Source: Heteronotia binoei (taxonomy: Eukaryota). From it: DNA of 64,000 bases. Under the pieces are notes generated by a model that saw nothing but the letters and a program-made list of their open reading frames with translations, did no database searches and was not told the origin of the DNA. Below, in pieces: positions 1 to 64,000 of the stretch. Made by a program: the position numbers and the translations under genes. Numbering within the stretch: the stretch's first letter is position 1; each line of letters opens with the position of its first letter. Location: the NCBI RefSeq assembly GCF_032191835.1, contig NC_083237.1, forward strand, positions 22,630,001-22,694,000, read 5' to 3'.

Positions 1-2883
1 ATAGCCTCCAAGATTCGATACAGCCAGCAATTTATCAAGAATACATGTGTCAGCAAAAGGAAGCGAGAATATGAGAGTAAGATGTCTGTGCCCTTTTAGC
101 CTTTCAGACACAATGTGGGCGGCTCAGGCTGATATGCCAAATGTGTGATCCACCCACATTTCTGTCTTCAGGCTTTGTGGGGTCTGGGGGCTCAAGCACG
201 TGAGCCCCACACTTAATGAGTGTTAATGTTTTAAGCATGTTTTAGTTTAAGTTTTTTAAAAAATCTTTTAATTGTTTTTTTCTGTGTCTTTTATAAAATT
301 TATATCTCTGCTACCTAATCTTAAATAGGTACACACATGGCCCCTTCTACACATGTGTTCTGGTCAAGAGAAAGAGATTGAGTTTCTTGATGCTCTCAAT
401 GACTGTGCTATGGAGCAGATGGTCTCAGAATCTACCATGGGTGGGGCGATCCTGGATTTGGTCTTAAGTAATACCCAAGACTTGGTGAGAGATGTAAAAG
501 TGATCGCACCGCTTGGGAGCAGTGACCATAATGTTATTGATTTCACCATTTGTATAAATAGAGAATTGCCCCAAAAGTCCAGCACGACCACATTTAACTT
601 TAAAGGGGGTAAATTCCCTGATGAGGAGGCATGTGAAGAGGAAACTGAAGGGAAAGCTAAATACAGTCAAAACCCTTGGGGAAGCTTGGAGGCTATTTAA
701 AACTACAATCCTAGAAGCTCAGATAAAATATATACCACAAGTTAGGAAAGGCACAAACAGGTATAAGAAAAGGCCTGCATGGGTAATAAACAACGTAATG
801 GAAGCTGTAAAAGGTACGAAAGACTCCTTTAAGCGGTGGAAAGCTAGTCCAAGTGAGATTAATAAAAGGCAAATGACAAATCAAATGCAAGACTGTGATC
901 AGGCAGGCAAAAAGGGAGTATGAGGAGCAAATTGCAAAAAACATAAAGACCAACAATAAAAATTTCTTCAAATATATTAGAAGCAGGAAACCAGCCAGGG
1001 AGGCAGTGGGGCCCTTGGATGACCAAGGGGTAAAAGGATTACTGAAGGAGGATAGGGAAATGGCTGAGAAGCTGAATGCATTTTTTGCCTCCGTCTTCAC
1101 TGTGGAAGACGAGAAGTGTTTGCCCGCTCCAGAACCACTAATTTTGGAAGGGGTGTTGAAAGACCTGAGTCAGATTGAGGTGACAAGAGAGGAAGTCCTA
1201 CAACTGATAGACGAATTAAAAACTAATAAGTCACCAGGTCTGGATGGCATACATCCAAGAGTTCTGAAAGAACTCAAAGTTGAACTTGTGGATCTTCTGA
1301 CAAAAATATGTAATCTTTCATTGATATCTGCCTCCGTTCCTGAGGACTGGAAGGTAGCAAATGTCACCCCCATCTTTAAAAAGGGTTCCAGAGGAGATCC
1401 GGGAAATTACAGGCCAGTCAGTCTGACTTCAATACCGGAAAAGTTGGTAGAAACCATTATCAAGGACAGAATGAGTAGGCACATTGATGAACACGAGTTA
1501 TTGAGGAAGACTCAGCATGGGTTCTGTAAGGGAAGATCTCGCCTCACTAACCTGTTACATTTCTTTGAGGAGGTGAACAAACATGTGGACAAAGGAGACC
1601 CGATAGATATTGTTTAACTTGACTTCCAGAAAGCTTTTGATAAAGTTCCTCATCAAAGGCTCCTTAGAAAGCTCAAAAGTCATGGAGTAAAAGGACAGGG
1701 CCTCTTGTGGATCAAAAACTGGCTAATTAATAGAAAGCAGAAAGTGAGTATAAATGGGCAGTCTTCGCAGTGGAGGACGGTAAGCAGTGGCGTGCCGCAG
1801 GGCTCAGTTCTGGGTCCCATGCTCTTTAACTTGTTCATAAATGATTTAGAGTTGGGAGTGAGCAGTGAAGTGGCCAAGTTTGCAGATGACACTAAATTGT
1901 TCAGGGTGATGAGAACCAGAGAGGATTGTGAGGCGCTCCAAAGGGATCTGTTGAGACTGGGTGAGTGGGCGTCAACATGGCAGATGAGGTTTAATGTGGC
2001 CAAGTGCAAAGTAATGCACATTGGGGCCAAGAATCCCAGCTACAAATACAAGTTGATGGGGTGTGAACTGGCAGAGACTGACCAAGAGAGAGATCTTGGG
2101 GTCATGGTAGATAACTCACTTAAAATGTCAAGACAGTGTGCAATTGCAATAAAAAAGGCCAACGCTATGCTGGGAATTATTAGGAAGGGAATTGAAAACA
2201 AATCAGCCAGTATCATAATGCCCCTGTATAAATGGATGGTGCGGTCTCATTTGGAATACTGTGTGCAATTCTGGTCACTGCACCTCAAAAAGGATATTAT
2301 AGCATTGGAAAAAGTCCAGAAAAGGGCAACTAGAATGATTAAAGGGTTTCCCTATGAAGAAAGGTTAAAACGCTTGGGGCTCGTTAGCTTGGAGAAATGT
2401 CGACTGTGGGGTGACATGATAGAAGTTTACAAGATAATGCACGGGATGGAGAAAGTAGAGAAAGAAGTACTTTTCTCCCTTTCTCACAATAAAGAACTCA
2501 TGGGCATTCAATGAAATTTATGAGCAGTCAGGTTAAAACAGATAAAAGGAAGTACTTCTTCACCCAAAGGGTGATTAACATGTGGAATTCACCGCCACAG
2601 GAGGTGGTGGCGGCTACAAGCATAGCCAGCTTCAAGAGGGGGTTAGATAAAAATATGGAGCAAAGGTCCATCAGTGGCTATTAGCCACAGTGTGTATATA
2701 TGTGTGTGTGTATATAATTTTTTGGGCCACTGTGTGACACAGAGTGTTGGACTGGATGGGCCATTGGCCTGATCCAACATGGCTTCTCTTATGTTCTTAT
2801 GGCCCGGCCCAACATGGCCCAACCCAGCAAAGTCTCATTTATATCAGATGCAGCCCTCATAACAAATGAGTTTGACACCCCTG
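1..2883. mobile_element. Non-autonomous hAT-like MITE (left end before the window), interrupted by a CR1 at 344-2798
   Basis: Right terminus TGAGTTTGACACCCCTG (reverse complement of CAGGGGTGTCAAACTCA) ends at 2883. The sequence reads continuously across the CR1 at ATGGCCC. Confidence 0.6.
344..2801 (+). mobile_element. CR1 LINE, 5'-truncated, ORF2 (endonuclease end plus RT) disrupted by frameshifts and a stop
   Basis: ORF pieces contain LGSSDHNVIDF, KSPGLDGIHPRVLKE, GVPQGSVLGP and KFADDTKL. The 3' end is CTTCTCTTATGTTCTTATG. Putative 7-bp TSD ATGGCCC at 337-343 and 2799-2805. In-frame stop at 1615-1617. Confidence 0.97.
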
Positions 2884-2979
2884 GGCTATTCCTTCATGGT
2901 GGCTTCTTCATTGTCATGATTCATTGATTTCATTTTTTTAACAGAGAATCCAGATATTGTTGTTGACAGCCTATTGTAC

Positions 2980-3083
2980 TCCAGTTTTTTGTATGTTCAG
3001 TTCCAGCTGACTTGGTGTTGGGGTGTGGCCTAATATGCAAATGAGTTCCTGCTGGGCTTTTTCTACAAAAAAAAAGCCCTGGG
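2980..3083 (-). mobile_element. hAT-like MITE of the CAGGGCTTTTTTTGTAG family (carries an octamer motif)
   Basis: GTGTGGCCTAATATGCAAATGAGTTCCTGCTGGGCTTTTTCTACAAAAAAAAAGCCCTG; similar to copies at 7586, 10542, 37475 and 39955. Confidence 0.75.
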
Positions 3084-4075
3084 TATGTTGATTTTTTTGC
3101 TTTTCTCAAGCCTGTTTTGATTTTTTTTTTAAACAACCTCTATAAAACCATAACATTTCAGCACCAGCCTGTTGAGTAAAGATAAAAGGCAGTATTTAGG
3201 TTTCTACTGCCCCCTTTCATTTTCCATCTTTCCTTCTCAACTTAATTAATTATATCATGTTTTCTCACAGGAGTTATAAATCAATGGTAAATTACCTATC
3301 TATTTTTATCCAGCCCTTTTCCCAAAGTGATCAGGCTGCATGTATGGGCCTCTAGTCCCCCTTTTTATTCTCATGATAGCCCGGTGAGATAGGTTAAATT
3401 GAGACAGCGTGCCTGACCCAAGTACACAAAGTGGGGAGGGGGAGTTAAGTCCTGCTTTTTGCTTTGCAGCCAACCAAAGCTGCTGATCATTAAAAATGCT
3501 GCTTTGTTTTTTTTAATTTCATTTTTTAAATTAACATGTTTTATTTAAGCAAATATCAACATAACAAAAATAGAGGGGAAGAATGCAATACAGCAAGCTC
3601 CATAAGATGAGTATATAAGTAGCAAATAAACAAGTGTACAAACAATAAAACCTTCAGTAAAAATGAGAGGAGTATTGATGCAAGTAACAATATATCAGCC
3701 TATAAAAATTTGCCATCTCCTATATGAAAATACTGCTTTGTAATCCTGCTAATACAATAAACAATAGCATTTTTAAAATGAGTAGTATCTTTGGCTACAA
3801 AGTGGAAAACAGTAACAGAACATTAAGAACTGAGAACTGATCATTCAGAATTCTGGATAGTTTCAGTTTACATTAATAATTGAACCAGGAGAGCAGAAAG
3901 TACTTAATTAGGCTAATACAAAAGGACAATTGCAAGGACAAGCAGACCTTTTACTAAATAGGTTTTACTCCTGAAACGTATAGTAAGATCTTTTCCACAG
4001 GGGAGGATTTTCATGGGGAATTGTTAGTGTTAATTTATATACTGTATAGAACCCCAGTTTCAATTCCACTTTTAG

Positions 4076-4351
4076 AAGAAGAAGAAGAAGAAATTGGATT
4101 TATATCCCACCCTCCACTCCAAATCTCAGAGCGGCTCACAATCTCCTGTACCTTCCTCCCCAACAACAGATACCCAGTGAGGTGGGTGGGGCAGAGAGGA
4201 CTCTCACAGCAGCTGTCCTTTCAAGGACAACCTCTGCCAGAGCTATGGCTGACCCAAGGCCATACCAGCAGGTGCAAGTGGAGGAGTGGGGAATCAAACC
4301 CGGTTCTCCCAGATCTGAGTCTGAACAATTAACCACTACACCAAACTGGCT
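4076..4351 (-). mobile_element. tRNA-derived SINE, near full length
   Basis: On the - strand the head is AGCCAGTTTGGTGTAGTGGTTAA (A box) followed by GGTTTGATTCCC (B box), with a (TTC)n tail. Homologous to copies at 39054 and 49690. Confidence 0.85.
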
Positions 4352-5016
4352 CTTATAGCTGCTTGTGCAAGGGGAATCTTTCCTCAGCACAAAAGTGTCA
4401 TCATGTGGATAGTGCCCATGACTCACATATAATGAATTCCCCCAATATTTTCTGCAGTCCCTTTAAACCAGCCTGACTTAAAGGGGCTGTAAAAGAAAGC
4501 ATTTTGGACAAAACCAAGGGGATTTGACCATGGAAGCAAATTAGGCATTCGATTGGAGTGCTTGACTCAACTGTGTAAGAAGCCAATAACAAGGGCTACA
4601 AATGCATATTTATAAAACATGTGAAACCTTTTGGGAGTTGCAGAGAAAATAGCAGGGGGGGAGTATTAAGCACTTCCATCCTCCTCTGCCCCACTGCTAT
4701 TCTCAATTCATTCTCCAGAATTTATTTTCCTCTTATTTCAGAAGGGTGTTCAGTTCCTGTTACATCTGTTAAAACAAAATGCTGCCATTGGCTCCTAAGT
4801 ATCCTGTAGAGAACCACTCCTTGAATTCCATGATGCATCTACTTTTTTCAGTGTGTGTTTATTATGGGTGACGTGGGTAGGAGTACATCAGTGGGTAGGC
4901 CCAGGAATCCAGAGATAGTATTTATGGTGCAGAACAGCTGGGTGGCTGAAGTTAAGAACGAAAATATAAAAGTAATGTTGGACCAACCTTAATATGCTTC
5001 ATTAACGCTGTGGAGT

Positions 5017-5172
5017 CCTTGAAAGGGCAGCTGCTGGGAGAGCCCTCTCAGCCCCACCTACCTCACAGGGTGTCTGTTGTGGGGGGAGAAGATATGGGAA
5101 GCCGCTCTTAGTCTCTGATTCAGAGAGAAGGGCGGGGTATAAATCTGCAATTCTTCTTCTCCTCCTCCTCAG
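5017..5172 (+). mobile_element. 3' part of the same tRNA-derived SINE family
   Basis: CTCTCAGCCCCACCTACCTCACAGGGTGTCTGTTGTGGGG...GGGCGGGGTATAAATC followed by a TTC/CTC tail. Confidence 0.75.
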
Positions 5173-5569
5173 TATCAGAATGGGGGTTCTTTTGTCTGTC
5201 AACAAAAATCTTAGGCCAGCCCAGACAAAAACCCAATCCGTTTTCCATAAGAGAGATGTAACTTTGGGCTTAATGCTTCCTGGCCTGTGGAAACTCTACC
5301 GCTGTGGCAAAAGAACAACCCTTCTTGATTAAAAGCTATGCCATAGTCTCAAAATGGAACAGTTACGGAGTGACCTGAAGACTCAGATGTCCGCATGAAT
5401 ACTTATGGTCCCAAAGTGTGGGTAAATTTGCTTTTAATTAATACAGTGGCCATCTTCATAACTGCTGTTCTATAGACTGAAGGCTCCCAAAGAGACTGAA
5501 TAATGCATTTTGCTTAAACTTTTCCCCAACCTGTTGTGAGGCTGTATTTCAGAATTACCTGCATCTAGG

Positions 5570-5761
5570 AAGACTCAGCCGTCCATCCTTCCAAGGTCGG
5601 TAAAATTAGTACCCAGCTTGCTGGGGGTAAAGTGTAGATGAGTGGGGAAGGCAATGGCAAACCACCCCATAAAAAGTCTGCCAAGAAAACATCCTGATGT
5701 GACATCACCCCATGGGTCGGTAACAGCCCGGTGTTTGCACAGGGGACTAGCTTTACCTTTT
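5570..5761 (+). mobile_element. Sauria SINE, 3' portion
   Basis: GACTCAGCCGTCCATCCTTCCAAGGTCGGTAAAAT...GGGGAAGGCAATGGCAAACCACCCC...TTTACCTTT. Confidence 0.85.
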
Positions 5762-6118
5762 AGGTTTAAGTGGGCCTCACAGCTATGGTAAGGTACCTCA
5801 GCCTACATGGTGGGTGACTCATTTCCCATCAACCTTGATGGCTCAGCACTCGAAGGGAAAACCTCCTGCATGTGTTCTTGATAGGATTTGCAAAACCTGG
5901 GGTTCTCCCTGGATTACACAACTGATCTCCAAAATACATAGATCAATTCCCCTGGAGGAAATTAGCTTTGGAGGGTATTCCATGCCTTTGGTACACCACA
6001 GAGTCTAGAAGAACCAGAAGTCCTAGAGTGACATCACATCCCCACTCAGCTCCTTCCCTCCATAAGCTCCACCCTCCCCAGGCACTGCCCCCAAATATCA
6101 GCAATTTCCCGAGCCTGA

Positions 6119-6409
<291 letters not shown>

Positions 6410-6542
6410 TAATGGGGAATTATTACAGTTGTAACGTTACTGTGGAGTACTTTAATGGCATCAATTTTACAGCTTGTCAAAAAAACCTCAAAACCTAATT
6501 TGGTTAAAAACTACCGTGCTCTGTGTCACTTCTTAAGATCTA

Positions 6543-7000
<458 letters not shown>

Positions 7001-7147
7001 AGATGGGGGAGCTGGACTATGCATTCATCTGTTACATGCCAGTCAAGTGTCAAATTGGAGATTAGTGGAATTTATTCCACACAACATTTGCTAGGTTCAG
7101 ACCTGGAAATCTTGCCTGTGGTGAAAAGAATGAAATGGGAGGTGGTG

Positions 7148-7284
7148 CAGTGTTCCCTCTAAGCTGCATTAGTGTGAGCTAGCTCAGGTTTTTTTAGCCT
7201 CCGGCTGACACATTTTTGTTTTAGCTCAGGAAGGATGGCCCGAGCAAAGTAATTTATGTTGTAGCTCACAACTTTAATACCAGT
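7148..7284 (+). mobile_element. hAT MITE (CAGTGTTCCCTCTAAG family), right part missing where a Sauria SINE abuts
   Basis: Aligns to the complete copy at 12918-13112 up to AACTTTAATACCAGT. Confidence 0.8.
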
Positions 7285-7578
7285 AAAAAAAAAAAGGTAG
7301 TCCCCTATGCAAGCACCAGTCGTTTCCGACTCTGGGGTGACGTTGCTTTCACAACATTTTCACGGCAAGCATTTTATGGGGTGGTTTGCCATTGCCTTCC
7401 CCAGTCATCTACACTTTCCCCTCAGCAAGCCGGGTACACATTTTACCGACTTCGGAAGGATGGAAGGCTGAGTCAACCTGAGCCAGCTACCTGAACCAGC
7501 TTCTGCTGGGATCAAACTCAGTGAGCAGGGGGCTTTGACTGCAGTACTGCAGCTTTACCACTCTGCGCCACGGGGCTC
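7285..7578 (-). mobile_element. Sauria SINE, near full length
   Basis: On the - strand the head is GCCCCGTGGCGCAGAGTGGTAAAGCTGCAGTACTGCAG; the body has GAAGGCAATGGCAAACCACCCC; the tail is TACCTTTT. Confidence 0.9.
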
Positions 7579-7585
7579 TGTAGCA

Positions 7586-7691
7586 AGGGCTTTTTTTGTA
7601 GAAAAAGCCCAGCAGCAATCATTTGCATATTAGGCCACACACCCTGACTCCAAGCCAACCAGAACTGTGTTCCTGCTCAAAAAAAGCCATG
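7586..7691 (+). mobile_element. hAT-like MITE, CAGGGCTTTTTTTGTAG family
   Basis: Terminal inverted repeats AGGGCTTTTTTT and AAAAAAGCC; internal ATTTGCAT at 7621-7628. Confidence 0.75.
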
Positions 7692-8610
7692 CCAGTTTAC
7701 TGCTTGCCATAATAATTCTAGTTGTATTAGCTCAAAAAATGGCATGTAACTCTTGCTTGTTGTAGCAAGTGGGACCTGCCTAGTGTGGGATGCAGAGCTG
7801 GAGAAGGAAGCAGTGGAAAAGGCACAGGGGCTGCATCTGTTGTGATTTCAGACCTTCTAAAGCAGTTGACATAATCTCTAGGGTTATCACCTGGCAAAAT
7901 GACTAAAAATGTCTGTAATGTTTTTCTTTTGTGTTTCCTCCACTTCTGCTGCAGACAGGTTAGGTGGCAAGCAAGTAGAACAGCCATCTTTTAAAAAGTC
8001 TCTTCAGCAAAAATTGGCGCCCCTCCCCAGGACCATCTAAGATCTGTTTTTTCTTTTTTAAACTGTACAGCTGAAGCAATGGAAGAAATAGATTGTAAAT
8101 GAGTTAAAACAATAACTGGGGAAAATTGGAGAGTGGGGGGGAAGCAGAGATCCGTAGAGAATTGTGGGAAGGGAGATTATTTGGAAATTCCAGCTCACCC
8201 TGAAATCTCCAGGATTTACTACTCTTTCATTCTTTGGAGCAGGCTTTATTTTCCGTCATCGGTTTTCACTTTTAATGGTTTCTCAGTTGCTCTCAATGTT
8301 TCGTGCCTCATAGAGCACACTTAAAACTCAACAGCCCATTTATTTTGCCGGGATTTGAGTGTATTCATTTTGCTTTCGCTTCTTTTGTGTAGCCATCTTT
8401 TTTCTGATGCTTGACAAGGCGCCAGAATGTGCAGAAATCCTTACCTTATCCACGGGTGGACCAGTATTGCTGTCTTTCTGATAGTCATGAGTCAGTCACT
8501 TTACCGTTAGATACATGTTTTACTGCTAGATGTATGTTGCTTTTCAAGCTGAGAGAAGACAGACAGAAGACTGTAACAACAGGAGCATTAGAAACAGAGA
8601 TGTCCGCATC

Positions 8611-8616
8611 TTTATT
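8611..8616 (-). terminator. MYL11: Probable poly(A) signal (AATAAA) of MYL11
   Basis: TTTATT on the + strand, about 240 nt past the MYL11 stop. Confidence 0.6.
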
Positions 8617-8852
8617 AAGACGTTTCACAGAGGAAGATCCCGGTCAAGTTAAGACTGGTAGAGGTGCACAGGGTTTGGTGTTGGAGGGGTGTAATTTTCC
8701 TCCCCCAATAATAATAATAAATAATTGATTGACATTTATATTGTTGGTTCACAAAAATGTGTGGATCACCCGGGACCAGCGTAAAGAAAACTCCCCGGCC
8801 TGGGGGTGTCTGGGTGGATTCCCCCACAACACAAGGGTGGGAAATGTGGGGT

Positions 8853-8957
8853 TTATTCCCCTTCCTTGTCCTCTCCGTGTGTGATGACGTAGCAAATGTT
8901 CTTGTAGTCCACGTTGCCAGCGACATCTGGAGGGAAAGCGTGCCACATGTTCTTGAC
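8853..8957 (-). CDS. MYL11: Fast skeletal myosin regulatory light chain, exon 7
   Basis: [34 protein letters not shown]; CAG acceptor at 8960-8958. Confidence 0.97.
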
Positions 8958-10026
8958 CTGCATGGGGAACCGGAGCATTAGCACATCTCTCCTTCAGTAC
9001 GTTGATTGGCATCTTTAAATAAAGATGGATCAGTATGTGTAGGGTGAAGTATCTGACAGAGGGAGCTTTGACTGTTGAAAGCTTATACCCAGGAACTGTT
9101 GTTGGTCTTTAAGGTGCCCCAGACTCAAATCATGCCCTTCTACTCTACACCAACACAGCTGACCAACCTGAAACGATCTTTGTGGGTACAGTGTAAGGCT
9201 GCCAGGTCCTACTTTTGATCTGTTAGAGGGCTCCTATGTACTCCCCAGAAGTGACATCACGCCAGCGACACTCTAGGTTTTGGGCAAAACTCTATGACGA
9301 TGTCACTTTCAGGAGACGTCATGGTGCTGCGTTTCGGGGTATTTGTGGATGGGGAGGAGCCCACAAAAGTGGAGGAACCCCACCTAGACCTGGCGGGGCT
9401 GGCAAGCCTAGCAAAGTGGGAAATTCAGGTGCAAAGAGGATGCTTTACAAATGAAAAAAGGTGTTTGTTTATTGTTTTTACCTGGCTTTCACTAACTGCT
9501 TTTCAAGCTTACCATCTGTCACTTTTACTGTGATGGAATTTTGCCATTTAAACCAGCCAATATTGACACAATGGGAGTGCTTTGGACAACAGGACATGAG
9601 CTATGATTTATCAATGGTGGCAGAAAAGCTCTGCGCATGTTCAGAAACTCTTAATTATCCCTTGATTAAAGCACTGCCCTGTCCTGAAATTAAACCAGGT
9701 TGTGGGGAAGAAACAAACACCAGTTAGCTCCAGTATCCAGATCTGGACATCAGTCAATGGATGTTTATTGAAAGCAAAAGACCACACAAAGAAGAGAAGG
9801 GAGGGAAAAGACTGTGGGGAGCCCTGCTTCAAACTATGGATGCCTCCTTCACAAACAAACCTCCATTGGTTCATGATGTTTAATAACGCTGATGCCATAC
9901 TCTAAGACCTTGTAAAAACTGGATTTGGAAACAAAATATTGATATGGAGTAGTGTGTGGCAGAAGACATATGAATAGGAGGGCAGAAGGAAGAAGATACA
10001 GATGAGAGAAGAAATGGCAGCCTTAC

Positions 10027-10075
10027 CTCTTCAGGGGTGAACCGGTCACACTGGGTGGACAGAAGCTCTTCCAAA
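10027..10075 (-). CDS. MYL11: MYL11 exon 6
   Basis: (F)LEELLSTQCDRFTPEE; 49 nt; CAG acceptor and GTAAGG donor. Confidence 0.97.
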
Positions 10076-10541
10076 CTGTGGGAAGCCAAAGAAAACAGGG
10101 CGTGTGAGAGGGGTTCCCAAATATTAGGAACCCTCTATCAAACTCACCCCAAATCCTCCAGCTTGGGAGGCCTCAGAGCCCAAAGAATCTCTCCACCTGT
10201 GCTCACAATCCTACATAAATGCAAAATATGTTCCTGCTTTATTCTTTAGCTTGCTAATGGGGCCATTTCTCAGCAGGCAACTAATTTCACCTCTTTGGAA
10301 TCCGGGGCTGTCAGACTTTCTAATCCAAAGATTCAAGGTGGTGGTATATCAGTTCCCCTCCCAAGGGAATCCTGGGAACTTCCATTCTGCGAGGATGGGC
10401 CAGTGGAATGTGGTCAGAATTCTCTCTTCACATAATGCTTATAATGCACATTTCCAAGTGGAACCAATCACCGAATGAGCCTTAATGTGGGAGATGGTGC
10501 CTCTAGGAGATAGTACCTCTAGGCATGGTGTGGGGGTTAAG

Positions 10542-10641
10542 CAGGGCCTTTTTTGTAGAAAAAGCCCAGCAGGAACTCATTTGTATATTAGGCCACACCC
10601 CTTGCCAACCAGAACTGCGTTCCTGCTCATAAAAAGCCCTG
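10542..10641 (+). mobile_element. Complete 100-bp hAT MITE, CAGGGCTTTTTTTGTAG family
   Basis: TIRs CAGGGCCTTTTTT and AAAAAGCCCTG; perfect 8-bp TSD GGGTTAAG at 10534-10541 and 10642-10649. Confidence 0.9.
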
Positions 10642-10738
10642 GGGTTAAGTACCATCAAGCCACGTCTAACTTAACGTGACGCTATACATTCATGACCTCC
10701 AAAATGTTCTATCGTTAATAGGGGGAGTAGGTACTCAC

Positions 10739-10817
10739 AATTGCTTCTTGATAGTGCCCTTGCCATCGGGGTCCAGCACTTTGAAGGCAGCCATGATTAC
10801 GTCCTCGGGATCAGCGC
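10739..10817 (-). CDS. MYL11: MYL11 exon 5
   Basis: (G)[25 protein letters not shown](F); 79 nt; CAG acceptor and GTGAGT donor. Confidence 0.97.
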
Positions 10818-10913
10818 CTGGTGGAGGCAAAGAGCAAATGGGAGGTGTTAACAGTCCAAAGGGTGAAGATGCCATCTACTTGGAAAAAGGGCAAAACGGG
10901 GGAAATCACTCAC

Positions 10914-11018
10914 CCTTCAGCTTCTCCCCAAACATGGTAAGGAAGACGGTGAAGTTGATTGGGCCACTGGCCTCTTTGATCATGGACTCCAGCTCCTCAT
11001 TCTTTACATTTAGGCGCC
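10914..11018 (-). CDS. MYL11: MYL11 exon 4
   Basis: (G)[34 protein letters not shown](G); 105 nt; CAG acceptor and GTGAGT donor. Confidence 0.97.
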
Positions 11019-11124
11019 CTGTGGGGACAAGGAAGGGTGACTGAGGACTGGGTTTGTAGGATCCATGGGCTACCCACCTCCTCTTCACAAGGTCCTGCTG
11101 TTCCAGGCATCCCTCTTATCTTAC

Positions 11125-11200
11125 CCATGGCACCAAATGTGTCTCTCAGGTCTTCCTTGTCAATGATGCCATCTCTGTTCTGGTCAATGACAGTGAAGGC
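11125..11200 (-). CDS. MYL11: MYL11 exon 3 (Ca/Mg-binding EF hand)
   Basis: [25 protein letters not shown](G); 76 nt; TAG acceptor and GTAAG donor. Confidence 0.97.
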
Positions 11201-12014
11201 CTAGGAAGAGAAAGAGAGAAAGAAGCCATGGCAGGATAGCAGAAAATGCATTTCCACATTCAGCCTAAACTACAATGGACCTGGATGATAACGTGCTGTA
11301 TACAATAGCTCTTCTTTCCAACTGCCTTTGATTCTTGCATCTGATTCCAACTGTCCTCAACTTTGCATGGAATCTGTATAAGAATTCAGCCACTCACTAT
11401 TTGCATAGCATATTTGCATTTTCGGCAAGTTCATTCCAACACAATTCTTTCAGCATGTCTGCAAGGGTGGCATATAATCAGTTTTGTACAAATTCTCTTT
11501 TAATGAAAAGGATGTCAAATAAACTGTTCTGTCTTCAACATCAATTGGCCAGTGTACAAAAAGGACACTTTGGGGCTCTGATAGGTGACCCCTGGATTAT
11601 TCCCTGCCTTCAGCTGTTATCTGACAATATGGAAGACATTCCAACCTGAGTAATGGCCAATAACAAAGTTGGCTGCAATTTCCAGCTTAGATCATCACCT
11701 TTTATGAAGGCTGACCCTAAATCAATTCAGTTAACACAGGCTCTGTAGGGTAGTGCTGAGGAGAAGAGGAAAAAATGGGATACACTTCACCAATTGCAAG
11801 TCATCATGGAATTTGGGCCTCAGACCTGATATGCGTTGGAGGTCATGAATGCTCTGACAAAGATGACTTGCAGTACTGCCATCACTGAAATAGCACTTTA
11901 ATGTTATTGTAATGATTATCGAATTGGTTTTACTGTTTTAGTTTGCCTATCGGCCTTGTTCGCCACCCTGAGCCTGCTTCGGTGGGAAGGGCAGGATATA
12001 AATGGAAGGAAAGG

Positions 12015-12170
12015 AAAGATCCCCTGTGTAAGCACCAGTCGTTTCCGTCTGGGATGACGTTGCTTTCCTGGCAGACTTTTTACGGGGTGGTTTGCCATTG
12101 CCTTCCCCACTCATTCACACTTCCCCTCCAGCAAGCTGGGTACTCATTTTACTGACCTCGGAAGGATAAA
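12015..12170 (-). mobile_element. Sauria SINE, 3' fragment
   Basis: CCCCTGTGTAAGCACCAGTCGTTTCCG...GGGGTGGTTTGCCATTGCCTTCCCC...CTCGGAAGGAT. Confidence 0.8.
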
Positions 12171-12917
12171 TGGAAACAAACAAACAAGTGATTGCAAAAT
12201 TAAAGGAAGAGGTTATATTAATGGCTTCTACCTATCTGAAAAGCCCTAATATCAAGAGGGAGAAAAATTAACATGGGCAAATGAGGAACAGCCAAGATAC
12301 AGTAGGGATGGATTGTAATTAAACAGTTTCAATATCTTTAGGTAGCAGTGTAGGGGGACAGAATCTAAAAACTAATTTTTTAGCAGGGTTGCCAGATCTT
12401 TCTATAGAACTTACAAACATCTCCTGATTTCTGCCCTTCATGAAACAAAGCATCATGGGATTGGAGAGGGGGTTACCTGACCAACTTGATTCTCTTTTGG
12501 CCTCTCCCCCCCACCCCCCCTTCTCTGCAGCTGTGCCCTAGAGACACCTGTCACCCGATATCCCTCTTTGCGTCTGCCAGGAATGGAAACAATTTTCTTC
12601 TGTCTCCTATTAAACCCCAAGCCCCTCCCTTGGGAGACAGGTGGTACATTCCAAAGGAGCTGTTGATGAGATCTCCAGAGGCTGCCACTGTGGGGAGGGG
12701 GAAGGAGGGAGTCTCCGCTGCTGCCTTGCCTCACTCATTCCCCTTCTCTGCTTCACTCCACATGTGTCTCCTTCCTTCCTGCTACAAAGGAACTGCTTGA
12801 TAGCCACAATGTGCACACAGCCGGTCCTGTCCTTCAGGGAATGCACAAGTGGAGGATTTGCCAATGCTCTCTCTTCATTTGAAACCCACCCCCCTGTAAA
12901 TTACAAATACTGGGAAT

Positions 12918-13112
12918 CAGTGTTCATTCTAAGCTGAGTTAGCGTGAGCTAGTTCACAGATTTTTAGCCTCCAGCTCACACATTTTTGTTTTAGCTCAGG
13001 AAGGATGACTCCAGAGCACAATAATTTATGCAGTAGCTCCACAACTTTATTGCCAGTAGCTCACAAAGTAGAATTTTTGCTCACTAGACTCTGCAGCTTA
13101 GAGGGAACACTG
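12918..13112 (+). mobile_element. Complete hAT MITE (CAGTGTTCCCTCTAAG family)
   Basis: TIRs CAGTGTTCATTCTAAGCTG and CAGCTTAGAGGGAACACTG; perfect 8-bp TSD CTGGGAAT at 12910-12917 and 13113-13120. Confidence 0.92.
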
Positions 13113-13218
13113 CTGGGAATGGTGAGAGGCAGAAATTGCATTTCCCCAACAATCCCCCATTGTGGCTGGAGTGCCACAATGAGGCCTACTTCAGAAGCGC
13201 AATCCGGATCCTTTCCGG

Positions 13219-13414
13219 TTAGGGTTGCCAATTTCCAAGCGGAGGATGGAGATCTCCTGGAATTGCAACTGATCTCCAAGCGACAGAGAAATTAGTTCAC
13301 CTGGAGAAATGGCTGCTTTGAAAGGGGGCTGTATGGCACTCCCCAAACCTCGCCCTCCTCAGGCTCCACTGCTCAAATCTGGAGGTGTTTCCTAACCTAG
13401 AGCTGGCAATCCTA
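13219..13414 (+). mobile_element. MITE with TAGGGTTGCCA...TGGCAATCCTA termini
   Basis: Terminal inverted repeats present. Related copies at about 5985-6130, 9200-9410 and 17015-17225. Confidence 0.7.
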
Positions 13415-15765
13415 TTTCCAATCCATATGGTCAAAATTGAATGCTCAAAAACAACACTAACTGGAAAATCCTCACAGTGCCTTTGGGCAGATTTGGAGAG
13501 GACAGTGATTATTACTAGTAGAAATAATTATTGTTAATTACATGGTGTCATTAGTGTCCGTAGGCAAATGTTGGATCCGCACAGTGAGCAGCTTACAACT
13601 TATATATAGCAATTTTAAAATCAAGGGAGTACTTGCTTTGAGAATTTGTTTTTCTCAGCAACCCAAAGCTGTGCAATTCTAGAACCTTGTCCTCAAAAGA
13701 CACCTTGCAAGAGACACTGATCTCCATAAAGTAAGAAGTAACACCGAACCTTTGAAGGTACCGTATACTGAGTCAAGACTGTTGGTGCAACAAGCCTAAA
13801 CATTCTCTGCTGCAATTGGCAATGGCTCTCTAGACAGATTCTCTCCAAAAATGGAGGTCAGCAAAGCAAAAGGCAGGAACTAAAATCATACCCAAAGAGT
13901 GGTTAAGGAGATGCTAGAAGAAAAACTAAGGCTCTTCTTCCAGTATTCTGCTGGTGAGATGTGGCATATGTACCAAAGTTTTTCAAAAATGTTGACATCA
14001 AAAAGCAACCGAGCTGGAAGGAATTATAATTTAAATGGGGACTCTCCTCACTCCACTATTTAAATGTAGCATTTCCCCCTTTTCCTCCAGAATGAGACTT
14101 AAAGATTAAGGGTTTTTTTTATAGATTTTTCAAAGGTGGGCCCTGGCTCCGCTTTCAATGACTTGAAGCCCGTAGATTTCCGTGACCCCTCTTTCTCCAA
14201 GCCCGTCATCCAGAATATGTCTCCAAAGATCTCCTTGTAAGGAGCTGCCGCTTGTTCCGTCCAAGCACAGATGCTGCCTACTGTCTCAGTTATCCCTTGC
14301 CCAAAATAGATACTGCTGTGTCTCAAGGGTTCCGGAAAGGAACCTCCGTCATTCTTGGGGTGGGGGGTGTTGCGGGGTGGTAGCGACACCCACATAAGGG
14401 CAAGGAAATGGAGACTTAGAAGCTGAGATGTCTTCCTCACTGGTGTTCTCCATGAGGGCATTTTGCTATGAATTGGGATTTATTACTAAAGGGTTCTGAA
14501 ACAGGGTGTGTGCATGTGGTGGAGAGGATGGGAAGGGGAGAAATCTGTCTTACAAAATGGAGGAGCTACAGAAACATGCAAGACTAAGCGGCATCAACAA
14601 TATCAGTTGTTCTAAGCCCTTAAATCCTACACAACCTTAAAAACTTTGTCAGATTACAGTTGCTATGCATCTTTGTCCTTTTTATGACTTGGGAATGTTC
14701 CTTGTTTTTTTTTTGTTTTTTTTTTTAAATCTTGTCCTAGGAAGCTCCCTGCAACATATAACCTTTTGAAGTTGGTTGTGAAATAGAGACAGGCCCAAGC
14801 TGACTTGAGTGAGGACTCCTCAGATGTACTCCAACATTCTCAACTACAACATCACATAGGTTCCCGTCTACTACACAAGCACTGCTCTACATCTATTAAA
14901 GCATAAGATAGGACACTGAAGATCTACCTACATGTTACACTGTTTTCTCTGGGCCCCACCTAGGACCACATGATCAGATGTATGTTGCAAGATCATGCCA
15001 GGAACTTACTTCCCAAGAGTGTGAGCCCAATTAGGATTGCGATCATTGTGTATGAGGAAAAGAAGTTCAGCCTCCCCCCCGCACTGTTTCCCAACCTGAA
15101 ACAGCTCTAGGGGGCTATTATTTGCCATGTTTAGTGTTGGGGCACACCTAGATTTCCCGGTGTGAGTGTCTATGTGTGTGTGTGTGGGGGGGGGGATGTT
15201 GTCTATCAGTTTCAAGGCAATGATCTACATAACTGGGAAATTCTTCACATATTTCTTCTAGGATTTTGCGCTCTGTTAGCTGAATGTCTATGCCCATGTA
15301 ACTTAGTCTTCCCCCAAAACACTTAAATCTCTGTTTTTTGCCGTTAAAGGCACCCCAGTTTGTAAGCAGAGCAGAGCCAATATTTGCACTACACAGAGCT
15401 GAAAAAAATGAACAGTACCATAGAGTTACTCCAGTCTAAGGCCACTGAAATCAATGGACTTAGACTGGAGATGAATTGACTTAACAGTGCAGAGGATTGC
15501 ACCGTCAGACCAAGATGTTAAGTTTCTGCTGTTGCATATCTAAAATAACATCCCTCCTTTTTAAAGAGACTGTTAAGAAAGCTGTAGAAAGGACAGAAGG
15601 GACCGTAAATCATGGCACATTACAGGGGAGACCACCTTTGGATCTTCTTTCAGAATGTGAACTTTATAAAGGACTGGGAGTTCTAAGAATCCTCCTCTAG
15701 CTCTTAGTCCTGCTTCCAGTAAATGGCATCCATTCCCTCCCACCACTGCTGTCCTTGTTCCTTAC

Positions 15766-15861
15766 CTCTTTGAACTCCTGGATCTGTGTTTGGTCAAACA
15801 TGGAGAAAACATTGGAGCTTCCTCCTTCGGCTGCTGCCCTCCTCTTTGCCTTCTTGGGTGC
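15766..15861 (-). CDS. MYL11: MYL11 exon 2 (N-terminal MLCK phosphorylation region)
   Basis: [32 protein letters not shown]; 96 nt; CAG acceptor and GTAAGG donor. Confidence 0.97.
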
Positions 15862-15912
15862 CTGGAACAGGTTAAGGAGGCAATGGAAAATCAGACCAAT
15901 TCATGGCATAAA

Positions 15913-16192
15913 GCAGGGATGGCCAAACTTGCTTAAAGTAAGAGCCGCATAGAATAAACATCAGATGTTGGAGAACCACAAGACATGAACGTCAGATGTT
16001 TGAGAGCTTCAAGGAAGAAAGGAAGGAAAATAAATGGGGGAGGGAGAGAGGAAAGAGGGGTGGAAAGAAAGCTACTTTAATTTCAAATGCTTTCTTCGGG
16101 CTGGTCGATAGGGTGGTGGTGGCTTCAAGAGCCACACAATATGCATGAAAGAGCCACATGTGAATCCCGGGTTGTAGTTTGCCCACCCCTGG
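15913..16192. mobile_element. hAT-like MITE (CAGGGATGGCCAAAC...GTTTGCCCACCCCTG)
   Basis: Terminal inverted repeats; homologous to the gapped copy at 28420-28793. Confidence 0.7.
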
Positions 16193-16483
16193 CATAAAGG
16201 TACATGAAACAAATATCAAGAAGGGGGCGCTCCCTCCACACATTTCAAGAGAAGAAAATGTTGAGAGGCTTGTTGAACATTTCCTGTATTTTCATACCCC
16301 TCACTCAGTCTCTGAAAACAAGATGCCTAGAAACATCTTTTCCACTTTTAAATAAACCTTTCTTCCATTTGTCTTCAAAATAGAATGTTGGTACCAGGTT
16401 TTGTATATTCCTCAGAGCGTGAGGAAATTTCAGAAGATTCCAATATGTATGTCATGACAATAAAATGTACAGGAATCCTGAAA

Positions 16484-16619
16484 NNNNNNNNNNNNNNNNN
16501 NNNNNNNNNNNNNNNNNNNNNNNNNNNNNNNNNNNNNNNNNNNNNNNNNNNNNNNNNNNNNNNNNNNNNNNNNNNNNNNNNNNNNNNNNNNNNNNNNNNN
16601 NNNNNNNNNNNNNNNNNNN
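16484..16619. other. Assembly gap (N run) in MYL11 intron 1
   Basis: Run of N. Confidence 1.
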
Positions 16620-18996
16620 GAATTTGTAATTACTGCTTCAGATTACATGTGTAAAGTAGTACAGAATACCTGAGGTATCACCAAATATATATTTCTGTTT
16701 TGTAACTAATAATATTGTTTCTTTGAATGTAAATGAAATAGACTAATTTACAAATCTGTGTTCTTTAGTTATGGCAGGAAACAAGCACATAGAATGTGGC
16801 ACATCATAATTCTGGTTCAGAAGCTTTTCTGAAGTTTCTTCAATGTGCAGAAATTAACTCGGGAAGAAGCCAATATAGTAAAAATAAAATTACAGCCTGC
16901 TGCTGAGTTCGTACAGAATATTTCGCAACTTGGCCCAAACGTGTCTAAAGGGGTGTGACATAATTCCAGATTCCAGGTGCACTAAAGTATACACATTCAT
17001 CTCCAAAAGAAGTCAGTGTTGCCAGCCTCCAGGTGGGGTCTGGCAATCTCCCACTTTTACAACTGATCTCCTGCTGGCAGAGATCAGCTCCCCTGGAGAA
17101 AATGGCTGCTTGGAAGGATGGACTCTAGGGCAGTGTTCCATGCTGAGGAACCTCCCCTCTCCAAATCCCACATTCTCCTGGCTCCACCCCCAAAGTCTTC
17201 AGGTACAACACTGGCCAAGCAACCTTAAAAAGAAGGCTTGGGAAAGAGGCTTGGTGGACAAGATGGATCCTAAGGGGGACTTGAAGGTGAAAAATGACTG
17301 TTTCTTAGGTCCTTTTTAATGATACAATCTCTAATAGAGGAGTGGATTAAGCTAAGGAGACATAAAGATGGATGGTAGGTAAGCGAAGTAAGATCACTAC
17401 AGAGTGTTGTGCTGGATTCCCTCCCCAGGCAGAAGTTCAGTTGGAAGGGTGAGGTGAGGGTCTAAAAAGTGGCCTGTAGCCTGAAGATTTAGGTACATCG
17501 ACACCAGAAAATAAGACCTTAGTGACCAACAGAATCTTCCAAGGCGTAAGCTCTCCTGAGTCAAAGCTTGCTTTGTCATATACCATCTGAAACCATAAAG
17601 TAAGAAACTGAGACACACCCGCACACAACGGGGGTGGCGGGAGGACTATGTCTTTTTGTACAGCACTCACACCATGGATAGAATCAGGGTATTCCTTTGC
17701 AGAGCTACTCCCATGTAAGCCCATTTGAGTAACTCAGCATAGGATCGCACTGTCAGTAACCCAGGCTGTTGCAGGGAGTGGGGGGATGGGGATGGATAAC
17801 TTCCACATGCAGCGCTGTGAGGCTCAGCTTACTCTCATGAGTGACCCCGAGCTGCTTTGTAAGCACCTTTTGCAGGGCTCTGGCTGGCAGCACCCTCTGT
17901 GCTCTGGATTGCATAAAACGAGGTGCATACACTGGGCATGTTTCAGGGGACATGAAGAGCTTAAAAAAGCAAAAGAGAAATGCATGTTCCCTTTGTTTCC
18001 TATTACCAACGGAAAGGGAGGTTGTAATACCCATAGATCCTGGCCACCTCTTCAGCACTTCTGTATCGCAGCTCCTTTTGACTGACTCCTGCAGCATCTT
18101 CAGGAATCCAACTCCTGAGGCTGCTGTCTGCTCAGCAGTTGTTAGTTGCCTTTTGCTCCTTTGAATCCCTCCCTTAAAACAGACTCCTAAGCAGCTGGCC
18201 TTTGTGGTGGGGCAGTATCATTGGATTTCAGAGCGGGTCCAGCTGATACCCAGTTCCATTAAGGGGTTAGTTGTATTAGTCAAGAATTAAGAGCACTGTG
18301 CGGTTATTAAAGGGCTTCAAAGGATTCACCAGCAAGTTCTTGGGCGCATGGTGCAGGAACGGGAATCAGGGCAGGATCTTAAAGGGGAGAACCCAGCTCC
18401 AGGTATGCAGGATTGAGGGTTTTTTTTTATATATCATGCTCCATCACATGCAATTCTGATCCCGTTTTGCCAACCTCCCCATTTTTCTTTGCTTTACAAA
18501 AGCCCCAGCTGCTCTTTATGGCCTCCCCACTAAAACATTACTCCTCAATCATTCTTCAGTAGCTCCAAGGTATTCTCTGAACATAAATATTCCTTCCGCT
18601 TAGCTGCGGAAATACATTAAGTGGAAAGAAAATGAAAGGGCCAGATGTGTGTGTGTGAGAGAGAGAAGGGGAGTGGGGAACCAGATGAACACAAGAGAAA
18701 AACAGATAAGGAGACTTGTTGGCCACCAATATTCCTTTCACAGATTAAATTAGAGTAAGGTCTCCCCCCCCCTTATGTCCAACATTTTTTAGTTAGAACA
18801 CATCTTTAACCAAGACAAAAACTGCAGATCCTAGACCCTCGGAAAGAAAGGAAGAAAACTGCTCAATAGACCAATATTCCTTTTGTTAATTTCCTCTCCA
18901 TTTTGAGGTTGTAAATTTCCAGAGGTGTGTGTGGTATTAGCCAGTTTCCTCTCCTCCTTATTTCCTTAGGGACCCTCTGACACCTATTCCACTTAC

Positions 18997-18999
18997 CAT
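18997..18999 (-). CDS. MYL11: MYL11 exon 1 coding part (ATG only; the 5' UTR extends to about 19070)
   Basis: - strand GAGAAACAATG|GTAAGT. An ATG-only first coding exon is typical of this RLC family. The seven exons total 513 nt = 170 aa plus stop. Confidence 0.9.
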
Positions 19000-19095
19000 T
19001 GTTTCTCAGTGGGCCAGTGAGCAGTGGCTGTGGGCGCGATGGGGATGTCCCAGAAGGGTGAGTAGCCTAGGCGCAGGCTGCCAATTCCCTTGGGG

Positions 19096-19140
19096 TTATA
19101 TAGACACCCATTGTGGGAGGCGGGGCAGCTAACTATAGCC
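19096..19140 (-). promoter_or_regulatory. MYL11: MYL11 core promoter: TATA box, GC box and MEF2-like site
   Basis: TATATAA on the - strand at 19096-19102; GGGAGGCGGGGC at about 19115-19126; CTAACTATAG at 19129-19138. Confidence 0.7.
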
Positions 19141-21751
19141 CTGTCTTCCAGTTTGGCTCCAGGGGTGGGAGTGGGGGGTAACCAGAGTCCAGAAATAGAC
19201 TGCAGAGGAACGCAAACGGGCCAGCTCCTTTCTTGGAGAAGGGAGAGGTATATTAGGTTTGACTTTTCCGATGCTTTTTATCCTAAGGGTCCACAGCATC
19301 CCAGATTTACCTTTCCTTCACACAGTTTGGGAACCTGTTCTTCTTTAAGTCCCATTCAGGGATTTTTGCTTTTTTATTTACCGAAATACTAAGCATCTAT
19401 ATATCAGTCCTTCTTGTACAAAACTTTGAGGTCTTGAATTTATTTGTTATACCCATCAAGTTGCCCACACCAACTTCTACAAAGCACAAAAACTTTTTGT
19501 CTTCTTCTGTCTGGTGGGTGCTGCGAGATCTATAACTCTGGCATGGACACTGGAAAACAAAGGGCTAACTTGAATTCAGGGCTGGGCCACCTATTGGAAC
19601 CATGGGATATTTGGCTCAGAAGCCTTTCTGCAAGTGAATGGCCAGGCACTGGGGCGGGTGACGGCATTTTCATCATTTTTTTGTGTGGCCAGGTGAAAAG
19701 GATGCTGTCTCTTATGCCAAAACACATTCAAAGGTTTCACACATCAGTTTAAAGTGCAAGATGCAGAATGGTTACGTTCCTTCATCCCCCTCTCCACCCT
19801 TCCTCTCTCCCAGCCAAGGGTATCCAATGTCCCTGAGAAAATTTCCTTTTTGGGATGCTTGGCCCCAGCTGTCGCTGGAGAGGCACCCAGGCAAGAGGCT
19901 CCTAAAGATAGCAATCTAAGTTCTTCTCCCGCCCCAATGCAGACAGCTCTGGGACACCCAGTCCATTAATCTCCCTTCTTTGTCCCCCGCCCCCCCCATT
20001 CCTTGTGACTTCCCCTGTAAAAAACCCGCAATGTAGCCAGGTGTTTTAATGGCAGAAAAAGAATGTGGGAGCAGGGAAATTGCAGAGGCTTCTCTAAGCA
20101 TCCACAGCTCCACCTTTCTCATCCTTACAATCCCCATACAGGGATCAGCACCCATGGTGAGTTTCAACCCCCTGAATGATACCAGCTGGCCAACCTCGAA
20201 GCCAGAGACATGTGAGGAGGGGGCTGCAGCTATGGAAAATGAATCTGCTGGCTGGCTGTTCACCTTGGCAAGTTTCTTAGCAGTTCCTGCACTACAGCTA
20301 GTGGGATAATAGTCACCAAGGTCATTAGGTCTCAAGGAGAGCATACAATATAGGGACAACCTGTTACCTTACTGGTTACAAATGCAATGTCTGGAGATTG
20401 CATTAAAAGAAGGAAAGGAACAGTATGATATTCAGCAATAGTGGAATTGGGCTGAAATACCATGACAAAGCATAAAAATAAAGAGAAGACTTGTGGTGCC
20501 AGAGATTGACAATATTTTGTTTCAGCGTAAGCTGAAATATGTTGGAAGACAGGAAGATGAAGGTAAAAGGGAGAGAGCCCAGATAATATATTTATAGGTG
20601 CTTTTTAGCTCTGGATAAAGAAGCAGTGGTGGTTATGGTAACCAACTTTAAAATGTCCTGCCCCTTTAATATAGGCTTAATGGGGTGTTATTTATCAGGT
20701 AATGTTGTTTATCTCTGAACCATGCAAAGTTTCAGAAGCCCATTTCCACATATTAATCAACAGTTAAAAGGACAGTGTATTTTTCCTCTAGGCCTACTGG
20801 CAACCAGAGTGGTGTTTGGCTGAAAGAAAAACAAAGTGTGACGCAGAAAAAGGTTATTAGAAACAAGGAGAGACATTAAGAGGGCATAGAACAAGTGAAA
20901 AGAGAAAGAAAACAGCAATTGGGGGGGGGGGGATGGTCGGGGAGGTGAAAAAGGATGAAGGGGGGAACTTGGGACATTTTCCTGAAACTGAAGAGAAATA
21001 GCTAAGCTAGAGAAAAGTGTACAAGAGAAACTGCCAGTTCAGCGCAGGCTACCCTGCACTTCTTGGTCTTTTACAACCACCCGTGCTGAGCTGACACATC
21101 CTCCTCCCGGGCATATGCCCAAGATGGAAGATGATACTCCCTTAGCCCAGAGATGTGCTTCTGCTTGTCCCAGGCTGGGAATGAAACCGACTCTGCAAAC
21201 AATACCAAACACTCCACAACTGCATGGGAGTTATTCCAGTGGTGCAGCGGTGCCTAGAATACTACTGGGGGAAAGCTATACCTGTTGAATGCCTTCCAAC
21301 CACAATTGTTCAAGATGCATCAAGTTTGCCTTGAACTATGCAAACACGGACACGTTATCAGTGGTGATGTAAACTGCTGTGAAATCGCAGCCATATGGTG
21401 ACCCTCTCAGGTCCCAACGTGGAGGCAGTGATCTATGCTGAGATCTGTTCTGGTGCCCAATAAGGGTTTGTAGGAAGTGGGTGGGGTCAGGGAGAGCTTT
21501 TGCCCAGCAAGGCATCTAATTGATTATTGGATTTGATTGGCTGTGCAGATTTTTAATAAAAATATTGCTTTGGAAGCAGCTGCCACCCCAGCACCAGAAT
21601 CCACACTGGATTACCAAAGATAAGTTGTGACAACCATTTTGGGGCTGGCCCTGCTTCCTGCAGTAGCCATTGCATTGCTGTGCCCACCATGTAAAGTCAG
21701 AGCTGGAAACGTTCCCACAATCTCAAAAAGAGTGCGGATCCCTGCAGTAGC

Positions 21752-21903
21752 GTTTTCAAGCCAGGAGACGAACAGAGGTGGGTTTGCCATTGCCTGCCTC
21801 TGCCTAGCAGCCCTGGCGTTCCTCAGTGGTCTCCCATGCAGGCGCTAACCAGGGCTGATTCTGCTTAAGTTTCTGAGAGCAAACCAGGTCAGGCTATTCT
21901 GGG
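21752..21903 (-). mobile_element. 5S rRNA-derived SINE
   Basis: The reverse complement resembles the 5S internal promoter (AACTTAAGCAG...TGGGAGACC) followed by GGCAATGGCAAACCACCTCTG. Confidence 0.6.
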
Positions 21904-22099
21904 GAGGGCCTTCTAATACCAGAACTGCACAAAACAAAAGAGACTGAATGGAGGGAGAGAGAAATTGTTCCTATTTCAGCCGCTTTAAACTACCTCCTCC
22001 TACCCCCCCCCTCCATACAAAGCAACTCCTGTCATTCATCCTTCGCCCACCTCAAAGGCCTCCAACCAGACTCAAAAGGCATTCCAGGAGCGCAAAGGA

Positions 22100-23201
22100 T
22101 GTTGGGATTTTGGCCAATGTCTTGGCAGCAATATCTGAGGCGCGTCCCGAGAACCCTTTTCCTATTGGACGCCCACCCTTCACTTTCCATACGTCCAACC
22201 AGCTGCCAAACACTATCCTCACGAGGATTTTCCTCCCTCCCCCCTTTACCCGCTTCCTAAGTCTTTCCTTATTGGTCCCAGATTTCGGCACTCAAGAGGC
22301 CTGACTGAAAATATCTGAATTTGATTGGTAAAGGATGATGTCAACTACGTACTCAGGCCCATCGCTATTGGCCCATCAGGTTCTGAACGCGCCCACAACA
22401 AACGTCTCCAGTCTTTCGTTGGAGCCATTCCATGCGTCGCATTGGTTCAAGAGCACGCCGCTCAGAGACGCTCATAACGTTTTAACAACTGCTTCATCTA
22501 GGTTGACGTTTACTCCCTGTTGTCCCGCCTGCATGCATCACGTGTGTTCGCGACACGGAAGGGTTAAAATTTTGACCCTCCCTAGTGATTGGAGAATTCT
22601 TGCAGGTTCTTCCTTCTATAGGCTAAGCGGCTCTGTAATCCCACCCTCTCACCCCTTCCCTCCCTCCCTCCCTCCCTCCCTTCAGTCGTGGTAGACCAGT
22701 CCATTCCGAGTGGTAAAACCATCCTTCAATTACGAAAATGGATTTCTGTGTTTGACACGCTATTTGCGATTGGCAGCCGCCCCCCGTTAGTCCCTCCTCT
22801 TTGCCGAGCACCCGCTCACCGCCCTTCCTCTTTTTCGTCGCCGTCTGTTATGCCGCGTTACCGATTGGCTGTGCCTGTGCCCTACTCTCTTCCCATTGGA
22901 GCCCTGTCGATGAGTCCCCTGCCTCATCCCCGCGGCTCTTGGCCCTCTTTCCCATTTCTCTTTGATCATTGGCCGAGCTGACTTTCTTCCTGGGTGCTCA
23001 TTGGCTGAATTTGGGGCCGCAGAGCCCGGAGATGCGCGCGCAGGCTGGGGTGGTTGCCTCTCTCACGGCTGGCACTTCTATCCAGGCAAGGGGGGGAGCG
23101 CGGGGCAGCTGGCTCCCTCCCTCCCCCCCACCCCCGCTGAGGCCTTGGCTGGGCAGCTAGGCTACATTCCCCCCTCCGGGGGGGAAGGACCCCCAGGAGT
23201 C
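22100..23201 (+). promoter_or_regulatory. TBC1D10B: CpG-rich, TATA-less TBC1D10B promoter and 5' UTR with 11 same-strand ATTGG (inverted CCAAT) boxes
   Basis: High CpG density. ATTGG at 22164, 22271, 22324, 22367, 22441, 22588, 22769, 22864, 22895, 22968 and 23000. Confidence 0.8.
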
Positions 23202-24073
23202 ATGGAGACCGGCTCTGGGGACCCTCCAACACCCCCTCCTCGGTACAATTCTCCCCGCTCCATGCTCCATGCGCTGAAGGGGCTGGGTTCAGATCCTGCG
23301 GTATCAGTACAGCCTGTGGGCTGTCTGTCGGCTTCCTCCGGGGCAGCAGCCAACTTGGTAACAATGGAACCTGCGGAAGGAACTGTTCCGACTGTCGAAG
23401 GGATGGAAGCATCGTGCGTTGCTACAGAAACGACCACAACCGTGATGACCATAAAGATGTCGCTTGTGGCCAGGGATAATGGAGATGTGGCATCTCTTGC
23501 ACAAGTGGCATCTGATGCTGGAGAGGTGGTGGTGGATGGGATTCCAGTGGGGGATGCGTCTTCTACAGCAACTGGACCTGTGGTTAACTCAGTGGCTGCT
23601 GTGTCCACTGTGGCAACAGTCAATGGAACATCGGTGACATCATCACCTCAGGACAGAATGATGTCATCACCTGTGACTGTGCCTGCAGAGACCACCATGA
23701 AGCCCCTCCCGGTTCCACCGATGTCACCAACGGTGGTCGTGGTAGCGCCTAGCCCTGGCTCGCCGCCGGAAAAGACTTCACCCACTGGCCCAGGAGGCAT
23801 GGAACCTCAAGATCTACCCTCTTCGCAGCCACCCCAAGACCTGGATTCCCAGCCCAGCCTGGGCACTCCAGCACCCAAGGCTCCTCCACCTTCTGACACC
23901 ATGAGCTACTTGGAGTCTGTCAGTCTTATGTCAGGCACCATGGAATCCTTGACCGGCCCTGGATTTCCTGATGATGCTAGCTCTCTGGGTTCCGATTCTG
24001 AAATCAATGGAATGGCGTACCGTAAGACAGACAAATATGGCTTCATTGGGGGCAGCCAGTACTCTGATGGGAT
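23202..24073 (+). CDS. TBC1D10B: TBC1 domain family member 10B (EPI64B, Rab GAP), exon 1
   Basis: Starts METGS in a GTCATGG context. A Pro/Thr/Val-rich N-terminus is followed by DTMSYLESVSLMSGTMESL...SDSEINGMAYRKTDKYGFIGGSQYS. GTAAGT donor, phase 2. Confidence 0.95.
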
Positions 24074-27000
24074 GTAAGTATTGGCACCAAAGTGATAGCA
24101 CTCTTCTTCAGGGGATGAGTGAGTCCTTTATCTGGGGGCAGATGAGCTTGGCAAGATGTTTGCTTCAGTCAAGGCCAGGGAACTGGGAATGGAATACATG
24201 ACCTTTCTGCCTGGTGGGGTATTAGTTATTCTGTAGGGATGACTTGGGGGATCCATTTATCAGAGGACCAGAATGTTGGGAAATACCCTTGGTCAAACTG
24301 TTACCCTGACAAGAAAGCCATTGCCTAAGGCATCATCCACTGGTGCTTTGTACTTTCATTTTCTGAAAGGTGTCACTCAAGGTTGGGGAGTGGCATCTCT
24401 GTGATTGTTTTTTAATTGGCATTGAGGGACAGGTTATGAGATCATCCCATAGTAGGCAAAATGACTCCCCGCCCCCTTTGGAACTTATTTAAGCATTCCA
24501 TACTCAGCATACAAGAAGCTTAGCAAATTATACTCAGCTTCCTTAAAGTTTCTAAGGATGGAAACTTCTTTATGGGAAGTTGTGAACCTTCCTGTGTTCT
24601 GGAAAGGATTGTACAAATTAGGCAGGAACTGACCTCCTCTCAGTTTGGGGCATCATCCCCAAATGTGTTTTCCAAACTTCAATTGTAACATTTTGGTGAT
24701 TCTGCTTTGCTGTCTGACCCGTTTCTCCATCCATTCTGTTGCTGTCTGTGGTTTTTTTCTTTTTTCCATAACTCTTTTTTTCCTCTTCTGCTGGGATGCT
24801 GCCCTCATTGGCCTGAAATCAAAATCATAACTTTGGACGTATGACTTCATTGGAAGGGTGCTGGCTGTTCTTTTGTATTACTCATTGTGGCAGGGAGCTC
24901 TTGTTTTTCTCGCAAACTAATCCTTGTTCCAGACTTCTCTGAAGTTCGGGAAATAGGTGAGAGAATGGGCATTCCCTAACAGCTTTGAAGATCCAGACTA
25001 TCATTTGGGTGGCTCACAGAGTAGGATGCCTCTGTGTCCGCTGGTTTACCTCCCATATAGCCCCAATGAAAGTCATGTTTGGTGGAGTGGAGAAAAGCAC
25101 AATCAGGGAATTTCCTCTCTCTCAATATGGAGCCAGCCGAGGATTAAGCACACCCACACTGACTCGGTGCATCTCCAACTGTTAACATGTAATGCTCAAG
25201 TCTCGCAGTTGCTACAAGGGTCAGAGAGAATGAGTGACTGGATTACTTCCTGGTCTCCCTTGCAGATGCTCTGGCTCGGCACAAGTAGCAGCTGAGCAGA
25301 GGGAGGCCACAGTGCCCAGGCGAGTCATGTGATGGCAGGCACTGGGTTCAGCCTGGGTGGGTGCGCCCATCCCAGGCAAATTTTGGGTAAGTTGTAGTAG
25401 CTGGCAGGCAGGTTGTATGATAGGAGCCACCAGCCCATCCCAGGCAATTTGTGTGGTGGCTGCTGGCGGGCAAGCTGTGTGGTGGCAACCGCCAGGCTCA
25501 GGAGTCCTCCCTGCCTCAGGGGCCTGTCCTCTCCATCTGCCCTGCTATGGCAGAAGCATTACAGAAGGAGTTTCCCAGGGAGTAGACTCTTGACCTCAAG
25601 CAGGCATTTGGACATGGAACTCGACTTCTGTTAACTTCTAAGCAGAACCTCTCCTCTCCTTGTCCCCCAGCCCCACCACAGTCCTCAGTTGCCACCAACA
25701 TGTAAAGCCCCTAGTAGCTTTAAAAGCATTGTACAACCAGCTGGGAGTGGATCGCGAGATCACATGCACCAAGATGGATATGTTCTTTGCATTGACGGTT
25801 GCGCAGTCGGGGAGGAGAGCATGTTTTTGCTAGCAAGGGTTTTTTGATCTCTGGCCTTCCCTGCCATTCTGCCAGGCTAGCCTGGTTTTCTAGGACATGG
25901 TAAGTAGATTCAGAAGCTTCCCTGCTTGCAAGTGCCTGCAGCCTTCAAGCCTGGCCTTCTGTTTTGTCCTGCTTCCCTGAATTCCTGAGTGGAACAGCTG
26001 GGCCTCACTGGCCAGTGGAAGGCTTAGCTCAGGGATGCCTTTTTAACTTGCCTGTTTACTTAAGAGTCTCGGCGTTAACGGACTGAGGGGGGACCTCTGC
26101 CTTGACCCCCTGCATTGTCAGGGCTGAGCATGCCATTGCAGCCAGCGTGGGTGTCCAGAAAGCAATGTTGCTGCACTTGTGATGTGTGGTATGGCTGCTT
26201 GTGCAGAATTTGGCAACTGTCTTTTGATTCCAAAGGCTCTTCTAGTCTCCCCCCCCCCCCAAAAAAAAAAAATTACCCACATGCTCGAGTAAATCTCCTG
26301 ACTTCTGGGAATTTCTTAACCTTGTTTGATCCTGACTCTTCCTCCCCCCCCCCCCCAAAGTAAGTGATGTAATAACTGAGATTGTAAGAGCGGCTTTGCT
26401 GGCTCAGATCTGAAATCTGCGTAGGCCAGCACTCTCTCTCCCACAGCAGCCAATTGGATGCCTCAGGGAGGGCTCAGAGCCAGGCAGAGGCACAATAGCC
26501 AGCCCCTCTCATTTGTCCCTGAAGGCCGGTAATTAGAGTTATCCCTGTTCTGCAAACGGACAGGTTTTTCAGCTTTGGCTGTAGGTAGGCCTGTCCTCCC
26601 TGAATGCGTGCAACCCATTCTTCAAATCACTATCAATGTACGAAGCTCTTCTTCACACAGCTCGTAACTAATGGCTGGAGCCTGCCACCACAGGATAGAC
26701 TACAGGCCATTTGTATAACAGTTTTAGAAGAAGGGCAGATACGTTCAGACTGGAAAGGTCCTTAGTAACGACGGCTCTTCTTCTGCTTGGAATAAATCAT
26801 TCCCAGTTCTGCCAACACACGGCCCTTTCAAATACCACCGCATTCGTGCAGACAGCCCTAATCTGTGTCGTTTATTTCCAGAATGGAATTTGCTTTCGGT
26901 CGGCTAATCTGACAAGAACAAATTCTTGGTTTTGCACAGTCTGCTGTGTCTGTTCAGCCACAGAGTAGGGGAGGGTAATAAAGTGTGTTTGTGTTGGGGA

Positions 27001-28419
27001 TTAGGCATTTTTCTTTCCAGCTGACAGGGCAGTGGGGCGTGGTTTTCTTTGCGGGTGGGGATGGTGGAACCAATTGTTTGAATCCCCCCCCCCCCCTGCA
27101 AGAGGATTTGCTGCCATTCTGTCTGGCCTACCTTCTGTCACCTTTTGACTGCTTATGGAGCGGGAGCCCATGAGGAAAACCAGCAACTGGGAACAGACAA
27201 TGGCTAAAGAAGACCGAGAGATGGAGCTGGGTGTGCTAGGAGCCAGCAGGATTAGAACTGTAGAAAGAGAAAACCACCCAGGGAAGGTTTTAACCATACT
27301 CCAGCACTTGTTTGCTGAAGTTTGCTTGTTACATTTGTGTTGCACCTTTTGTCATTCGCAGAATCCAAAGAGAGTATACCTAGGCCTCCCATTTAGAGGC
27401 TGGGTTGAATCCTGCCTGCTTTTCTTCTCCGCCTCACCTGATTCCCCCCGCCACACACGCACACTGCCGGTCTGTTGTCATCTGTGTGGAATCTGCAGCC
27501 TGTGGTTTCACTTTCTAATGGTCAAAACTGGCCCCTCTTCATCTTTTTGCTATCAGGAAAGCTGGCAGAGCCAACAAGCTGCTAGCAGATCAGATCCCAG
27601 TCAGTTTAGCTTCAGCAAGGTTCTGCATTAGGGTCCCCTAACTTTGGAATTCTGATGCTAGGGTTCGAGGAGAGAGAAAGTAAAACTGGGAAAGAGCAGA
27701 GAGAAAGTAAAACGAACACCGTGGTGGCAGCTGCTACTTGAACAATGGCATTTTGATCTCTATACAGCCAATCAGAAGTCCTGCTGGCCCCCCATCCAGG
27801 AAAGGGGCCAGCAGGCTCTGCGGTGCCCACGGGCACCACCTTGGTCGTGCCTTCCAGCCATAGGAAGCTTCAGCAGGGACTCTCAGATAGGGATTTAGAG
27901 AAAGGATTCCTTCATTGTTTGGGGAGTGAAGTAAAGCCGGGTTTGAAGTGGTGATGGCGTTATGAGTCTTCTGCATTCCCAAATGTCGAGAAGTTCCAGG
28001 GGTCATGTGTTACCTGTGCTGGTTCCCTTTGGAGGGTAATTTTTCTAGTTATTTGTTGGAGTAGACAGGGAGGGTACAGATGGGGGCACACCTACAGGGC
28101 AGCACTTCCCCACATCAGGTCCAAAGAGAGAGAGAACCTGCACCCCAGGGTGCATCAGTGAACTCCCATGGTGCCTCTCCAGCACTCTGCTCTTTTCTTT
28201 TCTCTCAGGCACACATCTCTCTCAGCCCTGTGCACTTGACCAAACTAATGTCTTGACAAGAAAATGCCTACAGCTATTAAGAAACATTCCTGTTCTGTTT
28301 GTCACAGAAGATAGACTGATCCGCTGATCAGAGGTCAAGCCCACAACATCTTTCTCTCCCACATTACCCCAGTGCATCAGCACTGGTTAAAATGTGCCTT
28401 ACCTAGTTTATCTTAGACT

Positions 28420-28793
28420 GGGGAGTGGCCAAACTGTGATTCGGGAGCTACATGTGGCTCTTCCACACATATTGTGTGGCTCTTAAAGTCCCCACTGCCC
28501 CACCGGCTAGCATTTATCTCTTTGAATCACTTCTCCAGGCCAGCTGGCAGCTTGGAGAATNNNNNNNNNNNNNNNNNNNNNNNNNNNNNNNNNNNNNNNN
28601 NNNNNNNNNNNNNNNNNNNNNNNNNNNNNNNNNNNNNNNNNNNNNNNNNNNNNNNNNNNNNNNNNNNNNNNNNNNNNNNNNNNNNNNNNNNNNNNNNNNN
28701 NNNNNNNNNNNNNNNNNNNNNNNNNNNNNTGGCTCTCAAACATCTGACATTTATTCTATGTAGCTCTTATGTTAAGCACGTTTGGCCACCCTA
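28420..28793. mobile_element. hAT-like MITE containing an assembly gap (N at 28561-28729)
   Basis: Termini GGGGAGTGGCCAAAC and GTTTGGCCACCCTA; same family as 15913-16192. Confidence 0.65.
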
Positions 28794-28810
28794 TCTTAGA
28801 TGATGAAATA

Positions 28811-28976
28811 CCTTCCCTGTCCTAAATAGCCCAGGCTAGCCCAATCTCAACTGAACGCAGAAGTTAAGCAGGGTCAGCCTTGGTCAGTATTTGGATGGGA
28901 GATCAAAGAATACAAGGGTTGGTACGCATAGGCAGGCAATGGCAAGCCACCTCTGAACGTCTCTTTCCTTGAAAAC
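28811..28976 (+). mobile_element. 5S rRNA-derived SINE
   Basis: AAGTTAAGCAGGGTCAGCCTTGGTCAGTATTTGGATGGGAGA (5S boxes A to C) followed by GGCAATGGCAAGCCACCTCTG...CTTGAAAAC. Confidence 0.7.
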
Positions 28977-29149
28977 GAGGTATTGCCATAAGCTGGCTGC
29001 CACTAGAAGGCAAAAAAAGAAAAGAAATAGTTGCTGGGGTGGGGGCAGGCGGTGTCTCTCTAGGATTGGATTTTGATATGTGGCTGGACTGATGGGTTTT
29101 GGAGAGGGAAGCTGGAGGCTTGGCTCAGGTGTTGATCACCTGCTTGATG

Positions 29150-29237
29150 GGGAAGTGGCTGAAGAGCCAGAAAGTTGGACTAGGATCTGGGAGACCCAGG
29201 TTTGAGTCCCTGTGGAAGCTTGTGAGGTGCCTTTGGG

Positions 29238-29269
<32 letters not shown>

Positions 29270-29385
29270 TGTCTGCCTAACCTTCTTCATGAGAGAAGGA
29301 GGAGGAATGATGTTGTACACCTCTTTGAGTCCCCAGTGGGGAGGAAAGTGGAGAATAAAAAAATAAGTATTCTAATTCAGTTGTG
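29150..29385 (+). mobile_element. Old tRNA-derived (MIR-like) SINE
   Basis: GGACTAGGATCTGGGAGACCCAGGTTTGAGTCCC (B box). Related copies at 47485-47695 (+) and 48720-49055 (-). Confidence 0.55.
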
Positions 29386-29591
29386 TCACTGGACATGGTG
29401 GTAAAATGACCCCAATGATGCTGCTCTGAGTTTCTTAGAGGAAGAGCAGGACAGCTCAAAGTACTGGTTCTTAGTATTAAGGCCCTGAATATCTCTGGGC
29501 CAGGCCAGCTGAGGTCCTGTTCGCAAGACGTTCTCTCTCTGTCTCCCTTCCTGCATGAGTGAAGTCAGTAGCAACCAGAGACGGGGCTTTT

Positions 29592-29798
29592 TCATTGGTG
29601 CCATCCAATACTCCCTCCAAGCTGTGGAGTCCTGTGAGCAAAAATTCTACTTTGTGAAATACTGGCATTAAAGCTGTGAGCTGCTGCATAAATCAGTTTT
29701 CTCTGGGGCCATTTCTCTTGACCCAAGACAAAAATGTGTGGGCCAGAGGCTGAAGCACAGTGAGCCAGCTCACACCAACTCAGCTTAGAGGAACACTG
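29592..29798 (-). mobile_element. hAT MITE (CAGTGTTCCCTCTAAG family), diverged
   Basis: Reverse-complement similarity to 12918-13112; ends CAGCTTAGAGGAACACTG. Confidence 0.75.
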
Positions 29799-30021
29799 GC
29801 ACTTCACCTGTGGAATGACCTTCCTCTTGAGGCCTTCCTAGGGCCTGCCTTGCTGTCTTTTAGGCATGAGGTAAAACTTCTTCACCCATGCTTATAACCA
29901 GGACTTTTTTTGTAACAGGAACTCCTTTGCATATTAGGTCACACACCCCTGATACAGCAATCCTGGAGCTTACAGCAAGCCCCGTACTGAGCCCTGTAAG
30001 CTCTTGGAGGATTGGCTACAT

Positions 30022-32799
30022 CAGGGGTGGCCGACAGTAGCTTTTAGAAATGCTTTGGGTTGAAATAGAGGGTCCAAAAGGAAATTTAACTATGGGAGTT
30101 TGTTATCGCCCACCAAATCAAAAGAGAGAGGATGATTATAATATGATGGAAGGCTTAAAGATAGCGGCTAAACGTTAAAAACTGTGTTGTAATAGGTGAT
30201 TTTAACTACCCGCGGATTGATTGGGTCAATATGTGTTCTGGTAGAGAGAAAGAGATTGAGTTTCTAGATGCTCTCAATGACTGTGCTATGGAGCAGATGG
30301 TCTCAGAACCTACCAGGGGTGGGGCGATCCTGGATTTGGTCCTAAGTAATGCCCAAGACTTGGTGAGAGATGTAAAAGTGATTGCGCCTCTTGGGAGCAG
30401 TGACCATAATGTTATTGATTTCACCGTTTGTATAAATAGGGAGTTGCCCAAAAAGACCGCCACAACCACGTTTACTTTAAAAAGGGTAGATACACTGAGA
30501 TGAGGAGGCATGTGAGGAGGAAACTGAAAGGAAAGGTAAATACGGTCAAAACCCTTGGGGAAGCTTGGACACTATTTAAAACTATAATCCTAGAAGCTCA
30601 GATAAAATACATACCACAAGTTAGGAAAGGCACAAACAGGCATAAGAAAAGGCCTGCGTGGTTAACAAACAAAGTAATGGAAGGTGTAAAAGGTAAAAAG
30701 GACTCCTTTAAGCGGTGGAAAACCAGTCCAAGTGAGATTAGTAAAAGGGAACACAGGCTGTGGCAAATCAAATGCAAGACTGTGATCAGGCAGGCAAAAA
30801 GGGATTATGAGGAGCATATTGCAAAAAACATAAAGACCAACAATAAAAATTTCTTCAAATATATTAGAAGTAGGAAACCAGCCAGGGAGGAAGTGGGGCC
30901 CTTGGATGACCATGGGGTTAAAGGATTACTGAAGGAGGATAGGGAAATGGCTGAGAAGCTGAATGAATTTTTTGCCTCCGTCTTCACTGTGGAAGACGAG
31001 AACTTTTTGCCCGCCCCTGAACCACTAATTTTGGAAGGGGTGTTGAAAGACCTGAGTCAGATTGAGGTGACAAAAGAGGAGGTCCTACAACTGATAGACA
31101 AATTAAAAACTAATAAGTCACCGGGTCCGGATGGCATACATCCGAGAGTTCTGAAAGAACTCAAAGATGAACTTGTGGATCTTTTGACAAAAATCTGTAA
31201 TCTTTCATTGAAATCTGTCTCCGTTCCTGAGGACTGGAAGGTAGCAAATGTCACCCCCATCTTTAAAAAGGGTTCCAGAGGAGATCCGGGAAATTACAGG
31301 CCAGTCAGTCTGACTTCAATACCGGGAAAGTTGGTAGAAACCATTATCAAAGACAGAATGAGTAGGCACATTGATGAACACGGGTTATTGAGGAAGACTC
31401 AGCATGGGAAGATCTTGCCTCACTAACCTGTTATATTTCTTTGAGGGGGTGAACAAACATGTGGACAAAGGAGACCCGATAGATGTTGTATACCTTGACT
31501 TCCAAAAAGCTTTTGATAAAGTTCTTCATCAAAGGCTCCTTAGAAAGCTTGAGAGTCATGGAGTAAAAGGACAGGTCCTCTTGTGGATCAAAAACTGGCT
31601 GAGTAATAGGAAGCAGAGAGTGAGTATAAATGGGCAGTCTTCACAGTGGAGGACAGTAAGCAGTGGGGTGCCGCAGGGCTCGGTACTGGGTCCCTTGCTC
31701 TTTAACTTATTCATAAATGATTTAGAGTTGGGAGTGAGCAGTGAAGTGGCCAAGTTTGCGGATGACACTAAATTGTTCAGGGTGGTGAGAACCAGAGAGG
31801 ATTGTGAGGAACTCCAAAGGGGTCTGTTGAGGCTGGGTGAATGGGCGTCAACGTGGCAGATGCGGTTCAATGTGGCCAAGTGCAAAGTAATGCACATTGG
31901 GGCCAAGAATCCCAGCTACAAATACAAGTTGATGGGGTGTGAACTGGCAGAGACTGACCAAGAGAGAGATCTTGGGGTCGTGGTAGATAACTCACTGAAA
32001 ATGTCAAGACAGTGTGCGTTTGCAATAAAAAAGGCCAACGCCATGCTGGGAATTATTAGGAAGGGAATTGAAAACAAATCAGCCAGTATCATAATGCCCC
32101 TGTATAAATCGATGGTGCGGTCTCATTTGGAGTACTGTGTGCAGTTCTGGTCGCCGCACCTCAAAAAGGATATTATAGCATTGGAGAAAGTCCAGAAAAG
32201 GGCAACTAGAATGATTAAAGGGCTGGAGCACTTTCCCTATGAAGAAAGGTTGAAACGCTTGGGGCTCTTTAGCTTGGAGAAACGTCGACTGCGGGGTGAC
32301 AAGATAGATGTTTACAAGATAATGCATGGGATGGAGAAAGTAGAGAAAGAAGTACTTTTCTCCCTTTCTCACAATACAAGAACTCGTGGGCAGTCGATGA
32401 AATTGCTGAGCAGAAAGGTTAAAACGGATAAAAGGAAGTACTTCTTCACCCAAAGAGTGATTAACATGTGGAATTCACTGCCACAGGAGGTGGTGGCGGC
32501 CACAAGTATAGCCACCTTCAAGAGGGGTTTAGATAAAACTATGGAGCACAGGTCCATCAGTGGCTATTAGCCACAGTGTGTGTGTATATATAATTTTTTT
32601 TTGCCACTGTGTGACACAGAGTGTTGGACTGGATGGGCCGTTGGCCTGATCCAACATGGCTTCTCTTATGTTCTTATGTAGCTCTCCAGATGTTTTTTTG
32701 CCTACAACTCCAATCAGCCCCAGCCATTGGCCATGCTGGCTGGGGCTGATGGGAGTTGTAGGCAGAAAACATCTGGAGATCTACCATTGGCCACCCCTG
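30022..32799. mobile_element. Hairpin hAT MITE (CAGGGGTGGCC...GGCCACCCCTG) interrupted by a CR1
   Basis: TIRs at 30022 and 32799; 8-bp TSD GGCTACAT/GACTACAT; palindromic body at 32684-32780. Confidence 0.85.
30043..32678 (+). mobile_element. CR1 LINE, 5'-truncated, ORF2 broken by frameshifts at about 30500 and 31405
   Basis: Endonuclease motif GDFNYP/SSDHN, RT motifs PQGSVLGP and FADD, TTCTTATG tail. 6-bp TSD GTAGCT at 30037-30042 and 32678-32683. Closely similar to 344-2801. Confidence 0.97.
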
Positions 32800-32950
32800 G
32801 ACTACATCATGGCAGTGTGGCCTAATTTGCGAAGAAGTTCCTACTACAAAAAAAGCCCTGCTTTTAACTTACTAGTTGGATCTTTTTCAATTGTTTTTGC
32901 AGTCCACTGCTTTATGAGGATAATTTTAGGTTGCTAGATATGTAGTGTGC

Positions 32951-33108
32951 TTACCCTGGATGGCTTGGGCTAGGCCGCTCTTGTCAGATACCAGAAGCTG
33001 AGCAGGGTCAGGCCTAGTTTGTATTGGGATGGGAGACCACCAAGGAAGTCCAGGGCTGCTATGCAGGGACAGGCAATGGAAATCACCTCTTAATGCCTTG
33101 AAAACCGT
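32951..33108 (+). mobile_element. 5S rRNA-derived SINE
   Basis: CAGAAGCTGAGCAGGGTCAGGCCTAGTTTGTATTGGGATGGGAGACC closely follows vertebrate 5S rRNA boxes A and C. Confidence 0.75.
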
Positions 33109-34499
33109 GGGTCACCGTAAATCAGGTGCGACTTGAGGGCATTTCCCCCCACCCAATGTGCAGTGCTGTTTCTTGTGCTTGCTCTGGTTTTTTTAATGGC
33201 TGGGTTGTTAATAGTTCCCTAATTTTAATAACTTTTATGCTGCGTTACGGCTTTGTCATGTTTTCAGCCACCTCATCATATAACATTTTTAAAGTAAACA
33301 AATTTGGCACAGAATTTGGCACAGATGAAGGGCTCTAATTGCCTTTGCCAGGAGGCAGGGTAGAATTTTCTTGGCCAAGCTCTCTTCTTTTTGAGCAAGA
33401 TGAGGCCTAGAAGGGTTGGAAGAAGAGCATAAAGCGTTCTTGGGAGTGTCAACCGCAAACTTCCTTCCTTAGGCCTAGCTGTGGGAAAGTAATACTCCCC
33501 CAGCCCACACAAGGCGGCCGCCTTCTTCCCTGACTTTTGCTTCCTTCCCTGGCTCTTCTTTTTATTTTTTTCAGTAACGCTGTCCCACAACTTCCTGTTT
33601 GGCAAGCCACACTTCCTATTTCTTGCCATGTTTCTGTTAAAAGCCCTGCCCAGCACCTTCTGTGCAATCATGTTCCTCAAAGCTTTTCGACTGAAGCTGA
33701 CGTGGGGCGTGTGATGCTGTACGCCTCTCACATTTTCCCCCCTACAAGAAGGACTGGTTTGATTTCCTTCACTTTGCCTCAGACACTACGCATGACCCAG
33801 CAAATCCTGAGTCATAGGTAGCTGAGCAGCGCCACAGTTAAATTCACCTTCGTTCACTTTAGCTTGGGGTCACCTTGTTGGCACACTATGGTGTGTTTTG
33901 GAAGCTGGGTGCTTTAACGTTGTGTGTGTGTATGTACACACAGTCACAGAAGCCGGCAAGCGTCGTGGTCAGAATGAGCCATGAGAAGCCGCAAATCTTG
34001 TAACGTAAGGCCCTTGCAGGAACACTGTCTCAAGCAGACCACAGGAGACCAATGTGATATTCATTCCCCCTTGTGATGAATATTCATTCCCCGAGTCTTA
34101 TCTTGGAGGGGCAGCAGTTGAATGTGTGCTGGTTCAGGGGGTGTCCTAGTTTAAAGTTCTCTTGTGGCTTTGACTGACGGGGGCAGTGGAGGTGAGGATC
34201 ATGAAGACTGTGAACCTGCAAGAAAGGTAGTTTCAGAGGATACCTGTGTAGTGAGTGAGAAGAAGAGTCATGTAAGAAGCCTGCCCTATATCCCATAGCT
34301 TCTTTGCTTTGCAAGCTCACTCCACAAAGCACTGTCTGTGATGGGCTTGTATAGCCAAGTCCCCAGTGAAATCTCAGGAGTCAGAGGAAAGGCTGAGAAG
34401 GTCTTCAGGGAGGGTGCAGTTTGGTGCACTTACATGTCCTTTGCCAAATAAGCACATGCCTTCACCTGGATATGGAAGTTTACAGTATTATGTATGGGA

Positions 34500-34920
34500 T
34501 AGAGAAGGCAGAGAAAGAAGTATTGTTCTACCTTTCTCACAAACAAGAATGAAATTGCTGAGCAATCAGGTTAGAATGGATAAAAGGAAGTACTTCACCC
34601 AAAGGGTGATTAACACACGGAATTCACTGCCACGGGAGGTAGTGGCAGCTACAAGCATAGGCAGCTTCAAGTGGGGATTGGATAAGCATATGGAGCAGAG
34701 GTCCATCAGTGGCTATTAGCCACAGCGTACTGATTAAACCCTCTGTCTGGGGCAGTGATGCTCTGTATTCTTGGTGCTTGGGGGGAAAAGAGTGGGAGGG
34801 CTTCTAGTGTCCTGGCCCCACTGGTGGACCTCCTGATGGCACCTGGGGTTTTTGGCCACTGTGTGACAGAGTGTTGGACTGGATGGGCCATTGGCCTGAT
34901 CCAACACGGCTTCTCTTATA
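34500..34920 (+). mobile_element. CR1 3'-end fragment
   Basis: MKLLSNQVRMDKRKYFTQRVINTRNSLPREVVAA... followed by the CR1 3' UTR; abuts (ATTT)n(GATT)n. Confidence 0.85.
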
Positions 34921-35196
34921 TTTATTTATTTATTTATTTATTTAATTGATTGATTGATTGATTTGATTTTTAGCTCGCCTTTCCTGTAGAACAGGCTTGG
35001 GGCAGGTTATATCAGAAAAACAATCAACAGTAAAAAACCAATTTAAAATACATGTAATCTAAAATTACAGAGTAACAATAGGTACTAAGATGGCAAATTC
35101 TGCCGTATGTTCTTATGGATGTTCCACTCAGGCTAGAGCTCACGTCCTCTTTCTAGCTCAGTATGGCCTTTTTTTTTGCTCCCTTTCCTTTTGCAG

Positions 35197-35296
35197 TGAG
35201 AGCAACATCTCTGTGGATGTGGGCAGACAACGGGAACTGAAGTGGCTGGATATGTTTTCCCACTGGGACAAATGGCTGTCGCGCAGATTCCAGAAG
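35197..35296 (+). CDS. TBC1D10B: TBC1D10B exon 2
   Basis: (I)ESNISVDVGRQRELKWLDMFSHWDKWLSRRFQK; 100 nt, phase 2/0. Confidence 0.97.
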
Positions 35297-35408
35297 GTGA
35301 GCAGAGATCTACACTGCATTCTTGAATGTTATGAGGGAAAGGTCACAAGTGGTCTTTGGGTTACTTTGCTTGCTGTATCTATTTAATCACTTCTCCACCT
35401 CTTTATAG

Positions 35409-35516
35409 GTGAAATTGCGTTGCCGGAAGGGGATTCCTTCTTCCCTCCGTGGCAAGGCATGGCAGCTTCTCTCAAACAGCAAGGAACTCCTGGATCAAAA
35501 TCAGGGGAAATTTGAG
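35409..35516 (+). CDS. TBC1D10B: TBC1D10B exon 3
   Basis: [36 protein letters not shown]; 108 nt. Confidence 0.97.
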
Positions 35517-36370
35517 GTATTTTGCAGTGTCTTTAAAAAACAAAACAAAAACTCATACTAGAGATGTTAAATTTCTGGAAGTTTTAAAGCCATGGAACTT
35601 TGTTGAAAGACATTTTGGGAAAGACTGACATAGATGCACTATTTAGTTACTTGTCAAGCCTAAACATACTTTACTGTTTTAAAATGCATCCATTATAATT
35701 TAACTGTCAAAGAAAATTGCATTGTTTGGCACATTTGTGAAAATTCGAAGTATGAGTGTCATAGTTTTCTGTGAACAAAATTGTGAGTGTACCCAACACT
35801 GTAGAGAGAGACCTGCAAATGGCTGCACCATTCGCTGCTTTAGCACATAAACCTCAGTTTTTGTCATCTGAGAGGCTGGGGAAATATAGGTTGAAAATGG
35901 AAACCCCAATTTTTGTAATAAGCAAAAACAAAGGTGCTCATTGGGCTGGAGTCTCCTGCAGTTTTAACAGGGCAATCAACACACTTGGATGTTGAGTTAA
36001 ACCCATCCCATTATAAATGTAGAGCGCTAAACAACACCTAGCATCATTATTACATGTAGTGCTCAATAAGAACTAACCACGCCATCTTGGACTTTAGGGA
36101 AGGAAACTGAAGGATTGTTTTAAACAGTACAAAATTGTATGAAATGTTTTTAATTATCTTATTGTAATTTTATTCTAGCACTGTTGTTTTAACTGTTAGC
36201 TGCCCTGAGCCCGTCAGGGGAGGGCAGGATATAAATGTAATAAAATTAACTAATTAATTGATTAATACAGTGTTAAATAGTTCCGTGTTATATTCATCTT
36301 GCTCATCGTAGCTTACTAATTGTAGGCAAAATTGTGTGGTGGAAGTGCAGCTAAGTCACAGCTGACTTTG

Positions 36371-36535
36371 CTTTCAAGGCAAGAGCCTTTCAGTGGTGGG
36401 TTTGCCACTGCCTGCCTCTGCGTAACAGCCCTGGACTTCCTTGGTGACCTCCCATCCAAGTACTAATCAAGGCTTAACTCTGCTTAGCTACTGAGTTCTG
36501 AAAAGGTTTGACTGGCCTGGGCTAAGCAAGCCAGG
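36371..36535 (-). mobile_element. 5S rRNA-derived SINE
   Basis: CTCCCATCCAAGTACTAATCAAGG...CTGCTTAGCT is the reverse complement of 5S boxes C and A. Confidence 0.75.
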
Positions 36536-36825
36536 ACATGGACAAAACAACTCACATTTAAACAATATGTGCTTGGAAATATACAGTATCTGTCTGCATT
36601 CTACACAGGAGTTCTCATTATCCTATGCTGTAGGCGCAGGGTTTTTCTGTTTGTTTAAGGCTTGCTACATATTCTGAGTTAAAACTGTTTTGCTCATTCA
36701 AAAAAAAGGGGGGCAGTTATCTCAAAATAATGGGGGGGCGGAATCCTCAGAGGGGGAGAAATGTGGTTTTCTACAAAATCTTCTGAGTCTTCACATCTCC
36801 CTGTTGCACTAAGGAGATGATACTC

Positions 36826-36915
36826 ACAGTGCTATCCTAAGCACAGTTACACCTTTCTAAGTCAGCTAAGATCAGTGGTCCTGGAAGGGTATAACTCTGC
36901 TTAGGACAGCACTGT
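36826..36915. repeat. Palindromic MITE-like hairpin
   Basis: Arms ACAGTGCTATCCTAAGCACAGTTACACCTTTC and GAAGGGTATAACTCTGCTTAGGACAGCACTGT. Related partial copies at about 15420-15505 and 17690-17755. Confidence 0.65.
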
Positions 36916-36972
36916 AAAAATCTGGGCTCAGAAACGCTCTCAGCCTCACATTATCTGCCTTATTTTTATTAG

Positions 36973-37079
36973 GAACTGGAGCGCCAAGCTGGAGATCCCA
37001 AGTGGCTTGATGTGATTGAGAAAGACCTGCACAGGCAGTTCCCCCTGCATGAGTTGTTTGTTGACCGGGGAGGCCATGG
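36973..37079 (+). CDS. TBC1D10B: TBC1D10B exon 4 (arginine finger IxxDxxR)
   Basis: [35 protein letters not shown](G); 107 nt. Confidence 0.97.
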
Positions 37080-37474
37080 GTGAGTGAATGGAAGAGGGGG
37101 AGAGGACTGCTACCCTAGGTCAGGGAGGCATCATCCAGAGTTGGGAGGTCCCTGTGCTTTTCTCAAAACCTTCTGAAATTCTGCACCTCCCGCATCCTAG
37201 ATTACTCCCACCTGGTGAGCTAGAAGGGACACTGGGTTTGCCTGCTTGGCTCTTTGAAGTGTTGCTTCATGCCGAGCAGCCTAACTCCTACACGCACATG
37301 GACACTCTTTGGCTGTTCCAGCTTCCCACCCTGCCTCTTGCACCTCTTGTTTTCCCCCGTACCTGAGGAAACTGGACTGCTGACAGCCCCCCACCTCAAT
37401 CTCTCTTTCAGCAATCCCAGTGATGTTGTGGCTCATGATCTGGGAAATGCATTGGCTTAATTGTATCATAGGCC

Positions 37475-37674
37475 TGGGGCTTTTTTGTAGAAAATGCCCA
37501 CCAGGAACTCATTTTCATATTAGGCCACACCCCCTGGCATCACCATTGTTTCACACAGGGCTTTTTTTGTAGGAAAAGCCCAGCAGGAACTCATTTGCAT
37601 ATTAGGCCACACCTCATGATGCCGAGCCAGTGGGAACTGTATTCCCATGCATTCCTGCTCAAAAAAAACCCTGA
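37475..37674 (+). mobile_element. hAT MITE (CAGGGCTTTTTTTGTAG family) with a duplicated left module
   Basis: Two tandem GGGCTTTTTTGTAG...AGGAACTCATTT(G/T)CATATTAGGCCACAC modules, then AAAAAAAACCCTG. Confidence 0.75.
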
Positions 37675-38207
37675 TAGGCCCAGTTACTAAGAACAACAAC
37701 AACACATTGAATCAAAACCAACTCATGGCATCCCCATCCATGCAGTTTCCCCATCCAGAAACAAGCAGAGGTCCTTTGCCTTCCTTTGGGAAGTAACCCT
37801 GGATTTTTTTGGAAGTCTCCCATCTGAAGTACTGTCCGTGACCAATCCTACTTAGCTTCCAGGTTCTGTTAAGCTTGTGCTAAGCTTGGCTATTTGGGCT
37901 GCTCAGAAGAAATGCCAGGGATCAAAGCTGGGACCTTGAGTGCTCCATCACTGAGCCACAGCTCCTCCCCTAAAGAAGCAGAGGCCAGGCTCAGATTTAC
38001 AGCCCCGTGCCCAAGACTGTCATGCAGCTCTGTCACTGGGTGGATCCTGGGCTGGGAATGGTGCCTCCAAGAGACCAGAGCACTACGTAACATCTTCAAA
38101 TGCTTCTCTGAGCCTCTTGGTTTACACCTGGATTAGACACCATCTCGAGCCTGGAGACAGGCTCTAGGTTCCTGGCTCTCATCCTCCGTTCTGTCTCTCG
38201 CACGCAG

Positions 38208-38322
38208 GCAGCAGGACCTCTACCGCATCCTGAAAGCCTACACTATCTACCGGCCAGAGGAAGGGTATTGCCAAGCCCAGGCCCCCGTTGCTGCAGTTTT
38301 GCTGATGAATATGCCCGCAGAG
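38208..38322 (+). CDS. TBC1D10B: TBC1D10B exon 5 (glutamine finger YxQ)
   Basis: [38 protein letters not shown]; 115 nt. Confidence 0.97.
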
Positions 38323-38966
38323 GTAAGGAACTGTTCCACTGCATTGTCTTGTTTAGGTGTTCTCCAAAAGGCACAGAGCATAATGGAGCATAAAGGCATG
38401 GAGAATTCTCGGCCGGCCAGTGTAGCTATTGCATGGCATCAGTCTGAATATTAACAATCCAGCGTCAGATCCAGAGATTTTGGGCTCCTCAGGCCATGGT
38501 ACGAGGCCTCCCCAGTGGCAGCTCCTCTTCAGGACCATTGCCTCTTGAAGCTCACCCACGTGTGGTTGGGATCTCGTTCCCTCCTAGCTGAATCAGAACA
38601 TTTGCAGCTGGCAGTTGAATGGCAAAACATGGCCATTCTAGTTAAACGAGGCTCACATCTTGTTTTTATTTCCTTGGGGGGGTGATTCAGCACACATCTG
38701 CCCACAGCTGAGGAAGAAACATTAATTTGTACAAAACAACAACAGTATAGTTCATGGTATTCAAGGTCAAAAGTTCATTGGAAACAGAACCAACATTGAA
38801 GACTTTGAACAGTGGTTCCACTTGCTTCACAGGAACTTTCTGAGAAATGGTTTATAAATATCAAAGTCAAGCGATTCCCCAACAAATTGATTCTAAACAA
38901 TATTGCATCTCCTGCATTAAGTTCTCTGTGGAGTTTGATATTATGTAATGATGGAGCCCAAAAGCC

Positions 38967-39055
38967 TCTAAAGTATTTCATAGCATGATGGTAAATAGTA
39001 CAGCAGAGCCTCAGCCTGCTGTACTATTTACCATTCTGTTATGAAATATTTTAGA
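38967..39055. repeat. Near-perfect inverted repeat: 40-bp arms, 9-nt loop
   Basis: Arms 38967-39006 and 39016-39055 match at 36/40 positions; the inner 19 bp are perfect. Confidence 0.95.
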
Positions 39056-39326
39056 AGGAGAAGATATTAGATTTATATCCCACCCTCCACTCCGAATGTC
39101 AGAGTCTCAGAGCGGCTCACAATCTCCTCTATCTTCCTCCCCCACAACAGACACCCTGTGAGGTGGATGGGACTGAGATAGCTCTTACAGTCCTTTCAAG
39201 GATAACTCCTGCAAGAACTGTGGCTGACCTAGGGCCATTCCAGCAGGTGCAAGTGGAGGAATGGGGAATCAAACCTGATTCTCCCAGATAAGAGTCCACA
39301 CACTTAACCACTACACCGAACTGGCT
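39054..39326 (-). mobile_element. tRNA-derived SINE, same family as 4076-4351
   Basis: - strand head AGCCAGTTCGGTGTAGTGGTTAAG and B box GGTTTGATTCCC. Confidence 0.85.
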
Positions 39327-39780
39327 CTCAAGAGGCATTTGCGCTCCATCATTACATAATTTGTACCTTGTGGTCATTGCCCCACATCTGTGATTCCTCT
39401 CTTGGACGTAGCTATAATCTTGACAAAGGAAGGATCCGAAACGGTGCATATCAAATTCCATATTTATAGACAATTTCTTGAAAGGTTCCTGTGAAGCAAG
39501 TAGAATCCCTTGTTCACTGTTTGAAGTCTTCAATGTTGGTTCTGTTTCCAGTGGACTTCTGACTTTGAATGCCATGGATGACATTGAGAGAGAAATGTTG
39601 CAGTCAAGACAGGAGGAAGGATGGCCCCAGGCTAGAAGGCTCACCGGCTGAACTTCATAGCACTTGGTTGCCTTCAGTGGGAGAGCAAGCTAGGATTCTT
39701 GGATGGAGACTATAGGTTGTGAGGATGTGGCTGCCCAGGGGGCTCCTGCTAAGGAACTGTCTGTCTTGCTCTCTCTGCAG

Positions 39781-39846
39781 CATGCTTTCTGGTGCCTGGT
39801 GCAAATCTGCGACAAATATCTCCCTGGGTACTACAGTGCAGGACTG
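39781..39846 (+). CDS. TBC1D10B: TBC1D10B exon 6
   Basis: HAFWCLVQICDKYLPGYYSAGL; 66 nt. Confidence 0.97.
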
Positions 39847-39954
39847 GTGAGTGTGACCGCATTCTTGGAAGGAAAAGGAATGAGTGACTTTTAGTACTTC
39901 ATAAGGGAAATGCCCTCTGTGCTGTTCTGAAATCCTTCTTGGACAGGAGTTTCC

Positions 39955-40072
39955 AGGGCTTTTTTTTCCAGCAAGAATGTACAGGAACACAGTTCCGGCT
40001 GGCTTGTCATCAGGAGGTGTGGCCTAATATGCAAATCAGTTCCTGCTGGGCTTTTTCTCCCCAAAAAGCCCC
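39955..40072 (-). mobile_element. hAT MITE, CAGGGCTTTTTTT family
   Basis: TIRs present; ATGCAAAT at 40029-40036. Confidence 0.7.
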
Positions 40073-41359
40073 GGGAGTTTCCCTTCTTCCTCCTGATGAC
40101 TGTGCCTAGAGATCGGTATCCTAGGATTCTCTTGCTCTCTGCTTTCCAGAGAAAGGAGAGCCTTTCCAGAGACCCCTGGAGAAGGGCTCTGGAAGCGTCT
40201 AGATTAGAAATATTCACAGTGCAAATGTGTTTTTAAAAAGAACACACATGCCTGTGTTTTTACATTTGTTTCTCTGTCAAGACCAATTCCCATGGCTGAG
40301 TTAAAAAAAAATATTAGTCTGTTTGCAGCCAAATTTTCTTTCTCTCACACACACATATATACACCCACCGGTCAACTTGAAATCTCTTGGTAGAGAGCAG
40401 GCTCACTGTGCGCTCAGATGCCTGGTGCTGGTTTTGTAACACCTTGCATGCAGCAGCTGGCAGGCAAAGCTGACTTCCATCTCCAAAAGATTAACCTAGT
40501 TTGAAAAAAGGAGCTGCAACATTTACTGAGCAGTCAGGTTGCTTAATTGACTAAAAAGGTAACCTGGTTTAGGTTCCGCCCCCCCCCCAGACCTTGTTTG
40601 ACATACAACTCCCTAGGGAAAACGGGAGCAGCAGCAGATGCTGTCTCCCTCTCTTCCATTTTCTCCACACGGCCTCTGTGCCTAAGCATCCTCTAAAAAC
40701 AAAGGATGCTTTCATCAGTAGAACACTTCCTGCGCAAACACATGCATAGATTTCATTGGTTTCTTGAATGGTGACAGCTCTGTTTGAGAACTGGGAAGTG
40801 GAACCGCTGGTCAGGAATGAAGGTATATTGTTAATTAAACGAAAAACTTTTTCATATAAGCTGGGGGGGGGAGGGGAAGGTTGGTTGGCTGGCTGTTTGA
40901 TTCTAGCCCTCTAGGGCTCTATAACAGAAGACTCTGTGCCTCTAACAGCTTGCAGAGCAGGTAGGGATCAGGTGACACTTTCCCTCAGCATCAATGTATG
41001 TCCACTCTAGGAAAAGGTTCATCTCTGTGTTCCCCTTGCCTTTTTACAGGCTCCCTTGAACAGCTGCATAGAAGACACTGCCCTCCTGCCTCTCTGGGGC
41101 TCCTGCAGGGCTGTAGAGTTTTTGCCTCCTTCCCCATCTCATAACAGTTAGATCACCCTGCCTCCTGCAGAAGCTGTAGATGCTTACTGTGTGCGTGGAT
41201 GTGTACAGCGCATGCATGTTCTTTTGAACCTCTGGCTCCTCTTTTTCTCAGTCAAGGGCAGTGATAAGATAGAAAATGGAAGCAGGCGGGGGAACAGAAA
41301 GAGGGTGCCGTTTTCAGGGTCTCCAACTACTTCTTCACCCTAAAACATATCTTGTGCAG

Positions 41360-41549
41360 GAGGCAATCCAGCTGGACGGGGAGATCTTCTTTGCTCTTTT
41401 ACGGCGAGTGTCCCCCATTGCCTACCGCCACCTGAAGAGGTACAAGATCGACCCCATCTTGTATATGACCGAGTGGTTTATGTGCGTCTTCTCCCGGACC
41501 TTGCCCTGGTGCTCCGTATTGCGCGTTTGGGACATGTTCTTCTGCGAAG
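41360..41549 (+). CDS. TBC1D10B: TBC1D10B exon 7
   Basis: [63 protein letters not shown](G); 190 nt. Confidence 0.97.
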
Positions 41550-41720
41550 GTGAGACTCGGCCTTCTGGCCCCATAAAGCCTTGCACGTTTGGTCACTTGG
41601 GGTCCTTTCTTTCCCAGTTGACAGGGAAAGCGACCTCCCCAGAGACAAAACTATTCTCTTTTCTAGAAACGCACTTTGTCTTTTTCCCTACCTGGACTTC
41701 CGTTATTAAACAGCAGGAAG

Positions 41721-41901
41721 CAGGGACTTTTTTGTAGCAGGAACTCCTTTGCATATTACGCCACAATCCCTGATGTTGCCAATCCTTCAAGAGCTTACAG
41801 GGCTCTTAGTACAGGGCTTACTGTAAGCTCCAGGAGGACTGGCTACATCAGGGGTGTGTGGCCTAATATGCAAAGGAGTTCCTGCTACAGAAGAAGCCCT
41901 G
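41721..41901. mobile_element. Complete palindromic hAT MITE (long type)
   Basis: Long inverted arms; TSD GCAGGAAG/GAAGGAAG. Another copy at 43768-43935. Confidence 0.88.
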
Positions 41902-42180
41902 GAAGGAAGATTCCCAAGCCACTGCTGACCTGGTTATAGCCTGAGGCTTAGGAATTTGTTTAACAAGAAAGATAAGAGCTCCTAAATTTCTAGGCTACCC
42001 TCCACCCAGTCCCATACTTAACATGCTTATCCCCAGATCTGCTTTGTCCATTCATCGAATGAAGTCCCCAGGTCCCTCCTGCACTTTCCCCGCATCTCAC
42101 ATAGAGGAAGGCTCCTCCACCCCCCACCCGTATATACAGCCTGTGCCACTCTTCCCTCTCTCGACTTGTGATTCACACAG

Positions 42181-42335
42181 GGGTGAAGATAATTTTCCGA
42201 GTGGGCCTGGTGCTGCTGCGGAACACCCTGGGCTCAGTTGACAAGCTGCGCTCGTGCCAGGGCATGTATGAGACGATGGAGAAGCTTCGAAACCTGCCGG
42301 CCCAGGCTATGCAAGAGGACTACCTGGTCCGCGAG
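42181..42335 (+). CDS. TBC1D10B: TBC1D10B exon 8
   Basis: [51 protein letters not shown]; 155 nt. Confidence 0.97.
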
Positions 42336-43149
42336 GTGAGAGCTCTGGCACGGGGATGTTGCGCCAAATAGAGAAGCCAGTGAGGTGAAGCTGGAGGGGA
42401 GAAAGTTGGATCCTGGGCGGAAAACATGATGTCAGTTGCAGACGGTCAGACAGGACATGGCTGAGGGTTTACAGATGAGGTAGACATTCCTAAGAAACGC
42501 CACGTTTAAACAAAGATGCCTGGTACTGTCTGACACCAGCACTGGCCATTTCAGACTTGGCCACATCCCCTTGTGGTAGGTGATCACTGTAGCTTCTGGG
42601 TCATCATCAGTTTGAATCTCTAGATTTTTGTTGGCAGCCATGAGGACTAGAAACCTGTTTTTGGAAAGACATAGAACAAAACTTGAGTCCAGTGGCGCCC
42701 TGGAGACCAAACAAAGTTTTATTCTGGGTATAAACTTTTGTGTGCATCCTTTCCATATGTTAGCTTCATAGATTCTGCGCTTGCCCAATAAGCAGTCAGG
42801 TATGTGGCCCCTTGTAAAAGTTTACTAGATTTGGACTTTGTTTGTTCAAAACAGAACTTTAGCATCTTCAGACATCTGATACAACATTTCCCTAGTCAGA
42901 CATGAAGACTCTGCATTCCGTCATTGCTTTTTAGAGGGACTTTGAATCACATGCCCATAAAAGAGGGCTATAATCTGGATGTCAATAAAAACGTTTTGTG
43001 TTGTTTCCCATAAGTCTCTGTGATTCGGGAAGGGGGGAAGGTGGTAGTTTAAGGAAAGCTGATGATCTGAGGTTCCAGCTAGATAATAAGGAGAAGGCTG
43101 CATTGTTCTTTCTCTGCATTGTTAAAAGCCCAGAGTCAGTCTGAGTGGG

Positions 43150-43415
43150 GGCATAAGCTGAAGTGAACGAAAGGTGGGTGCAGGAAGATTGTTTAAGACT
43201 GGCTTCAAAAAGAGAGTGGACGCATTCATGGAGGATGGGGCTGTCGATGGCTGCTAGTCATGACTCATATCTCCTCCCTCCAGCACGAGAGGCAGCCGCT
43301 GGGGAGCATGGGTAGGAGGAGGATGCTGGTGGGCTTCCAGCTGGTCAGGCAGTGTGTGAACGGGATGCTGGACCTGATGGGCCTCTGATCTGATCCAGCA
43401 GGGCTTTCTTGGGTC
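43150..43415 (+). mobile_element. Old CR1 3'-end fragment
   Basis: GGATGCTGGACCTGATGGGCCTCTGATCTGATCCAGCAGGGCTTTCTT, typical of a CR1 3' UTR. Confidence 0.6.
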
Positions 43416-43767
43416 CTTATTTTCTTCATCTTCTGTACTGTTGTCCTCTTTTTCCCCAAGCCCCCCAGTTTTTTAGCAGGGAGACATATGGGGTGCCCTG
43501 GGAAGGATGAGTTTGAGCTGAAGCACAGCCAGGAGGAATAGATTAAGCAGGTTTCTCTCTTCCAACTTGCATCTTGCCAAGAGGTTGGTTTTTGTTTCCG
43601 AAAAGGCAAAAAGTTCTGTTTAATGGATAGACTGAACAAATTCAAAATAAGACGAAGGTTTTTTTAAAGTAAAACAAGATAAAAGGAAAAATGCAGCTTG
43701 AATGTCAGCACCAGGTGGGCTTCTGGGGAGGGGAGGTCCTGCCATAGTCTCCAACACAGCTTTTTTT

Positions 43768-43935
43768 GTAGCAGGAACTCCTTGGCATATTAGGCCACAC
43801 ATCCTCTGATGTAGCCAGTCCTCCTGGAGCTTACAGTAGACCCTGTACTAAGAGCCCTGTAAGCTCGTGGAGGGTTGGCTACATCAGGGGGTGTGGCCTT
43901 ATATGTGAAAGAGTTCCTGCTGCAAAAAAAGCCCT
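43768..43935. mobile_element. Palindromic hAT MITE (long type), left TIR eroded
   Basis: Similar to 41721-41901. Confidence 0.8.
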
Positions 43936-44078
43936 GGTCTTGAATAAGCAAGCTTCTCGCTGTCTGTGTGGGGTGGTGCCAGGTAAAGGTACACTTGATA
44001 GGCAGAAGGGCTGTAGTGGGAAAGGATGCCACCGGGACCATTCTTCTCACCTCTGTTTCTGTCTCTCTCCTTGTTCAG

Positions 44079-44801
44079 GTGGTGAATCTCCCAGTGACCG
44101 AAGCCATCATAGAACGAGAGAACGCCACCCAGCTGAAGAAGTGGCGGGAGACGCGGGGTGAGCTCCAGTACAAGCCCTCCCGGCGGCTCCACAGCTCGCA
44201 AGCCATCCACGAGGAGCGCCACCGCATGAACCCGCCCCTCACAGCCAGCGCCAGCCTCTTGAGCCTCACGGGCCTGAAGCAAAGGGTTACTTATGGCAGC
44301 ATCAGCGGCCCATCCTTCTCCCCAGCACACTCCGTGGGCACCTTGGCTGCCTCGGTGGCTCCCCCTCCAGCCCCTCCCGTGACCCCGAGCCAGGTGGTGG
44401 TATCCGAAGGGCTCCATCCAGCCTTGCCCTCCCCCACAGGAAACAACATGCCCCTCGGCAGCCCCAAGACAATTGCGGGCAGCAGCAAAGAGGAGAAGCG
44501 GAAAGAGAAGGAGCGGGAAAAGCAAGAGAGACTGGAGAAGGAGAAGCAGAAGCAGGAGAGGGAGCACGAGCGGAAGCTGCAGAAGGAGCGGGAGAAGAAG
44601 GAGAAAGAGCGGGAGAGGCAGGAAAAAGAACGGGAGAAGAAGCTGCAGAAGGAACGAGCCAAAGAGGAAGCCCGGCTGAAGAAGGACCGGAAGCTGTCGC
44701 TGAGGAAAAAGGAATCCAAATCGGCTCAGCCACCGCCCAGCGAGGAAGGAAGAGATGGGGATGCTCCGACGGCGTCTGTGCTGCAAGACACATACTTTTG
44801 A
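44079..44801 (+). CDS. TBC1D10B: TBC1D10B last exon (EK-rich coiled coil, C-terminal PDZ ligand DTYF)
   Basis: VVNLPVTEAIIERENATQLKKWRETRGELQYKPSRRLH...EGLHPALPSPTGN...RKLSLRKK...QDTYF*. The nine exons total 2436 nt = 811 aa plus stop. Confidence 0.97.
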   Translation: MVNLPVTEAIIERENATQLKKWRETRGELQYKPSRRLHSSQAIHEERHRMNPPLTASASLLSLTGLKQRVTYGSISGPSFSPAHSVGTLAASVAPPPAPPVTPSQVVVSEGLHPALPSPTGNNMPLGSPKTIAGSSKEEKRKEKEREKQERLEKEKQKQEREHERKLQKEREKKEKERERQEKEREKKLQKERAKEEARLKKDRKLSLRKKESKSAQPPPSEEGRDGDAPTASVLQDTYF

Positions 44802-47268
44802 GGAGGGCTGGGGGGGCAGCAGGTGCCCCAGTGACTCCCTCCCTTCAGCCAAGGACCAAGATGGTGGCCAACACCAGGGACACTTTTATTGTGGTAGGGG
44901 GACCCAGAGGAGAGGAGGAGTGCCGAGGGGAACCGCCCAGTGTGGGGCCACAGTGGGTAGAGCAGTGTTTTATTGAGTGTCCGTGTGCTCGCCTCTCTCT
45001 TTGCGTGCCTGATTTGAGGTGGACTGACCCCTCCCCCCCTCCTCCGACCCTTCATCTTTGTTACTGAATAGGGCCAAAACAAGATGGCTGCTGTTCTCCC
45101 AGCGGGCGCTCCACTGCAGATTTTTCACCATGGGCTACCAGTGCAGCGGTACCTTCCCTGCTCCCAGCTTGGAGACATAACCACAGCAGTACCGGTATTA
45201 ATAACTCCAGCATCCTCCCTCTCAAGTACTGTATATAGAATCTTCCCTGTTTACAGCTCTTTTACTACTGCAGGCCGCGTGGGCCACCTCCCTCCAGAGA
45301 GGCTAGTTTTAAAAGCGGTCCTCCCAGCACTACCCTTCGATCTTCTAACTCTTCTTCCATTCCTTACATTCTTGCTGGATGTTTCGCTGCTCCAGCCTAG
45401 ACCTGATGAGCTCCCGAAAGGCTAGCAAGAGACATCCCCTTTAAGCCCTCTTCCGTCTCTTGCCCCTGGCCCCTTGCATGGTTACTTAGCAGCCTAGGAT
45501 TGCTGCCATTTGCTTGTTCCTTTAAGAGCCACTTGGCAGGCAGAAATTTGTAAGGTGGGCTGAAGGGGGTTTTTTGCCTGCCATGTCCACCATTCAAGGT
45601 AAGGGATCTCTGTCAGGAGAGGTGTGGCAGCTCAGCCATTCACCTGCCATTAGAATTGCATTTGTGCAGGAGGGCCGGGGGAGCAGCAGTCGGGTGCATA
45701 GCTATGGCTGTCCCGATTCCTGGGGGAAGCGCAATCCATCATCAAGGAAGGAGAAGTTGATGCATTCCCTGTGCAGGAGTTCTGCCTTCCAGCTCATGCA
45801 TTCCTGAAGTATAAGCGAGGCGGGGAAACAGGCTTTGTTGGCAATGTTTCTCTGGCTCGTATTCAACCAAAACTTCATAGGAACTTCTGCCAACCCAGGA
45901 AGGTGCTTGTTCGGTTTTTTGCAAATTTCTATCTGCCTCCCACCTCCTTCCTTTTCCAGTTAGAAATATTGTCCTTTACTGTTAGGATGAATCCAGCCCC
46001 CTGCTTCGGCTGCTGGAGACCTAGAATGCATTTCCATTATCAGTTTAAACCAAGTCAACGAGGAGCTCACCCAAAGAATTAAAAGTTTTGAGAAATGCCG
46101 CAAAGGAAAATGAAGAGTACCCTATAAAACAAGGGGAATGTATCATCTTTGTGGTCTGCTGGGCGGCCTCAAAAGAGCATCGCGTGTCATTCCCCGTCCC
46201 AGTCCTCCTCCTCGTTACCACAGGGTGCTTGCTAACCCCTTGGTGGTCTTGAGACATTTCTGGTGCCCTGCAGTCTGGAGAGGCCTGCCACCCCTGCAGT
46301 AGCCACAGACGAGCAGGAGTCGAGAGCTGGCACTGTGCTCAGTCTGTTGGAAAAGGGGATTTAGGGAAGGAGGCTGGGCTCTTCGCTTTCGGCCTGCCAA
46401 GCTGCACCACAACTTTGACTTGGGATTTGGGTACCTTTCATAACTCATCTTTTGGCCCCCTGCTCCTCCTTCCAGCTTCTGCAGAAGCATTCTCACCTCC
46501 CCTTTAGGCCGCAGCCTCTGCAGTCCTGAGCAGCTGGAGCCAGGGAACCTCTTTTAAATTCTTGCTTCCCAGAACTTACTTGCTGTCAAATGACAGCTTT
46601 TCCCAAAGTCCGCTGTCTCCCCCCACTCCAGTGACTCCAGGGGAGGGGGGGAAAGCCCCTATTAGCGCATCCCCATCTCTGTACATAACTTCTTCCTATA
46701 ACACATATATTATATATATGTTTCAGTATTGTAATTATGTATACAGGTACTTGAGATTTTTGAATTTTTTTTTTGACCTTGTGTTCTTATTTAACGGGAC
46801 AGACACTGGAAATTAGGGATTCATCCAAATCTACTCCCTCGCCTTTTATATTATTTTTTTTAGCTTTCCACCAGCCTAATCAGGAAGAGCAGAAAAACTG
46901 GAAGTTTACAGCTGACATCTCCTTGCTGTGCTCCTTGTTAATAACTTTTTTTTTGTCATTTGTGCCTCGTTTTCATTGAATTCCCCCCCCCATTGCTTTG
47001 TTTAAAAATGTTAACAAAAGAAACAACATTCAAGCTCTCGGAGTGTCTCCGCTGATTGAGGGTGCGGTGGGATGCCTTGTATAGGAATGCCATATTCATG
47101 GCTGGGGAGAGGGGGAAGCTTTTGTCTGTGGAAAGATATACAGCAGGGCCTATAGTTCAAGTTCTGCACCGCAGGTTGCTGGTTGCCTCCCTAAGACCTC
47201 AGAGAACTGCTTGGCAGTCTGAGTGGGAAAAACCAGTGGTTGGGCTTCATTCCAAGAATGATGATGGC

Positions 47269-47458
47269 CAGTGTTCTCTCTAAGCTGAGTTAGCGTGAGC
47301 TAGCTCACAGATTTTTAGCCTCCAGCTCACACATTTTTGTCTTAGCTCAGTAAAAATGGCCCTAGAGAACAATTATGCAGTAACTCACAACTTTAATGCC
47401 AGTAGCTCACAAAGTAGAGTTTTTGCTCGCAAGACTCTTCAGCTTAGAGGGAACATTG
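47269..47458 (+). mobile_element. Complete hAT MITE (CAGTGTTCCCTCTAAG family)
   Basis: TIRs present; TSD ATGATGGC/GTGATGGC. Confidence 0.88.
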
Positions 47459-47694
47459 GTGATGGCTGGTGGGATGGCCTCTTTCCAGCATGGTGTAGCA
47501 GGTTATGGGTTAGACTAGAGTCTGGGAGACCCAGGTTTGAATCCCTGCTCTTCTAGGGGGACCTGGAGTCAGTCATACTCTCTTAGCCTCACCTACCTCG
47601 CAGGTCTGTTGTGAGGATGAAACGGATGAGCAGATAATGATATAAGCTGCTTTGGATCCACATCAAGGGGAAAAGTAGGTATCAGTGAAGTACA

Positions 47695-48500
47695 TGATTT
47701 GGCCCCCGTTTTTCTTTATGGCTCAGCTATTTGGATTAAAACTAAATCTGATAATATCAACCAACCCTTAGCACAATTTGTTAAGAAAATACTGAATATC
47801 CCCTGTTGTGTGTCTAAAGTTGCATTGCGAGCAGAATTTGGACAGCTGTCCTTAGAAGTAAGAAACTGGCTATATGCCTTTAAACAGATTAAAATCGCTG
47901 TATGCTGAAGATGGTTTGTTAGATGGTCTAAATCAGGATACCCACACATTGCCTTGGATAAAAGCTCTGGATGAGAAACTGATGGTAGTTGGAATGTCAA
48001 TTGATATTTTTGAGATTGGCAAATCCAAAGCATTTTCTCTGATCAAAAAATGTGTCCTTAGAAATCAACCGTAGCAGCTTGATCCTGAGGGGCTGTAGAC
48101 TTTGCTCACTTTGGTCATTTGGTCTTTCTTTCCCAGACTCGATCTGCAATATCATGAGGTAGTAAGTAGCACAGGCAGACCCCCTATGTGTACTGTCTTA
48201 TGATATTGCACAACGTTCTTGTTTGCAAGGTTGAATATTAGCCCCACAATGGTTTTACAGTGGAGTTTTTTTAATAGGTCCTATTCTGACAGAATTTACC
48301 CTTAATAGGATTGATGCATCCTTAAATGTCCTGCTCGAATGTAGGTTCTTTGAAAATATATGGGATCATTATATGAAGCTTTTAATTAATCAACCATCCC
48401 CTTATACTCCAGAAACTCTGGCTCTTTTGTTTAGCAATAAAGAATCTAACTGTACCTTAGCAATTGCAAAATATGTCCTTTTAGCCCTTGCATCCAAAAA
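47695..48500 (+). mobile_element. Decayed non-LTR retrotransposon, C-terminal RT region (clade not assigned)
   Basis: Remnant peptide LYGSAIW...KKILNIPCCVSKVALRAEFG. A related decayed copy lies at about 59715-60430 (-). Confidence 0.5.
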
Positions 48501-49689
48501 ATAAGGAATAAGTACTTTCCACTGCTCAAGATTTATGAATCAATGAGCTTCTAAGGAAGTGAAAAGAAAGGAAGTAGATAATAGATCAAGTTACATCACT
48601 GCAACACATTTGTTTGTGGTTATGAACTGGGTTGGGTCATCCATCCCAAGGGCCATTGGCTAGCTTTACCCATTGGGGCTGGATCAGATTTGTCATTGTT
48701 ATACACACCCTTCCCCTTCTGACAGCTTGTGGCATGAAGGAGGCTTATTCAGTTTTATCACAACAACCCTGCCAAGTAGGTAAAGCTTGAGAGACTGGCC
48801 CCAGGCTTCATGCTTGAATTCCGTCTCCCTAGTCCAAGCCCAACACTCTATCCATGACAGCACTGTGGTTCTCAAACTCACTTGTTTTATTTGGTGCATT
48901 TTATCCTGCTTTCAAGGAGTTCAAAATGGTGTGCACAATCCTCCCTTCCTCCGTTTTATCCTCGCACCAACCCTGAGAGGTGGGGAAGTTGAGAGAAGGT
49001 GACTGGCCCAAGGTTACTCAATAAGCTTCATGGCAAGTGGGTATTTGAACCCAAATCTCAGCTTGACCTACACCACCATCAATCTGGTTCTATAAGCTAA
49101 CAGGCCAGTGATACGCAAGACTATCAATAAATTTATCTGTTGGGTCTGTCAAGAACTTGAGTGACAGGGAGGCTACTGTGTGGAGGAATGTGGACTCAAA
49201 GGAACCAGGCATAACATTTAGACTGGTGATGAGAATTTGACTTCAAATCATTGGAAGAATCAAGGTCTGAGGTGTTCTTTCCAGTTGCTGGAAACAGTCT
49301 CCTTAGCTTTAAACCTGAGCTGGATGACTATGTAACAAGAGAACTACATAGTGGAATTAAGATGGGCAAATTATTTATGATATAGTGGACATGATACCGC
49401 AATAGCAGAGTACTGCTTTGGAAGCAGAAGGCCCTGGATTCAATCCCTGTTAAAGGATTGCAAAGAGGACTGAGGAAGACTGCTAAGGCAGGGGTCCCCA
49501 ACATAGTGCCCCCTCCACAGCTGTCCTGGTGCCCGCCAAGTGCTTTTAGAAAGTGGGTGGGGCTTTTTTGCCCAGCAGGGCTTCTGACTGGCTGTGCTGG
49601 TTAAAAGGCATCCTGTTAAACAGCTGGCCTGCTGATACTGGGTTAGAATTCTGTGATCACGACTGATGGACTGTTAGGATCAAATTATA

Positions 49690-49938
49690 AAAAGGAGAGA
49701 AGAGACTGCCCTTCACTACCCAAAGGAGCCTCAGAGTGGCTTACAATCTCCTTTCCCTTCCCTCCCCCTAAGACACCCTGTGAGGTAGGTGGGGCTGAGA
49801 GAGCTCTGACAGAAACAGCTCTTGAAAGAACAGCTCTGACAGAGTTATGACTGACCCAAGGTCACTTGAGGAGTGGGGAATCAAAGTCAGTTCTCCCAAA
49901 TAAGAGTCCACACATTTAACCAGTACACCAAACTGGCT
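49690..49938 (-). mobile_element. tRNA-derived SINE, same family as 4076-4351
   Basis: - strand head AGCCAGTTTGGTGTACTGGTTAA; body similar to the other copies. Confidence 0.8.
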
Positions 49939-50163
49939 CTCAAAAGAACCTTAAAGTTGTCTTTTGGTAGAGGTCGTATAGCAGATATTTTCTCATGAAG
50001 GATTTGCATTGCCAAAAGCTTCCCCTCCTTCTGCAAGCACTCCCTGAGGTATCACTTTGTTAGGCCCAGAGATCTCCATAACTAGCATTCCTTCCTCATG
50101 CCTGGCAATTTTTTCCCCTGAGGATAAAGTTGCAGTGAATAATCCATCGCTTACTGTTTTTAA

Positions 50164-50169
50164 TTTATT
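50164..50169 (-). terminator. Probable poly(A) signal of the PHETA-like gene
   Basis: AATAAA on the - strand about 180 nt after the stop codon. Confidence 0.6.
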
Positions 50170-50345
50170 AAAATATTCTCTTTAAAAAAAAGTACCTAAG
50201 GTTTCTGTTTTACAGGTGCGGATCAAACAGGTGATTCAGGCAGTTATACGTAGCAGTATCATTCCCTTCCTCTGACTTCATATAGATTCCAATTCTCTAG
50301 ACTTGCTTATTGTGGTCAAGCATTTGGTATTGCTGTTTTTCCCCC

Positions 50346-50966
50346 CTACCCCAAGTCTATCAAATTGTTTTCTGTAGGTTGCTTCTTGGCAGCTTTCTTC
50401 TCCTTCCACATACACCTTAAGCTCACAATGTCCTCACCAAATTCCTGGTGGAGCCGTGAGAAATTTGTCTGTTTGGATCCCATTTCAGCCACCAGTTTTG
50501 GAAAGGGGAGCTTACAGTTTTTTGAGGCTCCTGGGGCTCCATCTGATTTGAGAGGCTGCTGGTTCTTCAGCATTTGAAACTGCCCTTCCAGCTCAGCAGC
50601 CAAGGCCCTGAGGTATTCGAACCTGGCGGTACTGAGTGCTCGCACCCAGCCCTCCAGTGTTTCTTGATTCTCAGCTGCCATCTGGTATGCCCGGCTACCA
50701 GGTAACCCACGGGGGTAAGAAATTTCAAAAGCATATGGTTCAGATGTGGATTCTCGTAGTTCCACGGTGCAGCCTTCCAAGATGATGAGTTTAGGAGGAT
50801 CCCGGTCTCCAGCTCGCTCCCGATAGAAGAGAAGATTACCCCAGAGCATGCACCAACACGGGTGGTAGGAGGAACTGCGACTGCTCTTTTTATACAGCAA
50901 CCCCTGCCGGTCTGGGGTGCGTTCCAGGCGGGAAGAGATCAAAGCACTGGAGATGTGGAGTTTCAT
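50346..50966 (-). CDS. PHETA/Sesquipedalian/IPIP27-family PH-domain endocytic adaptor, single coding exon, 206 aa; probably a third paralog, neither PHETA1 nor PHETA2
   Basis: MKL start; PH domain GLLYKK...W..L.GNLLFY...IILEGCTVEL...YAFEI...AAENQETLEGWVRALSTARFEYLR; coiled coil; F&H motif FSRLHQEFG. Kozak ACCACCATG, with a CAG acceptor 12 nt upstream of the ATG. Confidence 0.9.
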   Translation of the reverse strand: MKLHISSALISSRLERTPDRQGLLYKKSSRSSSYHPCWCMLWGNLLFYRERAGDRDPPKLIILEGCTVELRESTSEPYAFEISYPRGLPGSRAYQMAAENQETLEGWVRALSTARFEYLRALAAELEGQFQMLKNQQPLKSDGAPGASKNCKLPFPKLVAEMGSKQTNFSRLHQEFGEDIVSLRCMWKEKKAAKKQPTENNLIDLG

Positions 50967-51089
50967 GGTGGTCAGACCCTGGAAGTGTAGAGATGAGGAT
51001 GAGTGAAAAAAAGCATCTGAATGTAAGGAAACAATAGCAAGTTGGAAAGGTCATGAATAGGTGCATGAGACTGGTGAAAAAGTAAAAAG

Positions 51090-51262
51090 GTAAAGGTAGT
51101 CCCTGTGTAAGCATCGAGTCATTACCGAACCATGGGGTGATGTCACATCACAATGTTTTCTTGGCAGACTTTTTGTTATGGGGTGGTTTGACATTGCCTT
51201 CCCCAGTCACCTTACACTTTACCCCCAGCAAACTGGGTAGTCATTTTATCACCCTGGGAAGG
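51090..51262 (-). mobile_element. Sauria SINE 3' fragment in the PHETA-like intron
   Basis: AAAGGTAAAGGTAGTCCCTGTG...GGGGTGGTTTGACATTGCCTTCCCC. Confidence 0.8.
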
Positions 51263-51936
51263 ACAGAGAAAGGGATAAAAGAATGAAGGGATAGTAAGAG
51301 GGAAAGTGAAAACACAGAATAAGGAATAAAACCAATGCAGGAATTAAGGGAAGGAGATTCTGAAGGGGATTTAAAAAACCAAGGGAGCCACATTCTAAAC
51401 AGGAGAAATAAAAATTCATTTAAAGCACTTATTAGCTGCCTTTCTCCTTTGTGGATCTCAGGATGGCTTACAATATAAACAAAACATAAAAACACAACAA
51501 AACCAACGAGTCGCCGTTTTAAAACTCCAGTCAGGACTGCCTGTTTTGCTGTCAAGTCAGAGAGGGAAATGAAATACCAACTGAGGGAACAGCATCAAGT
51601 AAAGGAGGAGTAAAGTGCGAAATAGCCTCAAAAAGGGAGTGGACATACCAGGGCATGCAGGAATTCAGGCGAGGAGAGGATGGGTGACTAAACAAAAGGC
51701 ATGCTGAGGGAAGGCTGGAACAAAGGAAAGACGATTATACCCCCAGGGTTAAATTTTAAGAAGTGGGCGGCGGGAAATGAAAAGCCTAAGAAAAGGGAAA
51801 TGCCAACCGAAGGAGCAATGACTAATGGAAAACAGAAAAGCCAAGCTCTCTGCCCGGTTGGCAGGCCCTGGAGCTTCCTGGAGGGCGCAGCCACAGAGCA
51901 GGAGCCGGCCTTTCCACCCCACCTGGAGCTCCTCAC

Positions 51937-52075
51937 CTTGGCGCCAAATCATCCAGTCGCCCCTTTGAGACTAGAGTTTCTTGGGCCGGGCCGCTCAAGT
52001 TTCTCCTCCCTCGCCCCGCCAAGGGCAGTCGCGGTTTCCTAGGTGAGGTGAGGGGCGGGGCTTGCGCTCACCTGG
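51937..52075 (-). promoter_or_regulatory. Candidate non-coding first exon and GC-box promoter of the PHETA-like gene
   Basis: CpG-rich patch. - strand donors AAG|GTGAGG (exon end 51937) and CAG|GTGAGC (exon end 52072). GGGGCGGGGC at 52052-52061. Confidence 0.45.
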
Positions 52076-53064
52076 CTGGCTCCATCCAAGTCACTCGAGC
52101 CCACCTTCCAGCAGGAAGAGTTTCGGTGGGAGAAGAGACCCGCAGCCACTCCAACGGGCAGGTCTTGGCTTCCTGCACCTCTCCAAGAGCAAAGAGGCCA
52201 GCCAGCTGCAAAGAGGAACTAAGGAAGCCGCAGTGTGCTGAGGATGCTAACCACAAGCTTAAAAAGTTATTTCTGGTTCAGTGGTCCGAAAAGGGATTCG
52301 TTTTAAGGGAGAGTGTGGCTGTGATCACACACTCTAACTAAATAATGGCCTTTCAGTGCCCTTTTCAACTGGATTTTACTGTGTGAACTGGCAAAATGCA
52401 ATTGGAAAGTGGGTTGAAAGTGCATTATTTAGTGTGTGTGGCTGCAGCCTAAATTGATCAAAGGGAACTACTGAGAAAATGTAGGGGTGGGGTTTCCCCT
52501 GGGGTGATGGTGGTGGTTTTGGATTAAGTTCATTTAAAATATTTCTAAGTTACTGTGATTCCTTATAAAGTGTCTGTTTTTTCCTGAGCTTGCTTCCCCT
52601 CCGTACTGATAGGTCATATATTGATATTTGAATGGATATTCTCTGACATAATACAGGCCTTTCCATAGCACATCCAGAATCAGAGCTCCTGGAGGACCTG
52701 GTAGTTTCCTGACAGACAGATCATGCATCACTACCTGTTGAATTTTAAACTGCCACTACAGCGCTACGTTTATGAGCCAAGTAAAAGATGGGAGATTTCT
52801 AGGCTGGGCCAGCAGTTCATAAACTGCCCAGCACCTGAAGAGGGAATACAAAGTCCCAAGAAGAGGAGAATGGATCTGGACTGGCAGGCATAGTATTCAC
52901 CTGCCTCCTGGCAAAACACTCAAGTTGATCCTCCGTGAACATGTTGTAGCGACTGCATTTCTATTGCTGGCCCATGCTAGCCTGATTTTCAAAAGAGGGA
53001 GAGGCTGTTGTGTTCTGGTGATAGTTCCCCATGCTGGTTTTAAATGGTGATCAAAGAAGTCCCT

Positions 53065-53194
53065 TTTTAAAAAATAACAGTTTATTAGTTTTAAATAATG
53101 AAACAGTACAATTATAAATAATACAATTATAAATAAAACATGAATAGGCTGATATTGTCTAAATGTCTGCCTATACACACCCACACCCACACAT

Positions 53195-53231
<37 letters not shown>

Positions 53232-53830
53232 TATAAACATATAACATGTCCTTCGAAGGAAGGTATTATAATAAATAAACAGTGCTGACATTCTACCATA
53301 GGTGTAAATCATTAACAATTTTAGGGATTTCTTGTTGAGCAGTTAGATATTCCAGTACAGGAAACCATATAGTATTAACAATGGAATGTTTCACAGCCAT
53401 CAAGTGAATTAAGATTGTCAGTCAATTTTGCCATCATATAAAACTCCCAAATTTTGTTATGCCACTGAGTAGGGGAAGGGGGTGATGTGCTTTTCCAATT
53501 CCTAGCAATGCACGTTTTTGCTGCAGACAATAATAATATGACTCTGTCAATAGTTGTAGAAGTATATTTATGAGAGACCCAACCTTGTAAGAAAAGATAT
53601 TCTGGGATTGCCAAAATATCAACTCTTGAAATTGAATTAATGTGAGTAATAACTGAGGACCAGAATTGTTTAACACTAGGACACTCTAGCCAACAATGTA
53701 AATAATCTTCAACCTGTCCACACTTTTTCCAGCACATAGGTGAGGAAGAACATTTCCACTCCACTTAAAGAAGTCCTTTTTAATGCCAGCGTTGGCTTAG
53801 GAACAAAAAACCCCTTGATTTTGACTCCCT
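53065..53830 (-). mobile_element. L1/Tx1-clade LINE, 3' fragment (ORF2 C-terminal zinc knuckle)
   Basis: CWKKCGQVEDYLHCWLECPSVKQFW...LLSAAKTCIARNWK...W; A-rich tail and (AC)/(AT) repeats at about 53175-53235. Confidence 0.8.
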
Positions 53831-54229
53831 TTAAAGGCTAGCGGATTTAACATACAATCTCAAAGACACTTTCCTGGGAGTAAATCAGGGATTTAACATG
53901 GGATGTACTTCTTAGTAGAAAGCCTTAGATCGCTATTTTATTGTGACAGGCTGTCATGGGATCCAGTCCACGAAAACGTCTGCCACGATCAATGCGAGAG
54001 TCTTGGCAGCTTTTACTGCAACCGAGTAACGGGGAGACCCTTCTGCGTGTTCCTCATCTACAACAGCAGCAGGCGGGAGACCACACCAGTGAGATCAAGT
54101 TTGTTTGTTTTTTTAAGGATAGGACATTAGTATATATATTTTAAAAACCCATGGAACTCCTACACAATTGTATGAGCCAATTAATTTTTAAATATTTTAA
54201 TTTTTTAGCGGTGAAGGTTCAATCCCTGG

Positions 54230-54520
54230 ACAGAGGAAAAAGCGGAAGGCGCGCTGTGCCTTTAAAATTTGCCCGTACTTCCTTCTGAATAAAGCCATCG
54301 GGTGCCCGAAGTAACGTCATTTCCTCTACGGAGAAATGCCCCTGCTCGCTTTCCGTCGTATCCGGTTTTGAATGCTGTAGACCCCGGATGTTGATGCCTT
54401 CGCGGTGGCGCTTCAGGGGCTGGGGTAGCTGCAGGAGTCTCAGCGTGACGATTTAGGTAGGGGTGGGCTTCTTTTCTACCGCCCGGGGGTGTGTATGTGC
54501 GAAGGTATTTGCAAAATACA
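54230..54520. promoter_or_regulatory. CD2BP2: CpG island, probable CD2BP2 promoter and non-coding exon 1
   Basis: Dense CpG. ETS-like GCGGAAG at 54242 and CCGGATGT at 54384; CRE-like ACGTCA at 54314; candidate donor TAG|GTAGGG at about 54457. Confidence 0.65.
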
Positions 54521-54866
54521 ACTGCTTCTTGTGCATGGCTTCTTAGGCGTGATGGAGAGGCCATTTGGAGGGGAGAAAATGGGGACTCTCCGACTGCCTT
54601 GAAGCCGCTGAGCTGTGCCCTCAGACTAGTTCCCGCCTTGGACTCACCTATGAGAGAGGCTGCAGCCTTGGGGTGCTTTCTAGGAGGAGGAAAGGGTTTG
54701 ATAGCGATTGGTGGGTGTGCGTAGAATTGATTTGCATATGCAAATAAGACGGCTTGATGTACAAGAGTTTTGCGGGTGAAGGAAAGCTGGGGAATTTGCC
54801 TGGATTTTGATAAGGAGGAAGTGATAACAGTGGGCTGCTATTCTCTCCCGAAGTTGATTTATGTTA

Positions 54867-56360
54867 GGGGAGGAGATGTGGCTCAGTGAAAGAGCCTCTG
54901 CTTTGCGTGCAAAAGGTCCCAGGTTCTATCCCTGGCATCTCCCAAGTTAAAAAGTTATATAATAATAGGTCCAGGTGGTAGGTGATATGAAAGACTTCTG
55001 TCTGAGATCCTGGAGAACTGCTGCCAGTCTGAGTAGACAATCCTGATCTCTGTCCCTGGGAAGAAACTGGAGCAGATTTTAAAGGGATCAGTCTGCAAAC
55101 ATCTAAAGGACAACTTGGTGATCCGGAGAAGTCAGCATGGATTTGTCCCATACAGCTCCTGCCAGACCAACCTCATTTTCTTCTTTGATCAAGTGACAAG
55201 CTTACTGGATTGGGGGAATGCTGTTGATGTTGTTTACCTGAATTTCAGTAACAGGGTTCCCCATGATGTTCTGATGGGTAAACTAGAGGACTGTGGACTG
55301 GACTCTGGGATAGGTGAATAGGGAACTGGTTGGAGAACAACACATAAAGAGTAGTTGTCAATGGCACTTCATCTGAATGGAGGGAGGAGACCAGTGTGGT
55401 GTGCCTCAGAGCTTGGTTCTGGGCCCAGTACTATTCAATATTTTTATTAATGATCTGGATGACAGTGTGGAGGAGCTACTCATTAAATTTGCAGATTAAA
55501 CCAAATTGGGAGGAACAGCGAACACACCAGAAGATAGAGATAGCGAGATTTGAGCACACTGGAAAAGTGGGCAGATGTGAAGAAGATGCAATTTAACAAG
55601 GATAAGTGCTGAGTTCTAGATCTGGGTAACAAAATGAGCAACACACATAACTGGATGGGAGATACACTTCTGGGTAGCAGCGTGTGTGAACAAAATATTG
55701 GGGTATGGGTGAGCGATAAGTTAAATATGAGCAGCCGGTGTGATGCAGCAACAAAAAAGGCTAATGCAGTCATGGGATGTATCAATAGAGGCATAACATT
55801 CAAATGTCATAGTTCTGCTGTACACTGCATTGGTCAGGCCACACCTGAAGTATTGTGTGTAGTTCTGGAGGCCTCAGTTCAAAAGGACAGAATGGAGCAG
55901 GTGCAGAGGAAAGCAACAAGGATTATCAGGGGCCTGGAGACCAAGCCCTAGGAGGAAAAGCTATGGGGAATGTTCATTCTGGAGAAGAGGAGGTTGAGGG
56001 GGGCTATGATTGTTCTCTTGAAGTATTTGAAGGGCTGTCACTTAGAGGAGAGCATGGAGCTGTTCCTGTTGGAAATAGAGGAGAGGACTCACAGTAATGA
56101 GTTTAAAGTAAGGGTAGGAAGGTACTGTCTAAATATTAGAAAAAAAACTTTACAGTAAGAGCAGTTTAGCATTGGAACAGGCTGCCTAGGGAGGTGGGTA
56201 GCCTTTTTAAAAAAAAGTGGCTGGGCAAACACTTGTCAGGGATGCTCTAGGCTGATCCTGTATTGAGCAGGGGGTTGGACTAGATGGCCTGTATGGCCCC
56301 TTCCAACTTTGTGATTCTATTATTCTAAGGGTCTGACTCAGTATAAGGCAGCTTCATGTG
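54867..56360 (+). mobile_element. tRNA-derived SINE with a CR1-like tail, split by an old CR1 insertion
   Basis: Head GGAGATGTGGCTCAGTG...GGTTCTATCCCTGGCATCTCC runs to GAGTAGACAATCCTGA at about 55046 and resumes as GGTCTGACTCAGTATAAGGCAGCTTC at about 56330. Confidence 0.7.
55047..56327 (+). mobile_element. Older, degenerate CR1 LINE (RT through 3' end)
   Basis: SQHGF...SCQTNLIFFFD.VTSL.D.GNAVDVVYLNFS, then RLRG.MI..LKYLKG; tail GTGATTCTATTATTCTA. Confidence 0.9.
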
Positions 56361-57850
56361 TGTTGTCTTAGCAGTCCAATCCTTTACTTTCAATTCTTCC
56401 TGGATTTTGCCACACAAAATAAAACCCCAAATAATGTGAAAATCCTTCAAGGAGAGCAGAATTGCACACACAAAGGGGGTGAGGTGAACTTGCATAATTT
56501 TCAGCAAGACGTTTGGAGGATGTTCGTTCAAAAAATTTAGAACAAAACATCAAGAAAAGGCAATACGTGTGTCTTTTGACTGGCTATTATCTTGGTGTGG
56601 CTGTTTTATTTTAGATTATTGTGAAGAGTGCAAGTCTGGGGAGAAGGTGGGAGAAGAAGAGGTGTATCTGTGCTAGAGTGGGAGCAGTGCTTAGTCTCCA
56701 TAGTAACTGATGGGTTTTCTTGCTAGCAACTCGTTACCCCTTCTCAGATCTGTCCTAAGTTTTAAAAGGGGACTCCATGCCCTAATGTCAGAGGAGAGGC
56801 TCATTAACCCCTACTAGCCCTATTCAGTTGTTGGGGTAGTGGTGGAGGGAATTGGTGGGGATGCCTATGGCCCTCATATGCTGCTTGTATGCTTCTTAGA
56901 AATATCCAGTTAGCTACTGTGGAAAACAGGATGCTGGACTAGGTGGACATTTGGTCTGATCCAGCAGTGATCTTATCATCTTATGCCCTTTTCTACATTC
57001 AGGGGTTTCAGTTCCTTATTGGATGTGTGACAGGCAGAAGTTCAGCAAGAGATAACTAACACTGATGGGGTTTATGTAACTGATTAATTTCTACCTGCGA
57101 AGCAGCTGTCAAAAAGTGCAACAGCCTGATCATTCTTACATTTTGTCATTTCTGTTGGGTAGTGGTTCAATTATTTGTTGGTTTGGTAAAATAATCTTTA
57201 AAGATAATTTGCAATGCCAAAGATTGAAACATACAAAATACAGTAAAGCCCCATCTGCTACCCTCCCAAATGCCTGCAACTTCAACCCCACTAATGGCCG
57301 TCGCAAGTAAGATGGCCTTGAAGCACCTCCCTCCTAATTCACCTCCTCAGGGGTCCCCTTCCACAAGGTGAGACCCACTGTAGAGAAGGAACCGGCCTCA
57401 GTAGCCACTGAGTGGGCCAACTTCAATGCAGGATCAACTAGAACATGGCAACTATTTGCCATAGGTGGTGCGCAGTCATTAAGCTGATTTAGACTTGTTT
57501 GGTTCCATCTTGGGTAGAACAGAATTTTTTTTTAAGTAATCGGTAATCAGTGGAGTTGTGTTGGACTTCTGGTATACAAGAGGGTTAAGTGATGTTCATT
57601 CAGCTGTCCTGTTTATCACTGTGGGCTGTAAAGATGGAGTCAGCAACTGTGTGTTTACAAACTTTCCCTGGACATGTGCAGAGTGGAGATAAGGGCATTA
57701 TCAGTTGCAGAACCAGCCTTCTGCCGAAGCTCGCAGACAGTCAAAAGTTGACTCGATAGCCGGCTTTGGAGTGTTGTGCATTGTGGGGATGACTCTGTAG
57801 GTTGTCTTTCCATCCACCTGTTAATCTGCATTGCTTCTCTCAGGACCAGA

Positions 57851-57925
57851 ATGTCCAAACGGAAGGTGACCTTTGAGGATCAAGGCAATGAAGATGAAGA
57901 GGAAATGAGTTTGTCAAAGAAGAAG
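57851..57925 (+). CDS. CD2BP2: CD2 antigen cytoplasmic tail-binding protein 2 (U5-52K), first coding exon
   Basis: MSKRKVTFEDQGNEDEEEMSLSKKK; acceptor ends at 57843; GTGAG donor. Confidence 0.95.
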
Positions 57926-57946
57926 GTGAGAGATGAGTGTCAGAAG

Positions 57947-57949
<3 letters not shown>

Positions 57950-57979
<30 letters not shown>
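57950..57979 (+). repeat. (TG)15 microsatellite
   Basis: Directly visible, 24 nt downstream of the donor. Confidence 0.99.
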
Positions 57980-57981
<2 letters not shown>

Positions 57982-58670
57982 AAAGAGGGAATCACCTCTT
58001 TCGTTCCTTCCTGCCCTGAACTTGGTCTGCAGAAGACAAATTGGCAGGGAACAAGTAATACCATTTTTGTTACACAAAAAACTGGAAGATTGTTTGAGTA
58101 CATCATTGAAGGAATTAATTCTTCTGTATGTTCTAGCCTTCTACTTAAGATGATTCTTACAAGAGGGGAGGTTGGTGGTGACTACAGACAGGGCTTTTTT
58201 CGTGGTGGCACCTTGCCTGTGAAATGCATTTTTTTTTTTAGGCTTGCCCGCCACCTACCCTGCTCTCTTGTAGAGGCCAGGGCAAAATTTTTCACCCAGG
58301 TTTTTATTTAAGAGGGTTGAGGTTTTTAAAGTGGTTGTACAGTTTTTTTTTCTGAGGACCGTTTTATGAGAATTGTTCTGAACTGTTGCGTGTTTTATGT
58401 TGTCTGTATACTCTGGCTGGGTTTTAATGGCTTATTTTTTAAAACAATTTTTATGCTGTTTTATTGTGTGTTACTTTGTAAGCCACCTCAAGCAGGTTTT
58501 CTGGAGAGGCAGCATATATCTTTTTAACTAAAAAAAAAAAAGACTCAGGGCAGTTTACAATCAGAGTAACTGCTAGTTTAAAGAAGCCAGAAACTACTGA
58601 TGTTGACAGAAAGGGAGAGAGATTTCAGTCCCGGAATAAAGAGTTTCTTCACCTTTGTCTCCCATATTAG

Positions 58671-58815
58671 CTGGTGGAACCTGCAGTTGGAGGGCCAGGC
58701 AGCCGCTTTAAGGGCAAGCATTCATTGGACAGTGATGAGGAGGATGATGATGATGAGGGTGACGATGAAGGGCGAGGCAGTAAATATGATATTCTTGCAT
58801 CAGACGATGTGGAGG
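58671..58815 (+). CDS. CD2BP2: CD2BP2 coding exon 2
   Basis: LVEPAVGGPGSRFKGKHSLDSDEEDDDDEGDDEGRGSKYDILASDDVE(G); 145 nt. Confidence 0.96.
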
Positions 58816-59251
58816 GTAAGTGTGGTCTTGGAACTGAGGGCTAGAATTGCAAGTTTTTGGTGTCAGAATTCAGCATTCTGATATCCTTATCTTTTTTTTT
58901 TAATTCTCATTTAAACCATCAAATTTCTGACCCTCATGGCTGTAAAAACAAGAGTGGGGGTTGTGTTGGGGATGCCAGGGGTGTAGATATGGTTGTTCGA
59001 GGGGTGAATGGGCAATTTAAGAGCTGTTATAATACTTAGAAAACAACTGTGGGCAAAGCTTTTCCCCAAATACTTGCAAAGATGTTCACTGTATTTTTTT
59101 AATGTAAGGAGATGCCTGGGTGTGATATTTGCGGTGTTAAAGGATTCATTGCCATGCATTCCTCCTGGTTCAGTGATAAAAATGCTAAACTTGCGGAAGT
59201 GTCGAGTTACAGGAGAGTGGTAAAAACTTTTCATCCCACTTGCCCTTGCAG

Positions 59252-59409
59252 GACAGGAGTCTGCCACCATTGACTATGAAGACGGCGTCCGGATCACCCC
59301 ATTCAACTTGCAGGAGGAGATGGAAGAAGGCCATTTTGACTCGGAGGGGAACTACTTCTTGAAGAAGGAGGCCATGATTCGGGACAACTGGTTGGACAAC
59401 ATAGACTGG
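59252..59409 (+). CDS. CD2BP2: CD2BP2 coding exon 3
   Basis: QESATIDYEDGVRITPFNLQEEMEEGHFDSEGNYFLKKEAMIRDNWLDNIDW; 158 nt. Confidence 0.97.
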
Positions 59410-60654
59410 GTAAGACCTCCCTTCTAGCCTGTGTGGAAAACTGTTGGAACGAACGATCTCTGCTACCCCACGGCCCTTGAGATTCCCCAGGTACATCACA
59501 TAGAGATGATGGTATAAATTAGGCTATGTGGATTCCCGGATTGTACCATGTAAGTGCAGGAACTTGTATTTGATACAGGATGACAGCATCTGGGCATGGA
59601 ACGGGGGTCACTGGGGGTGTGTGAGAGAAGGTATTTGTGAATTTTCTGTGTTGTGCAGGGATTGGACTAGATGACCCTGGAGGTTCCTTCCAACTCTATG
59701 ATTCTCTTACTCAAACTCAAAAAAGCCTTTATTAGCATATATCAGATTATAAACAAGCAAATAAACTGCTACAAAAATAACAAAAACAGTCATATGCAGC
59801 TATACGTTGGACTATCAATCCTTGATTACCAGACTTAAGAATAAAGCAACCTTTTCAGTTATTTCAGATGACAAATCATTCAGAAGATGGCAAACCTTTA
59901 CAGCACCTGAGCAGCCTGTCATATTGAACAGAACTGGATCTAGAAACCTCATATAGTATCATATAGGGGTCAATAAAGAAGAATATGGGACGAGTCAACT
60001 TGTTTTAAATTACATATACATAGTCTTAATGAAAGTGGGATTTTTTTATATCTACCATTGGTAACTGCTGATGGGATTGTATTGCATCTGGCAAGGGTAA
60101 ATGCTGTATGCAATTTTGGAACATGGAGAGTTGATAAATAAGAAGACAAATGACCAATAGTTGGGAGCAAGATTTATTCGCAACACTCATTTGTTTTTCT
60201 AATTCAATATCTAAAATTCTGTGTTTAATTACATAATACGTGTTTGTGAGAGGAAACATATAAAAAGAATCCATAGACAAACCTAAGGTGATTATTTTAC
60301 TCTCTATGCAGGAAATCCATTTGGACAATAATTCAGACAGCATTTTATATAAATAACTCCCACGGTTAGCAGAATAGTGCACATGTAGCCAATATTTGAT
60401 TTATATAAGCCATGCTCTAGTTTCTAACATATTGAGGCCTGTTTCTAGACAAAGAGTGGCATGGTTCTCTGTCCAGTGTTTGCATGGTATCATTGCGTGC
60501 ATGCACCCCACAGATTGTGGGAAGAGTGTCTGAGGGAACCACTACAAAGGAGTGTAGCTGCATCATTAGGTCCAGATCTACATTCTGTGAGTTTTTAAAA
60601 ACATCCTGTCCCCCCCCCCCTACTTATAATTCATCGCTCTCTTTTCCCCACCAG

Positions 60655-61162
60655 GTCAAGATAAAGGAACAGCCTCCCGGTCGGAAGAAGGCACCCCTGG
60701 ATTCCGCAGAGGATGACAAGGAAGAGGACGACGACAGCCTCGAGGTTGGCCAGACGCCTTTGGACAAGAGGGAGCTGCTCGAAGGGATGGTGGATTTAGT
60801 GCAGCCCGGCGAGACGGTGGCCAGAGCTATCCAAAGGCTTGGAGACAAGGGTGGGACCAAGAGCACTGGGCGCCAGCGGAGGCCCTGGAGCCGCCTGAAG
60901 GCAGAGGAGGCGGAGCCAGTGGAGGAGGGTGATCCCCAGAAGCTGGAGTCCCCTGAGCGGAAAGAGCAGCTGGAGCGCTTGTCGGGGCTGGCAGACCAGA
61001 TGGTGGCGCGAGGGGTCTACGAGATCTACCAGGAGACTCGGGAGAAGCTGGCTTTAAGGCTCCGGGCGTTGGATCATCCTCCTGCAGCGCCTTCCGAACC
61101 CGAATTAGACATGTTTGCTGAGGATATCGATGAAGCAAAGCTGGGGGAGAAGACACCAGTGG
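60655..61162 (+). CDS. CD2BP2: CD2BP2 coding exon 4
   Basis: VKIKEQPPGR...ETVARAIQRLG...LERLSGLADQMVARGVYEIYQETREKLALRL...LDMFAEDI; 508 nt. Confidence 0.95.
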
Positions 61163-61585
61163 GTGAGAGGACGGAGCGGGAAGGCTGATGGCTTGCCTGG
61201 TTAGGGGGAGGGGGAGGAACGGGGCAGCCTTAGAGCTGAAACACATGATCGGGAGAACCGCACAGACAAACGCCTTGCTGAGCCTGTACCACTTCAGACT
61301 ACTGGTGGGGGAGTCAAGTTGGAATGCTTGTTGCAGCATCAAGAAGAGAAGAATGTTGGGGAGAAGGGTTCCGGTGTGGCGTTCTCCCCAACATGCTGTG
61401 TCTCTCTGTGCAAAGAGTCTTCAGGAAGACACTCAGACCTCTGGCTACACCACCAACCCCCCCCCCCCGCCACGTTGTTTGAAGTAGTTCAGCCCGGCAA
61501 TTGTGATTCTCCCGATGGAATGTTCCAGCTCTTTGTCGTTGGGTTTTCAGTGCAGTCGGCAACCTGACATGATAATGTTCTTCAG

Positions 61586-61710
61586 CAGCGGGAGGTCAGG
61601 AGCAACAGCCAGGCAGTGACAACATTCTCTCTGAGGTGATGTGGGAATATAAATGGGAGAACACGAACACATCTGAACTCTATGGCCCCTTTAGCAGTTC
61701 CCAGATGCAG
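61586..61710 (+). CDS. CD2BP2: CD2BP2 coding exon 5 (start of the GYF domain; last exon beyond the window)
   Basis: ...[26 protein letters not shown]; TTCTTCAG acceptor (tandem CAGCAG) and GTAAGA donor. Confidence 0.93.
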
Positions 61711-62271
61711 GTAAGAGCTGAAGGGGGCAGATGAACTGCCATGAATTCTTTTGCTCTTTGTCTCTTCCTCGCTCTCATTTTATATTTATGGTTCGAGTTG
61801 CTTCCACGATCTTCTTGTGTATCCTTATGCTCTCCCCACCTCCCATGCCAGTCGTCTTCCCTTTTTGCTCCTCCATCCATTGGCTGGCTGTTTATTCTGC
61901 TCTTGCTTGTTCTGTCTAATGCGCCACCTTTATGCGCATTCATGCCTCTCATCCTCTGTGATCCCTTTCATCCATTCATTGTTTTTGTTGGTTTGATGTT
62001 GTCATTGCACAGCTTCTGGGGTGGTGCATGCCTTTGTGGCCAGACAGAGCTGTGAAAGGCAAAAGGAGCTTGCCCTCCTTGCAGTGGCCACTTGCCAGTC
62101 CGCACCAAAGATCCCTTTTGTGTGTGTATTTTTGTACTGCATGTGTGTGTTTGAGCACCTGGAAGCCATGACAGCTTCTGGTGACTGACCCCTACTGGGG
62201 ACCTGAGGATATTCAGGGAGGTGACTGAATAAAACCTGCCTCTGTGCTCCCGACTGCTGGTATTCCATGGA

Positions 62272-62362
62272 GGTCTCCCATCCAAGTGCTAATCAAAGGC
62301 AACCCTGCTTAGCTTCCCAGATCTGACAAGATAAGGCTTGCCTAGGCTATCCAGGTCAGGGC
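62272..62362 (-). mobile_element. 5S-derived SINE head or 5S pseudogene fragment
   Basis: GGTCTCCCATCCAAGTGCTAATCAAAGGCAACCCTGCTTAGCTTCCCAGATCTGACAAGAT is the reverse complement of the 5S rRNA core. Confidence 0.75.
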
Positions 62363-63316
62363 TGCACCAGAGATTCTCGAACAGTAATATGATCTGTTGC
62401 TCCAGGAGTAACTGGGGTTTTGGCACTGAAGGATTTTGATGAGTATTACAAGTGCCTTCACTGGCTTCCCTAGATGACTTGGATCTTGTGTATCTTAGAT
62501 GTTTTTCACATGGAGACAGGCTTGTGTAGTTTCCCTGTTGCAGCTGGTAATACAGCACAGTGGCAACAGGGCTTCAACACAGCAGGTTTCTCCCATTTTT
62601 TAAAAAATGTGGAGAGCAGAGAGTGTTGTCGATAAACCAGTACATCAGTACACATATCAGGTTTTCCGAATGACCAACTTCCATTAAAAAGTCTTTCACA
62701 TCGTTCCTTGTGGAGATATGCCTTTTTCCTTATAGCGCCTCAACAAAAGAGGAAGGAGACTGACTTTTTAAAATGAAAGCTGAGAATTCAGGGGACCTGA
62801 TATGCACATTGCTACTGTGGTATATCAGTGAAATTCTATTCAGTTGTGAAAGGCAAATGCCTCGGTGACTGGGTGGGGAAAACAGCTGCTGTATGGGCAA
62901 AAATGGTAAAATTAAAACTTTTGGATTTTGCCACCTGTCTAGGTTTTTCTGTGATCTTTCCCAAAATTTTGGAACTAAGCAGGCTTGGGAAAGATCAGAG
63001 CAAAGATGGAGAAACTCCAGCAGGTATACAAACACACTGCAATGCTGTGAGAAATCGGGGGGGGGGGCACTTTCCAACAACATCAGACTTGGGGCAGATA
63101 ATCCATGTGGAACACCCCCTGTACAGCTAGTCTCTTACTCTGTTTCCACAGCAGTCCCAAAGGTGGACAGTGGGGCAGCATTTAACAAGACAAATTGTAT
63201 TTCAAGTTTGAACCACAGAGAGAGGAAAAGACTAGAGTGTCACACAGAAATGAAGTCCTTGTTGGTCTAAGATTGAACTGGTTTTCCACTCTGACTTTCA
63301 TCACAGGGATGATGGG

Positions 63317-63636
63317 GTAATAATAATAATAATACTTTTTATTTATATCCCGCCCTCCCCGCCAGGGCAGGCTCAGGGCGGCTCACAACATACGAGTATA
63401 AAATTCAATAAAACCATACATAGTAAATCACAATTTCAATAATAAAATCATCATTAAACCATTAACAACAATATTAAAATTAACATTGTGGTGCTATAAC
63501 TTAGGTCTTAATAAAATTCAGTGGCTAAAACATGTCCAGCGAAACTTTCTTGGCTCGGTATTAGGTGAAGGCTAGTTTGAAGAGGTAGGTCTTACAGGCC
63601 CTGCGGAACTGATCTAAACATCGCAGGGCCCGTACT
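63317..63636 (-). mobile_element. LINE 3'-end fragment (L2-like) with an (ATT)n tail
   Basis: (AAT)n, then TTTATTTATATCCCGCCCTCCCC...GGCTCAGGGCGGCTCACAAC. Short related ends at about 11930-12005, 34920-35080 and 36190-36245. Confidence 0.5.
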
Positions 63637-64000
63637 GTTCTGTGTCATAGAGAATCATGGCCAATAGTGACTTTTGATTTTATTGCAAGTTCAGTCTGTG
63701 TCTCTTTCCAGACTGACTCCCCCCCCACCCCCACCCCTATGGTTGGAACATCTAGGCTGCAGATGAAGTAGTGTGGGTAATTCCATCATATTTTTATGGA
63801 ACCGCCTTCCCTCGAAGATTTGTAAGAATGTGTTTTAGGTGTAGTACAATGCTGGCCTGCATGTATTTTTGACAATGTGAACACAGAGTTCATTAGTAGG
63901 AGCAGAATTCAGCTTCCTGGGAAAATCCATTTTAAAGAAAAGCAAGAGGAGAAAAAGCCAAGTTTCTTGCCCATGAAAAACTGTTGATTTTGAATTATTG

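Follow-up and report, generated by a model that had tools for sequence, protein, structure and literature searches.

Endocytic recycling is linked to OCRL, the phosphatase of Lowe syndrome, by the adaptors PHETA1 and PHETA2. PHETA1 (also Sesquipedalian-1, IPIP27A or FAM109A) consists of a PH domain, a coiled-coil helix and a C-terminal F&H motif encoded by a single coding exon, and PHETA2 (Sesquipedalian-2, IPIP27B or FAM109B) has the same architecture and F&H motif. The IPIP27 proteins dimerise, IPIP27A and IPIP27B heterodimerise, and binding of OCRL1 requires the F, H and E-I residues of the motif (PMC3046058). All of these features of PHETA1, including the single coding exon, recur in a third PHETA gene of the gecko Heteronotia binoei, found in a stretch of 64,000 nucleotides (the window; all positions below refer to it). 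A gene of this kind is no surprise as such, as automatic pipelines predict it in more than 100 species, where NCBI lists it as 'sesquipedalian-1-like'. In the literature searched, we found neither a curated name for these genes nor a paper that treats a third PHETA paralog as a named gene. The evidence makes it highly probable that the gecko reading frame is the ortholog of a third ancient vertebrate PHETA (PHETA3-type), spliced, expressed and under purifying selection, that likely acts as a small endocytic adaptor.

The coding sequence, 206 codons plus a stop, lies at 50346-50966 on the minus strand according to the ORF list and its translation, and is the sole long ORF of that interval. It opens with an ATG in the context gACCACCATGa and contains ACCACCATG, as expected from the original prediction of an uninterrupted 206-codon frame with a Kozak start. 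That prediction gave no strand; the strand is minus. An RNA splice joint (50977/8 to 51936/7) defines a 958-bp intron of the GT..AG type in the 5'UTR (50979-51936, minus strand), with the borders CAAG/GTGAGG at the donor and CTTCCAG/GG at the acceptor, and is backed by one 536-nt RNA contig (X1) and four independent raw RNA reads (X17). Because this joint sets the start of exon 2 at 50978, the exon begins with 12 nt of 5'UTR (50967-50978, minus strand; ggtctgaccacc) before the ATG, exactly the distance at which a splice acceptor had been proposed. RNA-seq had been suggested as a check on the locus, and the RNA spliced across this intron is its outcome. Non-coding exon 1 spans at least 51937-52207 on the minus strand (RNA contig piece 51936-52207); it is 62% G+C, is transcribed divergently from CD2BP2, and lies in a region with which the Gekko and Paroedura loci are collinear. 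The spliced mRNA carries an in-frame TGA 27 nt 5' of the ATG and no upstream in-frame ATG, and therefore the 206-aa ORF is complete. Downstream, the 3'UTR runs to an AATAAA (50164-50345, minus strand; signal 50164-50169) placed 176 nt past the stop codon, close to the roughly 180 nt first estimated, and read depth in RNA run X17 extends across 50100-50345.

The encoded protein has the PHETA architecture of PH domain, coiled coil and F&H motif that had been read from the sequence, as seen by Pfam, AF2 and alignment alike. The PH domain (residues 20-113; 50628-50909, minus strand) matches Pfam PF00169 with an E value of 2.3e-14, and its AF2 model comprises seven strands and a helix at residues 101-112, with a pLDDT of about 90 across most of the domain. 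The peptide IILEGCTVEL is found in the protein. Foldseek places Sesquipedalian-1 and Sesquipedalian-2 (Ses1/Ses2) at the top of its matches to the AF2 model, over the full length; a PDB sequence search returned generic PH domains only (e.g. GRP1/cytohesin), and an ESM Atlas search only generic 'Sesquipedalian' clusters. Directly after the PH domain, AF2 predicts a helix at residues 117-135 (50562-50618, minus strand) that aligns with the stretch LVVRELEKQLEE of PHETA1/2 and corresponds to the part through which IPIP27A/B form a coiled coil and dimerise. The F&H motif, F-S-R-L-H-Q-E-F-G-E-D-I-V, was located by alignment at residues 169-181 (50424-50462, minus strand) and falls inside a predicted helix (169-193). 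Its core reads F169-x3-H173 followed by F-G-E-D-I, so that the acidic-Ile pair is D179-I180, geckos having D in place of the E of the 'EI' pair. Across 41 proteins of the third clade, F169, L172 and H173 are invariant and G177 and L202 nearly so.

The two ends of the protein set it apart from its known relatives. PHETA1 starts with MKLNERS and has no LIDLG end, whereas the gecko protein starts with MKLH, ends in NNLIDLG (a fit to the third-clade pattern of MKLH and LI[DE][LF]) and, by alignment, contains no PPPxPPRR, the PACSIN2 ligand of PHETA1; PHETA2 likewise lacks the C-terminal motif. In the clade-wide alignment this clathrin-box-like LIDLG (residues 202-206; 50349-50363, minus strand) is kept as LIDL[GSE], LIDFG or LLDFG from sharks to squamates, monotremes and marsupials, and is absent from PHETA1/2, placentals and frogs. 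The functional clathrin sites of OCRL1 are LIDIA and LIDLE (PMC3313792), nearly the same pentapeptide, and emydid turtles have LIDLE itself. However, the OCRL1 site lies in a phosphatase loop while the gecko motif forms the very C-terminal end of an adaptor, in a tail that AF2 predicts to be disordered, and the fifth residue of LIDLG is not acidic as it is in the textbook clathrin box.

From these motifs, the PHETA3-type protein would be a small endocytic adaptor with an N-terminal PH domain and a short coiled coil for dimerisation. Its F&H helix would dock onto two 5-phosphatases, OCRL and INPP5B, at their ASH-RhoGAP-like domain, and its LIDLG tail may bind the clathrin terminal domain. Because invertebrate Ses proteins also end in a C-terminal LI[DE]L, the third clade appears to have kept an ancestral clathrin link that PHETA1/2 lost, and it would meanwhile have lost the proline motif. 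The protein has changed further: the basic RRWF of PH strand beta-2 has become PCWC in squamates specifically, where turtles and mammals have RRW[CF], so squamate PH domains may bind lipids differently, and the KRSPKLW/Pro-rich linker has been lost in amniotes. Function in amniotes may also have drifted, given their short proteins and long branches.

These changes would also suit a protein that is functional in squamates but is no OCRL/INPP5B adaptor, serving for example as a dominant-negative dimer partner of PHETA1/2, in keeping with the heterodimers formed by IPIP27A/B (PMC3046058), or binding a new ligand through its PH domain. We regard this as unlikely, since no member of the clade, gecko or other, departs from the F&H core, and the coiled-coil helix and C-terminal LIDLG are retained.

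A second possibility is that the gene, although transcribed, is a relic that has lost its function and is now decaying in sauropsids in the way it did in primates. RNA depth is low and only one of two deep RNA runs contained the transcript, amniote members of the clade combine long branches with loss of the linker, and gene models in primates, whales and a bat are frame-disrupted only, showing that some lineages can do without the gene. Against this, the ORF is intact in all squamates and turtles returned, the F&H residues and C-terminal motif are conserved, and identity across the coding sequence (91% and 83%) exceeds the 71-80% of the flanking DNA. The dN/dS ratios among three geckos (deep pairs are saturated for YN00) are 0.30, 0.23 and 0.24, with a confidence interval that stays below 0.56 and none of 1000 bootstraps reaching 1. 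This is purifying selection, in answer to a check on dN/dS that the original prediction had put forward, and it makes a relic very improbable.

An ortholog of a third ancient PHETA, the reading we prefer, should stand apart from both known paralogs. The gecko genome holds three PHETA loci, the window gene on chromosome C15, a PHETA1-type gene on C11 and a PHETA2-type gene on C8, and the window protein is 43% identical to each of the other two copies (over the PH domain only for PHETA1) and 87% identical to a 'sesquipedalian-1-like' protein of Gekko japonicus. In a maximum-likelihood tree of 75 proteins, rooted on an arthropod outgroup, the window gene falls in a third clade that is sister to PHETA1+PHETA2. 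Support is 100/98 for the PHETA1+2 clade, 99/88 for the third clade and 97/89 for its gnathostome part, and an amniote and frog subclade (98/93) unites the window gene with turtles, monotremes, marsupials and placentals. The third clade as a whole takes in sharks, ray-finned fishes, coelacanth, lungfish, amphibians, turtles, squamates and mammals, with lengths of 190-210 aa in amniotes, 250-283 aa in fishes (about 265-275 in teleosts) and 163-172 aa in frogs; its amniote members sit on long branches. Sharks are placed among tetrapods, and that part of the internal topology is unreliable. No bird or crocodilian member was present among the homologues returned by protein searches. Approximately unbiased (AU) tests rejected a grouping of the sauropsid third-clade genes with amniote PHETA1 (p 2.4e-5) or with amniote PHETA2 (tetrapod sesquipedalian-2; p 2.9e-4), in agreement with the expectation that the gene would nest in neither. 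An ortholog of PHETA1 is excluded by this test together with the absent PPPxPPRR and the location on C15, not C11, where PHETA1 has SH2B3/ATXN2-type neighbours; an ortholog of PHETA2 is excluded by its own test, the PHETA2-type genes forming a separate clade.

The position of the gene is conserved as well. In the window, TBC1D10B extends on the plus strand from its first to its last recognisable coding exon over 22962-44801, with a RabGAP-TBC Pfam match in the exon at 41276-41737, and stands tail-to-tail with the third PHETA gene. On the other side lies CD2BP2 (54300-61188, plus strand, from RNA and ORF evidence), whose non-coding exon 1 has an approximate start and ends at 54457, where a loose RNA end runs into ATGTCCAAACGGAAGGTGACC, the ORF start at 57776; the start-codon exon lies at about 57776 and further exons reach at least 61188. 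MYL11 (MYLPF) exons occupy 8850-15864 on the minus strand, with about 80% amino acid identity by tblastx to the EF-hand neighbour of the third-clade gene in Chanos. In human, this CD2BP2/TBC1D10B/MYL11 block is 16p11.2. From frogs to mammals the third PHETA gene has CD2BP2 on one side and TBC1D10B on the other, both on the strand opposite to its own: a GYF-domain gene holds the CD2BP2 position in six other species, the order GYF(-)/PH(+)/TBC(-) recurs in Gekko, Paroedura, turtle, cow and platypus, in Xenopus the PH gene is followed by the TBC gene, and a TBC gene occupies the matching relative position in all six. Synteny of the interval had been proposed as a check, and the orthologs are in place in these same animals. 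Farther afield, the third-clade gene of Chanos adjoins a 172-aa EF-hand gene, the MYL11 ortholog, that of the shark Heterodontus lies beside a 161-aa EF-hand gene, putatively MYL11, and that of gar has no called neighbour within 10 kb.

The single coding exon and an identity of only 43% to both gecko paralogs (conceivable in a fast-evolving copy) could be adduced for another origin, in which PHETA1 or PHETA2 was recently copied into the place next to TBC1D10B, in squamates or sauropsids, by duplication or retroposition. Such an origin is scarcely credible in the face of the AU tests, the frog, turtle, monotreme and cow orthologs in matching position, the 958-bp 5'UTR intron spliced in RNA and the likewise single coding exons of gecko PHETA1 and PHETA2. 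A processed retrocopy in particular is ruled out by the spliced intron and the conserved position; as anticipated, a single coding exon in this family is no mark of retroposition.

The original prediction of a third ohnolog beside TBC1D10B and MYL11, lost by mammals, holds in part. The paralog is ancient, and paralogs of its neighbours flank PHETA1 too. In the gecko genome, where Pfam-family searches located the SH2B and ATXN2 paralogs, MYL lies at 79.73, PHETA1 at 80.09, SH2B at 80.18, ATXN2 at 80.34 and TBC1D10 at 55.2 Mb on C11, and MYL11 at 22.64, TBC1D10B at 22.65-22.675, the third PHETA gene at 22.68, ATXN2L at 29.79 and SH2B at 29.80 Mb on C15. The PHETA1-type gene is thus 90 kb from an SH2B gene; four 10-kb pieces around it contained no SH2 signatures. 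The duplication is older than the gnathostome radiation, and the occurrence of MYL, SH2B, ATXN2 and TBC1D10 paralogs on both C11 and C15, duplicated in parallel, fits a whole-genome-duplication origin, in which the genome duplications of early vertebrates would have given rise to the third gene as well as to PHETA1/2. None of these four paralogon families was found on C8, the PHETA2 chromosome. The argument from PHETA2 and its neighbour TBC1D10A fails here, as the closest gecko paralog of TBC1D10B lies on the chromosome of PHETA1 and not on that of PHETA2.

Mammals, in turn, have not lost the gene as a group. The locus had been described as one where mammals have no such gene, yet cattle (chr25) and platypus carry an intact ortholog of 193-206 aa in the identical GYF(-)/PH(+)/TBC(-) layout, and NCBI annotates 'sesquipedalian-1-like' orthologs in monotremes, marsupials and many placental orders. 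These LOC genes, in squamates, turtles and frogs as in mammals, belong to the same clade, occupy the same CD2BP2-PH-TBC1D10B position and are of similar length (190-215 aa), but compared with the gecko gene the placental proteins have the LIDL tail replaced by an unrelated C-terminus and the frog ones are truncated (163-172 aa). The suggested pseudogene remnants do exist, as the disrupted models of primates, whales and a bat, beside intact genes in other mammals; protein searches returned no third-clade match from murid rodents. Many mammals have kept the gene, and its decay seems confined to certain lineages, primates among them.

A third PHETA also bears on the zebrafish model. Zebrafish Pheta2 (zgc 153733) is described as having the F&H motif but no PPPxPPRR, as diverging more strongly from human PHETA1/2 and as showing no synteny to either human PHETA locus (Ates et al., 2020; PMC7272357). 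In each teleost that we sampled there are two genes, one of PHETA1 type and one from the third clade, the latter adjoining mylpf in the ostariophysan Chanos, and because the published description matches this pairing, zebrafish 'pheta2' is probably a third-clade gene and not the ortholog of human PHETA2. Translation of the published gRNA targets gave ELNERS for pheta1; for pheta2, one of the strands reads LHDSQR, which is ambiguous and would suit an MKLH start. Teleost third-clade genes differ from the gecko gene in keeping the KRSPKLW motif and in having an intron inside the coding sequence.

We lean towards an account in which there were three ancestral vertebrate PHETA genes, of which the PHETA3-type alone kept the clathrin-box-like tail. 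Zebrafish 'pheta2' would be its true ortholog, primates and probably murids would have lost it, and zebrafish pheta2 phenotypes would therefore not be a model of human PHETA2. If true, work in human and mouse never saw the PHETA3-type because of that loss. A family member with a clathrin-box-like tail in place of the PACSIN2 ligand, present in most vertebrates and broken in primates, alters the reading of PHETA family evolution and of its animal models, and the 'sesquipedalian-1-like' LOC genes merit a separate name in annotation. Livestock and non-primate models would carry one adaptor more than humans.

The H. binoei genome holds three PHETA-like loci: the window's ORF on the minus strand of contig C15, a PHETA1-type locus on C11, whose protein begins MKLNERSLAFYATCD and clusters with sesquipedalian-1, and a PHETA2-type locus on C8 that clusters with sesquipedalian-2. 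Relatives across animals were gathered by an exhaustive profile-free search and by indexed searches, and named via clusters. In a maximum-likelihood tree built from 75 proteins under LG+C20+F+G4 and rooted on an arthropod outgroup, the vertebrate sequences fall into two groups, PHETA1+PHETA2 (support 100/98) and a third clade to which the window's gene belongs. Support for this clade is 99/88 when a basal lamprey fragment is included, 97/89 for its gnathostome part and 98/93 for its amniote and frog part. Its fishes are horn shark, catshark, bichir, paddlefish/sturgeon, several teleosts, coelacanth and lungfish, with gar assigned by N- and C-terminal motifs only; its tetrapods are caecilian, salamander, frogs, turtles, squamates, monotremes, marsupials and placentals. 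Nesting of the gene within PHETA1 or PHETA2 was rejected by AU tests: forcing the sauropsid third-clade genes together with amniote PHETA1 was 79 log-likelihood units worse (p 2.4e-5), and with PHETA2 64 units worse (p 2.9e-4). The amniote and frog branches are long, the sharks that fall inside the tetrapod part are surely misplaced by artefact, and only the deep split in this tree is trustworthy.

In the window, the last exon of QPRT (~6.6-7.0 kb, plus strand; ORF 6569-7000), the C-terminal part of which matches the end of QRPTase_C (Pfam, E 1.4e-11), lies just upstream of MYL11 (8.85-15.9 kb, minus). There follow TBC1D10B (23.0-44.8 kb, plus), the third-clade gene (50.2-52.2 kb, minus) and CD2BP2 (54.3 kb onward, plus). 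Two closely similar non-LTR retrotransposon copies with reverse-transcriptase ORFs (Pfam RVT_1) lie at 353-2514 and 30231-32570 on the plus strand; the latter, which appears to be young, lies within a TBC1D10B intron and carries long open frames of 308 and 388 aa. At ~28540-28730, in a TBC1D10B intron, the sequence is a run of N (masked or gap).

The PH gene (plus) sits between the GYF-domain gene CD2BP2 (minus) and the RabGAP-TBC gene TBC1D10B (minus) in Gekko japonicus, Paroedura picta, an emydid turtle, cattle (chromosome 25) and platypus, and the 20-kb locus is wholly collinear among the window, Gekko and Paroedura. The PH gene of Xenopus laevis is likewise followed by the TBC gene, in the same orientation. 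The MYL11 ortholog of the milkfish Chanos, with exons ~80% identical to window 8850-15864, lies 3 kb after the third-clade gene, and in the horn shark the third-clade gene has a 161-aa EF-hand gene 3.4 kb away.

Four neighbor families are duplicated in parallel with the PHETA genes, and the duplication predates the split of sharks and bony vertebrates, as expected of an origin by whole-genome duplication. Searches of the gecko genome placed a MYL paralog (79.73 Mb), PHETA1 (80.09), an SH2B-family gene (80.18) and an ATXN2-family gene (80.34) on C11, where the closest TBC1D10B paralog is at 55.2 Mb. On C15 are MYL11 (22.64 Mb), TBC1D10B (22.65-22.675), the third-clade gene (22.68), an ATXN2-family gene (29.79) and an SH2B-family gene (29.80). 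This arrangement agrees with the human order MYL2-CUX2-PHETA1-SH2B3-ATXN2 on 12q and ATXN2L-SH2B1 on 16p (PMC12898128). Ohnolog status, as put forward in the original prediction, is thus well supported by the separate deep clade and the parallel duplication of four neighbor families. On C18, a third SH2B gene (28.29 Mb) is grouped with another MYL paralog (28.92 Mb; 92% identical to the MYL11 exon), apparently as a third member of the paralogon, in which there is no PHETA gene. The predicted link between PHETA2 and TBC1D10A does not hold in the gecko genome, as our searches found none of the MYL, SH2B, ATXN2 and TBC1D10 families on C8.

The original prediction also held that mammals had lost the gene, and this is contradicted by intact orthologs in monotremes, marsupials and many placentals. 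With the bovine protein as query, a search recovered intact 'sesquipedalian-1-like' proteins of 190-215 aa from ruminants, hippopotamus, hyaena, lion, pinnipeds, canids, moles, a shrew, beaver, squirrels, marmots, kangaroo rat, tree shrew, armadillo, four marsupials and both monotremes, and in cattle and platypus the gene lies at the identical position. The bonobo, colobine and lemur models, like those from fin whale, a second whale and a pipistrelle bat, are either truncated or lose the reading frame in parts of the PH domain, and most have no Pfam PH match; no intact murid or hominid protein was among those returned. Together these point to a loss that is lineage-specific and includes the primate lineage, which would explain why work centered on human recognizes just two genes. 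None of the searches for relatives brought up a bird or crocodilian member, a result whose scope is those searches alone.

The window's gene is a single uninterrupted ORF of 206 codons (50346-50966, minus) with the start context gACCACCATGa, a polypyrimidine tract and AG ending 12 nt 5' of the ATG, and an AATAAA (50164-50169) 176 nt 3' of the stop, all as first described except for the strand, which had been omitted. Its best protein matches are from Gekko japonicus and G. kuhli (87% each). RNA reads were placed on 49900-55899, together with RNA contigs from two runs with the same species label, in which 56% and 39% of sampled words of the stretch were found. A joint from 50977/8 to 51936/7 skips 958 bases (CT..AC on the plus strand, hence GT..AG on the minus strand); it is present in one 536-nt contig, with 264 and 272 nt on either side, and in four raw reads with four different starts. 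With donor CAAG|GTGAGG and acceptor CTTCCAG|GG, it defines a 5'UTR intron: exon 1, spanning at least 51937-52207 (62% G+C), is non-coding, and the entire CDS is in exon 2. The spliced mRNA has an in-frame TGA 27 nt 5' of the ATG and no in-frame ATG upstream of the start, which makes the 206-aa ORF complete. In run X17, raw reads covered the ORF and 3'UTR to a depth of ~2-7, against zero in run X18, and depth was about zero in the intron outside repeats; expression is therefore real and low, and probably tissue-dependent. Of six differences from the window in these reads, four are synonymous and two non-synonymous.

A loose RNA end at 54457 runs on into the start-codon exon of CD2BP2 (~57776, plus), giving this gene a non-coding first exon at ~54300-54457 that is spliced to the start-codon exon; it is divergent from third-clade exon 1 and ~2 kb away, the two sharing a bidirectional region. 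In four short stretches (49900-50099, 51100-51299, 52300-52499 and 54900-55099) every RNA run shows very deep coverage and numerous loose ends; these stretches resemble abundant interspersed, SINE-like repeats, and two of them flank exon 2 of the third-clade gene.

The coding sequence is under constraint. By the Nei-Gojobori method, with 95% intervals from 1000 bootstrap resamples, dN/dS was 0.30 (0.16-0.56) for the window and Gekko, 0.23 (0.14-0.36) for the window and Paroedura, and 0.24 (0.15-0.37) for Gekko and Paroedura; a value of 1 was reached in 0 of 1000 resamples. In both comparisons that involve Paroedura, constraint was strongest in the PH domain (0.14-0.17). Nucleotide identity was 91% and 83% in the CDS, and 71-80% and 68-74% in flanking intron and intergenic DNA.

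The protein has the predicted PHETA architecture, with a PH domain at residues 20-113 (Pfam, E 2.3e-14). An AlphaFold2 model from a 41-sequence alignment (mean pLDDT 70.8) comprises the PH fold, helices at 117-135 and 169-193 with a disordered linker at 140-166 between them, and a disordered tail. Of the reviewed proteins, Sesquipedalian-1 and -2 match it best, over the full length, and the PDB holds nothing closer than generic PH domains. The F&H motif reads F169-S-R-L-H173-Q-E-F-G-E-D-I; all 41 aligned relatives share F169, L172 and H173, and nearly all share G177. For IPIP27A/B to bind OCRL1, F, H and the E-I pair of this motif are required (PMC3046058); gecko third-clade proteins have D for that E. 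Codons 33-39 (50850-50870), in PH strand beta-2, encode PCWC in all squamate orthologs, in contrast to RRWC in turtles and [KR]RWF in mammals, fishes and PHETA1/2. The change removes basic residues usually used for phosphoinositide binding and may alter any lipid binding; this part is still folded in the model (pLDDT ~90).

Across the clade, the N-terminus is MKLH or MKIH in place of MKLNERS. PPPxPPRR, the PACSIN2 ligand of PHETA1, is absent throughout, including from the window's protein; KRSPKLW stands there in fishes, coelacanth and salamander, and amniotes have lost most of the linker. The C-terminus is [DN]LIDL[GSE] (LIDLG in the window), with variants LIDFG, LLDFG (monotremes) and LMEFG (marsupials), and is lost in placentals and frogs. 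LI[DE]L also ends Ses proteins of an isopod, a millipede, a mite and a hemichordate; invertebrate relatives P0165 (Ptychodera flava), P0063, P0098 and P0064 end in LIDLH, LIEL, LIEFES or LIDL. The hemichordate protein has PPPxPPR together with the C-terminal motif, which suggests that the ancestor probably had both and that the vertebrate paralogs divided them. The LIDLG tail is similar to OCRL1's own functional clathrin sites, LIDIA and LIDLE (PMC3313792). On these signatures and this likeness, we propose that the third-clade protein would be a dimeric PH-domain adaptor, its F&H helix binding OCRL/INPP5B and its LIDLG tail binding clathrin, and would act at clathrin-coated structures, not through PACSIN2.

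We found no paper naming a third PHETA paralog in the literature searched. For zebrafish, Ates et al. (2020) reported just two homologs: Pheta1, syntenic with sh2b3, and Pheta2 (chr3), which is more divergent, has no PPPxPPRR and shares no synteny with either human locus (PMC7272357). All teleosts sampled have one PHETA1-type and one third-clade gene, the latter adjoining mylpf in the ostariophysan Chanos. From these published traits and from the teleost gene sets and neighbors, we infer that zebrafish pheta2 is most likely a third-clade gene. Since the gene is already predicted in many species by automatic annotation, it is an unnamed member of a known family and not something new in kind; what makes it of interest is the distinct motif set of the clade, together with the loss in primates and the probability that zebrafish pheta2 has been given the wrong orthology.
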